Source: Gammaproteobacteria bacterium (lineage in GTDB: Bacteria > Pseudomonadota > Gammaproteobacteria > GCA-002705445 > GCA-002716945). From it: DNA of 63,617 nucleotides. Location: the NCBI GenBank assembly GCA_045561295.1, contig JBJKYD010000013.1, positions 1 through 63,617 of the forward strand, read 5' to 3'. A program made the position numbers and the translations under genes. The notes beneath the pieces were generated by a model, which saw only the letters and a program-made list of their open reading frames with translations, did not search any database and had not been told where the DNA came from. Shown piece by piece: positions 1-63,617 of this stretch; the first letter of the stretch is position 1, and the number at the start of each line of letters is the position of its first letter.

Positions 1-32
1 ACGCACCGTAAAATCTGTTTAAATCTGTTAGT

Positions 33-61
33 AAAAAGGAGAGGTAAAACTCTCCTTTTTT
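33..61. terminator. Intrinsic terminator, probably bidirectional
   Basis: AAAAAGGAGAG (33-43) / loop GTAAAA / CTCTCCTTTTT (50-60): A-run before and T-run after the stem. Confidence 0.8.
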
Positions 62-117
62 ATATTTTATTTTGATTAGCAATTTAAAAATGCATAAGAT
101 AATATCCTTTAATAATT

Positions 118-1530
118 ATGACTGAAGACTCTAAAGATATAATTCAACAGGAGCTTAATAAGGCTATTAATTTTCTTGGACAGAATAAATTTTCAGATGC
201 AGAGTCAATTTGTAATGCCATTAATAAAGAGAAAGATAATTCAGATGCCTATCATATCCTTTCATCAATCAAACTTTATAAACAAGAGTTTCACGAATCA
301 ATTAATTTAGTAAAAAAATCTATAAAAATTAATAATAAAAATCCCGGTTACCATGTAACATTGGGTTGTGCATATAGCGCTTCAAAAGATTATGAAAACT
401 CTATTCTAGCATTTAAAGTTGCTATAACTTTAAATGATAAGGTTGCCCAAGTTCATTTTTACCTTGGCGAGTCATACAGAAAACTAAAGAATTATAGTGA
501 AGCTTTATCATCTTTTTATAAGACTATTGAATTATCCCCAGATCATGTAGGAGCTTATATGTTATTGGGATTGGTTTACCAAGAAAAAAAACAATTTGAC
601 TTATCTATTCAATCATTCAACAAATGCATTGAAATAATGCCAGATTATGCTGAAGCACATCTTAATATTGGTTTGTGTTATTTATTAATAGGAGATTATA
701 AAAACGGTTGGAGGGAATATGAGTGGCGAAAGAAATTACTTGATTCACCCGGAGATAAGCTAAAAAAAGAATGGACCGGCCAAAGTCTTGAAAATAAGTC
801 CCTACTCATATTACATGAAGGCGATGGAAATCTGATTCATTTCATAAGATATGCAAAGGAACTACATAAAGATAACTGCAAAATTATACTGCAATGCAGT
901 GATGCCGCAATAGAATTTATGTCAAAACAAAAATGGATAAATGAAGTAGTACCTGAAAATAATATTCCTGAACATGATTATCATGTCAATATTGGCTCTA
1001 TGACGAACGTCTTACAAGTTGATCCTAATAAAATTTTACAAGAATATCCATATCTTGAGTCAGAAAAAAAAGAAGAAGAATGCATTGAACCAGATAAGTT
1101 AAACATCGGAGTTGTCCTTGAGACGAACCGAGAGTCTAATGCTCATGATGAGGAGAGTGTTAACTCTGCCTTAATGCAAAATATCTTTAATGAAACTCAT
1201 AATGTTATTAGCCTAGATGAATATTTAACAAATGAAAAGCTTCCTAAGATTTATAATAAACATTTTAATTATACAAACTTGTCTCAACTTTCTAGCCTCA
1301 TATCAAACTTAGATGTAGTTGTTACTGTTGACCACCTTGTTGCCCACTTAGCAGGAGCATTAAATATAAAAACTTTGTTAATGCTACCTTGTGTTCCAAA
1401 TTGGAGGTGGGAAATTACACATCGACACACCTCCCCTTGGTATAAAAGTGTTACTATGTACAGACAGGAAACTCCTGGTGATTGGGAATCTGTGACCAAG
1501 AAAGTTAAACAACAAATCGAAGAGAATTAA
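118..1530 (+). CDS. TPR-repeat protein with C-terminal GT9/heptosyltransferase-like glycosyltransferase domain
   Basis: Multiple TPR helices in the N-terminal ~200 aa; GWREYEWR, W-x-G, LDVVVTVDHLVAHLAGAL and WRW...SPWY..V..YRQ motifs typical of TPR-glycosyltransferases. Confidence 0.75.
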   Translation: MTEDSKDIIQQELNKAINFLGQNKFSDAESICNAINKEKDNSDAYHILSSIKLYKQEFHESINLVKKSIKINNKNPGYHVTLGCAYSASKDYENSILAFKVAITLNDKVAQVHFYLGESYRKLKNYSEALSSFYKTIELSPDHVGAYMLLGLVYQEKKQFDLSIQSFNKCIEIMPDYAEAHLNIGLCYLLIGDYKNGWREYEWRKKLLDSPGDKLKKEWTGQSLENKSLLILHEGDGNLIHFIRYAKELHKDNCKIILQCSDAAIEFMSKQKWINEVVPENNIPEHDYHVNIGSMTNVLQVDPNKILQEYPYLESEKKEEECIEPDKLNIGVVLETNRESNAHDEESVNSALMQNIFNETHNVISLDEYLTNEKLPKIYNKHFNYTNLSQLSSLISNLDVVVTVDHLVAHLAGALNIKTLLMLPCVPNWRWEITHRHTSPWYKSVTMYRQETPGDWESVTKKVKQQIEEN

Positions 1531-1531
1531 A

Positions 1532-2302
1532 ATGTCTGAATTTTTAATTGATCAAGCTATGAGAGAAGCAATAGACCTTCAAAATAGAAAACAGCTTGAT
1601 GAAGCAAAATCAATATATAAAAAAGTATTAAGACATGATGCTGAAAATAGCGATGCTTACCACTTATTATCTTTAATCTACTTAGTAGAGGGTAAATTAG
1701 ATGATGCAAGGGACAGCATTGTTTCAGCAATAGAGCTACAACCAGAAATATCTGTTTACCATTGTAATTACGGTAACATTCTTTACCAATGTAATAATTT
1801 AGAATTCGCTATTCAGGAGCATAAAAGAGCGATTAAGCTTGATAAAAAAAACTTCCAATCATTTTACGGCCTCGGAATAATATATACTCATTTAAAAAAT
1901 TATGAAAAAGCTATAGAGAACTACAAAAAAGCTTTATCGCTTGATAATGAATCATCTGTTGCTCACAATAATCTTGCAAACATCTACAATAATATAAATC
2001 CAAATCTTGCAGAAGAGCATTATCTGAAAGTTTTAGAGTTAGAACCTAATCAACCATTGCCTTACATGAATATTTCTAATTATTACCTCAAAAATACTAA
2101 ATATAAAAAATGTGTATCAATCTTAGAACGGGCATTGAAAGAAGGTCATGAAGTCAAAGAGTTATATAATAATTTAGGGATAGCTTATTATGCAACTAAA
2201 GATAATGTATCGGCAAAAGAAATGTTTGAGCAAGCTATTAAAATTGATCCTGAATACTCTCACGCTATTGACAATCTTGAGAATATCAATAATTCAGCGT
2301 AA
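1532..2302 (+). CDS. Tetratricopeptide repeat protein
   Basis: Repeated TPR consensus (AYHLLSLI, YGLGIIY, AHNNLANIY, LYNNLGIAY, DPEY..A..NL). Confidence 0.85.
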   Translation: MSEFLIDQAMREAIDLQNRKQLDEAKSIYKKVLRHDAENSDAYHLLSLIYLVEGKLDDARDSIVSAIELQPEISVYHCNYGNILYQCNNLEFAIQEHKRAIKLDKKNFQSFYGLGIIYTHLKNYEKAIENYKKALSLDNESSVAHNNLANIYNNINPNLAEEHYLKVLELEPNQPLPYMNISNYYLKNTKYKKCVSILERALKEGHEVKELYNNLGIAYYATKDNVSAKEMFEQAIKIDPEYSHAIDNLENINNSA

Positions 2303-2354
2303 TAATGTTTACATTTGGTGCATTCCTTATTAGTATATTTGCTAGGGGGAATTT

Positions 2355-3260
2355 ATGTATAAATTTGTATTTGTTTTGATTGCGGTAATCGTGTCATCTG
2401 GCGTACAAGCTGGAGAAGCAAGTAATGCAGTGAAACAAGTCAAAAACTCAACTCTAAATCAAGCGTTCTCTTATGGAGACTCTGCTGTTGAATCATGGGC
2501 AAAAGAAAATCTCTCTAGCCTAAGACTTATAGAAATAGAGACTAGGACTAGAGAATCCTCAAAACCTACTTTTAGAGCGATTTCATTATTTGAAATTGCA
2601 GGAAATGATTTCAAGAAAATTCTGACACAACTATCATATTCTACATTCGATAGTGACGAGACTTTGAATGCTGGACTTATTTATAGAATGATGAATAACG
2701 ACATGACCGTAATCTATGGTGTAAACATATTTTATGATTATCAATTTAATACTGGACACAAAAGGTCGGGTGTTGGATTTGAAATGAAGTCGAGTGTATA
2801 CGATGTAAACATTAACTTATATGAAGCAGAATCAAACCTCCATCACGTAGACGGAGTTCCTGAAGTTGCAGCAGGTGGCTATGATGCTGAAGTTGGTATG
2901 CAAGTTCCATACCTGCCTTGGGCAAAACTATATTACAAAGCATATCAATGGAATAATGAAACATTAAATATAAAAGATGGTCAGAACATAAGTTTATATA
3001 TGGAACCAACATCACGACTGTCTTTAGAATTAGGTCTTCAAGATGATGATAGTATGACAAAAAATGGGTTTCTTAAATTAAATTATATCGTGTGCTGCAA
3101 TGAGAGAAAGATGGGACCTTCTATATTCACTGTATCAAACCAAGCATTTAATTATGCTAGAGTCAGTGGCGATAGAATGTATGAAAAGGTCAGAAGAGAA
3201 AATAATATAATTACAGTCAGAGGTGGCGGAGCATTCAGGGTAACAGCTAACGGATTTTAA
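2355..3260 (+). CDS. Inverse autotransporter beta-domain protein (no passenger)
   Basis: Signal peptide; TLNAGLIYR, YGVNIFYDY, HKRSGVGFE, GYDAEVG..VPYLPW and KVRRENNII motifs of the intimin/invasin-type barrel; SD AGGGGG upstream. Confidence 0.75.
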   Translation: MYKFVFVLIAVIVSSGVQAGEASNAVKQVKNSTLNQAFSYGDSAVESWAKENLSSLRLIEIETRTRESSKPTFRAISLFEIAGNDFKKILTQLSYSTFDSDETLNAGLIYRMMNNDMTVIYGVNIFYDYQFNTGHKRSGVGFEMKSSVYDVNINLYEAESNLHHVDGVPEVAAGGYDAEVGMQVPYLPWAKLYYKAYQWNNETLNIKDGQNISLYMEPTSRLSLELGLQDDDSMTKNGFLKLNYIVCCNERKMGPSIFTVSNQAFNYARVSGDRMYEKVRRENNIITVRGGGAFRVTANGF

Positions 3261-3262
3261 AA

Positions 3263-4105
3263 ATGAGAAAAATTTTACTTACATTAAGCGCACTTTTATT
3301 ATTTCCACTTGTTGGAAATACAGCTGCATGCACAGTGAGCTCAGGAGTAACTACAATTGTCGGTGGCGCATGTGAGAGTCAACCAGACTCTTATGGTATT
3401 GTAATGTATAAAATGTATTTGTGTACATCTACACCAACTCAACCAACAACCGCAGCAGCAGCAAATTTAACTGCAGGTGGATGTGTGCTTGTTCTTGATG
3501 GTGGGTCAGGGGTAAGAATAGATATTACTGGATCCGATAAAGTAGATTTCACTGGCTCAACATTCACTAAACCTCCTGCGGGTGTCTATACTCATGGTTA
3601 CATGCATATTGATAATATCTTTTACGTAAAACAACAACGAATTTTCAACGAAGCAAAAGAGGGCCAAAAAACTGGTACTGATAATGGAATTCACTGTTCA
3701 ACTTTATCTGGGACAGGTACTGATGCAGGTCAGAATTCTACATGTGGATCTTCTGCTATTACACCTGGGATTTGGGGTTCAACAATGACTGACTTCGATG
3801 GTGAAGCAGCGGGCATTCAAGCAACTGCTACGCGAAATAACCTGAATAATACAGGAAGTAATATAACAGGTGTTTTGATTGATACGAACGGACATGAGGC
3901 TACTAGTACAGGTGAAGTTGACTCTCTTGGTGGTTTTCAAACTTTTGGTACACCTATAAATGTCTCAACTAATCTTAAAGAACTTAATATCTCCTTTGGA
4001 ATCAGTGAGGGTTCAGTGATTTTTGAAGATGATAGTGATCCTAATGTGGTTGGTTTCAGTAGTGGTCCTTTCCAGGCAGTAATAACTCCAGTCAATCACG
4101 AATAA
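3263..4105 (+). CDS. Secreted hypothetical protein, Thr/Gly/Ser-rich with several Cys
   Basis: Signal peptide (MRKILLTLSALLLFPLVGNTAA); starts 2 bp after the barrel gene; beta-rich composition. Confidence 0.7.
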   Translation: MRKILLTLSALLLFPLVGNTAACTVSSGVTTIVGGACESQPDSYGIVMYKMYLCTSTPTQPTTAAAANLTAGGCVLVLDGGSGVRIDITGSDKVDFTGSTFTKPPAGVYTHGYMHIDNIFYVKQQRIFNEAKEGQKTGTDNGIHCSTLSGTGTDAGQNSTCGSSAITPGIWGSTMTDFDGEAAGIQATATRNNLNNTGSNITGVLIDTNGHEATSTGEVDSLGGFQTFGTPINVSTNLKELNISFGISEGSVIFEDDSDPNVVGFSSGPFQAVITPVNHE

Positions 4106-4501
4106 TTACTCGTGACAAGCGTAATCTTCTTGCAAGCAAAGTTTTCTATTTCTTAGATGAGATAAAATTAACATAACGCTTCCTGCAATCGTGATTATTA
4201 CTGTTATTAGTTCTTCCGAGTGTTCTTCTGCATGAAAGATGTCATGAAAAAGTAATGATGAAGCAAGTAATATTACTCCTAGCGTGCCCATAATCGCAAC
4301 TTTAACATCACCATGTTTGCGACACCCTAACACAAATGCGATAGCTGCACACGGAAGGATAAAATAAATTAATGCTTCATGAAACTCGTGACTTGCTAGA
4401 AATGAATAGGGAGCAATTATAAAAATTGCAGGTAAAAGTACGCAATGTATAGCACAAACTGAAGATACAGTTATTCCTAAATTATCAATTATTTTTTGCA
4501 T
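4106..4501 (-). CDS. MerC-domain membrane protein (putative metal transporter)
   Basis: DNLGI..S..CAIHC.LLP motif, E.FH, G.R.H, C-terminal H..N; four hydrophobic segments. Confidence 0.8.
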   Translation of the reverse strand: MQKIIDNLGITVSSVCAIHCVLLPAIFIIAPYSFLASHEFHEALIYFILPCAAIAFVLGCRKHGDVKVAIMGTLGVILLASSLLFHDIFHAEEHSEELITVIITIAGSVMLILSHLRNRKLCLQEDYACHE

Positions 4502-4555
4502 TGCTGTAAAACGTATTATGCATAGTTACAGTTAAAATGATAGCATAAATGATAT

Positions 4556-5890
4556 ATGTCAAATATCAAATACACATTATGTCTAAAAAACGGACAGGTT
4601 ATGATCAATGACTCACTCTGCTCAACTAATATTTATATTTTGGATGGCAGAATATCAGCTATATCAGATAAAAATTTAGATTCTGATAAAATAATCGATT
4701 GCACAAACTTAACAGTGCTGCCAGGTGTAATTGATTCTCAAGTTCACTTCAGAGAGCCTGGGCTTGAAGGAAAAGAGACACTAGAATCAGGTATGCTAGC
4801 TGCTGCATCAGGAGGGGTTACTTCCATATTTGAAATGCCCAATACAAACCCATTAACTATTACACCTGAGACCATTCAAGATAAATTAATTCGTGCTAGT
4901 AAAGGTGCTTGGACTGATTATGCATTTTACTTAGGAGGTACAATGAGAACTTCCTCTAATCTTAGTGACTGGGAAAATTTGGAAGGTGTTTGCGGTATAA
5001 AAATATTTATGGGTGCAAGTACAGGTGATTTAGTTACTGCAACAGATGAAGAGGTTGAATCTGTCGTATCAAATGGACGTCGAGTAATAGCTGTTCATGC
5101 TGAGGATCAGATGATTATGGATCAGAATCAAAATAGCATTCTTGGTGATAGTCATGATGTTGGAATGCACTGCAAATGGCGTTCACCAGAAAGTTGTTTA
5201 TCAGCAACCATGCGTGTAGTAAACCTTGCACGCAAACACAATAGAAGAGTCCATATTCTACATATTACTACAGAGGAAGAAATGGAATTTCTATCAAAGA
5301 ATAAGGATGTTGCAAGTGTTGAGCTATTGGCCAATCACCTGACATTACATGCACCTGACTGTTATGATAAACTTGGCACACTAGCACAACAAAATCCTCC
5401 TATTCGTGAAAAAAATCATCAGGACGCTTTATGGGCAGCATTAAATTCAGGTATTGTAGATATTGTTGCATCAGATCATGCTCCGCATACCCTTGATGAA
5501 AAATCTCAAACATATCCAAAATCTCCAAGCGGGACTCCAGGAGTACAAACATTAGTTCCTATTATGCTTAATCATGTTAACAATGGAAAACTTGGATTAG
5601 TTAAACTGGTTAGTTTATGGAGTTATGGACCTGAACGCATTCATAAGATTTCTAATAAAGGAAGAATTAAAGAAGGCTATGATGCAGATTTCACCATTGT
5701 AGATATGAACAAGGAAATGGTTATTCAAAATAGTCAACAAAGATCAAAAAGTAAATGGACACCATATGATGGACTAAAAGTCAAAGGTTGGGTAACTCAT
5801 ACTATACTGAGAGGAAATTGTGTCATGCAAGACGATGAGATACTTTCTGAACCTTTGGGGCAGATGATTAGATTCAAAGAAACTATTTAG
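4556..5890 (+). CDS. pyrC: Dihydroorotase (amidohydrolase family)
   Basis: LPGVIDSQVHFREPG, EMPNT, HAED, HILHIT, NPPIR, SDHAPH, GYDADF, WTPYDG. Confidence 0.85.
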   Translation: MSNIKYTLCLKNGQVMINDSLCSTNIYILDGRISAISDKNLDSDKIIDCTNLTVLPGVIDSQVHFREPGLEGKETLESGMLAAASGGVTSIFEMPNTNPLTITPETIQDKLIRASKGAWTDYAFYLGGTMRTSSNLSDWENLEGVCGIKIFMGASTGDLVTATDEEVESVVSNGRRVIAVHAEDQMIMDQNQNSILGDSHDVGMHCKWRSPESCLSATMRVVNLARKHNRRVHILHITTEEEMEFLSKNKDVASVELLANHLTLHAPDCYDKLGTLAQQNPPIREKNHQDALWAALNSGIVDIVASDHAPHTLDEKSQTYPKSPSGTPGVQTLVPIMLNHVNNGKLGLVKLVSLWSYGPERIHKISNKGRIKEGYDADFTIVDMNKEMVIQNSQQRSKSKWTPYDGLKVKGWVTHTILRGNCVMQDDEILSEPLGQMIRFKETI

Positions 5891-5900
5891 TTAGAATGTC

Positions 5901-6374
5901 ATGGATCAAAAATATCACTTGTTTTATGAACTTGCTTATAATCTAGCCCAAGTAGCATACGATCAAGATGAGGTTCCAGTCGGAGCTGTAATAATCAAAG
6001 ATTCAACCTTTGAAGTTATTTCATCTAGTTATAATCAAATGAAACAAAACCGCTCATCTATAGATCATGCTGAAATGCTAGCTTTAAAAATAGCGATGGC
6101 TAGATTAGATAATGAGCGATTAAACGGATGCAGTATGATTATCACACTAGAACCATGTCCAATGTGCGCTCAAGCAATAAGTTTTGCAAGATTATCTAAC
6201 ATTATTTTTAGTGCTGAGGATAAAAAAAGCGGAGGCGTGCTTAATGGGCCGGTAATATATAATTCATCAGCTTGTCATCATAAACCAAGTATAAGTAGGA
6301 TAAATGATGAAGGTAGATCAAATAAACTACTTAAAAAATTCTTTCAAAATAAGAGAAAAAACAAGGGAAATTAA
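5901..6374 (+). CDS. tadA: tRNA adenosine deaminase / nucleoside deaminase
   Basis: EVPVGAVI, HAE, TLEPCPMC zinc-binding motifs; C-terminal LLKKFF..KR. Confidence 0.85.
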   Translation: MDQKYHLFYELAYNLAQVAYDQDEVPVGAVIIKDSTFEVISSSYNQMKQNRSSIDHAEMLALKIAMARLDNERLNGCSMIITLEPCPMCAQAISFARLSNIIFSAEDKKSGGVLNGPVIYNSSACHHKPSISRINDEGRSNKLLKKFFQNKRKNKGN

Positions 6375-6385
6375 TATTGTCAAGC

Positions 6386-6414
6386 TTGTACATTACCTTT
6401 TTTAAAGGTATCGT
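6386..6414 (+). promoter_or_regulatory. Candidate sigma70 promoter of ppc with an internal inverted repeat
   Basis: TTGTAC-17 bp-TATCGT; TACCTTT/AAAGGTA inverted repeat at 6394-6410. Confidence 0.35.
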
Positions 6415-6465
6415 TAGCTCTGCTGTCAATAAGGGTACATTTATTGCAGTGTATATCTAGAAACT

Positions 6466-9267
6466 ATGAGCGAATTCCTAAAAACCTTTGATAAGTTAAA
6501 TGATGCACAACTAAGATCTGCTGTTAAGACTCTTGGTAAATTACTTGGCAACATCATAAAAACTCATGCTGGCCATGATGTCTACATCGCTGTTGAGAAG
6601 CTTAGAAAAGGGTTCATTAATCTTCGAAAAGATAATAACCAACATAAACATGATCAATTAATTAGATATATTGAGAAATTAGATCCCAAGACATTAAAAA
6701 ATGTAATTAGATCGTTCTCTAAATATTTTGCATTAGTTAATGTAGCTGAGGAAGCTTATCAACATATCAGTAGAACTGATCGATTAAAGAGTGGCTTTGA
6801 TTCATGGGAGGGATCTTTTGATCAAACATTAAGAGACTGCAATGCTTCAAATATAGATGATAGTAAGCTTCAAGAATTAATTGATTCTCTTCATTATGCT
6901 CCTGTATTTACTGCTCATCCAACAGAAGCAAAAAGAAGAAGTAAACTCGAAGCTATGAGAAGAATCTTTAATACTATTCTTGAACTTCAGAGATACAAAG
7001 GACAGTCAATTAAACGAGAAGAATTAATTGAGGAGCTTCAAGCAGAAATTTTAATTTTATGGAGAACAGACGAAGTAAGACTCAAAAAACCTACAGTGAT
7101 AGATGAAGTGGAGAACGGTCTTTATTATTTTAGAACTTCTTTATTCAAGTCTATACCTGAAGTCTATAAAGATATGGAGAAGGCTATTAAAAGGGTTTAC
7201 CACACAGATAATATCAAAGTTCCTAGTTTCATAAAATTTGGTTCATGGATTGGCGGTGATAGAGACGGCAACCCGTTTGTTACTCCTGACATAACCAGAG
7301 AGGCAGTTTATATGCATGCAGAAACTGCCATTCATGAGTATATGAGGAGAGCACAAAACTTATCAACTATACTTACTCACTCTCTAGAACTAACCCGACC
7401 ATCAAATCAATTTTTAGAATCATCTAAAAGAGATGAGATTTATTTAACTAATGCATTCAAAAATACTACCCAAGATTTTGCGAAAGAGCCGTATAGAAGA
7501 AAATTTAAAATTATTAGATACCGTCTTGATCAACGATTGAAAGTGATTAACCAATTAAAAAATAACAATCAGCCTCAAGCTGAACATGCATATGAGTCTG
7601 AGAAAGAGCTATTGGATGATTTATATGTAATAAGAGATTCACTTATTTCTGATAATGACTTGATACTTAGTGATTTTGGTCTAAATGATTTTATAAGATT
7701 AGTTGAAACATTTGGTTTCCACTTAGTTAATCTTGACATCCGAGAAGAGTCAACAAACCATACTAATGCGATTTCTGATGTACTGAATGTTTCATTACAA
7801 ATTGATTACGCATCTATGGATGAAAAATCTAGAATAAATGAACTTGAAAAGTTTATTAAATCAGATATCAACTTGGATCAAGTTTATGACAAAATAAACG
7901 AAGCATCTAAGAAAGTTATTGATGTATTTACTGTAATGACTCGATTAAGAAATGAAATAAGCGTCAATGCTTTCGGTAATTATGTTATTTCAATGACTCA
8001 TCATGCAAGTCATGTCTTCGAAGTCTTAGCTTTAGCTAAGCTATGCGGTCTTGTAAATAATGTAAATGGAAAGCTCGAATCATCCATTCAGGTTACGCCT
8101 CTATTTGAAACTATAGATGATTTAACTAGGATTGAAGAAATTCTCGAAGACTTATTTAGCAATAATACCTACAACAGTTTAATAGGACATTATAAAGATA
8201 CTAAGCTTCAAGAAGTAATGCTTGGGTATTCTGACTCATGTAAAGATGGTGGTATTTTATCTTCTTCATGGAGTCTATACAAAGCACAGCTTCAAGTGCT
8301 AGACATTTCTAAAAAGTATAAAATCGAATGTCGTCTCTTTCATGGAAGGGGTGGAACTGTTGGAAGAGGTGGAGGCCCAACTCATAATGCGATTCTGGCT
8401 CAGCCAAATGGGACAGTTAGGGGTATGATTAAAATTACAGAACAAGGTGAAGTACTATCATATAAATATGGACTTCCGCAATCTGCATCCTACGAATTAG
8501 AACTTGCATTGAGCGGATTGATGAAAGCGAGTAAACATCTTGTTGTAGATGAAGCAATACCTATAAACAATTTTGAAGACATGATGAGTAACATGTCATT
8601 AATGGGAGAGAAAAAATATAGAGATCTCACAGATGACAAGCCTGGGATAATGGATTATTTCTATGAAGCAACTCCAGTACAAGAGCTTGCTGAATTAAAT
8701 ATTGGTTCTAGACCCTCTCATAGGAAACAAACAAATCGATCTAAATATTCCATAAGAGCAATCCCATGGGTATTTGGATGGTCATTGTCACGCCATACAT
8801 TACCAGCATGGTACGGTCTTGGAACAGCCTTAAATAAAATTGTCTCTGAAAATCCGAGTAATATGGATAATCTAAAATCAATGTATACTGAATGGCCTTT
8901 TTTTAGTGTTCTCCTCGACAATATCCAAATGGCATTGTCAAAGTCCGATATAGGAATTGCTAAAGACTATGCGCAGCTTGTACAAAACAAAGAAGCAGCC
9001 AAAGATATCATTGCAGATATTGAGACTGAGTATAATTCAACGGTATCTACATTATTAGAAATTGTTGGTTCAGATGAATTGCTTGCAGAAAATACCAAGT
9101 TATCATTGTCATTAAAAAGAAGACAACCATACTTGGACCCGCTTAATTACATACAGGTAATGCTACTTCAAAAACACAGAAAAATATCAGGAGAGGATAC
9201 AGTTAATTTTGATCCTTTACTAAGAACAATACATGCAATTGCTATAGGCATGAAAAATACTGGTTAA
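6466..9267 (+). CDS. ppc: Phosphoenolpyruvate carboxylase
   Basis: VFTAHPTE, SWIGGDRDGNP, PLFET, QEVMLGYSDSCKDGG, FHGRGGTVGRGGGP, RAIPWVF, terminal GMKNTG. Confidence 0.97.
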   Translation: MSEFLKTFDKLNDAQLRSAVKTLGKLLGNIIKTHAGHDVYIAVEKLRKGFINLRKDNNQHKHDQLIRYIEKLDPKTLKNVIRSFSKYFALVNVAEEAYQHISRTDRLKSGFDSWEGSFDQTLRDCNASNIDDSKLQELIDSLHYAPVFTAHPTEAKRRSKLEAMRRIFNTILELQRYKGQSIKREELIEELQAEILILWRTDEVRLKKPTVIDEVENGLYYFRTSLFKSIPEVYKDMEKAIKRVYHTDNIKVPSFIKFGSWIGGDRDGNPFVTPDITREAVYMHAETAIHEYMRRAQNLSTILTHSLELTRPSNQFLESSKRDEIYLTNAFKNTTQDFAKEPYRRKFKIIRYRLDQRLKVINQLKNNNQPQAEHAYESEKELLDDLYVIRDSLISDNDLILSDFGLNDFIRLVETFGFHLVNLDIREESTNHTNAISDVLNVSLQIDYASMDEKSRINELEKFIKSDINLDQVYDKINEASKKVIDVFTVMTRLRNEISVNAFGNYVISMTHHASHVFEVLALAKLCGLVNNVNGKLESSIQVTPLFETIDDLTRIEEILEDLFSNNTYNSLIGHYKDTKLQEVMLGYSDSCKDGGILSSSWSLYKAQLQVLDISKKYKIECRLFHGRGGTVGRGGGPTHNAILAQPNGTVRGMIKITEQGEVLSYKYGLPQSASYELELALSGLMKASKHLVVDEAIPINNFEDMMSNMSLMGEKKYRDLTDDKPGIMDYFYEATPVQELAELNIGSRPSHRKQTNRSKYSIRAIPWVFGWSLSRHTLPAWYGLGTALNKIVSENPSNMDNLKSMYTEWPFFSVLLDNIQMALSKSDIGIAKDYAQLVQNKEAAKDIIADIETEYNSTVSTLLEIVGSDELLAENTKLSLSLKRRQPYLDPLNYIQVMLLQKHRKISGEDTVNFDPLLRTIHAIAIGMKNTG

Positions 9268-9269
9268 TA

Positions 9270-9467
9270 ATGTCAAAAGTCCTAATTATATTAGGAGCTA
9301 TTTTAATATTAATAGGCCTAATTTATCCATATCTTCACAGTTTAGGAATAGGACGTCTTCCTGGTGATATTGTAATTAAAAAAGATAATTTTAATCTCTA
9401 TTTTCCAGTTACAAGTGCCATAATAATAAGTATCTTATTAACTATAATTTTTAGATTATTTAAATGA
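9270..9467 (+). CDS. DUF2905-like small membrane protein
   Basis: GRLPGDI...NF..YFP.TS.I..S motif between two TM helices. Confidence 0.8.
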   Translation: MSKVLIILGAILILIGLIYPYLHSLGIGRLPGDIVIKKDNFNLYFPVTSAIIISILLTIIFRLFK

Positions 9468-9799
9468 GCGAAGAGACAAATCAACTAACAGATATGAATA
9501 GCGAATGCGGATCATCAGAGCCGTATGCATTACAAGTTACTGATAATAGTATGGAGCCAGAATTTCCTAAAGATTGTATTGTTATTGTTGATCCATCAGG
9601 GTCATGTGTAGATGGACAGTATATATTTGTCGAATATGATGGCGTTAGATGGTTTAGAAGGTTTAAAGAAATTGATGGAGATAAATACCTTCTTGCAGTC
9701 AATGATGAATACCCTGAAATAAAACTTGATAATTCATATGATGTTATTGGTATAATTGTTCAGAAAAACGTTAAAAGGGAAATTACACATTACAACTAA
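9464..9799 (+). CDS. S24 peptidase-fold protein (LexA/UmuD C-terminal domain only)
   Basis: ALQV.DNSMEP.F..D..VIVDP, L.A.N..YP.I, VIG.IV; no HTH domain. Confidence 0.75.
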   Translation: MSEETNQLTDMNSECGSSEPYALQVTDNSMEPEFPKDCIVIVDPSGSCVDGQYIFVEYDGVRWFRRFKEIDGDKYLLAVNDEYPEIKLDNSYDVIGIIVQKNVKREITHYN

Positions 9800-9800
9800 T

Positions 9801-10052
9801 ATGAAAAAAATAACAATTTACAGCACAAGAATTTGTCCTTACTGTGTGAGAGCAAAAAACTTCTTTAATAAAAAAAATCTCGAATATACAGAGATTATGA
9901 TTGATAGAGATCCAGAGCAAATGAGAGAAATGATGGAGAAATCTGGAAGACAGTCAGTCCCTCAAATATTTATAGGAGATTATCATGTGGGCGGCTTTGA
10001 TGATCTAATAGAACATGACATGGACGGAAAACTCGAAGGCTTGTTAGGTTAA
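9801..10052 (+). CDS. grxC: Glutaredoxin 3
   Basis: CPYC, SVPQIFI, HVGGFDDL; start moved from the ORF-track 9756 to ATG 9801. Confidence 0.9.
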   Translation: MKKITIYSTRICPYCVRAKNFFNKKNLEYTEIMIDRDPEQMREMMEKSGRQSVPQIFIGDYHVGGFDDLIEHDMDGKLEGLLG

Positions 10053-10489
10053 TGGACTCAAGAGAGAACAGGGCCATGGAACTTGAAAGCGGTATTGCTG
10101 CTTTTGAAACTAAAAACTTTGCACACGCAACCAAGCTATTATCTCCAATAGCCGAAGAGGGAAATGTCGATGCCTTATACCGTATGGCTATAATGCTACA
10201 AAATGGACTTGGCTGCTTAGCCAATGAAGATAAAGCATTTTTATATATGACAAAAGCAGCCGAAGATGGACTACCACTTGCAATGCATGCGCTTGGATTC
10301 ATGTATTTCGAGGGAGAGTGCACAGAAAAAGATTCGAATCTATGTATCAAATGGTTTGAACGTGCGGCAGCAGAAGGAATGATGGGGTCAGCAACCACAC
10401 TAGGAATGATTTATGAAGATGGAAAAATAGTAAAACAAGATCTAAAAAAAGCTGAAGAATGGTATAAAAAAGCAGGCATTACAAAATAA
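10052..10489 (+). CDS. Sel1-repeat protein
   Basis: Three Sel1 repeats (A..G...A...LG.MY..G; KAEEWYKKA). Confidence 0.85.
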   Translation: MDSRENRAMELESGIAAFETKNFAHATKLLSPIAEEGNVDALYRMAIMLQNGLGCLANEDKAFLYMTKAAEDGLPLAMHALGFMYFEGECTEKDSNLCIKWFERAAAEGMMGSATTLGMIYEDGKIVKQDLKKAEEWYKKAGITK

Positions 10490-10494
10490 GCCTC

Positions 10495-11898
10495 ATGAAA
10501 TATTTCCCCTTTTTCTTACAATTGAATAAGCTACCATGTTTAATAATTGGAGGCGGATCAGTTGCAGAGAGGAAATTAGATCTTCTAGTAAAAGCTAATG
10601 CAGACATAACCATTGTATCCATTGAATTTACAGATTACATACTTGAACTGTCAAAGACGAATAATATTAAGTGTATTACCAAAGAATACTCACAAAAATT
10701 ATTAGAAGAAAAAAGATATAAATTTGTAATTGCTGCAACTAATAATGTAACTTTAAATGAACAAGTAGCAAAAGATTGCGACAATCATAATATTCTCATA
10801 AACGTTGTCGATCAACCTAATATATGTGATTTTATATTCCCATCAATTTTAGAAAGAGGAGATATAACTGTTGCTGTCTCAACAGGAGGAGCATCTCCTG
10901 TACTAGCTAGAATGCTAAGAACAAAATTAGAAACCATGGTTCCATCAAACTATGGAAAACTAGCAGCAATAGTATCCGCCAATAGGATTAAAGTTAGAGA
11001 TAAAATGAAAAAATTTTCTTCGAATAAAATATTCTGGGAACAAATGCTTAATGGTAAATTCTTTGAATTAGTTTTATCAGGAAGAAATGAGGAAGCTGAA
11101 CTATTTCTTGATGAGCAAATTGAAAATTTTAATGAGGATACTGCAAATCAAGGTGAGGTCTATTTGGTCGGCGCAGGTCCAGGCGATCCAGATTTACTAA
11201 CATTTAAAGCTCTACGATTAATGCAACAAGCAGATATTGCTTTATACGATAGGTTAGTACATCCATCGATAGTAGATCTAATTAGGCGTGATGCCACAAA
11301 AATATATGTTGGTAAAGAACGAGATAATCATGTGGTTCGTCAAGAAGAAATTAACCATTTACTCGTGAAGTACGCTAAAGAAGGCAAAAAAGTTCTTCGA
11401 CTTAAAGGCGGGGACCCTTTTATCTTTGGACGGGGAGGCGAGGAGATTGAAACTCTAGCAGAAGAGAAAATATCATTTCAAGTTGTACCAGGTATTACAA
11501 GTGCAAGTGGATGTTCGGCATACAGTGGAATACCTTTAACTCATAGAGATTATGCTCAGAGTTGTATTTTTGTAACAGGCCATCTTAAAGAAGGTAAGCT
11601 AGAGTTAGATTGGGAAAAACTAGTACAACCTAATCAAACAATTGTTTTTTATATGGGTCTTGTTTCGATTAAGATAATTTGTAATGAATTAATTAATAAT
11701 GGAATGGATAAAAAAACTCCATGTGCATTAGTTCAACAAGGCACAACCAACACTCAGAGAGAATACATATCAGTATTAAAGGATATGCCTGCATTAGTTG
11801 AAGCAAAGAAACCTAAAGCACCAACAATATTTATAATTGGTGGAGTGGTATCGTTAAGAGATAAGTTAAAGTGGTATACGACTAACGCTGAAGATTAA
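10495..11898 (+). CDS. cysG: Siroheme synthase
   Basis: N-terminal IIGGGSVAERK dehydrogenase/ferrochelatase domain plus VYLVGAGPGDPDLLT, RLKGGDPFIFGRGGEE, VPGITSA methyltransferase domain. Confidence 0.95.
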   Translation: MKYFPFFLQLNKLPCLIIGGGSVAERKLDLLVKANADITIVSIEFTDYILELSKTNNIKCITKEYSQKLLEEKRYKFVIAATNNVTLNEQVAKDCDNHNILINVVDQPNICDFIFPSILERGDITVAVSTGGASPVLARMLRTKLETMVPSNYGKLAAIVSANRIKVRDKMKKFSSNKIFWEQMLNGKFFELVLSGRNEEAELFLDEQIENFNEDTANQGEVYLVGAGPGDPDLLTFKALRLMQQADIALYDRLVHPSIVDLIRRDATKIYVGKERDNHVVRQEEINHLLVKYAKEGKKVLRLKGGDPFIFGRGGEEIETLAEEKISFQVVPGITSASGCSAYSGIPLTHRDYAQSCIFVTGHLKEGKLELDWEKLVQPNQTIVFYMGLVSIKIICNELINNGMDKKTPCALVQQGTTNTQREYISVLKDMPALVEAKKPKAPTIFIIGGVVSLRDKLKWYTTNAED

Positions 11899-12442
11899 AG
11901 TTTATCGGTATTCTTAAATCAATACTCTTCTTGCCTATTGAATCTGGTATTGGAGGAAATGGAGAGGATTTAAGGACAATTTTCTGAGCTTCCCTATCAA
12001 GTAGTCTATAGCCAGATGAAACCACCGACAAATTAGTTACCGCACCGTTTTGCAATATTGTAAATTCTACAACTGGTGTCCCTTCTTGGCGTCTTTGCAA
12101 AGATAGAAGCGGATACTTCTTGTTTGAATCAAGAATATTTCTGATAACTCCATAGTAAGATTGATATATTTTTTCAGCTTTATCACCTTGTATCCTATTA
12201 TCAAATATAGCTTGCTGTTCTTGCTCAATTTCTTTTAAAATTTCTTTTTCTTCACTTAAAACTGATTCTTCTTCTTGAATATCATCAGTTTTATCTTGTA
12301 TCAATACCATTTGAATTTGCATACCTTGTTCACCAATCTGACTTATATCTTGTTTCATAAAAGTACTTTTAAAAGATATGAAAAATAGCATGTGTATGAC
12401 TAATGATATAAGTATGTATTTATTTAATTGATCAGTTTGCAT
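11882..12442 (-). CDS. tonB: TonB energy transducer
   Basis: N-terminal TM helix with S..IH motif; YP..S..R.QEG..VV.F.I, SSG...LD..A, PFPP.P, IPINF. Probable start ATG 12442, overlapping exbD. Confidence 0.85.
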   Translation of the reverse strand: MQTDQLNKYILISLVIHMLFFISFKSTFMKQDISQIGEQGMQIQMVLIQDKTDDIQEEESVLSEEKEILKEIEQEQQAIFDNRIQGDKAEKIYQSYYGVIRNILDSNKKYPLLSLQRRQEGTPVVEFTILQNGAVTNLSVVSSGYRLLDREAQKIVLKSSPFPPIPDSIGKKSIDLRIPINFNLQR

Positions 12443-12830
12443 TTCTATTCGATAAAAGTTTAATATTTTTAATATTATTTTCATGAAGTTTGGTCAAAAG
12501 TATATTTACATCATTTATATACAATGATTTATCTGCAACGATCACAACTTCATTTACTTTATTTGATTTTAAGTAAGTACTTATTTTATTGATATCAGCA
12601 ATCTCATCGTTGATAAAAAAAATATTACTCTTATTTATAAATATCTTTGTTATTTCTTTATTTTCAAATCTATTAAGTTCAGCAGCAGGCAGTTCTATGT
12701 CATCTTTAACAATTTTTTTTTCAATAACACCAGCAATCATAAAAAAAATCAGGAGTAGAAATATTATATTTACCAAAGGTAATAAACCATCATCATCATA
12801 TTCTCTCTTTTTTCTAGTTATTAATTTCAT
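12432..12830 (-). CDS. exbD: Biopolymer transport protein ExbD/TolR
   Basis: LLPLVNIIFLLLIFFM TM segment (Asn at the usual Asp position), I.ADK motif. Confidence 0.8.
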   Translation of the reverse strand: MKLITRKKREYDDDGLLPLVNIIFLLLIFFMIAGVIEKKIVKDDIELPAAELNRFENKEITKIFINKSNIFFINDEIADINKISTYLKSNKVNEVVIVADKSLYINDVNILLTKLHENNIKNIKLLSNRNAN

Positions 12831-13200
12831 TTTTCTTTAAACCTATACTTACGTTGTTCAATTCATTTGTTTTAAGATAACTTATAAGATTTAAAAATCT
12901 TTGATAAGTCACATCATCTTTTGATGTAAGTATGATTGAATATTTATCTGCATCTTTTATTGCAATGTGTAGCATACTTAATAGCTCGTTATCATCGTAT
13001 ACCTTTCCCTCGCTAAGAACTGTCTGGTCTTGTCTTACTAATAATTTAACAACTTTTATATCTTCTTTATTTGATGTTATAGATTCCTTGGTCATATCCA
13101 TATTCACTTCACCAACTTTATTAAAATTCGAGGCAAGCATGAAAAATATTAGTAATATAAATACAACATCGATAACGGGTGTGAGACTAATTTTGGTCAT
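12814..13200 (-). CDS. exbD: Biopolymer transport protein ExbD/TolR
   Basis: ISLTPVIDVVFILLIFFML canonical TM motif. Confidence 0.85.
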   Translation of the reverse strand: MTKISLTPVIDVVFILLIFFMLASNFNKVGEVNMDMTKESITSNKEDIKVVKLLVRQDQTVLSEGKVYDDNELLSMLHIAIKDADKYSIILTSKDDVTYQRFLNLISYLKTNELNNVSIGLKKNEINN

Positions 13201-13256
13201 TTGGTTACTCTAAATTAAAATTCTTTGGTTTTAAACATATATTAGAGAATAATTAT

Positions 13257-13304
13257 ATGAGAATCATTATCATTAACGATTGCAAATGAGAATCATTATC
13301 ATTA
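13257..13304. promoter_or_regulatory. Two identical Fur-box-like 19-mers in the divergent exbD/receptor promoter region
   Basis: ATGAGAATCATTATCATTA at 13257-13275 and 13286-13304; reverse strand TAATGATAATGATTCTCAT closely matches the Fur consensus GATAATGATAATCATTATC. Confidence 0.85.
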
Positions 13305-13339
13305 TACTTCACCTAATTATTTAAACTAATGGGAAAAAT

Positions 13340-15529
13340 ATGAAAAAAACAGCCATTCTTATTGCTTTTTTAAGCAGTAATACATTTGCAGACGACCTAG
13401 CACCATTGAGTATTTTTGGTGGACAAGCGGAATCTGAAATTGCAGGTTCAGCCACCTATATAGGTGATGATGAACTGAAAAAGTCCGGCTATACAGATAC
13501 TGAAAGAATAATGGGTCGTGTGCCTGGTGTCTTCTCTCAAACTGAAGATGGTCTTGGACTTAGAACAAACATTGGTATGAGAGGTGCTAATCCAAATCGT
13601 ACTACAAAAATAAATGTCACTGAAGATGGAATATTGCAGGGACCTGCAGTTTATTCTAACTCTTCAATGTATTTCTATCCAGATGCTGGTGATGCCGAAG
13701 GCATTGAAGTTTTGAAAGGCGCTACTGCCATAGGTAACGGACCAAGAACTACATCTGGTGCTATTAACTATATATCTAGATCTGTTCCTACAGAGGGAAC
13801 TAAAGGATATTTCAACCAAACTTTTGGTGATGAAGGTTATTTGAGAAACCATGCTTATTATGGACAAGCTATGGGCAACTTATCTTACGTTATTGAAAGT
13901 CATAAAACTGCTTATGATGGTCATAAAGAAATAGATGCAGGTGCTGGTAATGATACTAATTCTGGGTTTAGAAAAAATTCAGACTTATTCAAAATCAGAT
14001 ACACTATGCCAAGTTCTTATATGGAGCTTTCAAGTCAGAATACTTCTGAAACATCACATGCTTCATACATTGGTTTGACAAGAGCTGATTTTGCTGCAAA
14101 TGAAAACAGAAGGTATTCAATTTCATCTAAAGATAAAATGGATAACGATTATCACAGATATATCTTTACATATGGAATGGATTTAAGTCCTACATCAAGC
14201 CTGACAGCTAAAATCTATAAAGCTAAATATAGTCGAAATTGGAAGAAAGTTGGTGAGATGACAGTTGATGATGATGGAAGTGCAGGAGGCAGTACATCTA
14301 CTGTGAAAATGTCAGCTATTGACTGGACAACTAACTGTGCTGCGGATTCAACAACTGAACTCAGAGCTTGTAACATTGTTACTAATGCAACAGCAATGAT
14401 AAGCGGCGAATCTATCAAACGTTCACTTGGTCATAGAGACTATGGTATGTATGGATATGACATGCGTTATAACACAATTATGGGCGCACATGACATTACA
14501 ATCGGATTTAGAAGTCACAGAGATTATCGTGATAGAAAAGATTCAGGTATATCAGAAACATATACATTAGGTTCAAACAATACTATGGTTATGACAGCAT
14601 CTGACTACTCAGGAACATCAGGAAATGACGACTTTGCAAGTGCTGAATCATTTAGCATCATTGATCGTATCTCTCACGGTAACTTTGTTACAACTCTAGG
14701 TCTTCGTTATGAAGATGTAGAATACTGGGAATCTACAGATGGGACAGCAGGAACACCACGTGAAAACAGTGAAACTATGGTAGCTGCTAGCACTGTTTAT
14801 AACATGGGTAATGGTAAATCTGTTTTTGCAGGATACAGCCAAGGTTACATGCCTACAGGCGTAAGTTCTGCTCTTCCAGAAGAATCTGATAACTATGAAG
14901 TTGGATATCGTTCTATTAGCGCTAATAGTCATATGGAGATTATTGGTTTCTATACTGATTACGAAAATCTAAACGAAACATGTAACGCATCAGCAGGTTG
15001 TACTGTAGGTTCAAATGACCAAAAAAGTACTGGTGAAGCTCATGCACAAGGTATTGAATTCTTATACAGACTAAATAACTTGTTTGCGGCTCCTCAAATG
15101 AAAGGTGCAGACAATACAGGATCTGGTGTAAGATATCCGATGATTCTTGCTGTAACATTGCAAGAAGCTGAGCACGATGTCACAACAGATTCAGATTTCC
15201 AATCAGGTGCGAGAATTAAGTACACACCTGAAACAATCTATTATCTATCCCTTGGTATAGAAACAAATACAATGGATATGAATATATCAGCAAAATACAA
15301 CGATGACGTTAAGAATACAGGCGCAAGCACTGCAGTTTCAACTGAAAGCGCTTGGATCTTTGACCTCAGAAGTGGTATGAGCTTAGATGGAATGGGTATG
15401 CAAGGTGCACGCGCATTCTTAAACGTAGACAATTTATTTGATAAATCATATATCGCGTCTGCGCATAACTACGGAGTTAGACCTAACAAGCCACAAACAG
15501 TTATGGCTGGGATATCGTTTGACTTCTAA
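13340..15529 (+). CDS. TonB-dependent receptor, FecA-like iron uptake
   Basis: Signal peptide; plug motifs RVPGV...EDG.GLR.NIGMRG, IEVLKG, GAINY; NVDNLFDK.Y; terminal Phe; Fur boxes upstream. Confidence 0.85.
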   Translation: MKKTAILIAFLSSNTFADDLAPLSIFGGQAESEIAGSATYIGDDELKKSGYTDTERIMGRVPGVFSQTEDGLGLRTNIGMRGANPNRTTKINVTEDGILQGPAVYSNSSMYFYPDAGDAEGIEVLKGATAIGNGPRTTSGAINYISRSVPTEGTKGYFNQTFGDEGYLRNHAYYGQAMGNLSYVIESHKTAYDGHKEIDAGAGNDTNSGFRKNSDLFKIRYTMPSSYMELSSQNTSETSHASYIGLTRADFAANENRRYSISSKDKMDNDYHRYIFTYGMDLSPTSSLTAKIYKAKYSRNWKKVGEMTVDDDGSAGGSTSTVKMSAIDWTTNCAADSTTELRACNIVTNATAMISGESIKRSLGHRDYGMYGYDMRYNTIMGAHDITIGFRSHRDYRDRKDSGISETYTLGSNNTMVMTASDYSGTSGNDDFASAESFSIIDRISHGNFVTTLGLRYEDVEYWESTDGTAGTPRENSETMVAASTVYNMGNGKSVFAGYSQGYMPTGVSSALPEESDNYEVGYRSISANSHMEIIGFYTDYENLNETCNASAGCTVGSNDQKSTGEAHAQGIEFLYRLNNLFAAPQMKGADNTGSGVRYPMILAVTLQEAEHDVTTDSDFQSGARIKYTPETIYYLSLGIETNTMDMNISAKYNDDVKNTGASTAVSTESAWIFDLRSGMSLDGMGMQGARAFLNVDNLFDKSYIASAHNYGVRPNKPQTVMAGISFDF

Positions 15530-15542
15530 TAAAAATAAATTT

Positions 15543-15650
15543 TATATCGTTCTCCGATGATATGAATGAGTCTGGCCGGATACCCTACGGCCAGACTTTA
15601 GATTGAAGATACTCGGTTTCCTTATTTCCCTACTTCGAGTATCTTCTTTC
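15543..15650 (+). ncRNA. Structured 3'-UTR (three hairpins); terminator(s) and candidate sRNA
   Basis: ATCG/CGAT (15546-15558); AGTCTGGCCG/CGGCCAGACT (15569-15597); GAAGATACTCG/CGAGTATCTTC (15605-15646) followed by TTT; C/U-rich loops. Confidence 0.45.
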
Positions 15651-15653
15651 CAA

Positions 15654-16088
15654 ATGATCAATTATTTGTTAACTTATTATGGGGGTATAAAAATCAGTTA
15701 TTTATTAAAAATATTTTTAATTATATTTGTAGCAATACAGCCATTGCATAGCTACACAACTATCAATATATCTAATCCTGATGACAATAATGGGTTTGAA
15801 CATTTACATGCTGAATTATGTGGTACTAAATATTCTGATTCAATCTCACATACTCAAAAGATTTCAGATCTACTGGATAAAATCAATACAGCTATCATAA
15901 GTGAAATGGCTGTTGACTGTGTTTGCTGTGAATCTTTAGACATCACATCTCTTGATTTATTTAATTTAACATCCAATAATTTTTTATTATCTAAAGTATC
16001 TTTAACTATAGATAAGAATTTTTACGCTCCTAACGTAAAAACGTTAATACCATATACAAAACAAGTCAGAGCGCCTCCAATCGTTTAG
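15654..16088 (+). CDS. DUF2946-like (CruR/CutF-like) leader protein with Cys motifs and RAPP arrest motif
   Basis: Hydrophobic N-terminus, ELCG, DCVCC, C-terminal QVRAPP; directly upstream of a copper TonB receptor. Start uncertain (15603 overlaps the hairpin; ATG 15654 chosen). Confidence 0.65.
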   Translation: MINYLLTYYGGIKISYLLKIFLIIFVAIQPLHSYTTINISNPDDNNGFEHLHAELCGTKYSDSISHTQKISDLLDKINTAIISEMAVDCVCCESLDITSLDLFNLTSNNFLLSKVSLTIDKNFYAPNVKTLIPYTKQVRAPPIV

Positions 16089-16127
16089 TAATTTTTTAAT
16101 TACTTAACGATTAATCTGGAGGACAAT

Positions 16128-18122
16128 ATGAACAGATTATTATTTTTTGTCTTCAGCATTACGCTTATAACAAATGTATCAGCTGAAGATTTAACCGATA
16201 TACAGATAAGTAGCCCAGTCATGGATAAAGCTACTATAAGTAATGAAGCTATTGAAGAAGTCGATACTAGAAATGCTGTTGACGGTGGTGACTTGCTTAA
16301 AAATATTAATGGTGTAAATGCTATTAGACGTGGAGGACATGGCCTTGACCCTGTCATCCGAGGTCAGAGTGATCAAAGACTAAATACATTTTTAGATGGC
16401 GCTATGGTATATGGGGCTTGCTCTTCAAAAATGGATCCTGCAAGTACATATGCAAATGTAAATAACTATGATTCTGTTACTGTAATCAAAGGAACACAAT
16501 CTGTACTATTTGGTGCAGGCGGTCCAGGTGGCGCAGTGAGCTTTAAACGTGTAACAAATCCTGTTACAAAATCTGAATTCAGGTTGGGTCAAAATTTTGA
16601 TTCTAATGCAGGTGCTTATACAACAAGTGGTAATATGATATTTCCATTATCATCAAAAGCATATTTGAGACTCAATGGTTCTGCTACGAACGCAGGTAAC
16701 TATGAAACTGGATCTGGAATTAAACCTTTGACAGAATACTCAACTACTGATTACACAGCTATTTTAGGAACTCTTTTGTCTGATGGATCAAAATTAGAAT
16801 TTAATTATACAAATAACAGGCAAGATAAAGTAGGCTACCCAGGGCTTAATATGGATATTGTTTATAGCTACACAGACATGTATACCCTCAAATATCATAG
16901 AGTGACTCCTTTTGGTATTTTCTCAACAATGAATGTTGAACTATTCAATACTGATATAGACCATCTAATGGATAATGTTGTACTCAGAGGAAATACTGGG
17001 AACGGCGTTATGGCTAACCCAACTGCATCTGATACTTATGGTGGAAGAATGATTGGTACCATTGGATCAGACATTAGAGCAGGTATTGATTATGAACATA
17101 ATACTAAAGATGCTGAGCAAAACATGGTTATGAGTGGAATGAATGTGTTCATGACTTATTTATGGCCAGGTGTAGAAACTGAAAAGCTTGGTTTGTTCTT
17201 TGAAAAAGATCTGAACAATATCTCTTATGGTCTAAGATATGATCAAGTAGAACTTGATCCTACTAGAGCAGCTGATGATCCGGGTTCAGGAATGATGCAG
17301 AAAACTGCTAATGAAGTTTACACAGCAGACTACGATGGAACGATAGTTGCATCAAAAAGAGATTTCGATAATATAAGTGGCTTTTTAAGAATTAATAAAG
17401 ATTATAATCATGGGGAGTCTTATATTAATTTCAGTATTAACGAAAGAGCTCCAGATACAAACGAGCTGTTCCATGCTAAAAATAACAGCACAGCTATGAT
17501 GAGACATGTGGGTAATCCTAACTTATCAAGTGAGAGACACATGACATTGGAAGTTGGATATGAGGGCATGCTTATGGGTAATCATATTACAGGTTCTCTT
17601 TATTATAATGATGTCGATGATTACATAACTACTCACAGAAAAGATGATTCTGCAATGAAAGCTAGATTGTATAAAAATGTTGATGCTACTTTATATGGAT
17701 ATGAGTTAACTGCTCACAGAATTATCGCAGGTATTGATACTACTTTGAATCTAAACTACACGCGTGGTGAAGATGATACACAAAATAGACCATTACCTCA
17801 GATTATGCCTTTAGCAGGGGACATAACATTTGAACTTAAATCAGCAAAAACTAATTATGGATTAAGAATTAATTTTGCAGATACTCAAGATCGTTTTGAT
17901 ACAAAAGTTTTAGATGTTGGTGAGACAGCGGGATACACAGTCTATGATATATTTGCAGGATTTGAACCTACACCTAATCTGCGTTTTACAGTTGGTATGG
18001 CTAATATTACTGATAAAAGATACGCAACTCATTTGAATGCTACTAATAGACTTGACGGAGCAGCAGACAGAACTGATGAGCCAGGCAGATCACTATTTGG
18101 ATCTATAAACTACGAGTTTTAA
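16128..18122 (+). CDS. TonB-dependent copper receptor (OprC/NosA-like)
   Basis: R.GGHG.DPVIRG, GACSSKMDP (CxxxM copper motif of OprC), IDHLMDN, Met-rich loops, YATHL, EPGRS, terminal Phe; SD GGAGG. Confidence 0.85.
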   Translation: MNRLLFFVFSITLITNVSAEDLTDIQISSPVMDKATISNEAIEEVDTRNAVDGGDLLKNINGVNAIRRGGHGLDPVIRGQSDQRLNTFLDGAMVYGACSSKMDPASTYANVNNYDSVTVIKGTQSVLFGAGGPGGAVSFKRVTNPVTKSEFRLGQNFDSNAGAYTTSGNMIFPLSSKAYLRLNGSATNAGNYETGSGIKPLTEYSTTDYTAILGTLLSDGSKLEFNYTNNRQDKVGYPGLNMDIVYSYTDMYTLKYHRVTPFGIFSTMNVELFNTDIDHLMDNVVLRGNTGNGVMANPTASDTYGGRMIGTIGSDIRAGIDYEHNTKDAEQNMVMSGMNVFMTYLWPGVETEKLGLFFEKDLNNISYGLRYDQVELDPTRAADDPGSGMMQKTANEVYTADYDGTIVASKRDFDNISGFLRINKDYNHGESYINFSINERAPDTNELFHAKNNSTAMMRHVGNPNLSSERHMTLEVGYEGMLMGNHITGSLYYNDVDDYITTHRKDDSAMKARLYKNVDATLYGYELTAHRIIAGIDTTLNLNYTRGEDDTQNRPLPQIMPLAGDITFELKSAKTNYGLRINFADTQDRFDTKVLDVGETAGYTVYDIFAGFEPTPNLRFTVGMANITDKRYATHLNATNRLDGAADRTDEPGRSLFGSINYEF

Positions 18123-18134
18123 ATCTGAAAAATT

Positions 18135-18166
18135 TAGTCTAACAGGGAGAAATCTCTGTTAGACTA
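18135..18166 (+). terminator. Stable stem-loop after the copper receptor gene
   Basis: TAGTCTAACAGGGA-GAAA-TCTCTGTTAGACTA (14 bp with one G-U pair, GNRA loop); weak T tail, so possibly an mRNA-stabilising hairpin rather than a full terminator. Confidence 0.6.
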
Positions 18167-18191
18167 TTGCTTTAAAAACTAAAATAACAAT

Positions 18192-18818
18192 ATGGAATTT
18201 GCATCACTACTAGTTAAAGGCGGCCCTGTCGTGTACATATTATTAGGACTATCTGTCTATGTATTGTCTATTGTGATTTACAAATTGCATATACTTTTCA
18301 AAGTCAATTTCTTTAATTCCGATGTCACTCATAATAGCGTTAAGATGTGGCTTAATAATAATAAAAAAGAAGCTTATACCGATATATCAAAAGATACACA
18401 TCCTCAAAAAGAAGTCGTCTCATTTACTATGTACCATTTACTTAAAAATGATATTAATCAAGATAAAGAGCGTTATCTTAGAGAAGAGGTATCGAGATTA
18501 AGCCAAGAAAGATTAGAATATTATGATTCAAATCTAGACACTTTAAAAGTGATTGCTATGGTTGCTCCATTACTAGGACTGTTAGGTACAGTATTTGGAA
18601 TGATAGATGCATTTCAGCAAATGGAAATGGCAGGCAATAATATCAACCCTTCTACTTTATCTGGGGGCATTTGGGAGGCATTGCTGACAACTGCTGTTGG
18701 TTTATCAGTTGCTATTCCTACTGTGTTGTTTGAAAGTTATTTTAGAGCTACTAACGAAAAGCTTAAAATTAATATAGAGCATTCTGTGACTAAACTACTA
18801 ACATCTCACATGAGTTAA
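18192..18818 (+). CDS. exbB: MotA/TolQ/ExbB proton channel protein
   Basis: GG.V...L, APLLGLLGTVFGMI.AF, LSGGIWEALLTTAVGL.VAIP. Confidence 0.9.
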   Translation: MEFASLLVKGGPVVYILLGLSVYVLSIVIYKLHILFKVNFFNSDVTHNSVKMWLNNNKKEAYTDISKDTHPQKEVVSFTMYHLLKNDINQDKERYLREEVSRLSQERLEYYDSNLDTLKVIAMVAPLLGLLGTVFGMIDAFQQMEMAGNNINPSTLSGGIWEALLTTAVGLSVAIPTVLFESYFRATNEKLKINIEHSVTKLLTSHMS

Positions 18819-19264
18819 TTACAACATCCTTTGTTAAATTTTTTCAGTCTCCAATAATTATAAGGCCAAGGTGTTAAAAAACCTGCAAGTAACATCAAAG
18901 GCATTACCATAAGATTAATTTTTGCACCACCTGTTACTAAATAATCTACTAAGTTCATTGCAATTTCCATACTGATCATTGAGATAAGACTCATTCCAAT
19001 CGCTGTCCTAAACGCAGCTTTTAAATCCATTTGTTTTAACAAAATTATAGTTTCTAAAATAATACTAGTTAATATTCCGTTAGTCATAGCCAGTAGCATA
19101 ATTGAAAGTGTGCTCCATGGAATTTGATTTACTTGAAAATAATATATCGTGCCCATGTCACCAATACTGCAACCTACCAAGCACCACATGGTATTATACG
19201 CAGACTGTTTCCATGTATGATTACATTCCCAATCAATTGTTCTATCAAATACTGCTAAAATCAT
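18815..19264 (-). CDS. DUF4396-like membrane protein
   Basis: T.WCL.GC.IGD, MSLISM.SME.AMN..D, AGF.TPWPYNYW; probable start ATG 19264 (ATGA overlap with upstream stop). Confidence 0.7.
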   Translation of the reverse strand: MILAVFDRTIDWECNHTWKQSAYNTMWCLVGCSIGDMGTIYYFQVNQIPWSTLSIMLLAMTNGILTSIILETIILLKQMDLKAAFRTAIGMSLISMISMEIAMNLVDYLVTGGAKINLMVMPLMLLAGFLTPWPYNYWRLKKFNKGCCN

Positions 19265-19563
19265 AGTTCTATACAAATGTTATTATCCTCAATGATTGTA
19301 GGATATGTTTTTATTGGCTCATCAGCAGGCTCATTAAGCGCCTCACCTGTTTCTAGATCAAAGTAACTTCCATGTAATGAGCACTTTATAGTTTTGTCTT
19401 TTAAGCATCCAAGAATTAATTCAGAGTTTTCATGGCTGCACATATTATCAACCACAAAGTACTCCTCATTCACTTTAGCAACAAGGTATGAATGTTTTTC
19501 ATGAATAATTTCTAACATATTATTTTCAGAAAAAGCATCAGTTGAGCATAATGTAACAATCAT
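19261..19563 (-). CDS. Rieske-type [2Fe-2S] ferredoxin
   Basis: CSH...CSLHGSYFDL.TGE (CxH/CxxH). Confidence 0.9.
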   Translation of the reverse strand: MIVTLCSTDAFSENNMLEIIHEKHSYLVAKVNEEYFVVDNMCSHENSELILGCLKDKTIKCSLHGSYFDLETGEALNEPADEPIKTYPTIIEDNNICIEL

Positions 19564-20666
19564 GATTTCATTCGTTTTAGTGCTGAGCCACTATCAATAA
19601 CTTTTAATACCTCTTTGGAACATTCTTTAACATCGTTGCCTGTCATCCTTTGAAGTATAATCGAGGCCCCTAGTTGTATACATGATTTCATAGCTCCGTT
19701 TTTACCAGATAGAGCTTCTTGTCCAGATTTTACTGTTGCTTTGGCAATATCTGTTGCTGATACTTTTGATTCAATCTTATCTTTTGTATCTTTTCTCACT
19801 ATACCTTCGGGAATATCAACAGCCCTTGATTCATCATTAATTTGCAAGTCTTCTGGCTTAACCTCATACATCTTATCTTCTTCACCAGGCTTATCATAAT
19901 AATGGACTTTACCAATTTGCCTTAACGATGGGATAATTCCACCCTCTGTACCTCTTACTACACTTGCGGAGTGGAACTCAGCATTTCTAGATAATTCAAG
20001 ATAGATTGGCGGATAAGGTTTGTGAACAAAGCCTGTAAAAAATGCATCATGTTTAGAACTGATTGGCTTAACGAGAACTTCTACTGTAGTTATAACTGGT
20101 CTTTTAATAATTTTTTTCCTAAGGTTCATTAAGTTGTGAAGTTTAGGATTAAAAATAGATTGATCAGCGTAAGCCCACCCAATATTTTTATCTTCTAATC
20201 GAGCTGCAATTTCCTCATGTGAATTCTCACAATTATAATTAAGCTCTTTAAGAGTGAGATGATGAGTACAGCCGTATTTTGGACCAACAGATAAAACCCC
20301 ATGAGAGATTATTGGATATCCTAATTCTGCAAGGACAGGCAATAAAAAAATTGATGAAGGTAGGTTTCTAGAAAAGCCATCATATGGATCAGCTATATTA
20401 ATTAAATTATCGGTAGCTATATTTATAGAATGGGTTGTTTCAATAATTGCATCATGAACCCCTAGATTTTCGTCCATGGTTTCTCTTTTCATTCTTAGGG
20501 CAATAAGAAAAATTGCAGCTTGTATGGGATCAATTTCATCATTAAGAATATCCATCATCGTTTGCTTAGCTTCTTCTCTTGAAATATTTTTACTAAGCTC
20601 AGGACCTGTAGCTATTCTTTGAATAACAGACTTCATATTTTCATTTGGGCTTAATTTATTATTCAT
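19560..20666 (-). CDS. Anthranilate phosphoribosyltransferase-like (TrpD2/YbiB-like) protein
   Basis: GT3 N-terminal helical domain (SREEA...M..IL...IDP.QAA.FLIALRMKRET), GFVHKPY, VRGTEG; lacks the TrpD GTGGD PRPP-binding motif. Confidence 0.7.
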   Translation of the reverse strand: MNNKLSPNENMKSVIQRIATGPELSKNISREEAKQTMMDILNDEIDPIQAAIFLIALRMKRETMDENLGVHDAIIETTHSINIATDNLINIADPYDGFSRNLPSSIFLLPVLAELGYPIISHGVLSVGPKYGCTHHLTLKELNYNCENSHEEIAARLEDKNIGWAYADQSIFNPKLHNLMNLRKKIIKRPVITTVEVLVKPISSKHDAFFTGFVHKPYPPIYLELSRNAEFHSASVVRGTEGGIIPSLRQIGKVHYYDKPGEEDKMYEVKPEDLQINDESRAVDIPEGIVRKDTKDKIESKVSATDIAKATVKSGQEALSGKNGAMKSCIQLGASIILQRMTGNDVKECSKEVLKVIDSGSALKRMKS

Positions 20667-21262
20667 TTAAAAACTATCCAAGTTGTTGCAATATACTTTG
20701 AACCTTTTTTAAGTGTAACACCTCGATGTTCATGGGTCCAAAATGGGGGAAATACTACTAACTTACCCTCTTCAGGTTTTACCTTAACTTTTTGATGTAA
20801 AAATTCAGTTTCTCCACCAGGGCCTTCTACATCATTTAGATACCATATAGCGACGAGTTGCCTATCACTCATTTGGTGACTCCCACTATCTACATGCCAG
20901 TGAAAATATTCTCCAACATCTGTTCTTTGAATGGCGTAACCAATATCTTTGAATTTTCCATTAAAATAATCATATTCTTTTTTTATTTTAGATAGAGCTT
21001 TCGATAAGCTTACAAAAAATAATTCATCAACATCTTTCCATGAATCTTTACCACTGATAACCATATCAGTAGATTTTTTTACCGTATCATTTTCTTCAAA
21101 GTTAGGACCAACTCTACCTCGATAATGATCATCTTTAGATTCCTCGAATCTTTCAATTATTTCCTTACACTTTTGTGATGGAATTTCATTATCAAATTCA
21201 AAGATAAAACTTCCTGGCAAGCTTTCTATAAGTCTTTTTTCTATTTTTATTTCGTTAGCCAT
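20663..21262 (-). CDS. 2OG-Fe(II) oxygenase
   Basis: WHVD (HxD), IWYLNDV..GGETEF, FPPFWTHEHRG, KYI.TTW. Confidence 0.85.
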   Translation of the reverse strand: MANEIKIEKRLIESLPGSFIFEFDNEIPSQKCKEIIERFEESKDDHYRGRVGPNFEENDTVKKSTDMVISGKDSWKDVDELFFVSLSKALSKIKKEYDYFNGKFKDIGYAIQRTDVGEYFHWHVDSGSHQMSDRQLVAIWYLNDVEGPGGETEFLHQKVKVKPEEGKLVVFPPFWTHEHRGVTLKKGSKYIATTWIVFK

Positions 21263-21302
21263 AATATTTATATTACACAGTAAATGTTATCATCTGAATA
21301 CT

Positions 21303-21866
21303 ATGGCAATAAGAATTAAAAGCAAGTGGTCTAAAACAGTTAAAAGAAGTAAAACTCCTGAGGATTTTGGAAGCGCCCTTTCTTTTATTTCATGGAGATT
21401 ATCTCTTGATAAAGCAAAGACACTTCATGGTGAGGATTTTGAATATGAAAATGATCATCAAAGAGTGTCTGTAATAGTAGAGTACATGTCCTTTCAAGTG
21501 CACCTTGTTGACAGGCTGTTGTATGAAGATAAAGCTGATAATGATTTTAGAGCTGAAGTAATGAATTCTCTTGGCAAGCAATCTTCAAGAATAATGCAAG
21601 AAAATTGTGAGGATTTGTTTGGTCCAGGTGATTATAAAAAAGGATATATAAACACTCTCAACATAAGATCATCAGAATATTCTCAATTTGAATTCTCTAG
21701 AAAAGGGAGTAATTATTCCTTATACAGGCATCTATCAAAAAAATGTCAAGATGTTATGGGGTACAGTCAAACGAACAAATGGGTTATGGATCAGATTATC
21801 GATATAGATTCTGTAGAGATATTGAAAAAGATTCTGGAAGTTTATGATTCAGTGACAAAGTCCTAA
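21303..21866 (+). CDS. Hypothetical protein
   Basis: 187-aa intact ORF; N-terminus RIKS.W and A..FI.WR recall an uncharacterised family I associate with sulfur oxidisers (recollection, unverified). Confidence 0.65.
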   Translation: MAIRIKSKWSKTVKRSKTPEDFGSALSFISWRLSLDKAKTLHGEDFEYENDHQRVSVIVEYMSFQVHLVDRLLYEDKADNDFRAEVMNSLGKQSSRIMQENCEDLFGPGDYKKGYINTLNIRSSEYSQFEFSRKGSNYSLYRHLSKKCQDVMGYSQTNKWVMDQIIDIDSVEILKKILEVYDSVTKS

Positions 21867-21867
21867 A

Positions 21868-22062
21868 TTAGTCTTTAAATTTTTCTACGTTGTCAAAATT
21901 ATTATTTTTTCCATCTTCATATCCAGCTTGATATGCGTCAGTCATTCTTTGTTCTTCTACTTCAGGTGCATCTTGATAACCTTCTTGCCAACCTAAGACG
22001 TACTGTTCGTTAGCTTTCATGTTTTCAAGTTCAGTTACTTTATCAAAATATTCTTTATTCAT
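21868..22062 (-). CDS. Alvin_2107-like sulfur-globule oxidation protein
   Basis: Y.LGW..GY...P..EEQR.T.AY.AGYEDGK pattern recognised from that small family; context next to dsr. Confidence 0.65.
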   Translation of the reverse strand: MNKEYFDKVTELENMKANEQYVLGWQEGYQDAPEVEEQRMTDAYQAGYEDGKNNNFDNVEKFKD

Positions 22063-22295
22063 TATGTTCTTATTGACCCCTTAATCTTATGAGCGATATC
22101 AACTAGTCTGTTTGCAAGCTTTTCATGCTCTTCTTTGTATTCTTTAACGATACCCTTGGGATTATGATGAATATCTTTTTCTGTAACTCCTTTCTCTCTC
22201 TCAAGATCCATAAATTTTTTTTGAATCTCTAAAATTCTTGTAATAATTTCTTTTCTTTCTTTTTGAAGATCTTTCTCGTTTACTGACTCAGTCAT
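22062..22295 (-). CDS. Small helical hypothetical protein
   Basis: Stop/start overlaps with both neighbours; E.QKKF...E...G, L..IAH..KGS.R. Confidence 0.7.
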   Translation of the reverse strand: MTESVNEKDLQKERKEIITRILEIQKKFMDLEREKGVTEKDIHHNPKGIVKEYKEEHEKLANRLVDIAHKIKGSIRT

Positions 22296-22633
22296 TAGTA
22301 TCCACCTTTTCTTCTGCTTTCAGGTAAACCACCAATTCTACCTGCTTGTTTACTAGGGTTGCCTGGGAACAAGTCAAATAATGTTTTTGAATCAATCTTT
22401 TCTCCCCATAGTTTTCCCATATCTTTAATCATATTCCTAGTGTTTGGTTGATTTTCTTTATTATTTATAAATTCATCTCTGAGATAATTAATAACATCCC
22501 AATGTCTCTCTGTCAGTTCAATACCTTCTTGTTGTGCAATAACTAATGCTATTTCTTTTGTCCAGTCCTCAATACTAGTCAAAAAGCCTGTGTCTGTAGT
22601 GGATATCTCTTTTCCATCAACTTCAACTTTCAT
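22295..22633 (-). CDS. TusE/DsrC-family protein lacking the C-terminal cysteines (RspA-type)
   Basis: GFL....DW...IA..IA..EGIELT..HW.VI.YLR, LF.LFP..P.KQA..I.GLP; ends ESRRKGGY with no Cys; SD GAGGAG before ATG 22633. Confidence 0.85.
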   Translation of the reverse strand: MKVEVDGKEISTTDTGFLTSIEDWTKEIALVIAQQEGIELTERHWDVINYLRDEFINNKENQPNTRNMIKDMGKLWGEKIDSKTLFDLFPGNPSKQAGRIGGLPESRRKGGY

Positions 22634-22662
22634 ATCTGACTCCTCATAATCTGAATTTATCA

Positions 22663-22682
22663 ATATTGGAAAATTCTAATAT
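22663..22682. promoter_or_regulatory. Near-perfect inverted repeat upstream of the RspA-type gene
   Basis: ATATTGGAA-AA-TTCTAATAT (one mismatch). Confidence 0.5.
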
Positions 22683-22720
22683 ACTACAAAGTATAAGTCT
22701 ATAAGGTTATAAATAAATTC

Positions 22721-23398
22721 TCAGTCTTCTTTGAAATTATTGACTGCATCAATAGATTTATGCGGAAGGAAAATACCACAACCATATAATTTTTTTCCAC
22801 CTACACCCTCTTCTTGGATTTTGAGAGATTCCTCTTTGGATAAATCAGCAATCATGAGAGACCTTGTGTAGACTGTGTTTTTATCAAAATTAATTGTCAT
22901 AGATCTCCCACAAAGAGCTTTTTTAATATTAACATTGAAATTTCTGAGCTCCATTTGAATTTTTTCAAGGAAATCATCTTCTGAAATCTTATTATCACTA
23001 ATGACGAATCTACAAAACAAGTCCTTAACTATTAGAAAATTTTTTACTTTTGATATACCTATTTTCAGGCTATTTCCAAAAAGTTTAATCTCTTTACCTT
23101 CAATATCTTTAATGTCATCAATTTGATTTTTATTTATACGCATTATCAATTTTGCTCTTTTAGACAAAGGAATATTTTCACTATCAGGCCTGACCCAACC
23201 ATTGCCAGACATTGGACCATGTAGCGTTTGAATTGAGTTTCTCTTATCATTTTTAATTTGTGGAATCAGGTTTAGAATTTCTGAGGAAAGTTCGTAGGCA
23301 TGATCATAGGGGAGCTCTCTACAATTTACAGAGAATGATAACTCAGCCATATCAGAATCATCAGCAATTGATTTTTTCTGATCAGTCTCTTGCCACAT
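22721..23398 (-). CDS. cas6: Orphan Cas6/Cmx6-like RAMP endoribonuclease
   Basis: N-terminal LSF....LPYDHAYEL, L..R, I.L.G..L.IG, and C-terminal Gly-rich loop S..IQEEGVGGKKLYGCGIFLP (GhGxxxxxGhG); start moved to ATG 23398. Confidence 0.8.
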   Translation of the reverse strand: MWQETDQKKSIADDSDMAELSFSVNCRELPYDHAYELSSEILNLIPQIKNDKRNSIQTLHGPMSGNGWVRPDSENIPLSKRAKLIMRINKNQIDDIKDIEGKEIKLFGNSLKIGISKVKNFLIVKDLFCRFVISDNKISEDDFLEKIQMELRNFNVNIKKALCGRSMTINFDKNTVYTRSLMIADLSKEESLKIQEEGVGGKKLYGCGIFLPHKSIDAVNNFKED

Positions 23399-23403
23399 AA
23401 TTA

Positions 23404-23598
23404 CTAATCTCGTATACAACCACTGAATACACTCTCGACACGATCTTGCCAATCATCGGGTGTATCTGGAAATGGCGGCTTCAAATCAAATCTGATAAAC
23501 ATTTCTCCCTCTGCAGCCTTCTGTCTAACGACATCGAGAAGCTCATCAAATGTTTCAACATCTTTACGTTCTATTAGTAGTGCGCTTAGATACAACAT
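23404..23598 (-). CDS. Small hypothetical protein (64 aa) of the dsr-flanking operon
   Basis: TFDELL..VR..A..GE.F...D.KPPFPDTP.DW..R.E..F; start overlaps the tauD-like stop. Confidence 0.7.
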   Translation of the reverse strand: MLYLSALLIERKDVETFDELLDVVRQKAAEGEMFIRFDLKPPFPDTPDDWQDRVESVFSGCIRD

Positions 23599-24437
23599 TA
23601 CAGTCTCTCATATGATCTTATTCTAAGAAGTTTTCTATTTACTTTATCATCTTTAAAGGAATTTCTACCATGTAAAATATTGTTAGTCAAAATACCTTGA
23701 TTCTTACAAAGCTTATATGTAAGTGAATACTGAGCACAATGACTTTCAATAATTTTTTTTAACCTCGTGATGGCATCAGATGCTCTCGTGCTCGATGATA
23801 TATTATCTTTTCTCATAGAGAATCGCATATGTAATTTTTTATACGCATTGCTGAACGAGAAGATATACGTTGATATTTCGGATCTAGATGTATCCTTACT
23901 TTCAGGAATAATTAGTGCGCCATCTTCCATCAAAACATTTATATCATCATTTCTTAAGATATACTCTCTAAGTACAAGCTCATGATCAAGTAAATAATTT
24001 TCACCACCTTCACTTGAAGGGCTTACACAATGGAGAAGCCATGAGAATATTGATTTCTCATCATAATAACCGTCTGTATGCCAATTGAGTGCTTTCTCAG
24101 TATAGGGAATATAACTCACTTTGCTGGTTTCTCTTGGCGTAATAGTACTGATTTTATTTAAATCTATGTTGTTACAGTCATATGTTTTCATACCTATCGA
24201 CTCGACAAATCTCAAAAGGTTGGAGTTAGATTTTAGATTCATATTTGAGGCATATATGCAGCAGTTGTATGTCTGGATTATTTCTTTAATCTTGGTAATT
24301 TCAGTTGTTGTTACATTATTAATATCATGGATTTCCACCAATAATTCATTAATATTTTGAGGGATATTCTTCTCTTTTTCCTCAGCCCACCTTAGAAATT
24401 CAGTTGATTTTGATGTCAATATCATACTTTTATACAC
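23598..24437 (-). CDS. TauD/TfdA-family 2OG-Fe(II) dioxygenase
   Basis: IPYT...LNWHTDGYY (HxD), LLHC..P...GGEN.L.D, NNILHGR.SF, R.L.R.R; start GTG 24437 or ATG 24425. Confidence 0.85.
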   Translation of the reverse strand: MYKSMILTSKSTEFLRWAEEKEKNIPQNINELLVEIHDINNVTTTEITKIKEIIQTYNCCIYASNMNLKSNSNLLRFVESIGMKTYDCNNIDLNKISTITPRETSKVSYIPYTEKALNWHTDGYYDEKSIFSWLLHCVSPSSEGGENYLLDHELVLREYILRNDDINVLMEDGALIIPESKDTSRSEISTYIFSFSNAYKKLHMRFSMRKDNISSSTRASDAITRLKKIIESHCAQYSLTYKLCKNQGILTNNILHGRNSFKDDKVNRKLLRIRSYERL

Positions 24438-24569
24438 TGTTTAATCATAGGTTATTTTAATACTTGTTTTTTATAATAAATCCATGCAATATTAACTTCA
24501 CGTGGACATATTAGAAATCAATGATAAAATAATATACATTGGAAACCAAAGGATTTTAGGGGAATATTT

Positions 24570-25826
24570 GTGAAAAAACATGATACACCAATGATTGATG
24601 AGCTTGAGAATGGCCCATGGCCAAGCTTCATAAGTGGAATTAAAAGACTCAGGGACACACATCCTGAGAAACGAATTAATGAAATGACTAATGACCTACT
24701 AGGTCAATTGGAGCATTCATATGAAACACGCAAAGGTTACTGGAAAGGTGGCACAGTGAGTGTTTATGGTTATGGCGGAGGAATTATTCCAAGATTCTCC
24801 GAAGTGGGTAACGCATTTCCTGCATCCAAAGAATTTCATACTTTAAGAGTTCAACCTCCTGCAGGTAATTTTTATTCAACAAGTATGCTAAGAAAGCTTG
24901 CGGACAGTTGGGAGAAGCATGGCTCAGGTCTAGTAACATTCCATGGGCAAACAGGCAATATAATGTTTATTGGTTCAACAACAGAGAATACCCAACACTT
25001 CTTTGATGAAATTAATGACTATGGTTTTGACCTTGGTGGCGCAGGACCATGTGTAAGAACAGCAATGTCTTGTGTTGGTGCCGGTCGTTGTGAGATGTCT
25101 AATGTTAATGAGCATAAAGCTCACAGACTTCTTGTGAATAATTTTACTGATGACGTACACAGACCAGCTTTACCATATAAATTTAAATTTAAAGTCTCAG
25201 GTTGCCCAAATGATTGTATGAACTCTATCGAGAGAGCCGATATGTCAGTCATTGGAACATGGAGAGATGATATAAAAATCGATCAGGAAGAATTTAAAAA
25301 ATTTGTCGAAATGAAAGGACGTAAATATGTTATTGATAATATCGTTACAAGATGTCCTACGAATGCGATTTCTCTAAATGATGATGATTCAATTCAAATA
25401 GATAACCAAAACTGTGTTAAATGTATGCACTGTCTAAATGTAGTGCCTAAAGCACTCCAGTGTGGAGACGACAAAGGCGTCACTATACTTATTGGTGGTA
25501 AAAGAACACTTAAAATCGGTGATCTTATGGGAACTGTTATTGTTCCATTCATGAAACTCGAGAAAGAGGAGGATTGGGAAAGACTTGTCGAAATTGCCGA
25601 GGAAACAATTGACTTCTGGGCTGATAATGCCCTTGAGCATGAGAGATGCGGTGAGATGATTGAAAGAATCGGCCTAGTAAACTTCTTGGAAGGCGTCGGC
25701 TTTGATGTCGATCCAAACATGGTAGCAAACCCTAGAGAGAGCTCATACGTCAGAACCGATGACTGGGATGATGAAGCGGTAAAATGGTATGAGAAAATCG
25801 ATGAACGCAAAAAAGGATCAGCATAA
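24570..25826 (+). CDS. dsrA: Dissimilatory sulfite reductase alpha subunit (oxidative type)
   Basis: GPWPSF, YWKGG, CVGAGRCE, PYKFKFKVSGCPNDC siroheme/Fe-S motif, CVKCMHC; SD TAGGGG. Confidence 0.98.
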   Translation: MKKHDTPMIDELENGPWPSFISGIKRLRDTHPEKRINEMTNDLLGQLEHSYETRKGYWKGGTVSVYGYGGGIIPRFSEVGNAFPASKEFHTLRVQPPAGNFYSTSMLRKLADSWEKHGSGLVTFHGQTGNIMFIGSTTENTQHFFDEINDYGFDLGGAGPCVRTAMSCVGAGRCEMSNVNEHKAHRLLVNNFTDDVHRPALPYKFKFKVSGCPNDCMNSIERADMSVIGTWRDDIKIDQEEFKKFVEMKGRKYVIDNIVTRCPTNAISLNDDDSIQIDNQNCVKCMHCLNVVPKALQCGDDKGVTILIGGKRTLKIGDLMGTVIVPFMKLEKEEDWERLVEIAEETIDFWADNALEHERCGEMIERIGLVNFLEGVGFDVDPNMVANPRESSYVRTDDWDDEAVKWYEKIDERKKGSA

Positions 25827-26911
25827 TGGGCGAGAAAGCAAAAAAAGAAATGAGAACCCCAATAGAGACTGGTTGTCCTGACGGTTTTCAATATATGCAT
25901 CCTACGATGCGTAAAAATTTTGGTCAATGGAAGTATCATGAACATCCACGACCAGGTGTGTTACTGCATGTGTCTAATAGTGGCGAGGAAATCTGGACTG
26001 TAAGAGCCGGTACTCAGCGTATACTCGACGTTTTTACACTCAGAACCTTATGTGATATTGGAGATGAATATGCAGACGGGTACGTCAGATTCACTATAAG
26101 AAGTAATATTGAGTATATGGTCAAGGATAAAGATAAAGTCCAGCCATTAATTGATGCTCTAGAAAAAGAAGGCTTCATAGTTGGTGGAACTAAAAACTCA
26201 GTAGCAATGATTTCACATACTCAAGGATGGTTACATTGCGATATTCCAGGAACTGATGCTTCGGGTGTCGTTAAAGCTATGATGGATGAACTAATAGATG
26301 AATTTAGAAACAATGAAATGCCAAATAGAGTACATTTAACAACATCTTGTTGTCAGATTAACTGTGGCGGTCAAGGTGATATTGCTATCAATATTCAGCA
26401 CACCAAGCCACCTAAAATAAATCACGACCTAGTATCAAATGTATGTGAACGTCCATCTGTTGTTGCAAGATGCCCAGTAGCAGCGATTAGACCAGCAATG
26501 GTCAATGGGAAACCATCACTAGAAGTAGATGAAAAAAAATGTATATGTTGCGGAGCGTGTTTCCCACCATGTCCACCTATGCAAATCAATGATCCTGAGC
26601 ATAGTAAACTTGCAATATGGGTAGGTGGAAACCACTCAAATGCTAGAAGCAAACCATCTTTCCAAAAACTAGTAGCTGCTGGAATACCTAATAACCCACC
26701 AAGATGGCCTGAAGCAACTGCTATAGTAAAAAGAATCTTATCAGCGTATAAAGAAGATGCTAGAGATTGGGAAAGAATAAACGATTGGATTGAGAGAATA
26801 GGTTGGCCTAGATTCTTTGAACTAACTGAGCTTCCATTCACTAAGTATCATATTGATAACTGGCGTGGCGGTAGAAAAACTCTCAACTCATCAGCATACG
26901 TTAGATTTTAA
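25826..26911 (+). CDS. dsrB: Dissimilatory sulfite reductase beta subunit
   Basis: HTQGWLHC, SCCQINCG, CERPSVVARCP, CICCGAC, PNNPPRWPE, WIERIGWPRFF. Confidence 0.98.
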   Translation: MGEKAKKEMRTPIETGCPDGFQYMHPTMRKNFGQWKYHEHPRPGVLLHVSNSGEEIWTVRAGTQRILDVFTLRTLCDIGDEYADGYVRFTIRSNIEYMVKDKDKVQPLIDALEKEGFIVGGTKNSVAMISHTQGWLHCDIPGTDASGVVKAMMDELIDEFRNNEMPNRVHLTTSCCQINCGGQGDIAINIQHTKPPKINHDLVSNVCERPSVVARCPVAAIRPAMVNGKPSLEVDEKKCICCGACFPPCPPMQINDPEHSKLAIWVGGNHSNARSKPSFQKLVAAGIPNNPPRWPEATAIVKRILSAYKEDARDWERINDWIERIGWPRFFELTELPFTKYHIDNWRGGRKTLNSSAYVRF

Positions 26912-26923
26912 TCTCTATTCGAT

Positions 26924-27316
26924 ATGAAGTTTGGAGTTTTAATCAACGAAGGCCCATATCAGCATCAAGCATCTGATTCTGCATATAAATTTATTGAAGC
27001 TGCAATAGAAGAAGGGCATGAAATATATCGTGTTTTTTTCTATCATGATGGCGTTAATAACGGAACTCGACTAGCAACACCACCACAAGATGATCGCCAC
27101 ATTCCAAACAGATGGAGTGAACTAGCAGAAAAACATGATTTAGATTTAGTATTATGTGTCGCTGCAGCTCAAAGACGTGGAATGGTTGATGAAGGTGAGA
27201 TGGAGCGTAACAAAAAAGATGCAAACAATATCGCTGATAAATTTAGAATTTCAGGTCTCGGTCAGCTCATAGAAGCTGGAATACAAGCAGATCGTATGAT
27301 TACATTTGGGGATTAG
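26924..27316 (+). CDS. dsrE: Sulfurtransferase DsrE
   Basis: VFFYHDGV, LCVAAAQRRG (active Cys), ISGLGQL. Confidence 0.95.
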   Translation: MKFGVLINEGPYQHQASDSAYKFIEAAIEEGHEIYRVFFYHDGVNNGTRLATPPQDDRHIPNRWSELAEKHDLDLVLCVAAAQRRGMVDEGEMERNKKDANNIADKFRISGLGQLIEAGIQADRMITFGD

Positions 27317-27317
27317 A

Positions 27318-27704
27318 GTGGAAGAGCAAGAACTAGAATCAGGCAAAATTAGAAAATTCATTTATGTGAATAGAAAAGCACCTCATGGAACAATCTATGC
27401 ACACGAAGCTTTAGAAGTCGTCTTAATAGCTGCAGCTTTTGAGCAGGATGTCTCTTTGGCGTTTATAGATGATGGAGTATATCAGCTAAAAAAAGGTCAA
27501 AATACGGATGGTATTGCTACTAAAAACTTTAGTAAAACTTTTGGAGCTTTAGACATGTATGACGTAGAAAAATTATATGTTGAAAAAGAATCATTAGATG
27601 CAAGAGGTTTAAGTGAAGAGGACTTATCTGTAGATGTTGAGATATTGCCTGCATTAGATTTAAAAAAACTATTCAACGAATCTGAGGTGTTTTTTAATTT
27701 CTAA
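27318..27704 (+). CDS. dsrF: DsrF
   Basis: RKAPHGTIYA.EALEV, F.DDGVYQL.KGQ, SL..RGL; probable start GTG 27318. Confidence 0.95.
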   Translation: MEEQELESGKIRKFIYVNRKAPHGTIYAHEALEVVLIAAAFEQDVSLAFIDDGVYQLKKGQNTDGIATKNFSKTFGALDMYDVEKLYVEKESLDARGLSEEDLSVDVEILPALDLKKLFNESEVFFNF

Positions 27705-28006
27705 TGTTACATACAATTAATAAATCACCATTTGAAAAAGATAGCTTAAGCACATGTCTTCGTTATGCAGATAAAGGAGCATCTGTACTTTTTATAGAAG
27801 ATGCTGTTTATGCTTGTACTAAAGGTACTCAGTTCGAAAAAGCGATTCATGATAACCATGGAGATATAAAGTTTTATGTTCTTGGCCCTGATTTAGAAGC
27901 AAGAGGACTTGATAATTCTAATCTTACTACTAATATAGAAATAGTAGATTATAAAGGTTTCGTTAAACTAGTAGCGGATAATGAAAAAACACAAAATTGG
28001 CTTTAA
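27704..28006 (+). CDS. dsrH: DsrH
   Basis: MLHTINKSPF, CLR, IEDAVY, PDLEARGL, VDY.GFV.L. Confidence 0.95.
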   Translation: MLHTINKSPFEKDSLSTCLRYADKGASVLFIEDAVYACTKGTQFEKAIHDNHGDIKFYVLGPDLEARGLDNSNLTTNIEIVDYKGFVKLVADNEKTQNWL

Positions 28007-28025
28007 TCTTAATTAGGAGAAGAAA

Positions 28026-28358
28026 ATGGCATTAGAAGTAAATGGCAAACAAATAGAGGTAGATGAAGAGGGATATCTTTCTAATCTGAATGATTGGGAA
28101 AAAGATATTGCTACAATCATGGCGAAGGAAGATGATATTGAGCTTGGTGATGATCACTGGGAAATAATTAACTTCTTACGCGAATACTACGAAGAATACC
28201 AAATAGCACCTGCAGTAAGAGTTCTTACTAAAGCTGTTGGTAAAAAACTTGGCAAAGACAAAGGAAATAGTAAATATTTATACGAACTTTTCCCATATGG
28301 CCCAGGTAAACAAGCATGTAAATTTGCAGGTCTACCAAAACCAACTGGTTGCGTATAA
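28026..28358 (+). CDS. dsrC: Sulfur carrier DsrC
   Basis: Two conserved C-terminal Cys: ACKFAGLPKPTGCV; SD AGGAG. Confidence 0.97.
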   Translation: MALEVNGKQIEVDEEGYLSNLNDWEKDIATIMAKEDDIELGDDHWEIINFLREYYEEYQIAPAVRVLTKAVGKKLGKDKGNSKYLYELFPYGPGKQACKFAGLPKPTGCV

Positions 28359-28386
28359 AAAACAGTCAAAAGGTCAGGGATAGCCA

Positions 28387-29124
28387 ATGTCATTTGTAAC
28401 TATATTGTATGCAGCGTTGTTCTACTTCGCTGCAGCAATATTGTTCATAGGGCTTGCATACAGAATATATGAATACGCAACAATTCCTGCGCCACTAAAA
28501 ATACCTACCCCACCAGCACCCATGACACAAAGAGGTGTCGCCGTAAGAATATTCCGTGAAGTTGTTTTTTTTGAAAGCCTTTTTTCTGCGACTAAGTGGA
28601 CTTGGCTCTTTAGTTGGATTTTTCATTTAGCACTCTTACTCGCAGCTTTTAGACATTTAAAATATTTTACTGACCCTGTTTGGTCTTGGGTATCATCTGA
28701 ATTAGTACAGGTAGCAGGCCACTATGCGGTATATTTAATGTTAGCAGGTTTATTAGGACTGTTTGCAAGAAGAGTTTTTGTGGATCGAGTAAGATATATC
28801 TCAGTCCCATCTGATTATCTTATATTAGTATTGATCATAGCCATAGCAGGTTCAGGTTTAATGATGAAATGGTTTCCATCTGACATATTGGCAATCAAAT
28901 TATTTTTTACAGGGTTATTAACATTTAATATTTCAGAATTACCAAGTGATACTGTCCTACTTATTCATTTATCATTAGTTATTGCATTAATGATCATTTT
29001 TCCATACAGTAAATTACTGCATGCACCTGGTCTGTTTTTTAGCCCTACAAGAAACCAGGTTGATAACGCAAGAAGCAAAAGACATGTAGCTGATTGGGCA
29101 AAGAAAATGGAGTCTAGTAAATAA
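28387..29124 (+). CDS. dsrM: DsrM membrane cytochrome b
   Basis: NarI-like TM protein, FHLALL...RH, RVRYIS.PSDY, H..L...FP.SKLLH; operon position. Confidence 0.93.
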   Translation: MSFVTILYAALFYFAAAILFIGLAYRIYEYATIPAPLKIPTPPAPMTQRGVAVRIFREVVFFESLFSATKWTWLFSWIFHLALLLAAFRHLKYFTDPVWSWVSSELVQVAGHYAVYLMLAGLLGLFARRVFVDRVRYISVPSDYLILVLIIAIAGSGLMMKWFPSDILAIKLFFTGLLTFNISELPSDTVLLIHLSLVIALMIIFPYSKLLHAPGLFFSPTRNQVDNARSKRHVADWAKKMESSK

Positions 29125-29125
29125 T

Positions 29126-30625
29126 ATGGCCAAGAATAATTTTGAAACACCTGAAGTTAGAACTTTTCCAGTAATACCTAAATTAGAAAACAGTGCGACA
29201 GCACATTTATCTCCATTCAAATCAAAAGAAGAATTTCAAACAAGTCTTGGTTATCCAGGAGAGCTTGTAGATAACTGGCAAGAAAAAGCAATAGATAAAA
29301 TGGGCGATCTATTAACTAAATATCGCTCACTTAGAGTGTATTTAGATTCATGCATCCAGTGTGGAGCTTGTACAGATAAGTGCCACTATTATCAAGGAAC
29401 AAAAGATCCTAAGAATATGCCAGTCGGTCGACAAAACTTAATGAGAAGTGTTTACAGAAGATACTTCACTCTGCCCGGGAAATATTTCCCTAAACTTGTT
29501 GGAGCAAAGGATTTAACTAAAGAAGTTTTAGAGGATTGGTACTCTTACTATCACCAATGCTCGCAGTGTCGAAGATGCGCAGTATTTTGTCCTATAGGAA
29601 TTGATACTGCAGAAATATCTATGGCTGCAAGAGAAGTAATGGACTCTATCGGTGTTGGTCAAAAGTACTGCAATGAAATTATTAGTAAAGTGCATAAAAT
29701 TGGAAACAACCTTGGTTTACCAGAGCCGGCATTAGCTGACACTTTAGAAGGTCTTGAAGAGGATGTTCTTGATGAAACAGAAGCTGATGTAAAATTTCCG
29801 CTAGATGTTAAAGACTCAGATGTTTTATTAGTTACACCATCTGCTGATTTTTTTGCAGAACCACATGTTGATGGCCTTATAGGATATGCGAAAGTATTTC
29901 ATCAGGCAGGAATAAGCTGGACATTAAGCTCTCATGCTAGTGAGGCAGCCAACTTTGGTATGTTTATTGGCAGCTATGACAATATGAAAAAACTTGCCAT
30001 GAGAATTAGAGAGGCAGCACTAGAACTAAATGTAAAAAGAATTGTTTTTGGAGAATGTGGACATGCATGGAGAGTAGCATACAGCTTCCTAAATACTTTA
30101 GCCGGTCCTTTTGATTTTCTTGATCCACGATACCCAGTACCTCAACATATATGTGAAATTACAAGTTCTTTAATGGATCAGAATGTTCTCCAATTTGACA
30201 AAAGCGCAAATGACGAGATGACATTGACATATCATGATTCATGCAATGTGGCTAGGGCATCTAATATGGGTGGAATTATGGGTGGACAATTTACTATTCC
30301 GCGTAAAATCATAAAAACTGTAGTTAATAATTTCTATGATATGGATGAAGAAACCATCAGAGAGAAAACTTACTGCTGCGGAGGCGGAGGCGGTTTGCTG
30401 ACAGATGATTTAATGGAATTGAGAGTAAAAGGTGCTTTGCCAAGGATGGAGGCTTTAAAACAACTAATTGATGAAAAAGGTGTCACACATATGGCAGCTA
30501 TTTGCGCTATTTGTAAGAGTCAATTTAGTAAGGTTTTTCAGTATTATGACCTTGAATTAGATCAAATAGTCAGTGTCCATCAGTTAGTGAGTAATGCCAT
30601 AATAATGAACAAAAAAGAGGTTTAG
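29126..30625 (+). CDS. dsrK: DsrK (HdrD-like Fe-S protein)
   Basis: CIQCGACTDKC, CSQCRRCAVFCP, GECGH, YHDSCN, CCGGGGG, CAIC. Confidence 0.95.
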   Translation: MAKNNFETPEVRTFPVIPKLENSATAHLSPFKSKEEFQTSLGYPGELVDNWQEKAIDKMGDLLTKYRSLRVYLDSCIQCGACTDKCHYYQGTKDPKNMPVGRQNLMRSVYRRYFTLPGKYFPKLVGAKDLTKEVLEDWYSYYHQCSQCRRCAVFCPIGIDTAEISMAAREVMDSIGVGQKYCNEIISKVHKIGNNLGLPEPALADTLEGLEEDVLDETEADVKFPLDVKDSDVLLVTPSADFFAEPHVDGLIGYAKVFHQAGISWTLSSHASEAANFGMFIGSYDNMKKLAMRIREAALELNVKRIVFGECGHAWRVAYSFLNTLAGPFDFLDPRYPVPQHICEITSSLMDQNVLQFDKSANDEMTLTYHDSCNVARASNMGGIMGGQFTIPRKIIKTVVNNFYDMDEETIREKTYCCGGGGGLLTDDLMELRVKGALPRMEALKQLIDEKGVTHMAAICAICKSQFSKVFQYYDLELDQIVSVHQLVSNAIIMNKKEV

Positions 30626-30703
30626 CTCTAAATATCTTGTGCTATACTTTTAAAATTGGAGTATTAGTAAAGTATAATAAACTTATATAAAGTGTTGAAT
30701 TAA

Positions 30704-32677
30704 ATGACTAAATTAGAAAAAACAATAAACTTGATGAAAGAAGAAAATACCTACAAAAGGTATAATGAAGGTGATCACCAATATAGTGATTTCTCTGAAG
30801 CAATATTTGAACAAGATACTTCACACAAATGCCCTACATATGTCCACAAGACACCTCCTTGCCAGGGCAGTTGCCCATCTGGTGAGGATATTAGAGGTTG
30901 GCTACAAATTATTAAAGGTATAGAGCAGCCACCACAAGACATGTCAATGTCAGAGTATGCATTCCGAAGATCAACAACAGCTAATCCATTTCCGTCACAA
31001 ATGGGACGTGTATGCCCAGCTCCTTGTCAGAGTGGTTGTAACAGAAATGAGGTTGATGACTATGTTGGTATAAATGCAGTTGAACAATTTATTGGTGATA
31101 AAGCTATTGAAGAGGGTTACTCGTTTGATGCTGCTCCAAAGCTAAATAAAGAACGTGTTGCAATCATTGGTGGTGGACCAGCAGGATTGTCCGCAGCATA
31201 TCAATTAAGAAAAATGGGTTATGCCTCTACAGTATTTGAAGAAAGAAAAGAGCTAGGCGGAATGATGAGATATGGCATACCAGGTTATAGAACACCTAGA
31301 GATCTACTTGATAAAGAAATAGAAAGAATCATAAATCTTGGTGATATAGAAGTGGTCACTGGCAAACGTGTAGGTAAAGACTTACCTCTAGATGATATAG
31401 AAAAATCACATGATGCAGTTCTTTGGACTATCGGATGTTGGAATGGTAAAGCAATACCAGTAGAGGGTGGCGATGCCACTAACTGTATTACAGGTGTTGA
31501 TTTTCTAGAAGCATTCTGTGACGGAAGGCTCAAAGTAGGATCTAAAAAAGTAATTTGTGTTGGTGGTGGAGATACGTCAATTGATGTTGTATCTGTAGCA
31601 CGTCGTCTTGGTCACATCTCAAAAATGAATGAACAAGATACACCAGAAAATATAGTACATGGTTATGTAGCACAAGATGTCTCAGAATCAGCTGCAAAAG
31701 AAGGTGCTGTTGTGACTTTAACATCATTATTTGCAAAAGAAGAAATGACTGCTGCTGAACAAGAAGTAAACGATGCTATGCATGAAGGTGTGACGATACT
31801 AAATGGCGTTATGCCAGTCAAAATTGAAAAAGATGAAAACAACAAAGCCGTTGCTATGGTAGTGGCTGAATGTACATTTGATGAAAATAATATACCGGTA
31901 CCTGTTGAGGGAACAGAAAAAAGAATAGAAGCCGACCTTATAGTTGCAGCTATTGGACAATCACCAGATATAGAAGGTCTTGATGATCTTGGTAACGAAC
32001 GAGGATTCTTTGAGGTTGACGATTACTATAGACATAAAACAAAAGAAGGACATTTTGTAGCTGGAGATATAATTAGACCTCATTTACTTACAACAGCAAT
32101 TGGTCAAGGCTCAATAGTTTCACAAACAATTAAAAGCTACTTCGAAAATAATGATTTCAAAAGACGTCCAAAAGTTGACGTGCATCACTTTAACCTACTA
32201 GACAAATTAAGAGAAACTGACCTAGAACCAGAAAAATACACCGCGCCAATAGAGCCAGATGAGTTACGTGGTTCTGATACAAGTAAAAATGTTTTACATA
32301 ACTATGAGGATCGCTCATCTCAGGAAATTATTCCATCAACAGAACTCTTTCTTGGTCACTTCAAACATGAAGATAGATTAAAGCGTGGGGAAGATGTTCC
32401 TAGCGGAGATGAAGTAATAGATAACTATAAAGATAGAATCATAGGCCTTACCGAGGAAGAGGCAATCAAAGAAGCATCAAGATGTATGAGTTGTGGAATG
32501 TGTTTCGAATGTGATAACTGTGTAATTTATTGTCCACAAGATGCTGTATTCAGGGTTAAAAAAGATGAAGCAACGCTGGGTAGATATGTAGATACTGATT
32601 ATAATAAATGTATTGGTTGTCATATATGTGCAGATGTATGTCCAACTGGTTATATTAAAATGGGCCTTGGCGAATAG
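30704..32677 (+). CDS. dsrL: DsrL Fe-S flavoprotein (DsrL-1 type)
   Basis: PPCQGSCP, GRVCPAPC, GGGPAG, YGIP, GGGDT; TLTSLF in place of the YRR of NADP-type DsrL-2; C-terminal ferredoxin domain. Confidence 0.93.
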   Translation: MTKLEKTINLMKEENTYKRYNEGDHQYSDFSEAIFEQDTSHKCPTYVHKTPPCQGSCPSGEDIRGWLQIIKGIEQPPQDMSMSEYAFRRSTTANPFPSQMGRVCPAPCQSGCNRNEVDDYVGINAVEQFIGDKAIEEGYSFDAAPKLNKERVAIIGGGPAGLSAAYQLRKMGYASTVFEERKELGGMMRYGIPGYRTPRDLLDKEIERIINLGDIEVVTGKRVGKDLPLDDIEKSHDAVLWTIGCWNGKAIPVEGGDATNCITGVDFLEAFCDGRLKVGSKKVICVGGGDTSIDVVSVARRLGHISKMNEQDTPENIVHGYVAQDVSESAAKEGAVVTLTSLFAKEEMTAAEQEVNDAMHEGVTILNGVMPVKIEKDENNKAVAMVVAECTFDENNIPVPVEGTEKRIEADLIVAAIGQSPDIEGLDDLGNERGFFEVDDYYRHKTKEGHFVAGDIIRPHLLTTAIGQGSIVSQTIKSYFENNDFKRRPKVDVHHFNLLDKLRETDLEPEKYTAPIEPDELRGSDTSKNVLHNYEDRSSQEIIPSTELFLGHFKHEDRLKRGEDVPSGDEVIDNYKDRIIGLTEEEAIKEASRCMSCGMCFECDNCVIYCPQDAVFRVKKDEATLGRYVDTDYNKCIGCHICADVCPTGYIKMGLGE

Positions 32678-32707
32678 AGTAATCGCTTTTTAATCAGGGG
32701 AAAATTA

Positions 32708-33163
32708 TTGAAACACCTTAAAATATCATTTCTGATATTTATTCTTTCAGTAGGTATTCAAAATGTAAGTTCACATGATGGTAGCCCTCATGTTACACCG
32801 GGTAAATCAAAAGCAGATTCACAAGAAGCATGTGTTGAACCAACAGAACTCATGAGAAAAGAGCATTATATGTTTCTTCTTCATCAACGTGATGAAACGG
32901 TAATTGATGGAGTTAGAACTAAGAAGCATAGTTTTGCTAATTGTATTGACTGCCATGTGTCCTATGATGAACAAGGTAAAGCCATTCCCATAAATGCCGA
33001 AGGTCAATTTTGCCAAGAATGTCATGTTAAAACAGCTACAAATATAACCTGCTTTTCATGTCATGCTGCAGAACCAAGATTTCCACAACATTCTGGAATG
33101 ACTAGTAAAATGAATTCAAATGATATTAAAGAATTAGTGAAACATATAAACAATGATAAATAG
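32708..33163 (+). CDS. dsrJ: DsrJ triheme cytochrome c
   Basis: Signal peptide; CV...MR..H...L.HQRD; three CxxCH (CIDCH, CQECH, CFSCH). Confidence 0.92.
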   Translation: MKHLKISFLIFILSVGIQNVSSHDGSPHVTPGKSKADSQEACVEPTELMRKEHYMFLLHQRDETVIDGVRTKKHSFANCIDCHVSYDEQGKAIPINAEGQFCQECHVKTATNITCFSCHAAEPRFPQHSGMTSKMNSNDIKELVKHINNDK

Positions 33164-33881
33164 ACGAAACTTTCTTGTTAAATCAGCAAGTGCACTTGCA
33201 ATAACTTTTGTCGTGCCTTCGTTACTATCTAGCAAAGCACATGCAAAAAAACCTCTTGCTCAAAAAGTTACTGATAAACAAAGCTGGGGAATTCATGTTG
33301 ATGCAGGTAAATGTGTTGAAGGATGCACAGCTTGTGTTGATGCATGTAATGAAGAAAATGGTCTAACTGGTTTTGGAAGACCTGAAACTGATTCTCAGTG
33401 GATTAGAAAGGTTACAGTTAAAAATAAGACAACTGATAAGATCACTACGATGCCGATGATGTGTCAGCATTGTGAAAATCCACCATGTTGTGATGTTTGT
33501 CCGACTGGAGCATCATTTAAAAGAGTAGATGGAATTGTAATGGTAAACCAGCATACATGTATCGGTTGCAGGTATTGCATGATGGCTTGCCCATTTAAGG
33601 CACGATCATTTGTCCACGAGACACTAACACAACAAAACACTAATGCTCCTAGAGGTAAGGGATGTGTTGAAAGTTGCAATTTATGTGTCAATAGAATTGA
33701 TCATGGTTCAGAGACAACTGCCTGTGAAGATGCTTGTAATAAAGCAGGGCATTCAGCAATTACTTTTGGCGATTTAAAGAACCCTTCAAGCAAAGTAAGA
33801 CTTGTTATTGATTCAAATAACCCAAGAAGATTAAGAAATGATCTTAACCTCCAACAAAAAGTTTTTTATTCTAACATATGA
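33153..33881 (+). CDS. dsrO: DsrO periplasmic Fe-S protein
   Basis: Tat signal RRNFL; CQHCENPPC, CIGCRYCMMACP, CNLC. Confidence 0.93.
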   Translation: MINRRNFLVKSASALAITFVVPSLLSSKAHAKKPLAQKVTDKQSWGIHVDAGKCVEGCTACVDACNEENGLTGFGRPETDSQWIRKVTVKNKTTDKITTMPMMCQHCENPPCCDVCPTGASFKRVDGIVMVNQHTCIGCRYCMMACPFKARSFVHETLTQQNTNAPRGKGCVESCNLCVNRIDHGSETTACEDACNKAGHSAITFGDLKNPSSKVRLVIDSNNPRRLRNDLNLQQKVFYSNI

Positions 33882-35053
33882 GCGAATACACCTTACAAAA
33901 ATTAAAAACATGCAGATATGCATATTGGGGAATTTTTCTATTCTTAGGTTTTCTTATACTTTTAGGAATAGCCTCATCAGCTTATATGGAACATGAAGGT
34001 CATTATGTTACTGGTATGAATAATCAAATTGTCTGGGGCCTCCCACATATTTTTGCTGTGACCTTAATCGTCATTGCTTCTGGCGTACTTAATATTGCCT
34101 CTATGTCTTCTGCATTTAATAAGAAACTATATAAGCCACTAGCTCCTTTATCGGCTCTATTTGCTATTGCTTTTTTAATAGCAGGATTAATAATCTTGGT
34201 ATTAGATTTGGGGAGACCTGATCGTTTAATAGTAGCGATGACCACATATAATTTTAAATCTATTTTTGCATGGAATATTTTTTTATACTCTGGATTCTTT
34301 GTTATTTTATCTATATACATATGGACTATGCTGGATTTTAACGTAAGTAAATATTCATCATATGTTGGCAAGCTAGCATTCGGTTGGAGAATAATTTTAA
34401 CTACAGGAACAGGATCAATATTTGGTTTCCTTGTTGCAAGAGAAGCATATTCAACAGCTGTTTTAGCCCCTTTATTTATTGTTATGTCTCTACTTTATGG
34501 AACTGCGGTGTTTTATTTACTTCTTCGAATTATATCTAAATTACAAAATATAAATATACCTGATGAAATCGTTTCTAACATAAGACGATTAATGATAATT
34601 TTTCTATTGGCAAATATATATTTCCTTATTCTATATCACATCACTAATTTATATATATCTAAACAAATTGCGGTTACGACATTTATATTACTAGAAGGTG
34701 GAAATTACACTACCATGTTTTGGCTTGGCCAAGTAGGAGTTGGTCTACTAATACCTTTACTATTCGAATTAACCAATAAAGAGAACAGAAACTTTCCTTT
34801 GACTCTCACATCTATAATGACCCTGATAGGGGGGTTCTTTGCAGTAGCAGTTATAATTATTGGTGGGCAAGCATTTCCTTTAAATATTTTTCCGGATCAT
34901 ACTATTATTAGTTCATCTTTTTTTGATAATCAAATTCATAGTTATTCACCTTCGATATTTGAATTTGGCCTTGGTATAGGTGGTACATCATTAGCACTGA
35001 TAATTATTCTTGTGCTGATAACTAACTTGAAATTTATACCAACAAAAAAATAA
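33878..35053 (+). CDS. dsrP: DsrP (NrfD/PsrC-type membrane protein)
   Basis: VTGM...IVWGLPH, LDLGRPDRL, about ten TM helices, IIGGQAFP. Confidence 0.92.
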   Translation: MSEYTLQKLKTCRYAYWGIFLFLGFLILLGIASSAYMEHEGHYVTGMNNQIVWGLPHIFAVTLIVIASGVLNIASMSSAFNKKLYKPLAPLSALFAIAFLIAGLIILVLDLGRPDRLIVAMTTYNFKSIFAWNIFLYSGFFVILSIYIWTMLDFNVSKYSSYVGKLAFGWRIILTTGTGSIFGFLVAREAYSTAVLAPLFIVMSLLYGTAVFYLLLRIISKLQNINIPDEIVSNIRRLMIIFLLANIYFLILYHITNLYISKQIAVTTFILLEGGNYTTMFWLGQVGVGLLIPLLFELTNKENRNFPLTLTSIMTLIGGFFAVAVIIIGGQAFPLNIFPDHTIISSSFFDNQIHSYSPSIFEFGLGIGGTSLALIIILVLITNLKFIPTKK

Positions 35054-35069
35054 ACTCCAACTATTCAAA

Positions 35070-36434
35070 ATGCAAACTCTACTTATATCCTCGACAAAAA
35101 AGTCATCAGGAAAAACTATAGTTACTATAGGTCTAGTGGGACTAGCTACCAAGTTAGGTTATTCAGTTCAAACATTTAAAAAAGGACCAGATTTTATTGA
35201 CCCATCATGGTTATCATATGTATCTAAAAGACCATGTTTCAACTTAGATTTTAATACAATGAGTGCGAATGAAATTAAATCCACTTATCAAACAAGAGTA
35301 AACGGATCAGATATGGGAATAATAGAGGGCACAAAGGGTTTATATGACGGAATATCAACAGACGGAAGGGATAGTAATGCCGAGCTTGCAAAACTCTTAA
35401 GAACCGAAGTTTTATTAATAATAGATTGTAAAGGTATTACTCGAGGTATCGCGCCTCTGCTGCAAGGATATAAAAAATTTGATAATAAATTAAAGTTAAA
35501 TCATGTTCTTCTTAATCATGTATCAACAAGCAGGCATGAAGGAAAATTACTTTCAGCAATTAAACAGTATACGGACTTCAAAGTATTGGGGGCAATACCT
35601 CCAATTAATAATCTTATTGATGAGAGACATCTGGGACTAATTCCATCATTTCAGCATAAAGATAAGAATAGTGTTACTAAATCGATTATATCTACATTAC
35701 GAGACAATGTTGATTATAAAAAAATATTTCCAAAAAAAATAAAAAAACAAAAACAGATAAAAGGACATAAAAATCTAATAAAAGGAAAACAAAATTTAAC
35801 TATCGGGGTAGCGGTTGATTCTGCCTTTGGATTTTATTATCCAGATGATCTTGAAAAAATTGTTAAATATGGACATAAAATTAAAAAAGTAAATCTTATA
35901 AAAGATAAGGAACTACCTGCTCTTGATGGTCTTTTTATTGGTGGCGGGTTTCCTGAAACACAAGCAATGGAACTGGCAAAAAATACATCTATGAAAAAAT
36001 CTGTTAAATCAGCAATTGAAAATCATTTACCTGTGTATGCAGAATGTGGTGGGCTTATGTATCTTGCAAATAACTTAAAGTTTAATAGCAAGACAAAAAA
36101 AATGTGCAATGTTTTTGATGTAGATATAATTATGAATACTAAACCAGTTGGTAGAGGTTATACTATTTTAGATAGTCTAGTACACCCATGGGGAATAAAG
36201 AAAATTAATATTCATGCACATGAATTCCACTACTCATCTGTTATCAGTAGAAAAAAGAGATATAAATACGCATTTAATATAAAGAGAGGCTATGGTATAA
36301 ATGGGAAAAAAGACGGTTTAATTTATAAAAATACTATTGCATCATTTTCTCATTTAAGATCATGCAATTCTTTTGATTGGATAAAATATTTCATCAAACA
36401 TATAGAGGAAGTTAATGGTAAAGCAAATATTTGA
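35070..36434 (+). CDS. dsrN: Siroheme amidase DsrN (cobyrinate a,c-diamide synthase family)
   Basis: SSGKT, FKKGPDFIDP, ERHLGL, AFGFYY, GGGFPE, AECGGLMYL, HEFHYS. Confidence 0.9.
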   Translation: MQTLLISSTKKSSGKTIVTIGLVGLATKLGYSVQTFKKGPDFIDPSWLSYVSKRPCFNLDFNTMSANEIKSTYQTRVNGSDMGIIEGTKGLYDGISTDGRDSNAELAKLLRTEVLLIIDCKGITRGIAPLLQGYKKFDNKLKLNHVLLNHVSTSRHEGKLLSAIKQYTDFKVLGAIPPINNLIDERHLGLIPSFQHKDKNSVTKSIISTLRDNVDYKKIFPKKIKKQKQIKGHKNLIKGKQNLTIGVAVDSAFGFYYPDDLEKIVKYGHKIKKVNLIKDKELPALDGLFIGGGFPETQAMELAKNTSMKKSVKSAIENHLPVYAECGGLMYLANNLKFNSKTKKMCNVFDVDIIMNTKPVGRGYTILDSLVHPWGIKKINIHAHEFHYSSVISRKKRYKYAFNIKRGYGINGKKDGLIYKNTIASFSHLRSCNSFDWIKYFIKHIEEVNGKANI

Positions 36435-36771
36435 AATAAGTGATGAAGCTGCTAAACAAATCAATGTAGCGTCTGAGTCATCGGAAAGTTCTGAGTGGCC
36501 TCTTAGAATATCACTGAATGTTGATGATAACGGTAAATTTAACTATCTCATGGGTTTTGATCAATCTAAAGAAGAGGATCTCCAACTAAAAATAAATGGT
36601 ATAAATATATTGATTGATCCAAATTCAATGATTAACTTAAAAAATACAAAACTAGATTTCGTTGCAATTGATGGCAAGGATAAACAATTTATTTTTATAA
36701 ATCCTAATGATCCTGAATACCAAAAACCTGATGAATCATTAGATTCAAATACTACACACGATTTTCATTAA
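36415..36771 (+). CDS. dsrR: DsrR (IscA-like protein lacking Fe-S cysteines)
   Basis: I...AA.QI, LRI, Y.MGFD, LDFV...FIF.NPND; no Cys; follows dsrN. Confidence 0.85.
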   Translation: MVKQIFEISDEAAKQINVASESSESSEWPLRISLNVDDNGKFNYLMGFDQSKEEDLQLKINGINILIDPNSMINLKNTKLDFVAIDGKDKQFIFINPNDPEYQKPDESLDSNTTHDFH

Positions 36772-36775
36772 CATA

Positions 36776-37726
36776 TTACTGTCTGAGAGATTTTGGTAGA
36801 GAAAATACAACCGCTTCTTCTTTAAAAGCGATTTCTTCATTTGACATTTTCGCACCATTATTAATTAAGAATCTAATTAATGCTTGAACTGTATGTTCCG
36901 GAGCAGATGCTCCTGCAGTTATACCTATGACTTTACTCTTACTAAGCTTATTGATATCTAGCTGACTTTCATGATCAATTAAGTAGGCATCTTTTCCATA
37001 TTGAACAGCTATTTCCTTTAGACGTTGTGAGTTAGAGCTATTTTGTGAACCTACAACAACAAGTGAATCACAAAGATCTAATATTTTTTTAACTGCCTCT
37101 TGTCTGTTCTGGGTTGCATAACATATATCACTCTTCTTTGGCCCCTCAATATTAGGATATTTCTCTTTCAAAGCATCAACTATATCTTGCGTATCATCGA
37201 CTGAGAGTGTTGTCTGAGTCACATATGAAATTTTCTTATTTTTAATTTCTAAGGTTTCTACATCAGCTTTACTTTCTACTAAATAAATTTTTCCTTCTTT
37301 AGATTTATATTGTCCCATTGTTCCCTCAACTTCAGGATGACCATTATGGCCTATTAGAATAACATCTATATTTTCACGAGCATATTTATGGATTTCAAAA
37401 TGAACTTTTGTAACTAGAGGACAAGTAGCATCAAAGATTGTTAAATTCTTCTTTTGAGCTATGTCTGTCACTTCTTTTGATACACCATGTGCACTATAAA
37501 TTAATATTGACTTATCTGGTACTTCAGTTAACGACTCTATAAAGACAACCCCTTTTTTGGTGAGCTCTTCTATTACATTTTTATTATGAACAACTTCATG
37601 TTTTACGTAGATTTCTTCATCAAACATTTCAATAGCTCGGTTTACTATACCAATAGCTCTTTCAACACCTGCACAAAAACCTCTTGGTTCCGTAAGCAAT
37701 ATCTCACAATCTTTAAGTTTCATCAT
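36776..37726 (-). CDS. ispH: 4-hydroxy-3-methylbut-2-enyl diphosphate reductase
   Basis: PRGFCAGVERAI, DATCPLVTKVH, HPEVEG, ICYATQNRQ, SSNS, TAGASAP. Confidence 0.97.
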   Translation of the reverse strand: MMKLKDCEILLTEPRGFCAGVERAIGIVNRAIEMFDEEIYVKHEVVHNKNVIEELTKKGVVFIESLTEVPDKSILIYSAHGVSKEVTDIAQKKNLTIFDATCPLVTKVHFEIHKYARENIDVILIGHNGHPEVEGTMGQYKSKEGKIYLVESKADVETLEIKNKKISYVTQTTLSVDDTQDIVDALKEKYPNIEGPKKSDICYATQNRQEAVKKILDLCDSLVVVGSQNSSNSQRLKEIAVQYGKDAYLIDHESQLDINKLSKSKVIGITAGASAPEHTVQALIRFLINNGAKMSNEEIAFKEEAVVFSLPKSLRQ

Positions 37727-38144
37727 CTATCTCAATAATTTCAACTCTAAATTTAACATTTTTATCAGATAAAGGGTGATTCATATCTATTACTATGTCT
37801 TTATCCGATACCTGTAAAACTGTAACAAAGCATGATTTATCATCTTGAATAGTTTCTATGATGTCTCCTGATTTGACATTTTTATAGTGCTTTAATAAAT
37901 CACGCTTTGTTGTGATAACTTTATCTTGATCATACTTCCCAAATATTTCTTTTGAGTCATAACTATATTCTTTTTCATCTCCACATTTTAATCCATATAA
38001 TGATGCTTCAATTATTTGAGGCATTTTAGATTTGCCGATGGTTATTCTAATAGGCTCTTTGTCAAAGGTACTCTCAAATAAATTATCATTCCCTTTAAGT
38101 GAGTAATTAAGCAATACAGTACTATTATATCTAATGGACTTCAT
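37713..38144 (-). CDS. fkpB: FKBP-type peptidyl-prolyl isomerase (SlpA/FkpB)
   Basis: FESTF...P, FG.YD, IDMNHPL....V.F.VEI; conserved lspA-fkpB-ispH order. Confidence 0.85.
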   Translation of the reverse strand: MKSIRYNSTVLLNYSLKGNDNLFESTFDKEPIRITIGKSKMPQIIEASLYGLKCGDEKEYSYDSKEIFGKYDQDKVITTKRDLLKHYKNVKSGDIIETIQDDKSCFVTVLQVSDKDIVIDMNHPLSDKNVKFRVEIIEIDDET

Positions 38145-38617
38145 TTGCTTTATCTCTCATATAATAAATTATTATTAGTACTGCTCCTATGCTTATTGAT
38201 AGATCCGCTATATTAAAAACTGCTGGGAAATATATATCCTTATAATGTAAAATAATAAAGTCAGTAACAGCAGAATTATCATATCTATCAATAAAATTAG
38301 CTGAGCCACCTCCTAAGATAAGAGACAACCCTACTAGATATAAATTACTACTCGCTAAATTTGTGAATAACTCTCTAGCTATGAAAAGCTAAGATAAAAA
38401 ATATTACTATATTCAATATCAGCTGACCAACACCCTCTAGTTCATTGAACAAACTAAATGCAATTCCATAATTATTCATTTTATAAATAGTAATGAAAGA
38501 GTTTAAAACATAATTTTGATCAAATAATAATGCATACTGCTTAGAAAAATAGTCGATCACTATGATTGTTAAAATAATGCAAAAAGAGATTGCCCCTTTT
38601 AGGCGTACGTCCTGCAT
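38131..38617 (-). pseudogene. lspA: Lipoprotein signal peptidase II split by a +1 frameshift (likely sequence error)
   Basis: N-part D..SK, N.GIAFS; C-part LILGG..AN.IDR...AVTDFI, FNIAD. Deleting one A of 38384-38387 joins the frames (...ILAFIARELFTN...). Confidence 0.85.
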
Positions 38618-41376
38618 TCTCCATCACCATGTACATTATCGAAGCATCGCTCGCATATTGAAGAAGATCCTTCAATTGTTCCTACAGATTCATGATAGTG
38701 CCAACATCTCTCACATTTTTTGTACTTTGATTTTGATATAGAAATAGAGAATTTATTCAAATCATCATCAATTAAATAATTATCTGATTCATCACCCAAG
38801 GTAATATTGCATGAGGATACGATGAAAACAAATTTAAGCTCATCAGATAACTTGCTTAAATCATCATATAAGTGTTTGTTGCATGTAATACTTAATTCAC
38901 ATTCAAGTGATGATCCCACTTCATTTTTATTTCTTGCTTCTTCTATCATTCGAGATACATGAGGTTTGATTGAATAAAGATTATCATACAACTTAACCTT
39001 TTTATCACTCATAGCAACTGATGTATCAAACCATTCTGTTAGGTATATGCTCTCTTTATTATTTGGCATTCTTGAATAAATTTCTTCAGCAGTAAAGGTT
39101 AATATTGGAGCAATCCAAGCATTTAAATAACTTATTAAGATATGACATGTCTTTTGAGCGGAGAGTCTAGGTGCCCCATCTTTTTTAGAGGTATATAGTC
39201 TATCCTTAATGATATCAAGATAATATCCTCCTAACTCTAGAGTACAAAAATTTACAACCTCTTGCATTATTTTATGAAATTTGAACTCTTCATAATCTTT
39301 TAGGATTTGATTATTGAGCTCTTTCGCTTTGTGTATAATCCACTTATCAAGCTCTACCATATCTTCAGAATTTATATCTTGATTATCATAATCACTAATA
39401 TTAGATAATAAAAATTTAGAGGTGTTACGTATTCTCCTATAGGACTCAGAAACACGTTTTATGATTTCATCTGATATTGTCATTTCTTTAGAATAATCTG
39501 TCATAGCAACCCACAACCTTAGGATGTCTGCTCCTTTATCTTTTATAACTTTTTGTGGGGAAATGATATTACCTATAGATTTAGACATTTTTTGACCATC
39601 TTTATCTACTACGAACCCATGCGTAAGGACATTCTTATATGGCGATTTACTATACATCGCATGGGATGTTATAAGTGATGATTGAAACCAACCTCTATGT
39701 TGATCAGAGCCCTCTAAATATAAATCTGCTGTTTGATCAATGCCTCTGCTTTTTAGAACAGTTTCATGTGTCACGCCTGAATCAAACCAGACATCAAGAG
39801 TATCTTTTATCTCTCTATACTCATTTATATTTTTTACTATTGATTCTTTATCAAAATCTAACCATGCTTCTATGTTGCCGTATTTTATAATATCGGCAGC
39901 TTTTTTTAAGATTGAATCTGTATCAGGATGAAGTTCATTGGTATCTTTATGTAAGAATAATGGAATAGGAACACCCCAGTTTCTCTGCCTTGATAAACAC
40001 CAATCTGGTCTACCATCAATCATATTAAATATTCTGTCTTCTCCCCATGAAGGTAACCAGTTTATATCTCTTATATTATTTTTTATAGATTCTCGTAATC
40101 CAGAGTTATCCATGCTCATAAACCACTGAGGAGTTGCTCTAAAAATTAATGGAGTTTTATAACGCCAACAATGCGGATATGAATGTTCATAATCCTCTGA
40201 GAACAATAAGCAATCATTTTTCTTAAGTAATGCGATAATGTCATCATTGCAGTCTCTAATTTTCATCCCACCAAAAATTGGCAAAGCTTCAATGAATCTT
40301 CCATAGTCATCAACAGGATTGTAAACTTCGAGATTATTTTTTATCCCTGCAAGATAATCATCTGTACCATGACCAGGAGCTATGTGTACCGCACCAGTAC
40401 CATTTTCATCGGTTACATGGTCAGCAGTTATGGCAGGAACTGTCAGATCATAAAATGGATGCTGGAGTTCTAAATCTACAAAATCATCATTTTTGAAATC
40501 ATCTAAAATTTCATAATCTGATATACCTGATTTCTCCATGACACGGGCAACTAAACTTTTAGCGATAATAAGATACTTATTTTCAGTTTTAACAACTACA
40601 TAATTTATATTATTACTTAATGCAACTGCTCGGTTAGCAGGTAAGGTCCATGGCGTAGTAGTCCATATAGGTATGAATACGTCAAGTTCATTATTCATGC
40701 TTTTGTATGATGAAAGATTTCTTATATTAAGAATTTTGAAATTAACACAGACTGCTGAGGATATAATATCTTTATACTCCACTTCTGCTTCTGCCAGTGC
40801 AGAGGATGATTCAATACACCAATGAACAGGTTTTGACCCATAATAGATATGATTATTCTCAATCATCTTTGCTAAACTAGATACTATTTCTGACTCTACA
40901 TCTTTATCCATGCTTGAATAGGGATTATCCCAATCACCAAAAATACCAAGTCTAATAAAGTCATCTTTCTGCTTAGTGATTTGTTTTTCAGCAAATGTTC
41001 TGCAAGCACTTATGAAAGCTTTTGGATTATCTCTAAACTTTGATTTCCCATACTTCTTTTCAACTTGTAATTCTATAGGCAAGCCATGACAATCCCATCC
41101 TGGAATAAACGGAACATGAAAACCAGACATAATTTTTGATTTAATTATAAAATCTTTTAGGATTTTATTAACAGCATGACCTATATGTATGTCTCCGTTT
41201 GCATATGGAGGACCATCATGAAGGATATATTTCTTTTTATTTTTTGATTGTTCCAGGTTTTTTTTATAAATGGCATTATCGTGCCACTTTTTTAGTATTT
41301 CAGGTTCCCTATTAGGCAGATTACCTTTCATTGGAAAATCTGTTTTAGGCAGGTTTAGAGTATCTTTATATTCCAT
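38599..41376 (-). CDS. ileS: Isoleucine--tRNA ligase
   Basis: LHDGPPYANG.IHIGH, GWDCHGLPIE, WTTTPWTLP, KMSKS, C-terminal CERCW...CERC. Confidence 0.98.
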   Translation of the reverse strand: MEYKDTLNLPKTDFPMKGNLPNREPEILKKWHDNAIYKKNLEQSKNKKKYILHDGPPYANGDIHIGHAVNKILKDFIIKSKIMSGFHVPFIPGWDCHGLPIELQVEKKYGKSKFRDNPKAFISACRTFAEKQITKQKDDFIRLGIFGDWDNPYSSMDKDVESEIVSSLAKMIENNHIYYGSKPVHWCIESSSALAEAEVEYKDIISSAVCVNFKILNIRNLSSYKSMNNELDVFIPIWTTTPWTLPANRAVALSNNINYVVVKTENKYLIIAKSLVARVMEKSGISDYEILDDFKNDDFVDLELQHPFYDLTVPAITADHVTDENGTGAVHIAPGHGTDDYLAGIKNNLEVYNPVDDYGRFIEALPIFGGMKIRDCNDDIIALLKKNDCLLFSEDYEHSYPHCWRYKTPLIFRATPQWFMSMDNSGLRESIKNNIRDINWLPSWGEDRIFNMIDGRPDWCLSRQRNWGVPIPLFLHKDTNELHPDTDSILKKAADIIKYGNIEAWLDFDKESIVKNINEYREIKDTLDVWFDSGVTHETVLKSRGIDQTADLYLEGSDQHRGWFQSSLITSHAMYSKSPYKNVLTHGFVVDKDGQKMSKSIGNIISPQKVIKDKGADILRLWVAMTDYSKEMTISDEIIKRVSESYRRIRNTSKFLLSNISDYDNQDINSEDMVELDKWIIHKAKELNNQILKDYEEFKFHKIMQEVVNFCTLELGGYYLDIIKDRLYTSKKDGAPRLSAQKTCHILISYLNAWIAPILTFTAEEIYSRMPNNKESIYLTEWFDTSVAMSDKKVKLYDNLYSIKPHVSRMIEEARNKNEVGSSLECELSITCNKHLYDDLSKLSDELKFVFIVSSCNITLGDESDNYLIDDDLNKFSISISKSKYKKCERCWHYHESVGTIEGSSSICERCFDNVHGDGECRTYA

Positions 41377-42283
41377 AATTTTTGCTATTGATTATTGCAT
41401 ATTTATGGTCTTCATTCATTTGTTTAATAAGTTCATCTTGACTATCAAATTTGATTTGCTTCCTTATCAAATCTAAAAAATAAACTTCAACTTCTTTGTT
41501 ATAAATATCTTGATTAAAATCTAAGATAAACACCTCTAGGATTTTCTCTTTACCATTATATGTTGGTTTATTTCCCACAGATGCGAGTCCATAATAAAAA
41601 GTCCCATCAACACATATCTTTGATAAGTACACACCATCAAGAGGATAATCATAATCAAGTGAAATATTAGCAGTAGGGTAGCCAAGCTTTCTACCTAATT
41701 GCTCCCCTGTCGTTACAGTCCCGCGCAACATATATTCTCTTCCTAGGCAGTTTTTAACATCTGAAAATTTACCATCTTTTATTAATTTTCTTACTCTTGT
41801 ACTACTAATATGTTCATTATCATACTTCTCTAGTTCAGGGATAATAAGATGAAAATCACCAGCATTATGATATTCATTAAGTTTATTTATATCACCTTCT
41901 CTTCCTTTCCCAAATTTAAAATTCTTACCTATGATTAAGTATTTTGTTAATAATTTTTTGATGAGTATTTCTTCACAAAAAAAACTTGCTGAAAAATCTT
42001 TTATATCATTAAAATCAATAGACAGAATTGTGTTAATTTCATGTAACTTAATGTAATCAAATTTCTGTTTATTATTATATATTCGCTGAAAATGACTTTG
42101 TTTGAAAATTTCCTCGGGTAACATATCAAACGTGAAAATTACAGACTCTAAACTCTCTGTATGAGAGATTTCTTGAGTTTTTTTAATCAAGGACTGATGG
42201 CCTTTATGGATACCATCAAAGTTACCTATAGTAACAACCTTGGGTTTATCTGAAATGTTATCAATTTTCTCAATTATATTCAT
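41366..42283 (-). CDS. ribF: Riboflavin kinase / FAD synthetase
   Basis: IGNFDGIHKGH, ISSTRVR, GRKLGYPTAN, G.KPT. Confidence 0.95.
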   Translation of the reverse strand: MNIIEKIDNISDKPKVVTIGNFDGIHKGHQSLIKKTQEISHTESLESVIFTFDMLPEEIFKQSHFQRIYNNKQKFDYIKLHEINTILSIDFNDIKDFSASFFCEEILIKKLLTKYLIIGKNFKFGKGREGDINKLNEYHNAGDFHLIIPELEKYDNEHISSTRVRKLIKDGKFSDVKNCLGREYMLRGTVTTGEQLGRKLGYPTANISLDYDYPLDGVYLSKICVDGTFYYGLASVGNKPTYNGKEKILEVFILDFNQDIYNKEVEVYFLDLIRKQIKFDSQDELIKQMNEDHKYAIINSKNYGI

Positions 42284-43851
42284 ATCTTATAATTTTTAAT
42301 TCTGACACCTAAGAGAGCTAGAGAAATAAAGTAAATTATAGCTCCTACCAATATATTTGTAATTAAGTAACTTGCCCGCTCATATATGCTTGTATCATAA
42401 TCAAACGGCAGAATATTGCCATAAAAGAATAAAACCAAGAACATGAATGAAGTAGCAAAAATAATCTTAAATGAGGACTGATTAAAAAATAAATTTTCTC
42501 TTATTATGCCTATAGATCTGAGTTTATAATTCATTAATAAAACCTGTACCCATGCTGATAAGGATGTAGCTAAAGCAATCAGCGCATGGGCACCCTCAAA
42601 AGGTGATTTAAGATAAAAATATAAAACTGCCAGATTAAACATAATGTTAATGGATATACCTACAAGGGAATATATGACCGGGGTTTTTGTATCCTGTCTT
42701 GAATAAAACGCTGTTACTAATATTTTTAAAAATATGAATGCTGGGAGACCAAGACTGTAAGTTATTAAACTTAGTACTGTCATATTTACATCTAATAGAT
42801 CAAAATTACCATACATGAACAATGTAGATATAATAGAGCTAGAGAGGATGATTAACCCAGCCATTGAAGGTATAGCAATTAACATGGAAAGCTTGATTGA
42901 TTTAGATAATGTTGATGAATAAAGCCCCGACTCCTTTTTTTGAAAGTGTTCAGATAAAACTGGTAGCATGACGATAGAAATGGCAATACCAAATACTGCT
43001 AAGGGCAATTCTATTAATCTATCTGAAAAATATAACCAACTAATACTACCGGTAACTAACAAAGAAGCAACAATTGTATCAATCAATAAATTAATTTGAA
43101 CAGCAGCTGTGCCTATGATTGCAGGCCCCATGAGTTTAATCACTTTAATTGAACCATGATTTTTGAAATTGATTTTAGGTAATTTGAGAAATCCTAATTT
43201 ATACATTAATGGCAGCTGTATCAGCAACTGAACAACACCAGCTACTAGCACACCATATGATAATGAAATAACTGGGATAACAAAAAGTGATGATGAGAAA
43301 ATTGTAAAAACTACTAGGCTCAAATTTAAGAAAACAGGTGTGATCCCAGATAGAATAAAACGGTCGTATGAATTGAATATGCCGGCACACATCGCAGTTA
43401 AAGAAATAAATAATAAATATGGAAATGTAACGAATAGCATTTCTGATGTTAGGCTGAGTTTGGCATTGTCATCAGCAAATCCTGGCGCGAATATATAGGT
43501 AAGCTCAGTAGAAAAATACATACCAAGTAAAGTAATAACTAATAAAACAACAAATAGATTTCCTAAAATATTTTGAATAAATTCAGATAATAAATGGCTT
43601 TTATTAAGACGATACTCTTGTAATACAGGCACAAAAGCCTGAGAGAACGCACCCTCAGCAAATAGTCTTCTAAAAAAGTTAGGGATCTTGAAAGCAACAA
43701 AAAAAGCATCAGTACTCGACGATGCACCAAAATAGTTTGCAAAAAGAATATCCCTTACAAAACCACTTATTCTTGATATTAAAGTAGTTATGCCAAAATG
43801 GCTTGAAGATTTAATAATTGATCTTGATTCTGTATCTGATTCTTTTGTCAT
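42280..43851 (-). CDS. murJ: Lipid II flippase MurJ (MviN)
   Basis: SRISGFVRD, AFKIPNFFRRLFAEGAFSQAFVP, DRLIELP, FYSRQDTKTP. Confidence 0.95.
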   Translation of the reverse strand: MTKESDTESRSIIKSSSHFGITTLISRISGFVRDILFANYFGASSSTDAFFVAFKIPNFFRRLFAEGAFSQAFVPVLQEYRLNKSHLLSEFIQNILGNLFVVLLVITLLGMYFSTELTYIFAPGFADDNAKLSLTSEMLFVTFPYLLFISLTAMCAGIFNSYDRFILSGITPVFLNLSLVVFTIFSSSLFVIPVISLSYGVLVAGVVQLLIQLPLMYKLGFLKLPKINFKNHGSIKVIKLMGPAIIGTAAVQINLLIDTIVASLLVTGSISWLYFSDRLIELPLAVFGIAISIVMLPVLSEHFQKKESGLYSSTLSKSIKLSMLIAIPSMAGLIILSSSIISTLFMYGNFDLLDVNMTVLSLITYSLGLPAFIFLKILVTAFYSRQDTKTPVIYSLVGISINIMFNLAVLYFYLKSPFEGAHALIALATSLSAWVQVLLMNYKLRSIGIIRENLFFNQSSFKIIFATSFMFLVLFFYGNILPFDYDTSIYERASYLITNILVGAIIYFISLALLGVRIKNYKI

Positions 43852-43866
43852 ATAGAGTGTATTATA

Positions 43867-43895
43867 TTGACACTAGCCCACTTGACTGAGATAAT
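43867..43895 (+). promoter_or_regulatory. Sigma70 promoter of rpsT
   Basis: TTGACA-17 bp-GATAAT. Confidence 0.7.
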
Positions 43896-43931
43896 CTTCA
43901 CTTATTTTACCTATTATTGGAGAAAATTACA

Positions 43932-44192
43932 TTGGCAAATACAGCACAAGCTAGAAAAAGAGTAAGACAAGCTGCTAAGGCAAGAGTAAGTAATGCTGCT
44001 AAAAAATCTGAATTCAGAACAAGTATTAAAAAAGTGCTTGGTTCAATTTCTGACAAAAACGCAGAACAGTCTAAAAAAGACTATATTACTGCAGTATCAT
44101 GCATTGATAAGCTAGCTGCAAAAGGGCTTATTCATAAAAATAAAGCTGCAAGACACAAATCAAGATTGAACAGTAAGATTAAATCTCTATAA
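43932..44192 (+). CDS. rpsT: 30S ribosomal protein S20
   Basis: AN..QARKR.RQ, KGLIHKNKAARHKSRL; TTG start 43932 after SD GGAG. Confidence 0.95.
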   Translation: MANTAQARKRVRQAAKARVSNAAKKSEFRTSIKKVLGSISDKNAEQSKKDYITAVSCIDKLAAKGLIHKNKAARHKSRLNSKIKSL

Positions 44193-45285
44193 CAATTAAA
44201 TTATCAGCGTGAATCACTTCCTTAGTGAATTTATTTCCATGCTTTGAAATTATATTTTCAGTAGATTTTCCTTTCAGAAGAACTATATCCTCTGATCCAT
44301 AATTTGTAATACCTTTTGCAATACATACATTTTTTTCATTCATGCAATTAATTACATCACCTTTTTCAAAACTATTTATAACATTTTTAATACCAACAAA
44401 AAGTAGACTATTATTTTGGTTCAAAGCTTTACAAGCACCCTCATCGATTATTATGGCTCCTTGATTCTCTGTCGTATCGAGCCATTGTTTTTTAGAACTT
44501 ACTTTTTTCAATTCTGGTATAAAAAGTGTTCCATAACTTTTATTAAAAATATTAGTTAATATAGTATCATCATGACCACTCGCTATTACTGTGTATGTAC
44601 CCGATAGTGCGGCCCTTCTCACAGCTTGAATCTTAGTTGCAAAACCACCAGTACCAATATTACTTTGTGTGCTAAAGTCAGCATCATATTTTCTTAGGTC
44701 AGAAACATTTATTGAATTAATAAGTTTTGCATCTTTGAAACAATCAGGATTTTTATCATACATTCCTTGCTGATCCGTAAGAATAAGAAGTAAGTCAGCA
44801 CCTATAAGATTTGCAATCATAGATGATAAATTATCATTATCACCAAGTTTAATTTCTTCTGTAGATACGACATCATTTTCATTAATAATTGGTATTATTT
44901 TGTTAGATAGTAGTTCTTCTATAGTGCCTTTGATATTCAAATATCTAACACGATCATTTATGTCATTATGAGTGATTAGTAACTGAGCTATATGATTATT
45001 GTTTTGTGAAAATATTCTTTCGTATCCTAACATTAGCTTTTGTTGTCCAATGGCAGCTAGAGCTTGTAGCTTTTTGATATCTCTTGGTCTGTCAGTGATA
45101 CTAAGAATAGACATACCCTGACTGATTGCACCTGATGTGACTATGATAATTTCTTTCCCTTCATTTACGAACTTGCTTATTTCATCACAAATATTAGACA
45201 AATAATCCTTTCCATCATCATTATTAATGATAGAGCTACCTATTTTGATAACTATTTTATTAGACTTCTTTAATTCTATTTTCAT
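44179..45285 (-). CDS. proB: Glutamate 5-kinase
   Basis: VIKIGSS, VTSGAI, IINEND, GDND.L, GTGG..TK, C-terminal PUA domain. Confidence 0.95.
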   Translation of the reverse strand: MKIELKKSNKIVIKIGSSIINNDDGKDYLSNICDEISKFVNEGKEIIIVTSGAISQGMSILSITDRPRDIKKLQALAAIGQQKLMLGYERIFSQNNNHIAQLLITHNDINDRVRYLNIKGTIEELLSNKIIPIINENDVVSTEEIKLGDNDNLSSMIANLIGADLLLILTDQQGMYDKNPDCFKDAKLINSINVSDLRKYDADFSTQSNIGTGGFATKIQAVRRAALSGTYTVIASGHDDTILTNIFNKSYGTLFIPELKKVSSKKQWLDTTENQGAIIIDEGACKALNQNNSLLFVGIKNVINSFEKGDVINCMNEKNVCIAKGITNYGSEDIVLLKGKSTENIISKHGNKFTKEVIHADNLIVIEI

Positions 45286-46276
45286 ATTTTAAAAACTCAT
45301 ATATTTCATTAGTAAGTTCTTTTATACCAGTTTTATTAATTGTCGATATAAAGTAAACATTAAGTTTTGTTTTATCGAAACATTTTTTGAGATCGTCAAT
45401 ATCTTTCTCTTCAAGCATATCGATTTTATTTATTACAATCCATTTATCCTTTTTGAGGAGAGATTCATCATAGCTATTTAATTCAAGTTTAATTTTATCT
45501 ACCTCCTCAATAATATCTTCATATGATTTACCTGAGCAGTCTATAATGTTCAAAAGCATTTTTGTTCGACTGATATGTTTTAAAAATCTTATGCCCAAAC
45601 CTACACCTTTGGACGCGCCCTCAATAATTCCCGGTATATCTGCAACTACGAACTTCTCATAGTCTGAATAGAGAACCACCCCTAAGTTTGGCGTGAGTGT
45701 TGTAAATTCATAGTCAGCTACTTTTGGCCTAGCCATACTTACGGCTTGAAGAAAAGAACTTTTACCTGCATTTGGTAATCCTACTAATCCAACATCTGCC
45801 AAGACTTTAAGAATAATTCTTATTTCCTTGTATTCGCCTTCTTTGCCATTAGTTTTTTTTCTAGGAGCTCTATTTGTTGATGTTTTAAAGCGAACATTTC
45901 CATAGCCGTGTTCTCCTCCTTCAACAATTGTGAATGATTTACTCTCGTCATCAAGATCAAATAGTTCCTCGTCGGTTTCATTATCATAAATCACACAACC
46001 TAAAGGTAAGTTGATAACTAGGTCCTCACCATTCCTTCCATGCTTATTTTTACTTCCGCCAGATTTTCCATTTTCAGCTTTAAATAAACTCTTGTTTTTA
46101 AAATCAGCTAGAGTATTCAAGCTGTCAGTTCCTTTTATGATTATAGAGCCTCCATCCCCACCATCTCCTCCGTCGGGACCTCCAAAAGGAATATATTTTT
46201 CTCTTCTGAAGCTTAAGCAGCCTGAACCACCATTGCCCGCTCTAACTGTAATTACAGTCTCATCAATGAATTTCAT
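45260..46276 (-). CDS. obgE: GTPase ObgE/CgtA
   Basis: MKFIDE, GGPDGGDGG, GLPNAGKS, FTTL.P, DIPG, NKID. Confidence 0.97.
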   Translation of the reverse strand: MKFIDETVITVRAGNGGSGCLSFRREKYIPFGGPDGGDGGDGGSIIIKGTDSLNTLADFKNKSLFKAENGKSGGSKNKHGRNGEDLVINLPLGCVIYDNETDEELFDLDDESKSFTIVEGGEHGYGNVRFKTSTNRAPRKKTNGKEGEYKEIRIILKVLADVGLVGLPNAGKSSFLQAVSMARPKVADYEFTTLTPNLGVVLYSDYEKFVVADIPGIIEGASKGVGLGIRFLKHISRTKMLLNIIDCSGKSYEDIIEEVDKIKLELNSYDESLLKKDKWIVINKIDMLEEKDIDDLKKCFDKTKLNVYFISTINKTGIKELTNEIYEFLKYENRIKEV

Positions 46277-46291
46277 GATTAATAGGTTGTT

Positions 46292-46555
46292 TTAGTGTTT
46301 AGTTGGAAGGACACTAACAAATTTATGTTTATTAGGACCTTTTTTATGAAAGTGGACATATCCATCACTTGTTGCAAAGAGCGTATGATCTCTTCCACAA
46401 CCGACATTATCGCCAGCTTTTACAGGTGTTCCTCTTTGTCTTAAAATGATATTGCCAGCATGTACAAATTCGCTACCATATTTTTTGACACCAAGTCGCT
46501 TAGACTCAGAATCTCTTCCATTTTTAGTACTACCACCTGCTTTCTTATGTGCCAT
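46292..46555 (-). CDS. rpmA: 50S ribosomal protein L27
   Basis: [22 protein letters not shown]. Confidence 0.98.
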
Positions 46556-46556
46556 T

Positions 46557-46865
46557 TTATTTAATCGACTCTATTTTTATTTCTGAAAACCCTTGTTTGT
46601 GACCTTGTGTTCTCATGTAATGTTTTCTTCTTTTAAATTTTACTATTCTAATTTTAGGATATCTACCATGTTTTTGAATAGTTGCTTTGATTTTTAATGA
46701 TTTAAGAGCTTTTTTTTCAATAACAGACTCTTTATCATCAAATGCCATGATTATCTTATCGAGTTCAATTTTGCTACCCTCAGGTTTCGAAATTTGATCA
46801 ACACGTATTACGTCACCTTCTGTAACGTTATATTGATGTCCACCTTGTTTGATAATTGCGTTCAT
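46557..46865 (-). CDS. rplU: 50S ribosomal protein L21
   Basis: [15 protein letters not shown]....GH.Q. Confidence 0.95.
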
Positions 46866-46961
46866 ATTGCTTTAAGTTGTGTGATTCTACCCTGATTTTT
46901 TTAAATAATAAACCATTTTATCGGTATTTAGCCCATCTAAATATGATATATTTTTGTCACT

Positions 46962-47921
46962 ATGCAAGATTTGAAGCAAATTAGTAAACCTTTACATTCT
47001 GATCTAGAAAGGTTGAATAACTTTTTAAAAAAAGCAACTAGCACGGATGTCTCATTAATTAATAACCTGTCTAGCCACATGATAGAAAGTGGAGGTAAAA
47101 GGATTAGACCAATTATCCTAATGCTATTTTCAAGACTATTTAAAAATGAAAAAAATGTAATTGAAGCTGGAGCAATTTTAGAATTAATTCATGCAGCAAC
47201 ATTACTACATGATGACGTCGTGGATCAGTCAGATATTAGACATAATATTAAAACTGCAAATAAGTTATGGGGGGATGACAGCGCTGTTCTAGTTGGAGAC
47301 TTTCTATATTCACGTGCTTTCGAATTGATTGTAGATATTAATAAAGAAAAAGTTTACAAAATTCTTGCTGAGACTACTAATCAAATTTCACAAGGTGAGG
47401 TGATACAGCTCATGGTGAAAGATAAAATCATTGATGATACTGATAAATATTTAAATATTATTTATCTTAAAACTGGAAAATTATTCGAAGCATCAGCAGC
47501 GGTTGCGTCAGAGCTTGCTGGAGGCAAGTGTATTGAAAATGCTAAATCATTTGGTAAGAACTTTGGTATAGCATACCAACTAAGAAATGATTATCTTGAT
47601 TATTTTGGAGATGAATCAGAGACTGGAAAAAATATTATTGAAGACTTGTCTGAAGGTAAGTCAACTTTACCGTTAATCCATAGTTATCTCAATTCAAATA
47701 GTGAGGACAAAACAATGCTACTTGAAATCTTTGAAGGAAAAATACTTACAAAGTCTGATGTCTTGCTTGAGATTTTTAAAAGAAATAATTCTGATGTATA
47801 TACTCAAAATAAAATTAAAGAGTATTCTGACGCTGCTATAGAGTCATTGCACATGTTATCTGGTGACAGCAAACAAAGCCTGATAGATTTGACTCAGTTT
47901 TGTTCACAAAGATTTAAGTAG
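46962..47921 (+). CDS. ispB: Octaprenyl/polyprenyl diphosphate synthase
   Basis: GGKRIRP, ATLLHDDVVD, VLVGDFLYSRAF, KTG.LF, EGK.TLP; divergent from rplU. Confidence 0.9.
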   Translation: MQDLKQISKPLHSDLERLNNFLKKATSTDVSLINNLSSHMIESGGKRIRPIILMLFSRLFKNEKNVIEAGAILELIHAATLLHDDVVDQSDIRHNIKTANKLWGDDSAVLVGDFLYSRAFELIVDINKEKVYKILAETTNQISQGEVIQLMVKDKIIDDTDKYLNIIYLKTGKLFEASAAVASELAGGKCIENAKSFGKNFGIAYQLRNDYLDYFGDESETGKNIIEDLSEGKSTLPLIHSYLNSNSEDKTMLLEIFEGKILTKSDVLLEIFKRNNSDVYTQNKIKEYSDAAIESLHMLSGDSKQSLIDLTQFCSQRFK

Positions 47922-49023
47922 AAGGGAACGGATATTTCCCTTTAATTATCTCTGTAAGAGTTTTTCCTTCTGAATAGCCATTCATAAATTTCTTTCCAAA
48001 AAATAATTTTAACATCCAATAGCTCATTCTTTGTTTTTTATAAAGTATCTTTGAAGCCTTATTGTAAAGAGCTAGTTCTTTTTTCATGCCCATTAGGAAT
48101 TTTAAGTACTCTTTGTAAACTTCCTTGGGATTATTTGCTCCAACAATTGAATTAGCAATATACTTTCCAGAAATAACCGCATTATATATTCCTTCACCTA
48201 ATAGCGTTTCAGCAAGACCAGCTGCATCACCTATTAAATATGTTCTTTCTGATGTTGGAATATATTCATTCCCCTCTGTCCCTATAGGAAAGCCAGTTAT
48301 ATGCGTTATTTCGTCTGTATCAAGTTCATCTTTTACAAAACTAAATAAGTCTTTTTTTTTGGGCTTTGGCTGAGCTGAGTTGTATACAAGGTTACCTATA
48401 CCTACATTATAATGATCCTTCTTGGGAAAGATCCATCCATATCCCAGTTCATTAAAAACAAACTTAGTAGGGACATTCCTAGATGAAAGTTTACGATCTA
48501 CAAGTCCCTCAAAGGCAAATACAGGATTTTTAAACTTCAAATCAGTTGTTAATCTTCTCACTGAACTATTAGCTCCATCTGCTCCAATGAGGAACTTACA
48601 TTTAATCTTGTAATCAGAAGTTTCTACAATAACCTCATCAGGAGCATCATTTATATCTATAACTTTACCTTTCATTAATTTGACGCCTTTATTTTTTACA
48701 TAATTAAGAAAAAAATTGTCAAATTCTTCTCTTACTACCATCTTGCAAGCACCTGATTCATTATTTAAATCAACTGTTTTGCCATTAGTAAACTTAAATA
48801 GCATTTTCTCAGAATCATGTTGTTTGAGATCAGTTATTTCGAAGGGGAGTTCCTCAACAGTTTTTGGTGTAAGTCCACCCGCACATGGTTTATGTCTAGG
48901 AAAATCATATTTATCCAATAGAGTCACATTTCTTCCTGAATCTTTTAAGATGTTTGCTGCCATGCAACCAGAAGGACCAGCCCCTACTATTAAAATATCT
49001 GTATGTTTAATTATTTTATCCAT
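47914..49023 (-). CDS. Geranylgeranyl reductase-family FAD oxidoreductase
   Basis: IVGAGPSG, FPR.KPCAGG, GADGANS, GYGWIFPK, IGDAAG.....GEGI..A..SG. Confidence 0.85.
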   Translation of the reverse strand: MDKIIKHTDILIVGAGPSGCMAANILKDSGRNVTLLDKYDFPRHKPCAGGLTPKTVEELPFEITDLKQHDSEKMLFKFTNGKTVDLNNESGACKMVVREEFDNFFLNYVKNKGVKLMKGKVIDINDAPDEVIVETSDYKIKCKFLIGADGANSSVRRLTTDLKFKNPVFAFEGLVDRKLSSRNVPTKFVFNELGYGWIFPKKDHYNVGIGNLVYNSAQPKPKKKDLFSFVKDELDTDEITHITGFPIGTEGNEYIPTSERTYLIGDAAGLAETLLGEGIYNAVISGKYIANSIVGANNPKEVYKEYLKFLMGMKKELALYNKASKILYKKQRMSYWMLKLFFGKKFMNGYSEGKTLTEIIKGKYPFPST

Positions 49024-49054
49024 TAATTAGTGCAAATTGTCCTAAAATGATGCA
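49018..49054. promoter_or_regulatory. Tandem NtrC-like binding sites
   Basis: ATCCATTAATTAGTGCA (49018-49034) and TGTCCTAAAATGATGCA (49038-49054) resemble TGCACCA-N3-TGGTGCA; 20 bp apart and ~100 bp upstream of a sigma54 promoter. Confidence 0.55.
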
Positions 49055-49148
49055 TATAAAAATATAAGTTATGCTTTATATCTAATTAAAGTAATGCAGA
49101 AACCCCTATTTTACAAACTTTTTATATAATCATCATAAAGCACTATTT

Positions 49149-49164
49149 TGGCACAATTATTGCA
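49149..49164 (+). promoter_or_regulatory. Sigma54 (-24/-12) promoter of amtB
   Basis: TGGCAC-AATTA-TTGCA, exact consensus spacing. Confidence 0.85.
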
Positions 49165-49195
49165 CTTATTTAGGTAATGAATGAGGAAATATACA

Positions 49196-50491
49196 ATGAA
49201 AATAAAAAATATCATATTTGGAGTAATTGCATTTATTGCAGCTACTTTACTCCCTGAAGCTGTATTTGCAGAAGATGGGATATCAAATGCAAACACTGCA
49301 TGGATTTTAACTTCAACAGCATTAGTTCTGTTAATGACACTACCAGGGCTTGCTTTTTTTTACGGCGGACTTGTTAGAAGTAAAAATGTTTTATCAGTCT
49401 TGATGCAATGCTTTAGTCTTGCTTGTTTAGTAAGTGTAATGTGGGTGGCGTTCTTATATAGTCTAGCTTTTGGTGATGGCGGATCTATGAATTCCTATAT
49501 CGGAGGTTTGGATAACGCATTTTTATCAGGCTTAACTATAAGCTCTATGTCTGGGGATATTCCTGAAACAGTGTTTATAATGTTTCAATTAACTTTTGCG
49601 ATAATTACTCCAGCATTAATAGTCGGTGGCTTTGCTGAAAGAATGAAATTTTCATCTATGTTTTTATTTAGCATCATTTGGATGGTCCTTGTCTACGCTC
49701 CGATATGTCATATGGTATGGGGTGGTGGATTTTTAGGTGAAATGGGACTCATGGATTTTGCAGGAGGCACAGTTGTCCATATCAATGCAGGCGTTGCCGC
49801 ATTAGTGCTTGCTGTTTACTTGGGGAATAGAAATGGCTTCCAATCTGTCCCAATGCCCCCTCATAATTTAAGTATGACCGTTGCAGGAGCCTCAATGCTA
49901 TGGGTTGGATGGTTTGGCTTTAATGCAGGCTCGGCACTAGCAGCTGACCAGTCTGCTGGCATGGCAATGCTAGTAACACATATTGGAGCAGCATCTGGTT
50001 CACTTGCATGGATGTTCAGAGAATGGACTAAAGTTGGCAAACCTAGTGTTCTAGGTATTGTTACTGGTATGGTTGCAGGATTAGGAACCATTACTCCAGC
50101 ATCCGGTTTTGTTGGCCCAATGGGCGCATTAGTAATTGGTATACTTGCGGGACTTATATGTTACGAAGCTACACAATATATCAAAAATAAACTCAAAATT
50201 GATGATTCACTAGATGTGTTTCCAGTACACGGTGTTGGAGGAATTTTAGGTACTCTCTTAACTGCAGTATTTGCTTCATCACAGTTTGGTGGATTAGGAT
50301 TAGAGAATTCAATTTCTAGTCAATTCATGATCCAACTTTTTGGTGTTATTTTCACTATTGCATGGTGCGCAATCTTTACAATTGTAGCTATTAAAGTTAC
50401 AGAAACTTTTACTGGAAGTATAAGAGTAACTAACGAAGATGAAGAAACAGGGATTGATATCTCAGATCATGGAGAATCAAGTTATAATTAG
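49196..50491 (+). CDS. amtB: Ammonium transporter
   Basis: MT.PGLA.FYGG, FQLTFA.ITPAL..G..AER, DFAGGTVVHI, LW.GWFGFNAGS, DDSLDVF.VHG; probable start ATG 49196 after GAGG. Confidence 0.96.
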   Translation: MKIKNIIFGVIAFIAATLLPEAVFAEDGISNANTAWILTSTALVLLMTLPGLAFFYGGLVRSKNVLSVLMQCFSLACLVSVMWVAFLYSLAFGDGGSMNSYIGGLDNAFLSGLTISSMSGDIPETVFIMFQLTFAIITPALIVGGFAERMKFSSMFLFSIIWMVLVYAPICHMVWGGGFLGEMGLMDFAGGTVVHINAGVAALVLAVYLGNRNGFQSVPMPPHNLSMTVAGASMLWVGWFGFNAGSALAADQSAGMAMLVTHIGAASGSLAWMFREWTKVGKPSVLGIVTGMVAGLGTITPASGFVGPMGALVIGILAGLICYEATQYIKNKLKIDDSLDVFPVHGVGGILGTLLTAVFASSQFGGLGLENSISSQFMIQLFGVIFTIAWCAIFTIVAIKVTETFTGSIRVTNEDEETGIDISDHGESSYN

Positions 50492-51234
50492 ATTCTTAAA
50501 ACTTTAGTTCTTATGCTGTTATCGTGTAATGTAATTACACGATAACCATAAGATAAGTTTGTCTCCAGAGCAAAATTTTCTGATTGATTTTTGAATTGAT
50601 AACATGTTGAGGGTGTTGTAAAAAATTCGATATTATTTTTTATGCAATTGAATTCTTGGTGAACATGTCCAGAAAATATTTTAAATTCTTTGTCTGTGTT
50701 GGACAGCATAAGTTGAATTAATTCTTCGCTATTTTCAGATATATGTTCATCAATCCATTCAGATCCTATTTCCATAATTGGATGATGTGTAAAAATTATA
50801 ACTTTATCCACCTCCTTGCTTATATATAATTTTTTATTTAATTCATTAATTTGTATCTTTTTGAGATGCCCGTTAGTTTTTCCAGGCACATGTGTATCAA
50901 AGTTATAAACTAAAGTTTTAGACATACTTAGGTCTATGGAGTTAGTGGTAATTTGTTCATCACAAATCATATTTATATGTTCTAATTTGTCATGATTACC
51001 TGGAAGAATATAAAAAGTGGACTGATATTTTTTTAGAAGATTCCTAATAATCATATATGATTCTCTTGTGTAGTCATTTGATAAATCACCCGTTATGACT
51101 ACGTCTTTAACATTGGAGTGGTGATGTTCGATATGCTTCAATGTATTAGATAAAGTTTGATATGGCTTACAATCATTCTTTATATTTTCAATATCTTTTG
51201 TTATGTGAAGATCTGTGATCTGTATCATTTCCAT
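50488..51234 (-). CDS. cpdA: Metallophosphoesterase, CpdA/Icc-like
   Basis: QITDLH, TGDLS, PGNHD, HHP, GHVHQ, TPSTC.QF. Confidence 0.8.
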   Translation of the reverse strand: MEMIQITDLHITKDIENIKNDCKPYQTLSNTLKHIEHHHSNVKDVVITGDLSNDYTRESYMIIRNLLKKYQSTFYILPGNHDKLEHINMICDEQITTNSIDLSMSKTLVYNFDTHVPGKTNGHLKKIQINELNKKLYISKEVDKVIIFTHHPIMEIGSEWIDEHISENSEELIQLMLSNTDKEFKIFSGHVHQEFNCIKNNIEFFTTPSTCYQFKNQSENFALETNLSYGYRVITLHDNSIRTKVLRI

Positions 51235-51296
51235 AGGTTATTTTATAGCACTAAAGTATTAATTATTTGAAAAATTGTGATATATTACACCGTACT

Positions 51297-51539
51297 ATGA
51301 AAAAAGATATTCATCCAGATTACAAACCAGTGATATTTCATGATGTTACATGTAACAAAAGTTTCTTATTGTCTTCAACAGTCAAGACTACTGAGACTAT
51401 GAAATATGAGGATGGCAATGAATATCCTGTCTATAAAATAGAAACATCATCTGAGTCACACCCTTTCTATACAGGCAAAGGTCGTATAGAGACAAAAGAA
51501 GGTCGTGTTGCTAAATTCAAGAAAAAGTACTCTAAATAA
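51297..51539 (+). CDS. rpmE2: 50S ribosomal protein L31 type B (zinc-free)
   Basis: MKKDIHP.Y..V.F.D, EDG.EYP, SS.SHPFYTG, GRV.KF; no zinc ribbon; start ATG 51297. Confidence 0.92.
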   Translation: MKKDIHPDYKPVIFHDVTCNKSFLLSSTVKTTETMKYEDGNEYPVYKIETSSESHPFYTGKGRIETKEGRVAKFKKKYSK

Positions 51540-51576
51540 TAAATCCAATTAACTTATAAACTTTATTTAAATAAGG

Positions 51577-51605
51577 TTGACATCTCTATATTCATGTAAT
51601 ACTGT
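51577..51605 (+). promoter_or_regulatory. Sigma70 promoter of the monooxygenase gene
   Basis: TTGACA-17 bp-TACTGT. Confidence 0.6.
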
Positions 51606-51609
51606 TATG

Positions 51610-51697
51610 GACAAGAAGTAGACAAGTATGTAATAAATTAGACAAATCTAATATATTAATGTACTTATTTACAATTAATTTGACAAAATCCGGACAA
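51610..51697 (+). repeat. Phased GACAA direct repeats in the monooxygenase leader
   Basis: GACAA at 51610, 51621, 51641, 51682, 51693; TACAA at 51670. Confidence 0.6.
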
Positions 51698-51708
51698 AGG
51701 AGGCAATT

Positions 51709-52902
51709 ATGTCAACAATATTTGCAAACATTAAGTATTTGCTTGCACCATCACTAATTCTAGTAACACTAGCAGGTGTGATCGCAGGTGGAATGCTTTC
51801 TTGGATTGGTGTTGCACTTTTAGGAGTAGGTGTCATCGTTGATACTATTCTTCGTAAGCAATCTTCAAGCTCAATGCACAAAGAAGATGGTACTACAAAG
51901 GCAAGCCCAACATTCCAAAACTTGGTAATGTACATGATGTTACCTGTATTCGTACTACTACAACTTGCATTAGCATGGAGAGTATACGGATTCATGACAG
52001 GTGTACCAGTAGAAATAACAGCAACATGGTTTGGTTTAATACCTGTATATAGTGGGATTACCTCATTAGATCTAATCGGTGCTGTGCTATCAACAGGTAT
52101 ATTTGCCGGTATAGGTATCATTTACGGACATGAGTTATCACACTGCAAAGGCTTTGCATTCATTATTTCAAGAATGACAATGGGTCTTTCAGGTTCAGCT
52201 CATTTCTGCTATGCACACGTATACAACCATCACCTAGAGCTTGCTAGTGAAGATGATCCTGCAACTGCACCTCGCGGTCGTACAATTTATGGTCATTACT
52301 TACTATCATACCTAGGACAATCAAAATTCGTGTTTAACATGGAAAAAGAAAGACTTTCAAGAATGGGAGTTTCATTCATTTCATGGCAAAACCGTTGGAT
52401 TCGTGGTTATTTAATGTCAATACCTTCAGCTGTATTATTCTTTATGGCTGGTGGCTGGATTGGTATAGCAGCACTTGCGACTGTATGGGTAATTTCAAAC
52501 TTCGAATTAGAAGCATTGAACTATCTTGAGCATTACGGTCTAGTACGTGTTAAAGACCAACCTATTGACTATCGTCATAACTGGGATAACAACACATTGT
52601 TCACAAGTTGGTTCTTCATCGAAATCGGTCGTCAAGCTGACCACCATGATCGTGGAGAAACACATTTCTGGGAACTTGAAAATGTTGGAGCACCTAACTT
52701 AGGTTGGGGTTACTTCACAATTTTCGCATTAGCATTAGTACCACCGCTATGGCACTGGTACATGCGCAAAAGATTAGCAACATGGGATGCTAAATTTGCA
52801 ACAGACGAAGAAAGAGCAATTTCTGCGAGAGTCAACAAACAAGTTGGCTACGAAGGAACTTCATTCAAAGATGATGAGCTTTCTTTCCCAGTAGAAAATT
52901 AA
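51709..52902 (+). CDS. Membrane di-iron monooxygenase, AlkB/XylM family
   Basis: HELSH, HVYNHH, DPATA.RG, NYLEHYGL, RQADHH, ALVPPLW; strong SD AAAGGAGG. Confidence 0.88.
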   Translation: MSTIFANIKYLLAPSLILVTLAGVIAGGMLSWIGVALLGVGVIVDTILRKQSSSSMHKEDGTTKASPTFQNLVMYMMLPVFVLLQLALAWRVYGFMTGVPVEITATWFGLIPVYSGITSLDLIGAVLSTGIFAGIGIIYGHELSHCKGFAFIISRMTMGLSGSAHFCYAHVYNHHLELASEDDPATAPRGRTIYGHYLLSYLGQSKFVFNMEKERLSRMGVSFISWQNRWIRGYLMSIPSAVLFFMAGGWIGIAALATVWVISNFELEALNYLEHYGLVRVKDQPIDYRHNWDNNTLFTSWFFIEIGRQADHHDRGETHFWELENVGAPNLGWGYFTIFALALVPPLWHWYMRKRLATWDAKFATDEERAISARVNKQVGYEGTSFKDDELSFPVEN

Positions 52903-52937
52903 TATAGGATATATTAAGAATCAAATGGACTTGATAG

Positions 52938-52967
52938 CACCCCCTCAATTGAGGGGGTGTTTTTTTT
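52938..52967 (+). terminator. Intrinsic terminator
   Basis: Perfect palindrome CACCCCCTCAATTGAGGGGGTG (52938-52959) followed by T8. Confidence 0.9.
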
Positions 52968-53328
52968 AGTAATGAAAACAGATGGTTTTAGAAATTTTAT
53001 CAATTTCTAGTTTGCAACTAATACACTTATACTTCAAACCTACTGTAGTTAAAGTTTTAACTATGATCAAATTTGCAAGACTTCCTTTTATATTATCTGG
53101 AAGTTCTATTATCAGGCACCCTTTATCATAAGAGACATTATAAGGCTTTATTTTAATCTTGCTGTTACATAGGACGGATCTAAGTTCGCTATGGATGTCT
53201 ACAGGCGGTATATCTTTGTAAAGCTTACCGTCCTTATAGAACCTTGCTTTAACAGAACCAGAGTAGGCTCCGATCTTTCCTGAGCTTAATGGGTCATCTA
53301 GCTCGTTACTTATGTCATGATTTCTCAT
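52966..53328 (-). CDS. Hypothetical protein (120 aa) downstream of tandem SAM riboswitches
   Basis: SD GAGGAG (53340-53335) then ATG 53328; the ORF-track start 53370 lies inside the riboswitch; no family recognised. Confidence 0.7.
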   Translation of the reverse strand: MRNHDISNELDDPLSSGKIGAYSGSVKARFYKDGKLYKDIPPVDIHSELRSVLCNSKIKIKPYNVSYDKGCLIIELPDNIKGSLANLIIVKTLTTVGLKYKCISCKLEIDKISKTICFHY

Positions 53329-53334
53329 TTTCTT

Positions 53335-53392
53335 CTCCTCTTTAGTGTTTTTACTGATCAGTAGTGGCACACAATCTAGAGTTCAAATGCCA
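53335..53392 (-). ncRNA. SAM-V riboswitch (translational)
   Basis: Minus strand UGGCAUUUGAAC..AUUGUGUGCCA-C-UACUGAUCAGUA-AAAACACUAAA-GAGGAG: P1 UGGCA/UGCCA, AUUUGA loop, UUGUGU:ACACUAA pseudoknot abutting the SD. Confidence 0.8.
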
Positions 53393-53427
53393 AAAAAAAA
53401 ACCATCACGCTAAAGCAAGTGATGGTT
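53392..53427 (-). terminator. Riboswitch-linked intrinsic terminator
   Basis: Minus strand AACCAUCAC-UUGCUUUAGC-GUGAUGGUU followed by a long U run; loop GCUUUAGC is complementary to the aptamer 3' end GCUAAAGC. Confidence 0.85.
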
Positions 53428-53434
53428 ACTGATC

Positions 53435-53480
53435 GCTTTAGCTATTTTACGCCTGCAAGCTGATTTCAAATTAGGCGTAC
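53435..53480 (-). ncRNA. SAM-II riboswitch (transcriptional)
   Basis: Minus strand UACGCCU-AAUUUG-AAAUCA-GCUUGC-AGGCGUA-AAAUA-GCUAAAGC: P1 UACGCCU/AGGCGUA with the AUUUG, UUGC and GCUAAA elements of SAM-II (SAM_alpha). Confidence 0.85.
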
Positions 53481-53483
53481 GTA

Positions 53484-53513
53484 TATATAAACATCAGTAC
53501 TAGAGGCTGTCAA
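53484..53513 (-). promoter_or_regulatory. Sigma70 promoter feeding the riboswitch leader
   Basis: TTGACA (53513-53508), 17-18 bp, TTATATA; predicted +1 falls near the SAM-II 5' end (~53480). Confidence 0.6.
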
Positions 53514-54285
53514 CATTTTTTTTAAATGGATACTGAAGATTAGATAAGAATTTAAGCTCCATTTCTCTGTTTTCTAATCCCATTTCTAATCTTTCTTTAT
53601 CAGTAGCATCTTTATAAGACAGAAATACTTTATCCCAAACAGTAAAGATGCTTGCATAGTTGGCTTCTCGTGACCTTCTTGTTACCGTGTGATGATTTGT
53701 ATGATATTTAGGAGTAACGATAACCTTTGATAATATAGATTCTGTATGGTCAGCCAACTTTATATTACTGTGATGAAATTGAATCGACAGCACTAATAAT
53801 AATTCATAAAATAGGAATTCAGAAAGAGTAATACCGAATAAATAGATGATTACTGCCTTATATAATGTAGACAAAAATAACTCTCCAATATGAAATCGAA
53901 GAGATGTACCAACATCCATGTGAGTGTCAACATGATGTACAAAATGGAATTTCCACAAGAATTGATTCGTATGATTAAATCTATGCCACCAATATAGGGC
54001 TATATCAAGTATGAGAAAGCTCAGAATGAATTTTAGAATCCCCAGATCGTAAAATATTCCTCCTTGGCTTTCAGTGACTGTCAGTAAAACAGGCATGAGA
54101 ATAAAGAGCATAGGTATTCTCATAAGTGTCGTATTAAAGATAGCTAATGCGGTATGAAAAGTTACCCTTTTGTATCGTTTTGAGGTCCATATTCTATTTG
54201 GGTAAATTGTTTCTAAGATTAGAAAAATAATAAACCCCAAGATAAAAAAAGATAACTTTAATGTAAACAAGGATTCTATAGTCAT
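53500..54285 (-). CDS. Sterol desaturase / fatty acid hydroxylase family protein
   Basis: YWWHRFNH, WKFHFVHH, RFH.GE, FHHSN, VTP.YH..HH, NYA....WD. Confidence 0.85.
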   Translation of the reverse strand: MTIESLFTLKLSFFILGFIIFLILETIYPNRIWTSKRYKRVTFHTALAIFNTTLMRIPMLFILMPVLLTVTESQGGIFYDLGILKFILSFLILDIALYWWHRFNHTNQFLWKFHFVHHVDTHMDVGTSLRFHIGELFLSTLYKAVIIYLFGITLSEFLFYELLLVLSIQFHHSNIKLADHTESILSKVIVTPKYHTNHHTVTRRSREANYASIFTVWDKVFLSYKDATDKERLEMGLENREMELKFLSNLQYPFKKNVDSL

Positions 54286-54330
54286 AGGTCATTATATCAT
54301 TTTAGTAACTTAATCTGCTATACTAATCAT

Positions 54331-55095
54331 ATGACATCAAATGAGAGACATAGGCTCAGCCTTATAATTGCAACTCTAGGGCCCTCAACAGATAATGAAA
54401 AAGAATTAATAACAATGTTAATGGCAGGCATTGCAAGACAATGGACTGACGGTGTTGATATTGCGAGAGTTCTTCATAGCGATGGAGATGAAGTCGCAAA
54501 AAATAGGATTAAATTATTTAGGGAACAATCAAAAAAAAGAAATTTATCTACATCAATTTACTTGGATACAGACGGTTCAGATATGGATGAGTATATTGCA
54601 TTTGGAAATGAAATTTCACCCGAAATAATGTCATTCGACATATCTAATGGATTAGACTTTTTTAAAACCATAAAAAGCAAACTAGAAGATAATATAAAAA
54701 TATGTGTGAGAGTAAAACTTGGAACAAGTACCGAAGGATTAGATGACTTTTTTAGAGAATGTGATTATTCAATGATTGAATTAGACTCAAAAGTTATTCA
54801 TGATGAAAAAATTGTCATGCGATCAAAAGATAATACTTGCGAACCAATTTATTTAGCATTAATGCCAACTTTAATGAAAGGTCAGGTTCAGTCAAGGGAA
54901 GAAAACTTTGAAATAGGCCACACCTTAGAAGAAGGATTTGATTTAATAGCCCTTTATCAAGAAACGTCTCACGGGCCTTATGCAGCAAGATCGGTAAAAT
55001 GTATTGATGAGATTAGCGTTGAGTCTGAAAAACTTAGGGTCAACCCATTTCAAGATATGTTAGACAAGTTTTTCTCTTTCTTTAAAAAGAAGTAA
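54331..55095 (+). CDS. Degenerate pyruvate-kinase-like barrel protein
   Basis: IIATLGPST, GVDIARV.HS.G, IYLDT.G, GFDLI.L..ETS.G.Y...SV..I..I...SE collinear with the PK A domain; B and C domains absent; catalytic motifs altered. Confidence 0.7.
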   Translation: MTSNERHRLSLIIATLGPSTDNEKELITMLMAGIARQWTDGVDIARVLHSDGDEVAKNRIKLFREQSKKRNLSTSIYLDTDGSDMDEYIAFGNEISPEIMSFDISNGLDFFKTIKSKLEDNIKICVRVKLGTSTEGLDDFFRECDYSMIELDSKVIHDEKIVMRSKDNTCEPIYLALMPTLMKGQVQSREENFEIGHTLEEGFDLIALYQETSHGPYAARSVKCIDEISVESEKLRVNPFQDMLDKFFSFFKKK

Positions 55096-55440
55096 CTATC
55101 CTGGAGGCCACCCTAAAGTCCTATTAGCAAGGATATGTATATGCAAGTGAAATACAGTTTGTCCAGCTTCGCTTCCGTTGTTTATAACTAGCCTGTAATC
55201 TTTAATATTCATTTGTACCATTTGATTTCTGATTGAAATCATAATGTGTCCCAGAATGTCTTTATCTTCAGTATCATTTAAATCTGATATTCCTTTAATC
55301 ATTTTTTTTGGTATGGCTAAGTAATGAACAGGGGCTTGAGGACTAATATCTTCAATAATAATACATAAACGATCTTCATAAATAATGTTAGCTGGTATCT
55401 CTTTATTTATTATTTGTTCGAATATTGTTTTATCATTCAT
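55096..55440 (-). CDS. hinT: Histidine triad nucleotide-binding protein
   Basis: TIF..II..EIPA, DI.PQAPVH, GQTVFHLHIH, WPPG. Confidence 0.92.
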   Translation of the reverse strand: MNDKTIFEQIINKEIPANIIYEDRLCIIIEDISPQAPVHYLAIPKKMIKGISDLNDTEDKDILGHIMISIRNQMVQMNIKDYRLVINNGSEAGQTVFHLHIHILANRTLGWPPG

Positions 55441-55667
55441 TTCGGTGGTTGATATGGATTTTGCATAAACTGGGTTTTATATTTTTCCAATTCGGTATGA
55501 GGCATTGGAGCATTATCATCTTTGGTATCATTATTTTTATTATTTGCAATCTCTTTAAGTAGATTGTTGTTTTCTTTTTGTAATTTGATAAGTTTTTTCA
55601 TAAAAACTAATCCATTTATCAGAGTTAAAACAATCATTATGAATAATAACAATGCAATTAATTTCAT
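55437..55667 (-). CDS. Small single-pass membrane hypothetical protein
   Basis: N-terminal TM helix; ATGA overlaps with both neighbours. Confidence 0.6.
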   Translation of the reverse strand: MKLIALLLFIMIVLTLINGLVFMKKLIKLQKENNNLLKEIANNKNNDTKDDNAPMPHTELEKYKTQFMQNPYQPPK

Positions 55668-56134
55668 TTCAACTCCTTGAGTTTAGCCAAAACTTCTTCT
55701 ACATGACCCTTTACTTTAACGCCTCTCCATGAATGAAGAATTTTACCAGATTCATCTATTATAAATGTGGATCTATCTACACCCATATATTTTCTTCCAT
55801 AAAGGCTTTTTTCTCTTATTACATCTAATGATTTGCATAATCTTTCTTCTGTATCTGCAATAAGAGGAAATTTAAAACCATGTTTATCTATAAATTTTTC
55901 ATGTGAATTAATTTTATCCCTTGATACCCCCACTACATTTGTTTTAAGTTTTTTGATTTTTGAAAGACTTTCATTAAATTCAATGCTTTCAGTTGTGCAT
56001 CCAGGAGTCATGTCCTTTGGATAAAAGTATAAGACTAATCTTTTATCAAGAAAATCATATAATTTTTTTCTTTTTAGATCTGTACACTCTATATTCATAT
56101 CTTTAACTTTTGTATTTACTTTTCCATTTGCCAT
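55664..56134 (-). CDS. bcp: Peroxiredoxin Bcp
   Basis: VLYFYPKD.TPGCTTE, GVS.D, FPL..D, RSTFIID..G, VKVKGH. Confidence 0.92.
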   Translation of the reverse strand: MANGKVNTKVKDMNIECTDLKRKKLYDFLDKRLVLYFYPKDMTPGCTTESIEFNESLSKIKKLKTNVVGVSRDKINSHEKFIDKHGFKFPLIADTEERLCKSLDVIREKSLYGRKYMGVDRSTFIIDESGKILHSWRGVKVKGHVEEVLAKLKELK

Positions 56135-56135
56135 A

Positions 56136-56327
56136 TTATTTTCCTTTGTTTATCTCTCTCGCTTTCTCAACTAACATAATAGGTATACCATCTATAACAG
56201 GATAAGCTAGATTAGATTCTTTGCATATCAGTTCTTTATTTTCTTCATTGTATTCTAAAGTACCACCCGATTTTGGACAAATTAGTATGTCTAAGAGATC
56301 TTTGTTCATAACAAAAATATATTTCAT
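56136..56327 (-). CDS. Trm112/YcaR-family protein
   Basis: LLDILICP...G.L, ELIC....LAYPV.DGIPIML...AR. Confidence 0.9.
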   Translation of the reverse strand: MKYIFVMNKDLLDILICPKSGGTLEYNEENKELICKESNLAYPVIDGIPIMLVEKAREINKGK

Positions 56328-56380
56328 ATTAGATAAATTTCAAGTGAAATAAATATATTAGTGTGTAATAATTCACAGCA

Positions 56381-56890
56381 ATGAGAATTTATACATTATT
56401 AATGCTACTAATGTTCAGTATTTCATCAATGGCTTTTATGAGCGGTATTGATCCAAGTAGAGATACGCAAGGCGAATTAGATATTATTGGCGCAACAATA
56501 CCTCTAGCACCTGCAAATGCTTCTGTGAATGCCGGCTATGTAAAATTTACAAACACATCTGACAAAGACGTAGAGTTTCATCGTTTCACAAGCCCTGTTT
56601 ATGATAGTGTCGAAATGCATATAACGGAGAACAAATCTGGTTCTGCTAAAATGAAACAAGTTAAAAAAATTCTTGTACCTGCAAACTCTAGTATCGAATT
56701 AAAGCCAGGAGGAGCACATCTTATGCTTATTGGACCACGTCGTGATGTAAAAGCTGGTGAACAAGTTCTTATGATTGCTCAAGACTCTCTTGAAAGAAGA
56801 TTCATGCTGAAGTTTACAGTTGTAGATTTAAGACAAGACAATGCTCAAAAAATTAATCATGAGCATGATCATAGTCACCATAATCACTAA
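56381..56890 (+). CDS. Periplasmic copper chaperone PCu(A)C
   Basis: Signal peptide; EMH-x10-M...L.PGG.HLML copper motif; His-rich tail. Confidence 0.88.
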   Translation: MRIYTLLMLLMFSISSMAFMSGIDPSRDTQGELDIIGATIPLAPANASVNAGYVKFTNTSDKDVEFHRFTSPVYDSVEMHITENKSGSAKMKQVKKILVPANSSIELKPGGAHLMLIGPRRDVKAGEQVLMIAQDSLERRFMLKFTVVDLRQDNAQKINHEHDHSHHNH

Positions 56891-56915
56891 AATTAATTTT
56901 AACTTCTAACTTACC

Positions 56916-57584
56916 TCATAACCAACGTCTTGTACTATTTAGATATGTGGTGTATGAACTTCCAAATCTATCTATAAGGTACTTCTCCTCTTTCTTAACT
57001 ATAAAATAATGGAGTAAAACTATTGTTACAAATGACATTAAACATATATGAATAAAACTTAGGGATGCACCTATGCCAAATTGAAATAGCGTCAGAGCCA
57101 AATACATAGGGTTACGTATATATTTAAATATTCCAGATGTTATCAATATATTTGATTTGGTTGTAGGATTTGGATCCTCTCGATGATTTTTAAATGATTG
57201 CATAGAAAAATAAATTAATATAAATGACGATAAAATAAAAATTGAACCAATTTCTATTGATCTTAAATAATTTAGAAATTCTGGAAGTTTGTATAATTGT
57301 ATAATATACAAATTATGTATTCCTAAAAATAACCCAAAATTTAGAGAGAAAAGCATGATTAAAGGTGGGAAAGAAGGAATTCTTGGAGTATCCAATTTAT
57401 TTTTTGGGAAAAACAATATATGTATATAGATTATAAATATCAATGCAGAGGTAAATGCATACATACCTTTATAGTAAGCATACTCAATTTGAATTGGTTG
57501 ATCTCCTAAATACCAAAGAAAAAAATCATAGTAATGATATATAAAATTAAATAATAATACGTATGAGCTATATCTGAAAAACAT
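56916..57584 (-). CDS. Isoprenylcysteine carboxylmethyltransferase-family membrane protein
   Basis: L.TSG.FKY.RNPMYL, EEKYL...FG..Y..Y....RRWL. Confidence 0.8.
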   Translation of the reverse strand: MFFRYSSYVLLFNFIYHYYDFFLWYLGDQPIQIEYAYYKGMYAFTSALIFIIYIHILFFPKNKLDTPRIPSFPPLIMLFSLNFGLFLGIHNLYIIQLYKLPEFLNYLRSIEIGSIFILSSFILIYFSMQSFKNHREDPNPTTKSNILITSGIFKYIRNPMYLALTLFQFGIGASLSFIHICLMSFVTIVLLHYFIVKKEEKYLIDRFGSSYTTYLNSTRRWL

Positions 57585-58332
57585 GCTTACTTATTAGAAG
57601 ATAATCATTAACCGTTAAATTATCAGCTCTTAATTTGGGATTGATATTAAAATTATTGTAGTCAGCATCACTTAAATATTTACTTAGTGATTGTCTAATC
57701 ATCTTTCTCCTTCCTTCGAACGAACTTTTAACTATATTATAAAATATTTCTTCATGTTTATTATTGATAAAAATAGTTTTTCTGGGGCGTAATCTTAAAA
57801 ATGAGGATTTTACTTTTGGTTTAGGTATAAATACATTCTCAGAAATATCAAATAGTTTTTTAGGATTAAAATATGCCTGTGCCATTACACTTAATCTTCC
57901 ATAAACTTTTGTATTAGGCTTAGATACTATCCTGTCTACCACTTCTTTTTGTAACATAAAATGTATATCAATTACATTATCAACTTTGCACATTTTAAAT
58001 ATTATTTCCGTTGATATATTGTATGGAAGATTTCCTATTACTCTAAATGGGCATTCAAATATATTGAAGTCAAATTCTAAAACATCTTGATTTATAACTT
58101 TACTACTCTTGTGGTTTTGTAAAATATAATCCAGATCGTTAATCAAGTCCTTATCTTTTTCTATAAGGCAAATATTTTTCACATGCGGGAGGATTGCTTT
58201 AGTCAAAGCACCGTCTCCAGGTCCGATTTCGATTATTAAATCTTCTTTATTAGGAGAGATATTTTTAATCAACTTATTGATAATATTTTGATCGATTAAA
58301 AAATGCTGCCCAAGTTTTTTTTTAAGACGCAC
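57568..58332 (-). CDS. rsmA: 16S rRNA dimethyltransferase
   Basis: KKLGQHFL, EIGPG.GALT, GNLPYNIS, MLQKEV, YGRLSV. Confidence 0.96.
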   Translation of the reverse strand: MRLKKKLGQHFLIDQNIINKLIKNISPNKEDLIIEIGPGDGALTKAILPHVKNICLIEKDKDLINDLDYILQNHKSSKVINQDVLEFDFNIFECPFRVIGNLPYNISTEIIFKMCKVDNVIDIHFMLQKEVVDRIVSKPNTKVYGRLSVMAQAYFNPKKLFDISENVFIPKPKVKSSFLRLRPRKTIFINNKHEEIFYNIVKSSFEGRRKMIRQSLSKYLSDADYNNFNINPKLRADNLTVNDYLLISKHVFQI

Positions 58333-59302
58333 TTTTAGTAATATCTCTTGCTACTTTTAGAGCTTGAATGAAACTTGATATATCAACATTCCCTGTTCCA
58401 ACAAGATCTGTTGCTGTTCCATGATCTACTGATACTCTAATTATTGGAAGACCTAAAGTAACATTTGTAGTCTTACTGAAATCATCATATTTGATAACAG
58501 GTAAACCTTGATCATGGTACATTGTATGAATGACGTCATATTCATTTATGTATTTAGAAATGAAAGCTGTGTCAGCTGGAACAGGCCCATCTATATTGAT
58601 CCCTAATTTCTTTAAAGATTGTATGGCAGGTTTTATAATTTTTATTTCTTCATTTCCTAAGATACCTTCTTCGCCGGCATGAGGATTAAGACCACAGACG
58701 AGTATTTTTGGTTTTACAAGTCCGAATTTATGAATCAAATCATGATTAATTATTTTAATTTTTTCTAGAATATTTTTTTTTGTGATTTGCTTAGATACTT
58801 TATTAAGAGGTGTATGAATAGTTTGAAGTGTTACTTTTAAATTATCATTCATAAGCATCATAATTGATTTTGATTTACATATTTTTGCAAGCAGTTCTGT
58901 ATGACCAGATATTTTAAATCCACCTCGATTAAGAATTGATTTAGATATGGGACCAGTCACCATTGAATGGAAATTATGTTCAAGGCATCCTTTTGCTGCT
59001 GTTTCTATAGCATTAATTACAAAAGATGCATTACTAGGATTCATATACCCTGGCTTATTCTTCTTGTTCAGTTTTATAGGAAGAACATTGATAAGATGTG
59101 CGCCACTTTTTAGAGTATCATCAATATTTTTTAGTATATTAATACATATTTTTCTATCCAACTTTTTAGAGCTATCTATTAGTAACTGAGGATCAGTTAT
59201 TACAACATGGTATTTTTTTATATACTTTTCAGCCATCAATACGCAAATGTCAGGACCAATTCCACCTGGGTCACCTACGGTGATTGCAATCTTGATGCTC
59301 AT
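58322..59302 (-). CDS. pdxA: 4-hydroxythreonine-4-phosphate dehydrogenase
   Basis: GDPGGIGPD, GHTE, GLNPHAGE.G, GP.PADT, MYHDQGL, R.SVDHGTA. Confidence 0.96.
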   Translation of the reverse strand: MSIKIAITVGDPGGIGPDICVLMAEKYIKKYHVVITDPQLLIDSSKKLDRKICINILKNIDDTLKSGAHLINVLPIKLNKKNKPGYMNPSNASFVINAIETAAKGCLEHNFHSMVTGPISKSILNRGGFKISGHTELLAKICKSKSIMMLMNDNLKVTLQTIHTPLNKVSKQITKKNILEKIKIINHDLIHKFGLVKPKILVCGLNPHAGEEGILGNEEIKIIKPAIQSLKKLGINIDGPVPADTAFISKYINEYDVIHTMYHDQGLPVIKYDDFSKTTNVTLGLPIIRVSVDHGTATDLVGTGNVDISSFIQALKVARDITKSAS

Positions 59303-60516
59303 TCAATTATTTCAATGTAAGCTTGATCTTTTAATTTGGCTAACCATTCTCTTTTTGCCACTTTAACTTTTCGTTCTTTCAAGACTGATATGACTTGATT
59401 CCTAGCCAGGTCTTTAGATATGTTTTTAATTCTCTTATCCTCTAGGTATAAGATATGCCAACCAAACTGAGTTTTAAATGGTTCACTTATATCTCCTACA
59501 TTTATATTAGTCATTACTCTCCCAAATTCTTGAACCACTGATTTTTTATTTATCCATCCAAGAGACCCTCCCTTAATAGCAGACGCTTTATCTAATGAAT
59601 GTTTTTGAGCATGATCAGAGAAGTTATTTTTTTCTGACGCTTCTCTCTTTATTCTATAAAAGGTTTCTTTCAGAGATTTAAGATTTTCCATAGGATTAGT
59701 TTTCAGCAGTATATGACTGACCTTGTATTCTTCAGAATACATGGTACTGCTCACCATCTTGAGAAAAACATACCCTTTCCCTGTTTTGAATAGATTGGTA
59801 TAACTGTCTTTATCTAATATATTTAAATTACTCTGATAGATGTCAGGTAGGCTTGTGAAAGGAGTTTCACTTAAATTAGTTATTTTTATCTTCATATTTG
59901 GGTATCTGTTTTTAGTATCTTCAAGTCCATTTGCTTTGATACCTTTGACCAAGATATTGACTTTCGAAAAATCAAGTTGATTAGGCTCATCTTCTATAAG
60001 GTACTCTCTAATATTCACAACATTAGCAATATTCTTGAATTTATTACTTTTTAAATAACTTTGTATTTCTTCTTCTGATATATATGCTCGACTAGTAAAT
60101 TGTATCCTGAAGAGTTCTTCAATTTTTATTCGCTTCCTAAGATTTTTGAGATATTTTAAATAATTAATATTTCTGGCTTCCACAGCATCTTTAAGTTGTA
60201 AGACTGTTAGATTTTGATTTTGAGCAATTAATTTAATTCTGTTTTGAAGATCTATGTCAGAAATATAAATACCAAGTCTATTTGCAGCTTGTTCTAATAA
60301 CGATTCTTCAATAATTTTATCCAGGGCATCTCTTTTTAGTTTTGCAGCTTCTAACCGACTCGCACCCTCTAAGTTGATTGTAGCTAATTTATTATTTAAC
60401 TCAGAATTTAAAACTACATTATCATTAACTATCGCAATGATTTTATCTTCTAAGGCGTATGTTATATTAAACAAAGCTAGGGTAGACAGTATTATTAAAA
60501 ACTTTATCTTATTCAT
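59299..60516 (-). CDS. surA: Periplasmic chaperone / PPIase SurA
   Basis: D.IIAIVND.VVL.SEL, SHILL, S.D..SA..GG.LGW, PF.TQFGWHI; start ATG 60516 gives a signal peptide. Confidence 0.9.
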   Translation of the reverse strand: MNKIKFLIILSTLALFNITYALEDKIIAIVNDNVVLNSELNNKLATINLEGASRLEAAKLKRDALDKIIEESLLEQAANRLGIYISDIDLQNRIKLIAQNQNLTVLQLKDAVEARNINYLKYLKNLRKRIKIEELFRIQFTSRAYISEEEIQSYLKSNKFKNIANVVNIREYLIEDEPNQLDFSKVNILVKGIKANGLEDTKNRYPNMKIKITNLSETPFTSLPDIYQSNLNILDKDSYTNLFKTGKGYVFLKMVSSTMYSEEYKVSHILLKTNPMENLKSLKETFYRIKREASEKNNFSDHAQKHSLDKASAIKGGSLGWINKKSVVQEFGRVMTNINVGDISEPFKTQFGWHILYLEDKRIKNISKDLARNQVISVLKERKVKVAKREWLAKLKDQAYIEIIE

Positions 60517-63196
60517 ATTTAACCTTATCTTGATAACCTGGTACACCTTCTCTGAGTAGGCTCGAGGTTGTATTATTAGAAGATGTAAGACCTTTTGGAA
60601 GGAATTCAAAAAATAAAGCATTATCTTTTCTAATACCAGTCCAATAGTTTCTGACAACAACTTTTAATGCATAGCAACAGCTATTATGTTCTATACCAAA
60701 CATAGTATCTATCAAGTCTTCAACATTGCTTCTACTATTAGAAAAAGAGTAATTATATTTTCCTACAAATGACAATTTTTTATTAAAAGAATAGACTCCG
60801 GACAAATCAATTTCTTCTTCATCACCTCTATTGAATCTATAATCGGCATTGAATAATTTATTCCTTGAATCAGTGCTTGCATCATAACGGTATCTCGCAG
60901 TATTTCTCATTCCATGACCAGCATGCGGATTAAAAACAGCTCCTATAGATAGGGAACTATAGTCACTTACTTTAGCATTTACTAATCCAATAATGTTCGA
61001 AGCATCGGAGTGAGATTTTTTATTGCTTACTAAATGTACATCTCGATCATCAAAGTAAATTATTTGACCAAGTGTACCGGTAAATAATTCTTCACCGGAA
61101 TCTTCATCTATGATTCTATGAGTTAAAGCTAAAGTCATTTGTTTTGCATCATTTAGTCTATCTTCTCCATAGAATCTATTTTCAGCAAATAGTGAGTATT
61201 TGAATGCTGAGATACCGCTATCAAAGATTGGATTTGCATCTTGGTTACCTACTGGTATATAAAGTAGATAAGCTTCTGGCTCAATTGTATATAATTTATT
61301 ACCAACATTTTTTTCTAAATATAATTTTCCTCGCAAGCTAGCTATTGGTGTGGTCTTAGATTTCGAGGAACTATTATTGTTAAGATTATAATCAATATAT
61401 CTAACGCCTAATTTAGGAACTAATTCCCACCCTTCAGTTCTTATGGGTATTTCGATACTTGGGTACGCTAAATATCTAGTGCCTTCTGTTTTTGAATTAT
61501 CCTTATGTGTAAATTCTTGGATACTTGTTTTTAAATTATATCTAACTGCTTCATTTTGACTAAAATTATTAATATTTAATTTTATTGAAGGGCTGGTTTT
61601 ATATTGAGATGAGACCCCTGGTTGTGATGGCTGATATGAAAGTGATGAAATTTCATAATCAATAATCCCACCTTTAAAATATTTCTCGCCATAGAGTCTG
61701 ATGTCCCTTTTAACACTGGACTGACTTGTTGTGCTTAATGAATCTCCAAAATCATCAAAATACTCTAAGTCAGATACTCTACTATATGAAATAGAACTAT
61801 ACATGGTTGTTCCCTGAGAAGCTGTTCTAGAGGATTGGACATTATTGAATAACTCACGCTCATCAGAAAATGAATATAAGTACCGATCCCCACCATGCTC
61901 ATCATCATTTTCTAAAAATGATAAGTTTAATAATGAAGAACTACCATTACCTAAATGTCTAAATTCATTATCAAGAAGAATACCTCTATCACTTATAGAA
62001 GTAATAACAGCGGTTGCATCATAATTTTCTGCTAAATTAAAGTAATATGGTAATGAAAAAGACGTTGATCCACTGTCTGTTGAAAATGATGGTGTCAAAA
62101 GCCCAGATTGTCTTTTATCAGATAAAGGAAAGCTCACAAAAGGCGAATAAAAAACGGGAACATTTTTATATTTAAGTATCATATTATACGCATGACCTCT
62201 ATCTATATCATTATAAAGCTCAGTTGTCGTAGACGTTAGTTCCCAATCAGGGTCGTTTAAGCTACAAGCCGTGTATGTACCATTTTTGAGAATTATATCT
62301 TTATTTTTTTTAATAAAAATTTCTTCAGCATTACCAGAAGCACTTTTATCTGATTTATAGTATTTTGCTTTTGAAAAATTAATTTCATTTAATTTATTTT
62401 TATATGTAGCATCATTAGAATAAATAGAAATATCTTGATTGAAGTATTTTACATTTCCTGAAGCTATTAGATTTTTTACATTTGTATTATAAGATATAGT
62501 ATCTGCTTTTAGGAAATCATTGACCCTTTCAGCTTCGGCATTGCCCTCTGCAATAAATTTATCTTCAGTTTGACTTTGATTATCTGCTCTTATTTCTAGC
62601 GTGGATTCATCTGCATCATTCAAGGTTTTAACATCAGCAAACGTCATGAAATCATTAACGTTACAAACTTCACTTACACTGCTTACTAGATTATTACTTG
62701 CAGTATTAACTATTATAGGCCCATAAGACAATTGCTCGGTCCGTTCTATTTTATTTATGGGAGCGTCCTCCAAAATACCTTGGTTATATTCCTCCAAGCC
62801 AAGTTTTTTATAAGATATATTATTGATAATTATTTCAAAAACTTTTTCGTTTTTAAAATGGATAGATAGTGTCTTTTGTTTTTTCACATCAGTATTATTG
62901 AAGTAGATGTAATTCCATTGATTTTCTAAAAATGGACTTTCTAAGGGTGGTTTTCCAATAAGATAAATTATTTGTTCTTTAGTTAAACCAACATCAATTT
63001 TTTCGAATCTTTCACTGTCTAATAAACGCCCCTGGTCTAGCGGTATGATGTAGGGCTTAATACCTTTTTCAGAGAGTTTTTCATCAACTGCTGAATAGAT
63101 TCCATCAAATAAACTTGTAATACCTGAGATGGCATCTTGTGATGCTAGTAACAAGATTATTAATATTATTTGATTGAAGTTGCGAAGCAGATTCAT
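60509..63196 (-). CDS. lptD: LPS-assembly protein LptD with an N-terminal BamE (SmpA/OmlA)-like domain
   Basis: YTAC...PDW, P.FY.P..SFP...R.SGLL.P, PYYFNLA.NYD, NRF.G.DR..DA, SCC; residues ~48-124 carry BamE motifs. Confidence 0.9.
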   Translation of the reverse strand: MNLLRNFNQIILIILLLASQDAISGITSLFDGIYSAVDEKLSEKGIKPYIIPLDQGRLLDSERFEKIDVGLTKEQIIYLIGKPPLESPFLENQWNYIYFNNTDVKKQKTLSIHFKNEKVFEIIINNISYKKLGLEEYNQGILEDAPINKIERTEQLSYGPIIVNTASNNLVSSVSEVCNVNDFMTFADVKTLNDADESTLEIRADNQSQTEDKFIAEGNAEAERVNDFLKADTISYNTNVKNLIASGNVKYFNQDISIYSNDATYKNKLNEINFSKAKYYKSDKSASGNAEEIFIKKNKDIILKNGTYTACSLNDPDWELTSTTTELYNDIDRGHAYNMILKYKNVPVFYSPFVSFPLSDKRQSGLLTPSFSTDSGSTSFSLPYYFNLAENYDATAVITSISDRGILLDNEFRHLGNGSSSLLNLSFLENDDEHGGDRYLYSFSDERELFNNVQSSRTASQGTTMYSSISYSRVSDLEYFDDFGDSLSTTSQSSVKRDIRLYGEKYFKGGIIDYEISSLSYQPSQPGVSSQYKTSPSIKLNINNFSQNEAVRYNLKTSIQEFTHKDNSKTEGTRYLAYPSIEIPIRTEGWELVPKLGVRYIDYNLNNNSSSKSKTTPIASLRGKLYLEKNVGNKLYTIEPEAYLLYIPVGNQDANPIFDSGISAFKYSLFAENRFYGEDRLNDAKQMTLALTHRIIDEDSGEELFTGTLGQIIYFDDRDVHLVSNKKSHSDASNIIGLVNAKVSDYSSLSIGAVFNPHAGHGMRNTARYRYDASTDSRNKLFNADYRFNRGDEEEIDLSGVYSFNKKLSFVGKYNYSFSNSRSNVEDLIDTMFGIEHNSCCYALKVVVRNYWTGIRKDNALFFEFLPKGLTSSNNTTSSLLREGVPGYQDKVKYE

Positions 63197-63238
63197 ATAG
63201 ATAAATTATAGCATTTTCTTATGACATCATTCATTTAA

Positions 63239-63616
63239 TCAGTTTTTTATAATTGTAACTATCTCTTCAGTTAGTCTCTCGGGCCCATCTTCCCCGCCAA
63301 CAATTCTATGCAATATCCCCTTTTTTTCATAAAATTCAATTATCGGTTCTGTTTGTTCTGAATAGACCTTTAAGCGATTAGTCACAGTCTCTTCATTATC
63401 ATCAGCTCTTTTTACATATATACCTTCACCACATGAATCGCCTTCTCTGAAGTCTGAGAAATATTCATTTTCTATTTTACCGCAAGTATCACACGTTATT
63501 CTTCCTACGCATCTTTTTATAATTAAATCTGTAGCCACATCAATCAAAAAAACATACTCGATTGCTACATTTAAGTCATTCAGTAATACGTCAAGACTAG
63601 AAGCTTGAGATAAATT
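63239..63616 (-). CDS. adk: Adenylate kinase (5'-truncated by window edge)
   Basis: Frame open to the edge (NLSQA...); R..GR, RADDNEETV.NRL.VY..QT.P.I.FY. Confidence 0.92.
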   Translation of the reverse strand, partial: NLSQASSLDVLLNDLNVAIEYVFLIDVATDLIIKRCVGRITCDTCGKIENEYFSDFREGDSCGEGIYVKRADDNEETVTNRLKVYSEQTEPIIEFYEKKGILHRIVGGEDGPERLTEEIVTIIKN

Positions 63617-63617
63617 T

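What the first reader, a model, noticed from the sequence alone, without database searches (positions are those of the whole stretch)
21868..24437. Six-gene dsr-accessory operon: TauD-like dioxygenase, 64-aa protein, Cas6, Cys-less DsrC, 77-aa protein, Alvin_2107-like
Seen: six co-directional genes, mostly overlapping or within 5 bp (one 87-bp gap), sharing a 132-bp divergent promoter region with dsrA. None belongs to the canonical dsrABEFHCMKLJOPNR set. The mix of an RNA-binding RAMP fold, a non-catalytic sulfur-carrier paralogue and a 2OG/Fe oxygenase suggests (inference) an uncharacterised regulatory or RNA-processing/modifying module for sulfur-globule oxidation, possibly O2/2OG-responsive. 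My best candidate for an undescribed system here.
Basis: partly seen in the sequence, partly recalled or inferred. Interest (0 to 1): 0.85.

Follow-up and report, generated by a model that had tools for sequence, protein, structure and literature searches.

The report
CRISPR-less Cas6 gene set beside dsrA
Six small genes next to the sulfur-oxidation gene dsrA, including a Cas6 protein with no CRISPR system and a cysteine-free copy of the sulfur carrier DsrC, travel with dsrA across many sulfur-oxidising bacteria and so look like unrecognised parts of that pathway.

Summary
Six minus-strand genes (21868-24437) lie divergent from dsrA. They are a TauD-like dioxygenase, a 64-aa protein, a Cas6/Cmx6-family protein, a Cys-less DsrC paralogue, a 77-aa protein and an Alvin_2107-family protein.

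The arrangement is not chance. In a family-balanced sample of the class, the Cas6-like gene was found in 125 of 400 genomes and dsrA in 124 of 401. Both were present in 118. In 88 of the 93 genomes where they share a contig, they lie within 6 kb on opposite strands. The TauD-like gene shows the same profile (125 of 400).

All 60 Cas6-adjacent DsrC-like proteins end in RKGGY instead of DsrC's PTGCV. The window's genome has no Cas1 and no CRISPR array.

Parts are already in print. The TauD-like gene is called dsrQ (passage in PMC7596348), and Alvin_2107 is an NCBIfam family. I found no paper linking the Cas6-like gene to dsr.

The "operon" is probably two transcription units (weak). It is a compaction, seen in this family, of modules that lie apart in other bacteria.

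Function is inferred only. I read it as an accessory module of the oxidative Dsr pathway. The RNA-processing idea is neither shown nor excluded.

The parts
23598..24437 (-). TauD-like Fe(II)/2-oxoglutarate dioxygenase, 279 aa (= 'dsrQ' in print), divergent from dsrA
   Evidence: PF02668 E 5.5e-11. In 41 aligned sequences H120, D122, H256 and R258/R268/R272 are invariant. AlphaFold model pLDDT 92. Nearest solved folds are the small-molecule hydroxylases TmpA, BBOX1, CarC, AsnO and CsiD, TM about 0.6. Found in 125 of 400 class genomes. The name dsrQ comes from a passage in PMC7596348.
23404..23598 (-). 64-aa acidic protein (orf64), start overlapping the dsrQ stop
   Evidence: No Pfam or NCBIfam match. 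pI 4.3. Lies just upstream of the Cas6-like gene in 72 of the 76 loci with room for it. Invariant in 49 sequences: S5, F17, D38, P41, D45, T46, P47, W50, E55, F58.
22721..23398 (-). Cas6/Cmx6-family RAMP protein without CRISPR, 225 aa
   Evidence: PF09559 E 4e-54; TIGR02807 above cut-off. Closest solved structure is the type I-B CAST Cas6 8fcj_B (HMM E 1.2e-19; Foldseek TM 0.75). Invariant in 51 sequences: H33, G67-W68, R81, R87, K160, T178-M182, G198, G206, G208, K214. Found in 125 of 400 class genomes.
22634..22720 (-). 87-nt gap with a promoter-like site; probable start of a second transcription unit
   Evidence: TAGACT-17-TAGAAT lies at 22701-22673 on the minus strand (the scan found fewer sites in the region than in shuffles, so this is weak alone). 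RNA-derived contigs from 4 runs stop at 22575, 22666, 22645 and 22645, and none bridges the gap. The fold is no better than shuffles, z 0.03.
22295..22633 (-). Cys-less paralogue of oxidative DsrC, 112 aa, with an invariant C-terminal RKGGY
   Evidence: PF04358 E 3.6e-32. 0 Cys. Closest solved relative is A. vinosum DsrC 1yx3, E 7e-30. All 60 of 60 Cas6-adjacent copies end in RKGGY. R108, K109, G110, G111 and Y112 are invariant in 51 sequences.
22062..22295 (-). 77-aa protein (orf77)
   Evidence: No family match. Found downstream of the Cas6-like gene in 47 of 80 loci. Conserved LEMQKKF and AH.EKGS motifs.
21868..22062 (-). Alvin_2107-family protein, 64 aa
   Evidence: NF049856, 79.4 bits against a cut-off of 60. 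Found in 24 of 41 related genomes. Lies within 11 kb of the Cas6-like gene in 35 of the 49 loci with at least 8 kb downstream.
21303..21866 (+). orf187, a conserved unknown protein convergent on the Alvin_2107 gene (stops 1 nt apart)
   Evidence: No Pfam or NCBIfam match. ESM Atlas shows only unnamed clusters. Next to the Alvin_2107 gene in two other families as well (L011, L012). Found in 41 of 80 loci.
20663..21262 (-). Prolyl-4-hydroxylase-like 2OG-Fe(II) oxygenase, 199 aa
   Evidence: PF13640 E 4.3e-14. Closest solved sequence is Bacillus anthracis P4H 3itq, E 5.5e-8. Syntenic in 37 of 80 loci. Very strongly conserved C-terminal half.
19560..20666 (-). TrpD-like / YbiB-like glycosyl-transferase-family-3 protein, 368 aa
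   Evidence: PF02885 E 6.5e-15. NCBIfam PRK07394, PRK09071 and YbiB all match below their cut-offs. Syntenic in 22 of 80 loci.
19261..19563 (-). Rieske-type [2Fe-2S] ferredoxin, 100 aa
   Evidence: PF00355 E 6.3e-16. Syntenic only in loci closest to the window, L025-L042: 18 tblastn hits, of which 16 gave complete ORFs.
24438..24569 (.). 132-nt divergent intergenic region between dsrQ and dsrA
   Evidence: Read directly. Fold no better than shuffles, z 0.09. Lacks the palindrome seen in the longer intergenic regions of other families.
24570..25826 (+). dsrA, first gene of dsrABEFHCMKLJOPNR (context)
   Evidence: TIGR02064, 611 bits against a cut-off of 392.85.

Best explanation
The six genes are part of a conserved, vertically co-inherited accessory gene set of the oxidative (reverse) Dsr sulfur-oxidation pathway.

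Its core is dsrQ (a TauD-like dioxygenase), a 64-aa acidic protein and a Cas6/Cmx6-family protein. That Cas6 has left CRISPR immunity and is now a single-copy gene placed divergently from dsrA. Beside the core sit a Cys-less paralogue of oxidative DsrC, whose flexible C-terminal arm ends in an invariant RKGGY, a 77-aa protein and the Alvin_2107 protein.

In this small genome these modules, plus orf187, a P4H-like oxygenase, a TrpD-like protein and a Rieske ferredoxin, are packed into one locus. They are probably read as two units: dsrQ-orf64-cas6-like, and dsrC-like-orf77-Alvin_2107.

How it works is inferred, not shown:
- The RKGGY protein keeps DsrC's fold and arm but cannot carry sulfur. 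It most likely docks where DsrC docks (DsrAB, DsrEFH or DsrMK) as a non-redox regulator, placeholder or assembly factor.
- The Cas6-like protein, with orf64, serves as its partner or as an RNA- or protein-binding adaptor for the dsr system.
- DsrQ adds an O2- and 2-oxoglutarate-dependent hydroxylation of a small molecule.
For: Co-occurrence (shown):
- The Cas6-like gene is in 125 of 400 class genomes, dsrA in 124 of 401 and the TauD-like gene in 125 of 400.
- Cas6-like and dsrA occur together in 118 genomes. All three genes occur together in 115 of the 133 genomes with any of them.

Position (shown):
- In 88 of the 93 genomes where Cas6-like and dsrA share a contig, they lie within 6 kb on opposite strands.
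- Around 80 Cas6-centred loci: orf64 upstream in 72 of 76 with room, TauD-like in 55 of 69, divergent dsrA in 49 of 56, and DsrC-like downstream in 61 of 69.
- Two more distant genomes keep dsrA, Cas6-like and a DsrC-like protein ending GKGGY together.

No CRISPR role (shown for this genome):
- No Cas1 and no repeat array in the 92%-complete genome.
- A true CRISPR-linked relative (G045) scores only 1.8e-30 and sits beside an array, cas3, cas8b, cas5 and cas4-cas1.

DsrC arm (shown):
- 60 of 60 adjacent copies end in RKGGY. 40 of 41 operon DsrC copies end in PTGC[VI].
- The closest solved relative is oxidative DsrC 1yx3.
- A phage-like contig carries an RKGGY copy alone. This suggests the protein is useful on its own.

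Two units (weak):
- RNA-derived contigs of 4 runs from 3 studies stop at 22575-22666. Others bridge the dsrQ/orf64/Cas6-like junctions.
Against: - No experiment bears on any of these proteins here. All function is inferred from position and sequence.
- The genomes compared are kin, so the counts overstate independence.
- Beggiatoaceae-type loci (Thiomargarita, Thioploca, Parabeggiatoa) keep orf64 and Cas6-like together away from dsrA. The Cas6-like pair can therefore be placed elsewhere.
- Six dsrA-positive genomes lacked the Cas6-like gene. G316 is 99% complete, G177 94%, G263 92% and G397 90%.
- Nothing shows that the RKGGY protein binds any Dsr protein.
- The Cas6-like protein keeps the D-H motif and glycine-rich loop of its CRISPR-linked relative. 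This fits an RNA role better than a purely protein-adaptor role.
- Contigs cannot prove transcript ends or co-transcription.
Confidence: 0.6

Rival explanations
1. One reading: this is an RNA-processing or post-transcriptional control module. The Cas6-like protein still binds or cuts a specific RNA, such as the long dsr transcript or an unseen small RNA, and so sets the stoichiometry or stability of dsr messages. The two 2OG oxygenases would make it O2-responsive.
For: - H33 and the G198/G206/G208 loop are invariant in 51 sequences.
- They align with the D-H motif and GxG...GCG loop of a relative in a true type I-B CRISPR locus.
- The fold matches RNA-bound Cas6 structures.
- A YbiB-like protein is a conserved neighbour. 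That its family binds nucleic acid is recalled, not tested here.
Against: - No repeat, array or shared hairpin in the dsr region or the genome.
- No Rfam match in the window.
- The intergenic folds are no better than shuffles.
- The clade has median pI 6.0 and median net charge -4. The one CRISPR-linked control has pI 9.3. With n = 1 control this is weak.
- The clade carries a specific SGNGWxRP insertion of unknown use.
Confidence: 0.22
2. The locus builds or modifies a small molecule, such as a low-molecular-weight thiol, sulfur carrier or cofactor needed by the Dsr pathway. The TauD-like, P4H-like and TrpD-like enzymes and the Rieske ferredoxin would be the pathway enzymes. The small proteins would be carriers or scaffolds.
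For: - The nearest solved folds of the TauD-like model are all small-molecule hydroxylases.
- In a relative (L067) the same neighbourhood also holds a PKHD-type hydroxylase, a GNAT acetyltransferase and DUF6866.
- The TrpD-like protein belongs to a phosphoribosyl or glycosyl transferase fold.
Against: - No recognisable pathway or product.
- The P4H-like enzyme's closest solved relatives act on peptides.
- It gives no role to the Cas6-like protein or the RKGGY DsrC-like protein, which are the most tightly dsrA-linked parts.
Confidence: 0.1
3. The speculation in print for dsrQ: the TauD-like enzyme releases sulfite from intracellular or ambient sulfonates and feeds the dsr/sulfite pathway. The neighbouring genes would be unrelated passengers.
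For: - The speculation appears in a passage of PMC7596348.
- The iron triad is intact.
- The protein matches the Pfam TauD family.
Against: - The match to TauD is weak (43 bits).
- The best NCBIfam and fold matches are trimethyllysine, butyrobetaine and TmpA-type hydroxylases rather than taurine dioxygenase.
- The neighbours are not passengers. They keep their place across many families.
Confidence: 0.06
4. The arrangement is a chance juxtaposition, or the decayed remnant of a CRISPR-Cas locus.
For: Public annotation calls these proteins 'type I-MYXAN CRISPR-associated protein Cas6/Cmx6'.
Against: - The gene is single-copy and intact, with 21 invariant columns over 51 sequences as low as 32% identical to the window's protein.
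- It has a fixed place beside dsrA in 88 of 93 genomes.
- No cas genes or arrays nearby.
Confidence: 0.02

Closest known systems
Cas6 / Cmx6 CRISPR endoribonuclease (PF09559, TIGR02807). Closest solved structure: type I-B CAST Cas6, 8fcj_B
   Same: - Same sequence family, above curated cut-offs.
- Same two-domain RAMP fold, TM 0.75.
- The glycine-rich loop and the D-H motif are kept.
   Different: - No CRISPR array and no other cas genes in the locus or genome.
- Fixed position beside dsrA.
- A clade-specific SGNGWxRP insertion and TRSLM motif.
- Net acidic rather than basic.
DsrC of the oxidative Dsr pathway (A. vinosum DsrC, PDB 1yx3), within the DsrC/TusE/RspA family
   Same: - Same Pfam family.
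- Closest solved relative, E 7e-30.
- Same length, with the 'AGLP' arm conserved.
   Different: - Both functional cysteines are absent (0 Cys).
- The arm is 2 residues longer and ends in an invariant RKGGY.
- It therefore cannot form the persulfide or trisulfide of DsrC, or of TusE.
- It would fall in the Cys-less 'RspA-like' class named in PMC8477390, whose function is unknown.
dsrQ, the tauD-like gene divergent from dsrA (Lenk et al. 2012, as cited in PMC7596348)
   Same: A tauD-like gene transcribed opposite to dsrA, reported upstream of dsr clusters in Roseobacter-clade fosmids and in most aerobic or facultative chemotrophic sulfur oxidisers (passage). This matches window 23598-24437.
   Different: I could not read the original paper. 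I therefore cannot say whether it also described the genes downstream of dsrQ. The 'DsrU' of unknown function mentioned in PMC6018796 might be one of them.
Alvin_2107 family (NCBIfam NF049856, 'globule sulfur oxidation protein')
   Same: The window's 64-aa protein scores 79.4 bits against a cut-off of 60, over the whole model.
   Different: In A. vinosum the gene lies by the soxYZ cluster (Alvin_2108-2112; passage in PMC3368242), not beside dsrA. Its biochemical role is unknown.

Membership tests
Cas6/Cmx6 CRISPR endoribonuclease | Sequence match to the family models above curated cut-offs | tested here: met
   PF09559, 183.9 bits against 26.7. TIGR02807, 126.2 bits against 98.85.
Cas6/Cmx6 CRISPR endoribonuclease | Two ferredoxin-like (RAMP) domains with a C-terminal glycine-rich loop | tested here: met
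   Model pLDDT 75. Foldseek TM 0.75 to 8fcj_B, followed by other Cas6 structures. G198, G206 and G208 are invariant.
Cas6/Cmx6 CRISPR endoribonuclease | Encoded with a CRISPR array and other cas genes | tested here: not met
   No Cas1 and no array in the genome. The 80 related loci show dsr genes, not cas genes, within reach of tblastn with the locus proteins. The control locus G045 shows what a true one looks like.
Cas6/Cmx6 CRISPR endoribonuclease | Binds and cuts a repeat RNA | not testable with these tools
   No candidate RNA was found. Absence of a candidate is not proof of absence.
DsrC / TusE sulfur carrier | DsrC fold and family match | tested here: met
   PF04358, 111.4 bits. TIGR03342, 97.3 bits against 53.5. 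1yx3 at E 7e-30.
DsrC / TusE sulfur carrier | Penultimate cysteine (and, for DsrC, a second cysteine about 10 residues before it) on the C-terminal arm | tested here: not met
   0 Cys in the window's protein. 60 of 60 adjacent homologues end in RKGGY.
TauD/TfdA Fe(II)/2OG dioxygenase; dsrQ | Family match and HxD...H iron triad with a 2OG-binding arginine | tested here: met
   PF02668, 43.3 bits against 27. H120, D122, H256 and several Arg are invariant. TauD-type fold.
TauD/TfdA Fe(II)/2OG dioxygenase; dsrQ | tauD-like gene transcribed divergently from dsrA (the usage in print) | tested here: met
   Definition taken from the passage.
TauD/TfdA Fe(II)/2OG dioxygenase; dsrQ | Taurine or sulfonate as substrate | not testable with these tools
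   The best NCBIfam and fold matches are not taurine dioxygenases.
Alvin_2107 family | Score above the NCBIfam equivalog cut-off over the full model | tested here: met
   79.4 bits against 60, model positions 1-59 of 59.
Single operon of six genes | One transcript across all six genes | tested here: inconclusive
   RNA-derived contigs bridge the junctions within each half, but none bridges the 87-nt gap. Contigs cannot prove or exclude a transcript.

The most novel reading that the evidence does not exclude
A Cas6 endoribonuclease was captured once from a type I CRISPR system. It became a core, single-copy component of reverse-Dsr sulfur oxidation and was inherited together with dsrAB across about a hundred bacterial families. 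There it works with a sulfur-blind DsrC decoy whose RKGGY tail replaces the reactive cysteines. If the His/glycine-loop site is still active, this would be an RNA-dependent step inside a central energy pathway, and a non-defence job for a Cas6 protein.
Probability: 0.3. Interest if true: 0.85.

Novelty: new variant of a known kind. Interest (0 to 1): 0.72.

Why it matters
Reverse Dsr is the main route by which many marine and sediment bacteria burn stored sulfur. Its gene list has been treated as essentially complete (dsrABEFHCMKLJOPNRS). Here at least two further genes track dsrA almost one-to-one in the genomes sampled: a Cas6-family protein and a tauD-like gene. A Cys-less DsrC with an invariant RKGGY tail usually lies beside the Cas6-family gene.

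Public databases label the first as a CRISPR protein, which hides it. In one search, at least 5004 proteins matched the profile at E <= 1e-10 (a floor, since only 8000 candidates were scored). All 120 listed carry PF09559, and every source name given calls them Cas6.

If these genes matter for sulfur oxidation, they give concrete knock-out targets. They may also explain open points of the pathway: its regulation by oxygen, DsrC traffic and enzyme assembly. They would also be an example of a CRISPR protein reused outside immunity.

Tried and rejected
- **Complex prediction, Cas6-like (A2) with orf64 (A3).** No verdict: score 0.00 against a mark of 0.32. This is not evidence either way.
- **Search for an RNA target.** Nothing was found. 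No Rfam match in the window. Folds of the 87-nt and 132-nt gaps gave z 0.03 and 0.09. Direct and inverted repeats in 19000-37500 were only short chance-like pairs. No spaced 20-mer arrays in the genome.
- **Terminator scan of 21200-24700.** 0 found. 11 promoter-like sites against a mean of 17.8 in shuffles, so the single site I cite is weak alone.
- **orf64 against DUF6967** (the small protein that holds the same position in G723). hhalign probability 4.6%, so inconclusive.
- **ESM Atlas for orf187.** Only unnamed clusters.
- **PDB sequence search with the TauD-like protein.** No hit.
- **Phylum-level sample.** 4 of 351 genomes matched. The rows listed were all of the same class, so it said little about other classes. 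I did not run dsrA on that sample.
- **Conserved palindrome** (TAYCYC-N4-GRGRTA) in the long dsrA-dsrQ spacers of other families. I considered it as a Cas6 target. It is absent from the window, from the SUP05-type loci and from the Beggiatoaceae-type loci. It therefore goes with the dsrA promoter region, not with Cas6.
- **Depth.** I did not use it to rank expression.
- **Rows dropped.** L061 and L089 were removed from the orf64 alignment because my ORF coordinates ran through a stop. DsrC-like rows not ending in KGGY would have been dropped by the filter, but none was. TauD rows under 240 aa were dropped. G271 was not scored.
- **Unpublished genome.** G331 is flagged unpublished. It enters only the tally, as one weak Cas6-only hit.
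- **Papers not held.** Lenk 2012 (PMC3504970) and Weissgerber 2014 (PMC3993150 and its DOI). What I say about them rests on passages in other papers or on recall. Supplements were not consulted and may list these genes.
- **The claim "not in print".** It rests on searches, and on passages read.

Full report
**What is there.** On the minus strand, divergent from dsrA (GTG 24570), lie six tightly packed genes:
- A TauD-like gene, 24437..23598.
- A 64-aa ORF, 23598..23404, whose start overlaps the previous stop.
- A Cas6-family gene, best start ATG 23398, ending 22721, after a 5-nt gap.
- An 87-nt gap.
- A DsrC-like gene, ATG 22633..22295.
- A 77-aa ORF, 22295..22062.
- A 64-aa ORF, 22062..21868. 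The last two each overlap their upstream neighbour in TAATG.

The family matches are clear. TauD: PF02668, 43.3 bits against a cut-off of 27. Cas6: PF09559 E 4e-54, and TIGR02807 126.2 bits against 98.85. DsrC: PF04358 E 3.6e-32. Alvin_2107: NF049856, 79.4 bits against 60. The 64-aa and 77-aa proteins in the middle match nothing. The DsrC-like protein has no cysteine at all. On the + strand dsrABEFHCMKLJOPNR follows.

**The locus is larger than six genes.** Four more genes keep company with the six in every genus of the window's family that I fetched (L013-L020):
- orf187 (21303..21866, +), convergent on the Alvin_2107 gene, with the two stops 1 nt apart.
- A prolyl-hydroxylase-like 2OG oxygenase (21262..20663).
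- A TrpD/YbiB-like protein (20666..19560).
- A Rieske ferredoxin (19563..19261).

In two genomes of other families, the Alvin_2107 gene again lies with orf187 and the P4H-like gene. The other genes of the set lie elsewhere in those genomes (L011, L012, L023, L024).

**Is it more than chance?** I centred a search on the oddest member, the Cas6-like protein. A scan of one genome per species gave 116 relatives, of which the best 80 were kept. All those with informative titles are gammaproteobacterial sulfur oxidisers: Thioalkalivibrio denitrificans, Thiohalomonas, Thiohalobacter, Thiomargarita, Thioploca, Parabeggiatoa and many MAGs.

Around these 80 genes:
- orf64 lies just upstream in 72 of the 76 loci with room for it.
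- The TauD-like gene lies upstream in 55 of 69.
- A divergent dsrA lies within 5 kb in 49 of 56.
- A DsrC-like gene lies within 2.5 kb downstream in 61 of 69 (45 on the same strand).
- orf77 is present in 47 of 80.
- Alvin_2107 lies within 11 kb in 35 of the 49 loci with at least 8 kb of flank.
- orf187 is present in 41, the P4H-like gene in 37 and the TrpD-like gene in 22.
- Thirteen loci have an extra gene of about 240 aa between orf64 and Cas6-like.
- The Beggiatoaceae-type loci keep only the orf64/Cas6-like pair, away from dsrA.

In a family-balanced sample of the class:
- The Cas6-like profile matched 125 of 400 genomes.
- DsrA matched 124 of 401.
- The TauD-like profile matched 125 of 400.
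- Cas6-like and DsrA co-occur in 118 genomes. All three genes co-occur in 115 of the 133 genomes with any of them.
- Where Cas6-like and dsrA share a contig (93 genomes), they lie within 6 kb on opposite strands in 88. Five are far apart, and 25 are on different contigs.

The exceptions are partly incomplete assemblies, but not all. G316 (99% complete) has dsrA without either gene. G104 and G219 have Cas6-like without the TauD-like gene. These genomes are kin, so I give no P-value. Still, the pattern spans 97 genera.

Of the 10 genomes with photosynthetic reaction-centre genes, only G333 has dsrA. It has the cluster next to dsrA. A phylum-level sample gave 4 of 351 and added two more distant cases. 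In those, dsrA faces a Cas6-like gene followed by a DsrC-like gene ending in GKGGY.

**The Cas6-like protein.** It is a true family member by sequence and fold. The closest solved structure is the type I-B CAST Cas6 8fcj_B (HMM E 1.2e-19; Foldseek TM 0.75; model pLDDT 75).

It is not part of a CRISPR system here. The 92%-complete genome has no Cas1 and no spaced repeat array, and the window has no Rfam match.

A control shows the contrast. The weak hit in G045 (1.8e-30) sits in a real type I-B locus with a 36-nt repeat array, a WYL regulator, cas3, cas8b, cas5 and cas4-cas1. Aligned with that control, the dsr-linked clade keeps the D-H motif (H33 invariant) and the glycine-rich loop. It has gained a 9-residue SGNGWxRP insertion and a TRSLM motif, both invariant or nearly so in 51 sequences. 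The clade is net acidic (median pI 6.0, median net charge -4). The control has pI 9.3 (one control only). That the His is catalytic and that Cas6 enzymes are usually basic are recalled facts, not tested here.

Public records name these proteins 'type I-MYXAN CRISPR-associated protein Cas6/Cmx6'. In one search, 5004 proteins passed E <= 1e-10 among the 8000 candidates scored, which is a floor.

**The DsrC-like protein.** Its closest solved relative is oxidative DsrC of A. vinosum (1yx3, E 7e-30); a chain named only 'Sulfurtransferase' (7syb) ranks last of the eight matches at 8.5e-11. It keeps the 'AGLP' arm. But all 60 copies next to a Cas6-like gene end in RKGGY, while 40 of 41 operon DsrC copies end in PTGC[VI]. 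R108, K109, G110, G111 and Y112 are invariant in 51 sequences.

An invariant tail on a flexible arm argues that the arm still enters a binding pocket, as DsrC's arm enters DsrAB. That last point is established knowledge, recalled here. Without cysteine, however, it cannot carry sulfur.

An RKGGY copy also stands alone on a phage-like IMG/VR contig, and copies lie on two further viral-collection contigs. Published work notes phage DsrC-like genes lacking one or both cysteine motifs, of unknown function (passages in PMC8190135 and PMC4164917).

**The TauD-like protein.** The HxD...H triad and several arginines are invariant. The model is confident (pLDDT 92). The nearest solved folds are small-molecule hydroxylases: TmpA, BBOX1, CarC, AsnO and CsiD, at TM about 0.6.

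This gene is already in print as dsrQ. A passage in PMC7596348 says that Lenk et al. 2012 found it divergent from dsr clusters in Roseobacter-clade fosmids and in most aerobic or facultative chemotrophic sulfur oxidisers. The same passage says sulfite release from sulfonates has been speculated. PMC6018796 lists 'DsrQ/DsrU (unknown functions)'. I could not read Lenk 2012, so I cannot say what dsrU is.

**Transcription.** Contigs from four metatranscriptome runs (three studies) cover the DsrC-like gene and orf77, and in three of the four runs also all or part of the Alvin_2107 gene. They stop upstream at 22575, 22666, 22645 and 22645, and none bridges the 87-nt gap. Other contigs bridge the dsrQ/orf64/Cas6-like junctions. 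A promoter-like TAGACT-17-TAGAAT lies at 22701-22673. This is a weak hint of two units. Contigs cannot show transcript ends, and DNA carry-over is not excluded.

**Reading.**
- Shown: a conserved gene set tied to dsrA, containing a CRISPR-less Cas6 homologue and a sulfur-blind DsrC paralogue.
- Inferred: the set serves the oxidative Dsr pathway.
- Most likely, in my view (confidence about 0.6 for the whole statement, much less for each mechanistic step): the RKGGY protein docks at a DsrC site as a regulator, placeholder or assembly factor. The Cas6-like protein and orf64 act with it or on dsr RNA. DsrQ adds an oxygen-dependent hydroxylation.
- The pure RNA-processing reading stays open (about 0.2).
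- A small-molecule pathway and the sulfonate idea are less likely. Chance is excluded.

**Novelty.** dsrQ and Alvin_2107 are known names without known functions. Ten full-text searches and the passages I read turned up no report that a Cas6-family gene, orf64, orf77 or an RKGGY-tailed DsrC belongs with dsr. Two key papers and all supplements were out of reach.

Noticed in passing
L044, L047-L049, L062-L067, L071, L092 and others; about 1.0-2.2 kb upstream of the Cas6-like gene, in the dsrA-dsrQ spacer: Outside the window's family, the dsrA-dsrQ spacer is consistently 428-617 nt long. It holds strongly conserved blocks, including a 16-bp palindrome TAYCYC-N4-GRGRTA. In a subset I also saw by eye a TGGCAC-N5-TTGC-like (sigma-54-type) motif. 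The palindrome is absent from the window's 132-nt spacer and from the Beggiatoaceae-type loci. It looks like an operator or promoter element of the dsr region.
   Followed up: partly
L105/L106 (4974-5315 in L105), L107, L108: RKGGY-tailed, Cys-less DsrC-like genes lie on three IMG/VR viral-collection contigs, without any other gene of the cluster. L105 has a phage-like context. L108 comes from a 220-kb contig and has a second DsrC-like gene just upstream.
   Followed up: partly
window 21866-21868: The Alvin_2107 gene and orf187 converge with their stop codons 1 nt apart, leaving no room for terminators. One RNA-derived contig (X1, 21312-22575) runs across both.
   Followed up: no
L024 (G026 contig C229) 2290-2730: Upstream of orf240, Cas6-like and DsrC-like there is only a fragment of the TauD-like gene, and an orf64 split over two frames. 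An intact TauD-like gene lies next to dsrA on another contig of the same genome (G026:C21). This looks like a decayed duplicate, or a rearrangement.
   Followed up: partly
L067 11618-14799: In this relative, the stretch between the DsrC-like gene and orf187 also holds a PKHD-type 2OG hydroxylase, a GNAT acetyltransferase and a DUF6866 protein. Together with the TauD-like and P4H-like genes, the neighbourhood has three 2OG oxygenases.
   Followed up: partly
L111 (G723) 1226-1480 and 2599-3450: In this more distant genome, the small gene just upstream of Cas6-like is a DUF6967 protein (PF22295, E 2.8e-29). A two-domain rhodanese follows the GKGGY DsrC-like gene. Homology of DUF6967 to orf64 was not shown (hhalign probability 4.6%).
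   Followed up: partly
L039, L041, L042 (about 14.2 kb, 6.0 kb and 14.2 kb); also L015 and L018: Some members of the window's family carry a third DsrC-like gene at the far end of the locus, after the Rieske or TrpD-like gene. Where its end was read (L039, L041, L042), it ends in ...KKLWLD[ML], with neither Cys nor KGGY. The window has no counterpart there.
   Followed up: no
L023 (G036) 10750-12015: In G036, a 421-aa multi-pass membrane protein follows the Cas6-like gene in place of the DsrC-like gene. I thought it might be a YeeE/YedE-type sulfur transporter but did not test it against any family library. A match to it also follows the Cas6-like gene in L101.
   Followed up: no

What the first reader, a model, noticed from the sequence alone, without database searches (positions are those of the whole stretch)
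22721..23398. Orphan Cas6 (Cmx6-like) with no CRISPR array or other cas gene: probable exaptation
Seen: intact 225-aa protein with LPYDHAY (His retained) and the C-terminal Gly loop GVGGKKLYGCG. I found no repeat-spacer array and no cas1/2/3/5/7/8 in the 63.6 kb, and the gene sits among sulfur-metabolism genes. Established: Cas6 enzymes bind and cleave specific short RNA hairpins. Inference: a domesticated Cas6 acting as a sequence-specific RNase or RNA-binding regulator, for example processing the ~12-kb dsr polycistron.
Basis: partly seen in the sequence, partly recalled or inferred. Interest (0 to 1): 0.85.

Follow-up and report, generated by a model that had tools for sequence, protein, structure and literature searches.

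The report
CRISPR-free Cas6 tied to sulfur oxidation
This gene is an intact relative of the CRISPR RNA-cutting enzyme Cas6 that has left CRISPR and is kept next to the sulfur-oxidation genes dsrAB in many sulfur bacteria, but what it does there is not yet known.

Summary
Window 22721-23398 (minus strand) encodes an intact 225-aa Cmx6-type Cas6: Pfam PF09559 at E 3.7e-54, and a modelled Cas6 fold closest to a solved type I-B Cas6. The 92%-complete genome shows no CRISPR array and no Cas1, Cas2, Cas5 or Cas7.

It is not a one-off orphan. The gene belongs to a large CRISPR-independent clade.
- In a sample of 401 genomes of the same class, 125 carry the family and 120 of those also carry dsrA. 64 of the 125 have no Cas1.
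- In 77 of 80 related loci a 64-aa protein gene sits upstream in the same direction; in 78 of 80 a cysteine-less DsrC-like gene lies close by; dsrA lies within the fetched flanks in 72 of 80.
- On a tree, 104 dsr-linked sequences separate from 6 genuine type I-MYXAN Cas6 at SH-aLRT 99.

The clade keeps the Asp-His pair and the glycine-rich loop. It has lost 11 conserved basic positions, has turned acidic or neutral overall, and has gained its own conserved Cys, His, Trp and Arg residues.

Exaptation is strongly supported. An RNA-directed role is plausible but unproven (about 45%), and I found no target RNA. No paper describing this turned up in eight full-text searches.

The parts
22721..23398 (-). 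dsr-type Cas6/Cmx6 homologue, 225 aa (stop codon included)
   Evidence: ORF and translation. PF09559 E 3.7e-54. TIGR02807 126.5 bits. AF2 model pLDDT 90.5; Foldseek top hit 8fcj_B, a type I-B Cas6, E 4.4e-15, TM 0.74/0.77. Median dN/dS 0.08 among family orthologues.
23404..23598 (-). 64-aa acidic protein of no known family, 5 bases upstream of the Cas6 start; the most constant neighbour
   Evidence: Found upstream of the Cas6 gene, same direction, in 77 of 80 related loci, including the Parabeggiatoa and Marithrix loci that lack dsr nearby. No Pfam or NCBIfam match. 12 invariant columns in 43 sequences. pI 4.35. Model pLDDT 88, no fold match.
23598..24437 (-). TauD/TfdA-family 2-oxoglutarate dioxygenase-like protein, 279 aa; first gene of the TauD-like, 64-aa, Cas6 run
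   Evidence: PF02668 E 5.5e-11. Present in 65 of 80 related loci. Its stop overlaps the start of the 64-aa gene.
22673..22701 (-). promoter-like TAGACT-N17-TAGAAT between the Cas6 stop and the DsrC-like gene
   Evidence: Pattern scan gave 9 of 12, but such sites are not above chance in the region (10 found, 15.9 expected). The block is conserved across the family loci. RNA-library contigs of two studies stop at 22645. Weak evidence.
22295..22633 (-). Cysteine-less DsrC/TusE-like protein, 112 aa from ATG 22633 (the listed ORF starts at TTG 22663)
   Evidence: PF04358 E 3.6e-32. It ends in GGLPESRRKGGY with no Cys, whereas the operon's DsrC ends in QACKFAGLPKPTGCV. Within about 1.4 kb downstream of the Cas6 gene in 78 of 80 related loci, on the opposite strand in about ten of them.
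22062..22295 (-). 77-aa protein of no known family
   Evidence: ORF. No family at curated level. tblastn match in 37 of 80 related loci.
21868..22062 (-). Alvin_2107-family small protein
   Evidence: NCBIfam NF049856, 79.4 bits against a cut-off of 60. In 32 of 80 related loci within the flanks.
24570..26911 (+). dsrA and dsrB, transcribed divergently from the module
   Evidence: TIGR02064 611.3 bits and TIGR02066 554.7 bits. dsrA lies within the fetched flanks in 72 of 80 related loci.
26924..32677 (+). dsrE, dsrF, dsrH, dsrC, dsrM, dsrK and a DsrL-like NAD(P)-binding protein
   Evidence: NCBIfam matches over cut-off for TusD/DsrE, TusC/DsrF, TusB/DsrH, the DsrC family, DsrK and PRK12771; DsrM is below its cut-off (153.6 against 300).

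Best explanation
The gene encodes a Cas6 (Cmx6-type RAMP) protein that has been taken out of CRISPR-Cas. It is now a fixed part of an accessory gene module of the oxidative Dsr sulfur-oxidation pathway. In this organism the module reads TauD-like dioxygenase, 64-aa protein, Cas6-like, then (probably from its own promoter) Cys-less DsrC-like, 77-aa protein and Alvin_2107-family protein. It sits head to head with dsrAB. This part is shown.

How it acts is inferred. It keeps the Asp-His pair at the start of helix 1 and the glycine-rich loop that CRISPR-linked relatives also keep. My leading reading, at about 45%, is therefore that it still binds or cuts a specific RNA, giving post-transcriptional control or maturation of a transcript of the Dsr regulon. 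The recognition surface would be rebuilt, since 11 old basic positions are lost and 9 new ones are gained. The confidence figure below is for the shown part (a CRISPR-independent, Dsr-linked Cas6 clade under selection), not for the RNA step.
For: Family and fold.

No CRISPR partners: own genome. In the family, Cas1 is found in 0 of 37 genomes while PF09559 is found in 30 of 37, and in 15 of 17 high-quality genomes of about 1 Mb.

Same gene order in 20 of 20 family loci, as far as each stretch reaches.

In 80 related loci from named sulfur oxidisers (Halochromatium, Lamprobacter, Thiohalocapsa, Thiogranum, Thiothrix and others): 64-aa gene 77, DsrC-like 78, dsrA 72, dsrB 66, TauD-like 65.

Class sample of 401 genomes: PF09559 in 125, dsrA in 127, both in 120. 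Three of the 5 carriers without dsrA hold the same module at a contig end. 64 of the 125 carriers have no Cas1.

Tree: 104 dsr-linked rows form one side of a branch, SH-aLRT 99, against 6 CRISPR-linked rows plus one Gloeobacter row.

Selection: median dN/dS 0.08 over 17 usable pairs.

For the RNA step: His33 is invariant in 104 of 104 dsr-type and 6 of 6 CRISPR-type sequences. Asp32, Arg87, Arg130, Gln195, Gly198/200/206/208, Phe210 and Pro212 are shared by both types.

Presence in RNA libraries: contigs of 4 marine metatranscriptome runs from 4 studies cover parts of the module, including parts of the Cas6 gene in two runs, at low depth. These are contigs only, so transcription is not proven.
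Against: Against the RNA step:
- dsr-type proteins have median pI 6.1, with 69 of 104 below 6.5 and only 6 above 8. All 6 CRISPR-type proteins are at pI 9.3-9.7.
- 11 positions that are basic in at least 4 of 6 CRISPR-type proteins are basic in under 30% of dsr-type proteins, including the run 166-173 in the C-terminal beta-hairpin.
- No conserved hairpin was found between the genes, in dsrA leaders or by Rfam.
- New clade-specific Cys26, Cys163, His60 and His213 could mark a different chemistry.

Against a strict Dsr tie:
- 7 of 127 dsrA genomes in the sample lack the gene. Four of them are at least 90% complete.
- The Parabeggiatoa and Marithrix loci hold the 64-aa gene plus Cas6 away from dsr.

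Limits: related genomes are not independent samples. This genome is 92% complete.
Confidence: 0.85

Rival explanations
1. The Cas6 fold has been reused for something other than RNA. It could be a protein or small-ligand binding subunit, or an enzyme with a new site built from the clade-specific Cys26, Cys163, His60, His213, Trp68 and Arg70. It would work with the 64-aa protein, the TauD-like dioxygenase or the Cys-less DsrC-like protein in sulfur trafficking, cofactor handling or protein maturation for Dsr.
For: Overall charge has shifted to acidic or neutral, and 11 conserved basic positions of the CRISPR-type are lost. Clade-specific invariant or near-invariant residues form an 11-residue insert (Gly67-Trp68-x-Arg70), alongside new Cys and His residues. 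The gene is tightly coupled to protein-coding partners of unknown function, with 5 bases between the 64-aa gene and the Cas6 start. No RNA target was found.
Against: His33 and the whole glycine-rich loop are kept at 100%, as in CRISPR-linked relatives. Four shared basic positions (83, 87, 130, 203) are kept and nine new conserved ones appear, which also fits a new nucleic-acid surface.
Confidence: 0.35
2. It is an ordinary Cas6 that works in trans on a CRISPR array and cas operon elsewhere in the genome, lying in the unassembled 8%.
For: The assembly is 92.38% complete in 19 contigs, and arrays often break assemblies. Passages read in PMC12669027 say most type III systems apparently use a Cas6 supplied in trans by other loci.
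Against: Cas1 is found in 0 of 37 genomes of the family, including genomes listed at 99-100% complete in 3-20 contigs, while the Cas6 gene is in 30 of 37. 64 of 125 carriers in the class sample have no Cas1. None of the 100 dsr-type loci L001-L100 holds an array in its flanks; the three repeat hits there are tandem or coding repeats. One genome (G342) holds a dsr-type copy and a separate CRISPR-type copy beside its array.
Confidence: 0.03
3. It is a decaying remnant of a lost CRISPR-Cas system with no present function.
For: None beyond the lack of cas partners.
Against: The frame is intact in all 30 family matches with no internal stops. Median dN/dS is 0.08. It is retained in streamlined genomes of about 1 Mb and across about 97 genera of the class sample. 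Clade-specific residues are invariant.
Confidence: 0.01

Closest known systems
Type I-MYXAN / type I-B Cas6 (Cmx6; PF09559, TIGR02807), for example the Cas6 chain of the type I-B CAST Cascade (PDB 8fcj_B)
   Same: Same Pfam and NCBIfam family. It is the only PDB sequence match (E 8.5e-26) and the best fold match (TM 0.74/0.77). Both share the Asp-His pair, Arg87, Arg130 and the Gly-rich loop Q..G.G.....GCG.F.P.
   Different: The real ones sit first in a cas6-cas3-cas8/cmx8-cas7-cas5-cas4/cas1 operon beside an array. They are 194-224 aa and basic (pI 9.3-9.7), with a basic 166-173 hairpin. The dsr-type has no cas partners. It adds a 16-residue N-terminal extension with invariant Trp2 and an 11-residue Gly-Trp-x-Arg insert, carries its own Cys, His and Lys set (C26, H60, C163, H213, K214), and is acidic or neutral overall. 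Identity is 27-29% to the gammaproteobacterial CRISPR-type copies.
Other Cas6 endoribonucleases (Pyrococcus furiosus Cas6, Thermus Cse3/Cas6e, E. coli Cas6e)
   Same: Two-RRM Cas6 fold by Foldseek, E 7e-08 to 2e-04. From memory, not from a call: the catalytic His of Cas6e lies at the start of the first helix, where His33 lies in this model (helix 34-44).
   Different: Sequence identity is only 9-16% in the structural alignments. Those enzymes are CRISPR-linked.
Known exapted CRISPR derivatives: the Streptomyces I-E-derived cas5-cas6-cas7-cas8 module with a STAND NTPase, and haloarchaeal HRAMP (passages of PMC8730458); solo-Cas4 (start of the abstract of PMC5704561 in the listing)
   Same: Cas proteins kept without an array, adaptation genes or Cas3, and predicted to do something else.
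   Different: Those are multi-subunit effector remnants or nucleases thought to stay in defence or in mobile elements. Here a single Cas6 is embedded in an energy-metabolism locus.

Membership tests
Cas6, Cmx6 type (PF09559 / TIGR02807) | Sequence match over the curated cut-offs along the whole profile | tested here: met
   PF09559: 184.1 bits against 26.7, profile positions 2-191 of 191. TIGR02807: 126.5 bits against 98.85. A CRISPR-linked member scores 187.7 bits on TIGR02807.
Cas6, Cmx6 type (PF09559 / TIGR02807) | Two ferredoxin-like (RRM) domains, that is the RAMP/Cas6 fold | tested here: met
   AF2 model pLDDT 90.5, pTM 0.86. 43 PDB matches at E <= 0.001; the listed rows down to about E 6e-04 are Cas6, Cse3 or Cmr chains, best 8fcj_B at E 4.4e-15. 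This is a model, not a solved structure.
Cas6, Cmx6 type (PF09559 / TIGR02807) | C-terminal glycine-rich loop | tested here: met
   G198, G200, G206 and G208 are at 99-100% in 104 dsr-type sequences and 6 of 6 CRISPR-type sequences.
Cas6, Cmx6 type (PF09559 / TIGR02807) | Conserved His at the start of helix 1 (presumed catalytic) | tested here: met
   His33 is present in 104 of 104 dsr-type and 6 of 6 CRISPR-type sequences. The CAST Cas6 8fcj_B has Asn at this position. The catalytic role is assumed by analogy and was not tested.
Cas6, Cmx6 type (PF09559 / TIGR02807) | Endonucleolytic cleavage of a repeat hairpin RNA | not testable with these tools
No candidate hairpin was found.
Type I-MYXAN CRISPR-Cas system (the name pipelines give this protein) | Neighbouring cas3, cmx8/cas8a1, cas7, cas5 and cas4/cas1 genes and a repeat-spacer array | tested here: not met
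   None in the own genome (the Cmx8 search is uninformative). Cas1 is found in 0 of 37 family genomes. No array lies in the flanks of the 100 dsr-type loci L001-L100. True members for contrast.
Oxidative Dsr (rDsr) gene neighbourhood | Co-occurrence and adjacency with dsrAB | tested here: met
   120 of 125 carriers in the class sample have dsrA. dsrA lies within the fetched flanks in 72 of 80 loci. In the window the dsrA start lies 1.2 kb from the gene.

The most novel reading that the evidence does not exclude
A single Cas protein has been domesticated into core energy metabolism. The dsr-type Cas6 would be a dedicated, sequence- or structure-specific RNA endonuclease or RNA chaperone of the oxidative Dsr pathway. 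It would work with the 64-aa acidic protein to set the levels of dsr or accessory transcripts in nearly all gammaproteobacterial rDsr sulfur oxidisers, including the globally abundant SUP05 clade.
Probability: 0.35. Interest if true: 0.9.

Novelty: new variant of a known kind. Interest (0 to 1): 0.8.

Why it matters
For CRISPR biology: in the class sample, most members of a curated 'equivalog' Cas6 family are not CRISPR-associated at all. Of 125 carrier genomes, 120 have dsrA and 3 of the other 5 hold the same module. Only 3 places (in G057, G342 and G343) were seen on a contig with Cas1. This would be an exaptation of one Cas subunit into a housekeeping pathway, and annotation pipelines currently mislabel it as type I-MYXAN Cas6.

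For sulfur-cycle biology: it points to an uncharacterised, almost universally co-inherited accessory module next to dsrAB. The module holds a TauD-like dioxygenase, a 64-aa protein, a roughly 238-aa protein in larger genomes, the Cas6-like protein and a Cys-less DsrC-like protein. It is kept even in 1-Mb SUP05 genomes that drive sulfide oxidation in oxygen minimum zones.

It also makes testable the question of whether the Dsr pathway has an RNA-level control step.

Tried and rejected
RNA target:
- Folding of the 88 Cas6-to-DsrC-like spacers gave no common hairpin. They share a promoter-like block instead.
- The dsrA leaders of 88 loci showed lineage-specific hairpins only. RNAalifold on 13 unique family leaders gave no consensus structure.
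- Rfam found nothing in the window at gathering scores, and nothing in 21000-25000 at E <= 1.

Partner binding: complex prediction of the Cas6-like protein with the 64-aa protein (both given as alignments) returned 'no answer', score 0.02 against a mark of 0.32. This is evidence neither for nor against binding.

The 64-aa protein:
- No Pfam or NCBIfam family.
- Not DsrC-like by profile comparison, probability 0.1-0.2%.
- Atlas neighbours are its own unnamed-family clusters, which carry automatic 'DsrC' names.
- Model pLDDT 88, but no PDB fold match at E <= 0.001.

The roughly 238-aa protein of larger genomes: no family; only weak TPR-like Atlas leads under 0.85.

More CRISPR-type relatives: a search of 401 genomes of the phylum with the L101 Cas6 at E <= 1e-25 found none. 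The threshold was too strict and the search had no positive control, so it is uninformative.

Expression: the 4 metatranscriptome runs are kept as contigs only. They show presence in RNA libraries, not transcript ends, strand or level, and parts without cover mean nothing.

Literature: eight full-text searches found no paper linking Cas6 or Cmx6 to dsr or sulfur oxidation.
- I read passages of PMC8730458, PMC3150331, PMC10952691, PMC5728499, PMC8616872 and PMC12669027.
- Of PMC8269255 I read passages, the outline and part 1 of the reference list.
- None mentions such a link.
- Two Allochromatium vinosum omics papers, which I tried by DOIs recalled from memory, are not held.
- I have a vague, unverified memory that a database family description notes non-CRISPR members. 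I could not check it.

I could not map conserved residues in 3D because model coordinates are not given to scripts.

Claims resting partly on genomes marked unpublished: the tallies include G343 (PF09559 and Cas1 on one contig), G075 and G177 (Cas1). I fetched nothing from them. Removing them changes no conclusion.
Full report
WHAT IS THERE

Window 22721-23398 (minus strand) is an open frame of 225 codons plus stop. It matches Pfam PF09559 'Cas6 Crispr' end to end (E 3.7e-54, 184.1 bits, cut-off 26.7). It also matches NCBIfam TIGR02807 cas6_cmx6 above its cut-off (126.5 against 98.85 bits).

An AlphaFold2 model built on 46 relatives is confident (pLDDT 90.5, pTM 0.86). Its best structural matches are Cas6 chains:
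- first the Cas6 of a type I-B CAST Cascade (8fcj_B; E 4.4e-15, TM 0.74/0.77);
- then Pyrococcus Cas6 and Thermus/E. coli Cse3/Cas6e.

By sequence profile, 8fcj_B is also the only significant match among PDB chain sequences (E 8.5e-26; the next rows are at E 0.28 or worse). So this is a Cas6-family protein with a Cas6 fold.

NO CRISPR PARTNERS

The window's assembly is 1.03 Mb in 19 contigs, 92.38% complete.
- A word-based scan for regularly spaced repeats found nothing in any contig. A near-identical scan found the true arrays of two control loci, with 18 and 8 repeats of 36 bases.
- Cas1, Cas2, Cas5 and Cas7/DevR profiles found nothing. The Cas3 core profile found only sub-threshold helicase matches. 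The Cmx8 search had no working control.
- Rfam, which includes CRISPR repeat families, gave no match in the window.

IT IS A CLADE, NOT AN ORPHAN

In the window's taxonomic family, PF09559 is found in 30 of 37 genomes and in 15 of 17 high-quality ones. All are about 1 Mb. Cas1 is found in 0 of 37.

In all 20 family loci fetched, the gene order is the same as far as each stretch reaches. dsrA lies on one strand. On the other strand lie the TauD-like gene, the 64-aa gene, Cas6, the DsrC-like gene, the 77-aa gene and the Alvin_2107-family gene.

Beyond the family:
- The best 80 come almost entirely from sulfur-oxidising Gammaproteobacteria as named in their records: Halochromatium, Lamprobacter, Thiohalocapsa, Thiogranum, Thiohalobacter, Thiothrix, Marithrix, Parabeggiatoa, Sedimenticolaceae, Acidiferrobacterales and others.
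- A few records carry other labels (Nitrospiraceae, Methylomirabilis, Halobacteria MAGs). I did not check these and suspect binning errors.

In those 80 loci:
- the 64-aa gene lies upstream of Cas6, in the same direction, in 77;
- a DsrC-like gene lies within about 1.4 kb downstream in 78, on the opposite strand in about ten;
- dsrA lies within the flanks in 72, dsrB in 66 and the TauD-like gene in 65.

In larger genomes a further gene of about 238 aa, of no known family, sits between the 64-aa gene and Cas6. SUP05-type genomes lack it.

CO-OCCURRENCE

I searched an even sample of 401 genomes of the class (about 240 families, 321 genera).
- PF09559 is in 125, dsrA (TIGR02064, E <= 1e-30) in 127, and both in 120.
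- Of the 5 carriers without dsrA, three (G203, G168, G293) hold the same module at a contig end. One (G057) is a true CRISPR locus. One (G343, unpublished, not fetched) has Cas1 on the same contig.
- Seven dsrA genomes lack the gene, four of them at least 90% complete.
- Cas1 is in 145 of 401. Among the 125 carriers, 61 have Cas1 and 64 do not.

Related genomes are not independent, so I give counts rather than a probability.

CONTRAST WITH REAL CMX6

G057 (locus L101) has an 18-repeat array followed by Cas6/Cmx6 (194 aa, 187.7 bits on TIGR02807), Cas3, Cmx8, Cas7, Cas5/Cmx5 and Cas4/Cas1. Five cyanobacterial plasmids show the same annotated operon. One genome (G342) has both a dsr-type copy next to dsrAB and a CRISPR-type copy next to an array.

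A maximum-likelihood tree of 111 proteins puts all 104 dsr-linked rows on one side of a branch (SH-aLRT 99). The six CRISPR-linked rows and a Gloeobacter plasmid copy lie on the other side. That branch is long, and the tool warned that long branches meet there. The tree is unrooted in effect, so it does not show which form is ancestral.

WHAT CHANGED AND WHAT DID NOT

Shared by both types: Asp32-His33 (His in 104 of 104 and 6 of 6), Leu37, Arg87, Arg130, Phe143, Gln195, the loop G198-x-G200...G206-C207-G208-x-F210-x-P212, and basic residues at 83 and 203.

Specific to the dsr-type:
- a 16-residue N-terminal extension with Trp2;
- Cys26 and His60;
- an insert carrying Ser64, Asn66, Trp68 and Arg70;
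- Ser79, Arg81, Glu140, Lys160, Cys163, Gly164 and Thr178-Arg179-Ser180;
- His213-Lys214.

Eleven positions that are basic in most CRISPR-type proteins are not basic in the dsr-type (65, 128, 135, 149, 166, 167, 170, 172, 173, 202, 204). Nine new conserved basic positions appear (70, 80, 90, 92, 119, 159, 160, 179, 214).

Overall the dsr-type is acidic to neutral, with median pI 6.1 (the window protein is 6.84). The CRISPR-type is at pI 9.3-9.7.

Among close family orthologues the median dN/dS is 0.08. Only 17 pairs were usable, because most pairs are saturated at synonymous sites. The protein is therefore under strong purifying selection, with a partly rebuilt surface.

OPERON STRUCTURE IN THE WINDOW

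The TauD-like gene, the 64-aa gene and Cas6 abut or overlap: a 1-base overlap, then a 5-base gap. A 57-base spacer follows. It holds a family-conserved TAGACT-N17-TAGAAT. After it come the DsrC-like, 77-aa and Alvin_2107-family genes, each overlapping the next by one base.

The DsrC-like protein most likely starts at ATG 22633, giving 112 aa like its relatives. It lacks both C-terminal cysteines that the operon's DsrC has.

Contigs of four marine metatranscriptome runs from four studies cover dsrAB deeply and the DsrC-like unit in all four. They cover parts of the Cas6 gene in two runs, at low depth. Contigs of two studies end at 22645, near the proposed start of the DsrC-like unit. Because these are contigs, this is a weak hint of expression and of a separate transcript, no more.

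HOW IT MOST LIKELY WORKS

Shown: a Cas6-family protein, free of CRISPR, inherited together with dsrAB and a fixed set of small partner genes, under purifying selection.

Inferred: the complete retention of the His at the start of helix 1 and of the glycine-rich loop argues that the ancestral active-site region is still used. I recall from solved Cas6 structures that the catalytic His of Cas6e lies at the start of helix 1 and that the loop contacts RNA; no call showed this. The simplest use is binding or cutting a defined RNA, and I put that at about 45%.

The loss of the basic hairpin, the charge shift and the new Cys, His, Trp and Arg set argue about as strongly for a rebuilt ligand site. That site could serve a different RNA or a non-RNA partner; I put a non-RNA role at about 35%.

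I found no candidate RNA.

KNOWN OR NEW

Pipelines name this protein 'type I-MYXAN CRISPR-associated protein Cas6/Cmx6' (names, model). So the family is known, but the label is wrong for this clade.

Eight full-text searches and passages of seven papers gave no description of a Dsr-linked Cas6. A mention in a gene table or a database comment therefore cannot be excluded.

I rate it a new variant of a known kind: an exapted Cas6.

VERDICT

- Observation: confirmed.
- Interpretation: partly supported. The exaptation and the dsr-tracking clade hold. The RNA role is unproven.
- Interest: 0.8.

Noticed in passing
window 22664-22720 (minus) and about 24500-24535 (plus); loci L028-L100 between the Cas6 stop and the DsrC-like start: A conserved promoter- or operator-like block. 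In the SUP05-type family the word ATATTAGAA stands both upstream of the DsrC-like gene and upstream of dsrA. In other sulfur oxidisers the matching place upstream of the DsrC-like gene reads ATATTCG(C/A), often inside a short palindrome. It may be the site of a Dsr-specific regulator, perhaps the Cys-less DsrC-like protein itself.
   Followed up: partly
L113 (Gloeobacter morelensis plasmid pGMOR1), locus 2974-3765: A second non-CRISPR context for a Cmx6-type Cas6. It is flanked by hypothetical proteins, a PAPS-reductase-family protein and a cupin, with no annotated cas gene within 3 kb. In the tree it groups with the CRISPR-type, on a very long branch.
   Followed up: partly
window 22295-22663 (minus): The DsrC/TusE-like protein lacks both conserved C-terminal cysteines. 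It ends in RKGGY in the window and in the relatives printed (L028, L031, L038, L047, L049, L063, L077). It probably starts at ATG 22633 rather than TTG 22663.
   Followed up: partly
L028, L031, L038, L049, L077 and others, between the 64-aa gene and Cas6: A conserved protein of about 234-239 aa with no known family. It ends in a strongly conserved ...RLRN(V/I)VDV(L/M)VQD.WWFDR... stretch. It is part of the module in larger genomes and is missing in the SUP05-type family.
   Followed up: partly
window 19560-21866: Three further genes recur within 10 kb of the module in other sulfur oxidisers: a TrpD2/YbiB-like protein (19560-20666) in 10 of 80 loci, a 2OG-Fe(II) oxygenase (20663-21262) in 38 of 80, and a 187-aa protein of no family (21303-21866) in 34 of 80.
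   Followed up: partly
NCBIfam TIGR02807 / Pfam PF09559: The 'equivalog' model scores the CRISPR-free dsr-type above its cut-off. Genomes without any CRISPR system are therefore annotated as holding a type I-MYXAN Cas6. In the class sample the dsr-type far outnumbers the CRISPR-type.
   Followed up: yes
dsrA leaders of L062, L069, L087, L097-L099 and of Chromatiaceae loci (L041, L045, L047, L077, L093): Hairpins that pair the Shine-Dalgarno sequence of dsrA with an upstream CCUUCU- or UUUCUC-like stretch. They are lineage-specific and not seen in the SUP05-type leaders.
   Followed up: partly
L002 (G011:C2) 1948-2001: An 18-residue, 94%-identical copy of the Cas6 C-terminus lies downstream of the full gene, next to a run of withheld bases (N). 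This may be an assembly or duplication artefact.
   Followed up: no
L034 3467-3816; L057 10325-10599: Tandem repeats of 109 bases (Parabeggiatoa locus) and 15 bases near the module. They are not CRISPR arrays.
   Followed up: yes

What the first reader, a model, noticed from the sequence alone, without database searches (positions are those of the whole stretch)
53335..53513. Tandem SAM-II / terminator / SAM-V riboswitch in a gammaproteobacterial-type context
Seen (minus strand): promoter, SAM-II aptamer (53480-53435), intrinsic terminator (53427-53392) whose loop GCUUUAGC is exactly complementary to the aptamer 3' strand GCUAAAGC (an antiterminator switch), then a SAM-V aptamer (53392-53341) ending at the SD. 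Established: this dual transcription-plus-translation architecture is described for the Ca. Pelagibacter ubique bhmT leader, and both classes are best known from Alphaproteobacteria and marine metagenomes. Here it leads an unknown gene and the switching mechanism can be read from the sequence.
Basis: partly seen in the sequence, partly recalled or inferred. Interest (0 to 1): 0.82.

Follow-up and report, generated by a model that had tools for sequence, protein, structure and literature searches.

The report
Double SAM riboswitch before orphan gene
A small marine gammaproteobacterium carries a two-stage RNA sensor for the cofactor S-adenosylmethionine, of a design known from SAR11 bacteria, and here it controls a small protein of unknown function that may point to an undescribed step of methionine metabolism.

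Summary
On the minus strand, 53513-53335 holds a promoter-like site, a SAM-II-like pseudoknot aptamer, an intrinsic terminator whose loop is complementary to the aptamer's 3' strand, and a SAM-V-like aptamer ending in the Shine-Dalgarno sequence.

Neither aptamer reaches Rfam's gathering score (SAM_V 36.4 of 41 bits; SAM_alpha 21.2 of 36). The element is nevertheless real. It occurs once per genome in 29 of 37 genomes of a ~1 Mb gammaproteobacterial order, and next to the same gene in every locus I read. In 37 distinct leaders, 92 of 142 positions are invariant, while the protein falls to about 21% identity. Four helices carry compensatory changes.

Most likely SAM binding first terminates transcription and then blocks translation. 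This is the published "bi-mechanism" SAM-II/SAM-V design (120-149 examples). It is therefore a new member of a known kind.

New points:
- the gammaproteobacterial host;
- a covarying 7-bp helix joining the two aptamers;
- the regulated gene, an orphan 120-aa family (22 clusters among 1.84 billion proteins).

The order largely lacks known methionine synthases. The protein's best fold match is a phage SAM lyase, at borderline strength. Ligand binding and gene function are untested.

The parts
53508..53513 (-). -35-like hexamer TTGACA
   Evidence: Read. TTGACA is present in all 13 rows of alignment A2 that cover it, whether it lies inside the upstream ORF or after its stop. The consensus scan did not call a promoter here.
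53485..53493 (-). Extended -10-like block TGnTTATAT, 17 nt after the -35. The predicted transcript start is about 53478.
   Evidence: T28, G29, T31, A35 and T36 are invariant in A2. The hexamer is poor (TTATAT) and lacks A at position 2, which is why one search lists nothing. The promoter and the start site are inferred.
53435..53479 (-). SAM-II-like aptamer. P1 is 53479-53473 with 53454-53448. The third strand AUUUG is 53471-53467. The pseudoknot P2 is GCUU 53460-53457 with AAGC 53438-53435.
   Evidence: SAM_alpha (RF00521) scores 21.2 bits against a gathering score of 36, E 0.01. P1 pairs 3-6 are invariant, and pair 7 is G-C in 22 rows, U-A in 14 and unpaired in 1. P2 pairs in 37 of 37 rows but never varies. 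Model R1 aligns this part to single SAM-II-plus-terminator leaders of other Gammaproteobacteria that stand before methionine genes.
53428..53434 (-). Linker GAUCAGU, the 5' strand of the helix between the two aptamers
   Evidence: It pairs with 53362-53356. The helix has 97.4% of cells paired; pair 5 is G-C in 22 rows, A-U in 15, G-U in 3 and mismatched in 0. It appears in both the MFE and the centroid fold of the whole leader.
53392..53427 (-). Intrinsic terminator. The stems are 53427-53419 and 53408-53400, the loop is 53418-53409, and the U-tract is 53401-53392.
   Evidence: -11.9 kcal/mol, z -4.62, 0 of 200 shuffles as good. One stem pair is U-A in 22 rows and C-G in 18. It is followed by 8-10 U in the relatives.
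53409..53416 (-). Loop motif GCUUUAGC, the 3' strand of the antiterminator. It pairs with GCUAAAGC at 53442-53435.
   Evidence: 8 of 8 complementary. A 7-8 bp duplex forms in 37 of 37 leaders with mean -10.5 kcal/mol, against -3.0 for shuffled loops, of which 0.36% are as good. 95.1% of cells pair. In L022/L023 the loop has changed to UAGCUCU and pairs in a shifted register with AGAGCUA.
53335..53392 (-). SAM-V-like aptamer with the ribosome-binding site. P1 is 53392-53388 with 53369-53365. The third strand UUUG is 53387-53384. P2b is UUGUG 53374-53370 with CAC 53347-53345 and AA 53343-53342, and U 53344 is left for the ligand. P2a is CUC 53381-53379 with GAG 53340-53338. The SD is GAGGAG 53340-53335.
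   Evidence: SAM_V (RF01826) scores 36.4 bits against a gathering score of 41, matches model positions 1-66 of 66, and has E 1.3e-4 for the genome. Relatives score 29.1-40.1 bits. P1 pair 4 is C-G in 23 rows, U-A in 17 and U-G in 1. P2b is invariant. P2a has 2 invariant pairs plus one that is C-G or U-G. The core letters match those that PMC6061858 names as ligand contacts (the mapping is mine).
53356..53362 (-). ACUGAUC in the SAM-V L3/P3 position, the 3' strand of the helix between the aptamers. Alternatively it forms a 3-bp local P3 hairpin.
   Evidence: The local hairpin pairs in only 72.1% of cells on the same alignment, but that alignment was not fitted to it.
52966..53328 (-). Regulated gene: an orphan protein of 120 aa
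   Evidence: ORF, with the ATG 6 nt after the SD. No Pfam family. 37 clusters of close homologues and 22 profile hits among 1.84 billion representatives. Present in 28 of 37 genomes of the order, with the leader directly upstream in every locus read.

Best explanation
This is a two-stage, SAM-sensing OFF switch of the published 'bi-mechanism' SAM-II/SAM-V type, in front of a monocistronic orphan gene.

Transcription starts at about 53478, at the foot of the first aptamer.

Stage 1, high SAM. The first aptamer closes its pseudoknot and so locks away GCUAAAGC. The terminator hairpin forms and RNA polymerase stops in the U-tract at 53401-53392.

Stage 1, low SAM. GCUAAAGC stays free and pairs with the newly made loop segment GCUUUAGC before the terminator's 3' strand emerges. 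The stem cannot form and transcription runs on.

Stage 2. In full-length mRNA the second aptamer decides translation. With SAM, its triplex and the short P2a helix bury GAG of the GAGGAG ribosome-binding site. Without SAM the site is open.

A 7-bp helix between the linker after aptamer 1 and the L3/P3 position of aptamer 2 ties the two modules into one fold.

The gene is therefore made only when SAM is scarce. It most likely serves methionine or SAM supply.

Shown here: the sequence anatomy, its conservation, covariation, the complementarity and the gene linkage.

Inferred: SAM as the ligand, the start site, termination, occlusion of the SD, and the gene's role.
For: 1. Both aptamers align over the full length of the Rfam models, with the conserved core letters in place. 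SAM_V matches positions 1-66 of 66 at 36.4 bits, and SAM_alpha matches 1-79 of 79 at 21.2 bits. They are the only or best such matches in the genome.

2. Model R1 of the whole leader finds it in 29 of 37 genomes of the order, and in 15 of 17 high-quality ones. There is one locus per genome; G017's two matches lie at contig ends. The protein is found in 28 of the same 37. In a class-wide sample only G000 scores high (157.9 bits; the other 24 hits score 29-44 bits).

3. Across 37 distinct leaders out of 73 instances, 92 of 142 positions are invariant and identity to the window is 76-99%. Protein identity, by contrast, falls to about 21%.

4. On the fitted alignment 95.9% of cells pair, against 34-57% when partners are slid. 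Compensatory changes occur in SAM-II P1, the terminator, SAM-V P1 and the inter-aptamer helix, in 9 different combinations.

5. The terminator loop stays complementary to the aptamer's 3' strand in 37 of 37 leaders. One lineage achieves this in a shifted register.

6. The first module is related to ordinary gammaproteobacterial SAM-II-plus-terminator leaders. The 7 best such loci stand before genes of methionine metabolism: 4 Cys_Met_Meta_PP, 2 MetE and 1 ABC+NIL.

7. The architecture and its logic are in print. PMC9481103 (passages) reports 120 and then 149 tandem cases, always with a terminator after SAM-II and control of the RBS by SAM-V. PMC6061858 (passages) describes P2a occluding the SD.
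Against: - Neither aptamer reaches Rfam's gathering score, here or in any relative.
- No ligand binding, termination or translation assay exists for this RNA.
- Both pseudoknot helices (P2) are invariant, so covariation says nothing about them.
- Each other helix has only one or two covarying pairs. Alignment A7 was fitted to a model that already held four of the helices.
- The whole leader does not fold better than shuffles (z -1.29), and the SAM-V segment alone has z 0.06. The folding tool cannot model pseudoknots.
- The scan tool calls no promoter and does not flag the terminator.
- The regulated gene is not a known methionine or SAM gene, which is unusual for these classes.
- For the Pelagibacter tandem RNA, PMC11508383 reports that the SAM-II domain does not respond to SAM in the full-length RNA in vitro (Discussion read).
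Confidence: 0.8

Rival explanations
1. Variant specificity. One or both aptamers descend from SAM-II/SAM-V but have changed ligand, for example to SAH or another sulfonium or methionine-related compound. This would fit their sub-threshold scores and the unusual gene.
For: Both score below gathering. The gene is an orphan. There is precedent for SAM-riboswitch variants that reject SAM: the abstract of PMC10853860 reports SAM-I variants that sense spermidine. In one large group of leaders the third strand reads GUUGAU instead of UUUGAA.
Against: The letters that PMC6061858 names as SAM contacts have counterparts that are invariant in all 41 rows: the U that pairs with the adenine, the U:A.U triple at the sulfonium, and the A at the amino-acid end. 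The low SAM_alpha score comes mostly from shorter loops. 9 of 11 ordinary gammaproteobacterial SAM-II leaders that I scanned also fall below gathering.
Confidence: 0.07
2. Only the translational SAM-V stage senses SAM in vivo. The SAM-II-like module is masked by the linker and, together with the hairpin, serves mainly as a partly leaky terminator. That terminator could also end the upstream FA_hydroxylase gene, or act as a structural scaffold.
For: [quoted passage not shown] Here the 8-bp antiterminator (-10.4 kcal/mol) is nearly as stable as the terminator (-11.9). The upstream ORF ends only about 20 nt before the aptamer, with no terminator of its own.
Against: Every ligand-core letter of the first aptamer is invariant across six genera, which is hard to explain for a mere spacer. 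The in vitro result was obtained on full-length RNA at equilibrium, whereas the decision would be made during transcription, before the linker exists. This last point is inference.
Confidence: 0.08
3. Not a metabolite sensor. The conserved leader is a protein-binding site, or the gene for a short trans-acting RNA (promoter to terminator, about 85 nt), and the resemblance to SAM aptamers is fortuitous.
For: There is no hit at curated thresholds. A terminated SAM-II leader acting as an sRNA has been proposed in Sinorhizobium (PMC9373788; I saw only the start of the abstract in the listing).
Against: Two different SAM-class models match side by side in the right order, strand and distance to the SD. 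The first module is related to leaders of metZ-, metE- and metN-type genes. An sRNA role would add to riboswitch function rather than replace it.
Confidence: 0.03

Closest known systems
[quoted passage not shown] First described by Poiata et al. 2009, which is not held here. Seen through PMC5069961, PMC11508383 and PMC9481103.
   Same: The order of parts is the same: SAM-II-type aptamer, intrinsic terminator, SAM-V-type aptamer, ribosome-binding site. Both use two OFF decisions on one ligand. Both occur in a marine host with a streamlined genome. In both, the linker or terminator segment interacts with the SAM-II 3' strand.
   Different: The host is a gammaproteobacterial order, not SAR11. PMC5069961 called the pairing unique to Pelagibacter among sequenced organisms (passage). 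The gene is an orphan of 120 aa rather than bhmT. Both aptamers score below Rfam gathering. A covarying 7-bp helix joins the linker to the SAM-V L3/P3 position. I could not compare sequences directly, because no Pelagibacter locus could be fetched.
Single SAM-II riboswitches with terminators in other Gammaproteobacteria (Rfam RF00521 type)
   Same: They share the P1 core CGCC/GGCG, the loop AUUUGAA..CAGCUUGC and the 3' strand AGCUAAAGCG, followed by a terminator that contains a CUUUAG-like complement of that strand (alignments).
   Different: Those leaders are single and precede Cys_Met_Meta_PP, MetE or MetN-like genes. There the complementary segment lies in the terminator's 5' stem, whereas here it lies in the loop. 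They have no SAM-V stage.
SAM-V riboswitch (RF01826; metY structure in PMC6061858)
   Same: It has the H-type pseudoknot, GGCAUUUGAAC...AUUGUG...CACUAAA core letters, and an SD directly 3' that is partly paired in P2a.
   Different: The score is 36.4 bits, below the gathering score of 41. P2a has 3 bp here against the 2 bp reported. The P3 position can pair with the upstream linker instead of forming a local hairpin. Per the passages read, the class was known from marine Alphaproteobacteria and Bacteroidetes.
Phage SAM lyase Svi3-3 (PDB 6zm9; PMC7877911). This comparison concerns the regulated protein only.
   Same: It is the best structural neighbour of the AlphaFold model among 48,161 chains: Z 8.1, rmsd 3.1 A, 92 residues aligned, model 21-120 on chain 8-127 of 129. 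Both are alpha-beta sandwiches of similar size, and both have a link to SAM.
   Different: The match is only 0.6 Z above an unrelated second hit, and the tool notes that Z 7-8 is typical for models without true relatives. No sequence similarity was found. The lyases' conserved Gly, Tyr, Glu and Gln have no evident invariant counterparts. A SAM-degrading enzyme that is induced by SAM shortage would make little sense.

Membership tests
SAM-II riboswitch (Rfam RF00521 SAM_alpha) | Covariance-model score at or above the curated gathering score (36 bits) | tested here: not met
   21.2 bits. There is no gathering-level hit in the window or in 13 relatives. For comparison, only 2 of 11 ordinary gammaproteobacterial SAM-II-like leaders pass.
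SAM-II riboswitch (Rfam RF00521 SAM_alpha) | H-type pseudoknot: a P1 hairpin whose loop 3' part (GCUU) pairs with a downstream AAAGC strand, and a U-rich third strand (AUUUG) | tested here: met
   All elements are present. P1 covaries at one pair, and P2 pairs in 37 of 37 rows but is invariant.
SAM-II riboswitch (Rfam RF00521 SAM_alpha) | A stable 3' P2a helix (5 bp in 60% of SAM-II, according to PMC6061858) | tested here: inconclusive
   I saw no such complement. The bases 3' of GCUAAAGC pair with the SAM-V L3 instead. I did not search for P2a systematically.
SAM-II riboswitch (Rfam RF00521 SAM_alpha) | An intrinsic terminator as the expression platform, mutually exclusive with a structure that involves the aptamer's 3' strand | tested here: met
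SAM-II riboswitch (Rfam RF00521 SAM_alpha) | Selective binding of SAM over SAH | not testable with these tools
   This needs in-line probing or ITC.
SAM-V riboswitch (Rfam RF01826) | Covariance-model score at or above gathering (41 bits) | tested here: not met
   36.4 bits here, and 29.1-40.1 bits in 11 relatives. In 25 of 37 genomes of the order the model finds nothing at E <= 0.01, although 29 of 37 hold the leader.
SAM-V riboswitch (Rfam RF01826) | Conserved ligand-pocket letters: third-strand UU, the U:A.U triple, the unpaired U that pairs with the SAM adenine, and the A at the amino-acid end | tested here: met
   The counterparts are invariant in 41 of 41 rows. The mapping to the numbering of PMC6061858 is my own, made through the Rfam consensus.
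SAM-V riboswitch (Rfam RF01826) | A Shine-Dalgarno sequence immediately 3', partly paired in a short P2a | tested here: met
   CUC 53381-53379 pairs with GAG 53340-53338. Two pairs are invariant and one is C-G or U-G. The ATG lies 6 nt after the SD.
SAM-V riboswitch (Rfam RF01826) | A P3 hairpin between the P1 3' strand and the P2 3' strand | tested here: inconclusive
   A 3-bp local hairpin is possible (72.1% of cells paired). The same bases form a better supported 7-bp helix with the upstream linker (97.4%).
Tandem bi-mechanism SAM-II/SAM-V arrangement | SAM-II first and followed by a terminator, then SAM-V controlling the RBS of the same ORF | tested here: met
   seen in all 37 distinct full-length leaders.
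Tandem bi-mechanism SAM-II/SAM-V arrangement | Association with sulphur, methionine or SAM genes | tested here: not met
   The gene has no known family.
Phage-type SAM lyase (for the 120-aa protein) | Fold: an alpha-beta sandwich of the GlnB-like type | tested here: inconclusive
   6zm9_A ranks first at Z 8.1, with rank 2 at Z 7.5. It ranked second at Z 6.0 with the weaker model. Foldseek found nothing at E <= 0.001 in the PDB or in BFVD.
Phage-type SAM lyase (for the 120-aa protein) | The conserved substrate-binding residues (Gly56, Tyr58, Glu69 and Gln104 of Svi3-3) | tested here: inconclusive
   The family's invariant columns are M1, P41, R50, C54, I74 and K91, with G97, L98, Y100, K101, C102, C105, I116 and Y120 nearly invariant. 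None is Glu or Gln. I had no residue-level structural alignment with which to map them.

The most novel reading that the evidence does not exclude
The orphan 120-aa protein is a new enzyme or regulator of the methyl cycle. It may supply the homocysteine-to-methionine step, or an equivalent route to methionine or SAM, in an order of ~1 Mb marine Gammaproteobacteria that keeps MetK and SAH hydrolase but lacks MetE (0 of 37 genomes) and mostly lacks MetH/BHMT/MmuM-type domains (33 of 37). By analogy, the same tandem switch controls the homocysteine methyltransferase BhmT in SAR11. The protein's best structural neighbour binds SAM. It also has two invariant cysteines and one nearly invariant one.
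Probability: 0.08. Interest if true: 0.85.

Novelty: new member of a known kind. Interest (0 to 1): 0.55.

Why it matters
Riboswitch-to-gene links are among the most reliable pointers to unknown metabolism. Here the only SAM-family sensor detected in a 1 Mb genome, built as an elaborate two-stage switch, is devoted to a protein that has no relatives outside this order.

The RNA is held nearly constant while the protein diverges to about 21% identity. The host lineage appears to lack the usual methionine synthases.

This makes two questions directly testable:
- What does a streamlined marine bacterium switch on when SAM runs short?
- Is the tandem design a single coupled device? The covarying helix between the aptamers offers an explanation for the puzzling in vitro silence of the SAM-II half in the SAR11 RNA.

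It also shows that Rfam's cut-offs miss this whole clade of SAM-II/SAM-V elements.

Tried and rejected
**Rfam at gathering threshold.** 0 hits in the window and 0 in 13 loci. I did not take this as refutation, because the E-value mode, conservation and covariation all agree.

**Weak SAM_alpha match on contig 10.** It lies inside the EF-G coding sequence and I judged it chance.

**Protein function searches**
- Pfam found nothing.
- The ESM Atlas returned only unnamed clusters.
- A profile search against PDB sequences gave 0 hits at E <= 10.
- PHROGs gave only phrog_21493, of unknown function, in 9 of 22 members with best E 0.0017.
- tblastn against 50,697 phage records found no match.

**Homotrimer prediction.** The verdict was 'no answer' (score 0.00, mark 0.42). 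I count it neither for nor against.

**SAM lyase membership.** I considered it and did not adopt it. The Z-score is borderline, there is no sequence link, the conserved residues cannot be matched, and the regulatory logic would be backwards.

**OsmC-like peroxidase.** OsmC stands behind a SAM-V riboswitch in Pelagibacter (PMC5069961). I dropped the idea because there is no Pfam or fold signal.

**Zinc-ribbon idea.** I weakened it because only C54 and C105 are invariant.

**Search for a Pelagibacter tandem to compare.** A sample of 150 genomes of the phylum gave no SAM_V hit other than G000. The one scan of genome contigs was already spent, so no direct comparison was made.

**Metatranscriptomes**
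- 14 RNA runs from 10 studies hold 0.25-0.48 of the sampled words.
- I laid 4 runs from 4 studies.
- Some contigs cover the ORF plus the SAM-V part: 52900-53370, 52900-53359 and 52992-53399.
- Separate contigs cover the upstream gene through the SAM-II part: 53393-53700, 53434-53625 and 53486-53636.
- No listed piece spans the whole stretch.
- Pieces from two studies stop at 53393-53401, which is the U-tract. The run length of that tract also varies there, and I laid no DNA run as a control. These are contigs, not reads, so they show neither transcription, strand, ends nor level.

**Other SAM-family riboswitches in G000.** SAH, SAM-SAH and SAM-I models gave no hit at E <= 0.01. The controls for the first two rang in no genome, so those two answers are weak.

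**Sources I could not read.** Poiata et al. 2009 is not held. Supplements are closed, so the lists of 120 and 149 tandem examples, which may already include this clade, could not be checked. My literature searches for this arrangement in Gammaproteobacteria or SAR86 found no such report in the held library.
Full report
**1. The observation**

I read the minus strand of 53700-53100. It contains the following, in order:
- TTGACA at 53513-53508.
- A conserved TGn + TTATAT block at 53493-53485.
- A hairpin, UACGCCU (53479-53473) with AGGCGUA (53454-53448). Its loop carries AUUUG and CAGCUUGC.
- The strand GCUAAAGC at 53442-53435.
- A 9-bp hairpin, 53427-53419 with 53408-53400, followed by ten U (53401-53392). 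Its loop holds GCUUUAGC at 53416-53409.
- GGCAUUUGAAC...AUUGUGUGCC...CACUAAAGAGGAG, ending at 53335.
- ATG at 53328.

The loop motif is an exact 8 of 8 complement of the upstream strand.

**2. Covariance models**

At Rfam's gathering thresholds the 63.6 kb window gives no hit at all. The same holds for 13 related loci.

Both cover the full length of the model.

| Family | Coordinates (-) | Score | Gathering score |
|---|---|---|---|
| SAM_V RF01826 | 53401-53332 | 36.4 bits | 41 |
| SAM_alpha RF00521 | 53486-53417 | 21.2 bits | 36 |

The long-loop SAM-II model scores 17.7 bits against a gathering score of 44.

Over the whole 1.03 Mb assembly (19 contigs, 92% complete), SAM_V matches only here, with E 1.3e-4. 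SAM_alpha has its best match here, with E 0.007. The next SAM_alpha match lies inside the EF-G coding sequence and is chance.

So the covariance models support the reading but do not certify it.

**3. The regulated gene**

The ORF 53328-52966 (-) encodes 120 aa and has no Pfam family. It has 37 close clusters in the 5.8-billion-protein collection, nearly all of 120 aa and without informative names. A profile of 22 diverse members finds only 22 representatives among 1.84 billion proteins. It is therefore an orphan family.

I collected related loci from two sources:
- 13 loci in reference genomes. Their titles mostly name Gammaproteobacteria (12 of 13) or, in one case, Ectothiorhodospiraceae.
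- 47 loci in metagenomes.

**4. Conservation**

Every locus with enough upstream sequence carries the same leader. This includes leaders before homologues so distant that the protein profile scores them at only E 1e-6.

The host order holds 37 species genomes in one family and six genera. All are about 0.6-1.2 Mb.

| Search across the 37 genomes | Genomes with a match |
|---|---|
| Model R1 of the whole leader | 29 (15 of 17 high-quality), all six genera |
| The protein | 28 |
| Rfam SAM_V at E <= 0.01 | 12 |

- R1 finds one locus per genome. G017's two matches lie at contig ends.
- G013 has only a partial leader match.
- In every locus I read, the leader lies directly before the gene.

Of 73 instances, 37 leaders are distinct. 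Among them, 92 of 142 positions are invariant and identity to the window is 76-99%. Protein identity, by contrast, falls to about 21%. An RNA leader held more constant than the protein behind it is strong evidence for a functional RNA.

**5. Structure and covariation**

On the model-fitted alignment A7 (41 rows), the SAM-bound structure has 95.9% of cells paired. When partners are slid by 1-3 columns, only 34-57% pair.

Pairs with compensatory changes:

| Helix | Pair types |
|---|---|
| SAM-II P1, pair 7 | G-C 22, U-A 14, unpaired 1 |
| Terminator | U-A 22, C-G 18 |
| SAM-V P1 | C-G 23, U-A 17, U-G 1 |
| Inter-aptamer helix | G-C 22, A-U 15, G-U 3, mismatch 0 |

It joins the linker GAUCAGU (53434-53428) to ACUGAUC (53362-53356) in the SAM-V L3.
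- The four covarying pairs occur in 9 combinations, so they are not a single event.

Caveats:
- A7 was fitted to a model that already contained these four helices.
- Both pseudoknot helices are invariant, so they are untested by covariation.
- The shuffling control overstates significance for related sequences.
- The MAFFT alignment of 14 sequences gave the same picture, with 94.8% of cells paired.

**6. The switch**

The segment enclosed by the terminator stem can form a 7-8 bp duplex with the aptamer's 3' strand in 37 of 37 leaders. The mean is -10.5 kcal/mol. Shuffled loops average -3.0, and 0.36% are as good.

In one lineage (L022, L023 and its identical copies) the loop has changed to UAGCUCU. 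It pairs with AGAGCUA, three bases upstream. The complementarity is thus kept in a new register.

For the window, the transcript up to the loop folds into this antiterminator at -10.4 kcal/mol. The terminator folds at -11.9 kcal/mol. For each, 0 of 200 shuffles fold as well.

The loop lies directly against the 3' stem, so the two helices cannot coexist. That last step is inference from geometry.

**7. Ligand core**

PMC6061858 (passages) describes the metY SAM-V pocket as follows:
- an unpaired U pairs with the SAM adenine;
- a U:A.U triple faces the sulfonium;
- an A holds the amino-acid end;
- a 2-bp P2a takes in the start of the SD.

I mapped these through the Rfam consensus. All have invariant counterparts here in both aptamers. 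P2a is CUC with GAG, covering the first three letters of GAGGAG. The mapping is my own.

**8. Relation to other gammaproteobacterial riboswitches**

In a sample of 151 genomes of the class, R1 scores 157.9 bits on G000. It scores 29-44 bits in 24 other genomes. One of those, G177, is unpublished and was not used further.

The printed alignments of the four best hits show that only the first half matches. That half is a SAM-II aptamer followed by a terminator that contains a CUUUAG-like complement. Of 11 such loci, 2 pass Rfam's SAM_alpha gathering score.

The first ORF after the 7 best hits:

| Downstream ORF | Loci |
|---|---|
| Cys_Met_Meta_PP enzyme | 4 |
| MetE | 2 |
| ABC + NIL (MetN-like) | 1 |

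The first module is therefore an ordinary gammaproteobacterial SAM-II riboswitch. The SAM-V stage and the gene are what is special.

**9. What is known**

- PMC9481103 (passages) calls SAM-II/SAM-V the model 'bi-mechanism' tandem. It reports 120 original and 149 current examples, always with a terminator after SAM-II and control of the RBS by SAM-V.
- PMC5069961 (passages) states that the pairing is unique to Pelagibacter among the organisms sequenced at that time, and rare in ocean metagenomes.
- PMC2704228 (passages) lists SAM-V before metY, bhmT, mmuM and metH, plus one case in Psychroflexus. It also says SAM-II is common in Alpha-, Beta- and Gammaproteobacteria.

The loop/3'-strand pairing and the inter-aptamer helix seen here offer a sequence-level explanation for that kind of behaviour. 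I could not fetch a Pelagibacter locus to compare.

The original paper (Poiata et al. 2009) is not held, and supplements are closed. I therefore cannot exclude that this clade is already among the published metagenomic examples. Three searches found no report of the arrangement in Gammaproteobacteria or SAR86.

**10. The gene and its setting**

*Methyl-cycle genes in G000*

| Query | Result in G000 |
|---|---|
| MetK | present |
| SAH hydrolase | present, next to MetK |
| MetY-like PLP enzyme | present |
| MetE domain | none |
| MetH/BHMT/MmuM-type domain | none |

Across the order, the MetE domain is found in 0 of 37 genomes. The S-methyltransferase domain is found in 4 of 37. Several of these assemblies are incomplete.

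No SAM-I, SAH or SAM-SAH riboswitch was found in G000. Two of those three controls were silent in every control genome.

*Structure of the protein*
- With a 38-row alignment, the AlphaFold model reaches pLDDT 75.1. It is an alpha-beta sandwich (bb-a-bb-a-bb) with a disordered first 18 residues.
- An all-against-48,161-chain structural search puts phage SAM lyase 6zm9_A first: Z 8.1, rmsd 3.1 A, 92 residues aligned, nearly full length on both sides. A SAM-AMP lyase ranks 17th at Z 6.3.
- The margin over unrelated hits is only 0.6 Z.
- Sequence searches find no link.
- The lyases' conserved residues have no clear counterparts.
- I treat this as a lead only.

*Invariant residues.* These are P41, R50, C54, I74 and K91. 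Y100, K101, C102, C105 and Y120 are nearly invariant.

*Conclusion on function.* I commit only to this: the protein is made under SAM shortage and most likely acts in methionine or SAM supply.

**11. Verdict**

The finding is real and correctly read. It is a new member of a known, well-described architecture, not a new kind of switch.

It earns moderate interest for four reasons:
- the host lineage;
- its invisibility to curated thresholds;
- the covarying link between the two aptamers;
- above all, the orphan gene it singles out in a lineage that seems to lack standard methionine synthases.

Noticed in passing
L039:2374-2494 (metagenome locus): In this variant the whole SAM-II aptamer is missing. 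The -35 region is joined directly to ...UCAGUAACC, and the terminator, SAM-V part and gene are intact. It is either a natural deletion between short GAU..CAG repeats or an assembly artefact.
   Followed up: partly
L068:1501-1569 (-), = G017:C7:2480-2548: A solitary SAM-V-like element (38.8 bits) with no SAM-II stage and no terminator. It lies in a ~60 nt gap directly before a 429-aa protein without a Pfam family, which has two C..H..M cupredoxin-like motifs. It lies after a Y-family polymerase-like ORF (that label is my recollection of the sequence type, not a tool result). This would be a second, different SAM-V regulon in the same order, or a foreign contig.
   Followed up: partly
L016:4001-4291 and L065:1207-1497 (= G002:C2): The orphan gene is frameshifted after residue about 85 in this genome, giving 96 aa. 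The protein search also shows a second piece containing a TAA stop. The leader is intact (167 bits). This may be a sequencing error or a pseudogene.
   Followed up: no
whole order (G000-G036): No MetE domain in 0 of 37 genomes, and a MetH/BHMT/MmuM-type S-methyltransferase domain in only 4 of 37, mostly on short contigs. G000 nevertheless has MetK, SAH hydrolase and a MetY-like enzyme. The lineage may depend on imported methionine or on methanethiol.
   Followed up: partly
window 52936-52961 (+): A strong GC-rich hairpin (11 pairs) with a U-tract lies between the convergent AlkB-like gene (51709-52902, +) and the orphan gene's stop at 52966 (-). It is a terminator for the + strand gene and may act in both directions.
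   Followed up: no
window 53500-54285 (-) and related loci: A FA_hydroxylase-family membrane gene ends about 20 nt before the aptamer. The -35 hexamer lies inside its last codons here but after its stop in other genera. This neighbour is kept in most loci, though not in G027.
   Followed up: partly
window 54331-55095 (+): A 254-aa ORF matches only the first ~70 positions of the pyruvate kinase barrel domain (30.9 bits, at the cut-off of 30). It could be a truncated or divergent PK-like protein.
   Followed up: no
window 53392-53401: The length of the U-tract varies among strains (8-10 U). Metatranscriptome contigs from two studies break exactly here. These are contigs and no DNA control was laid, so this does not show termination.
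   Followed up: partly
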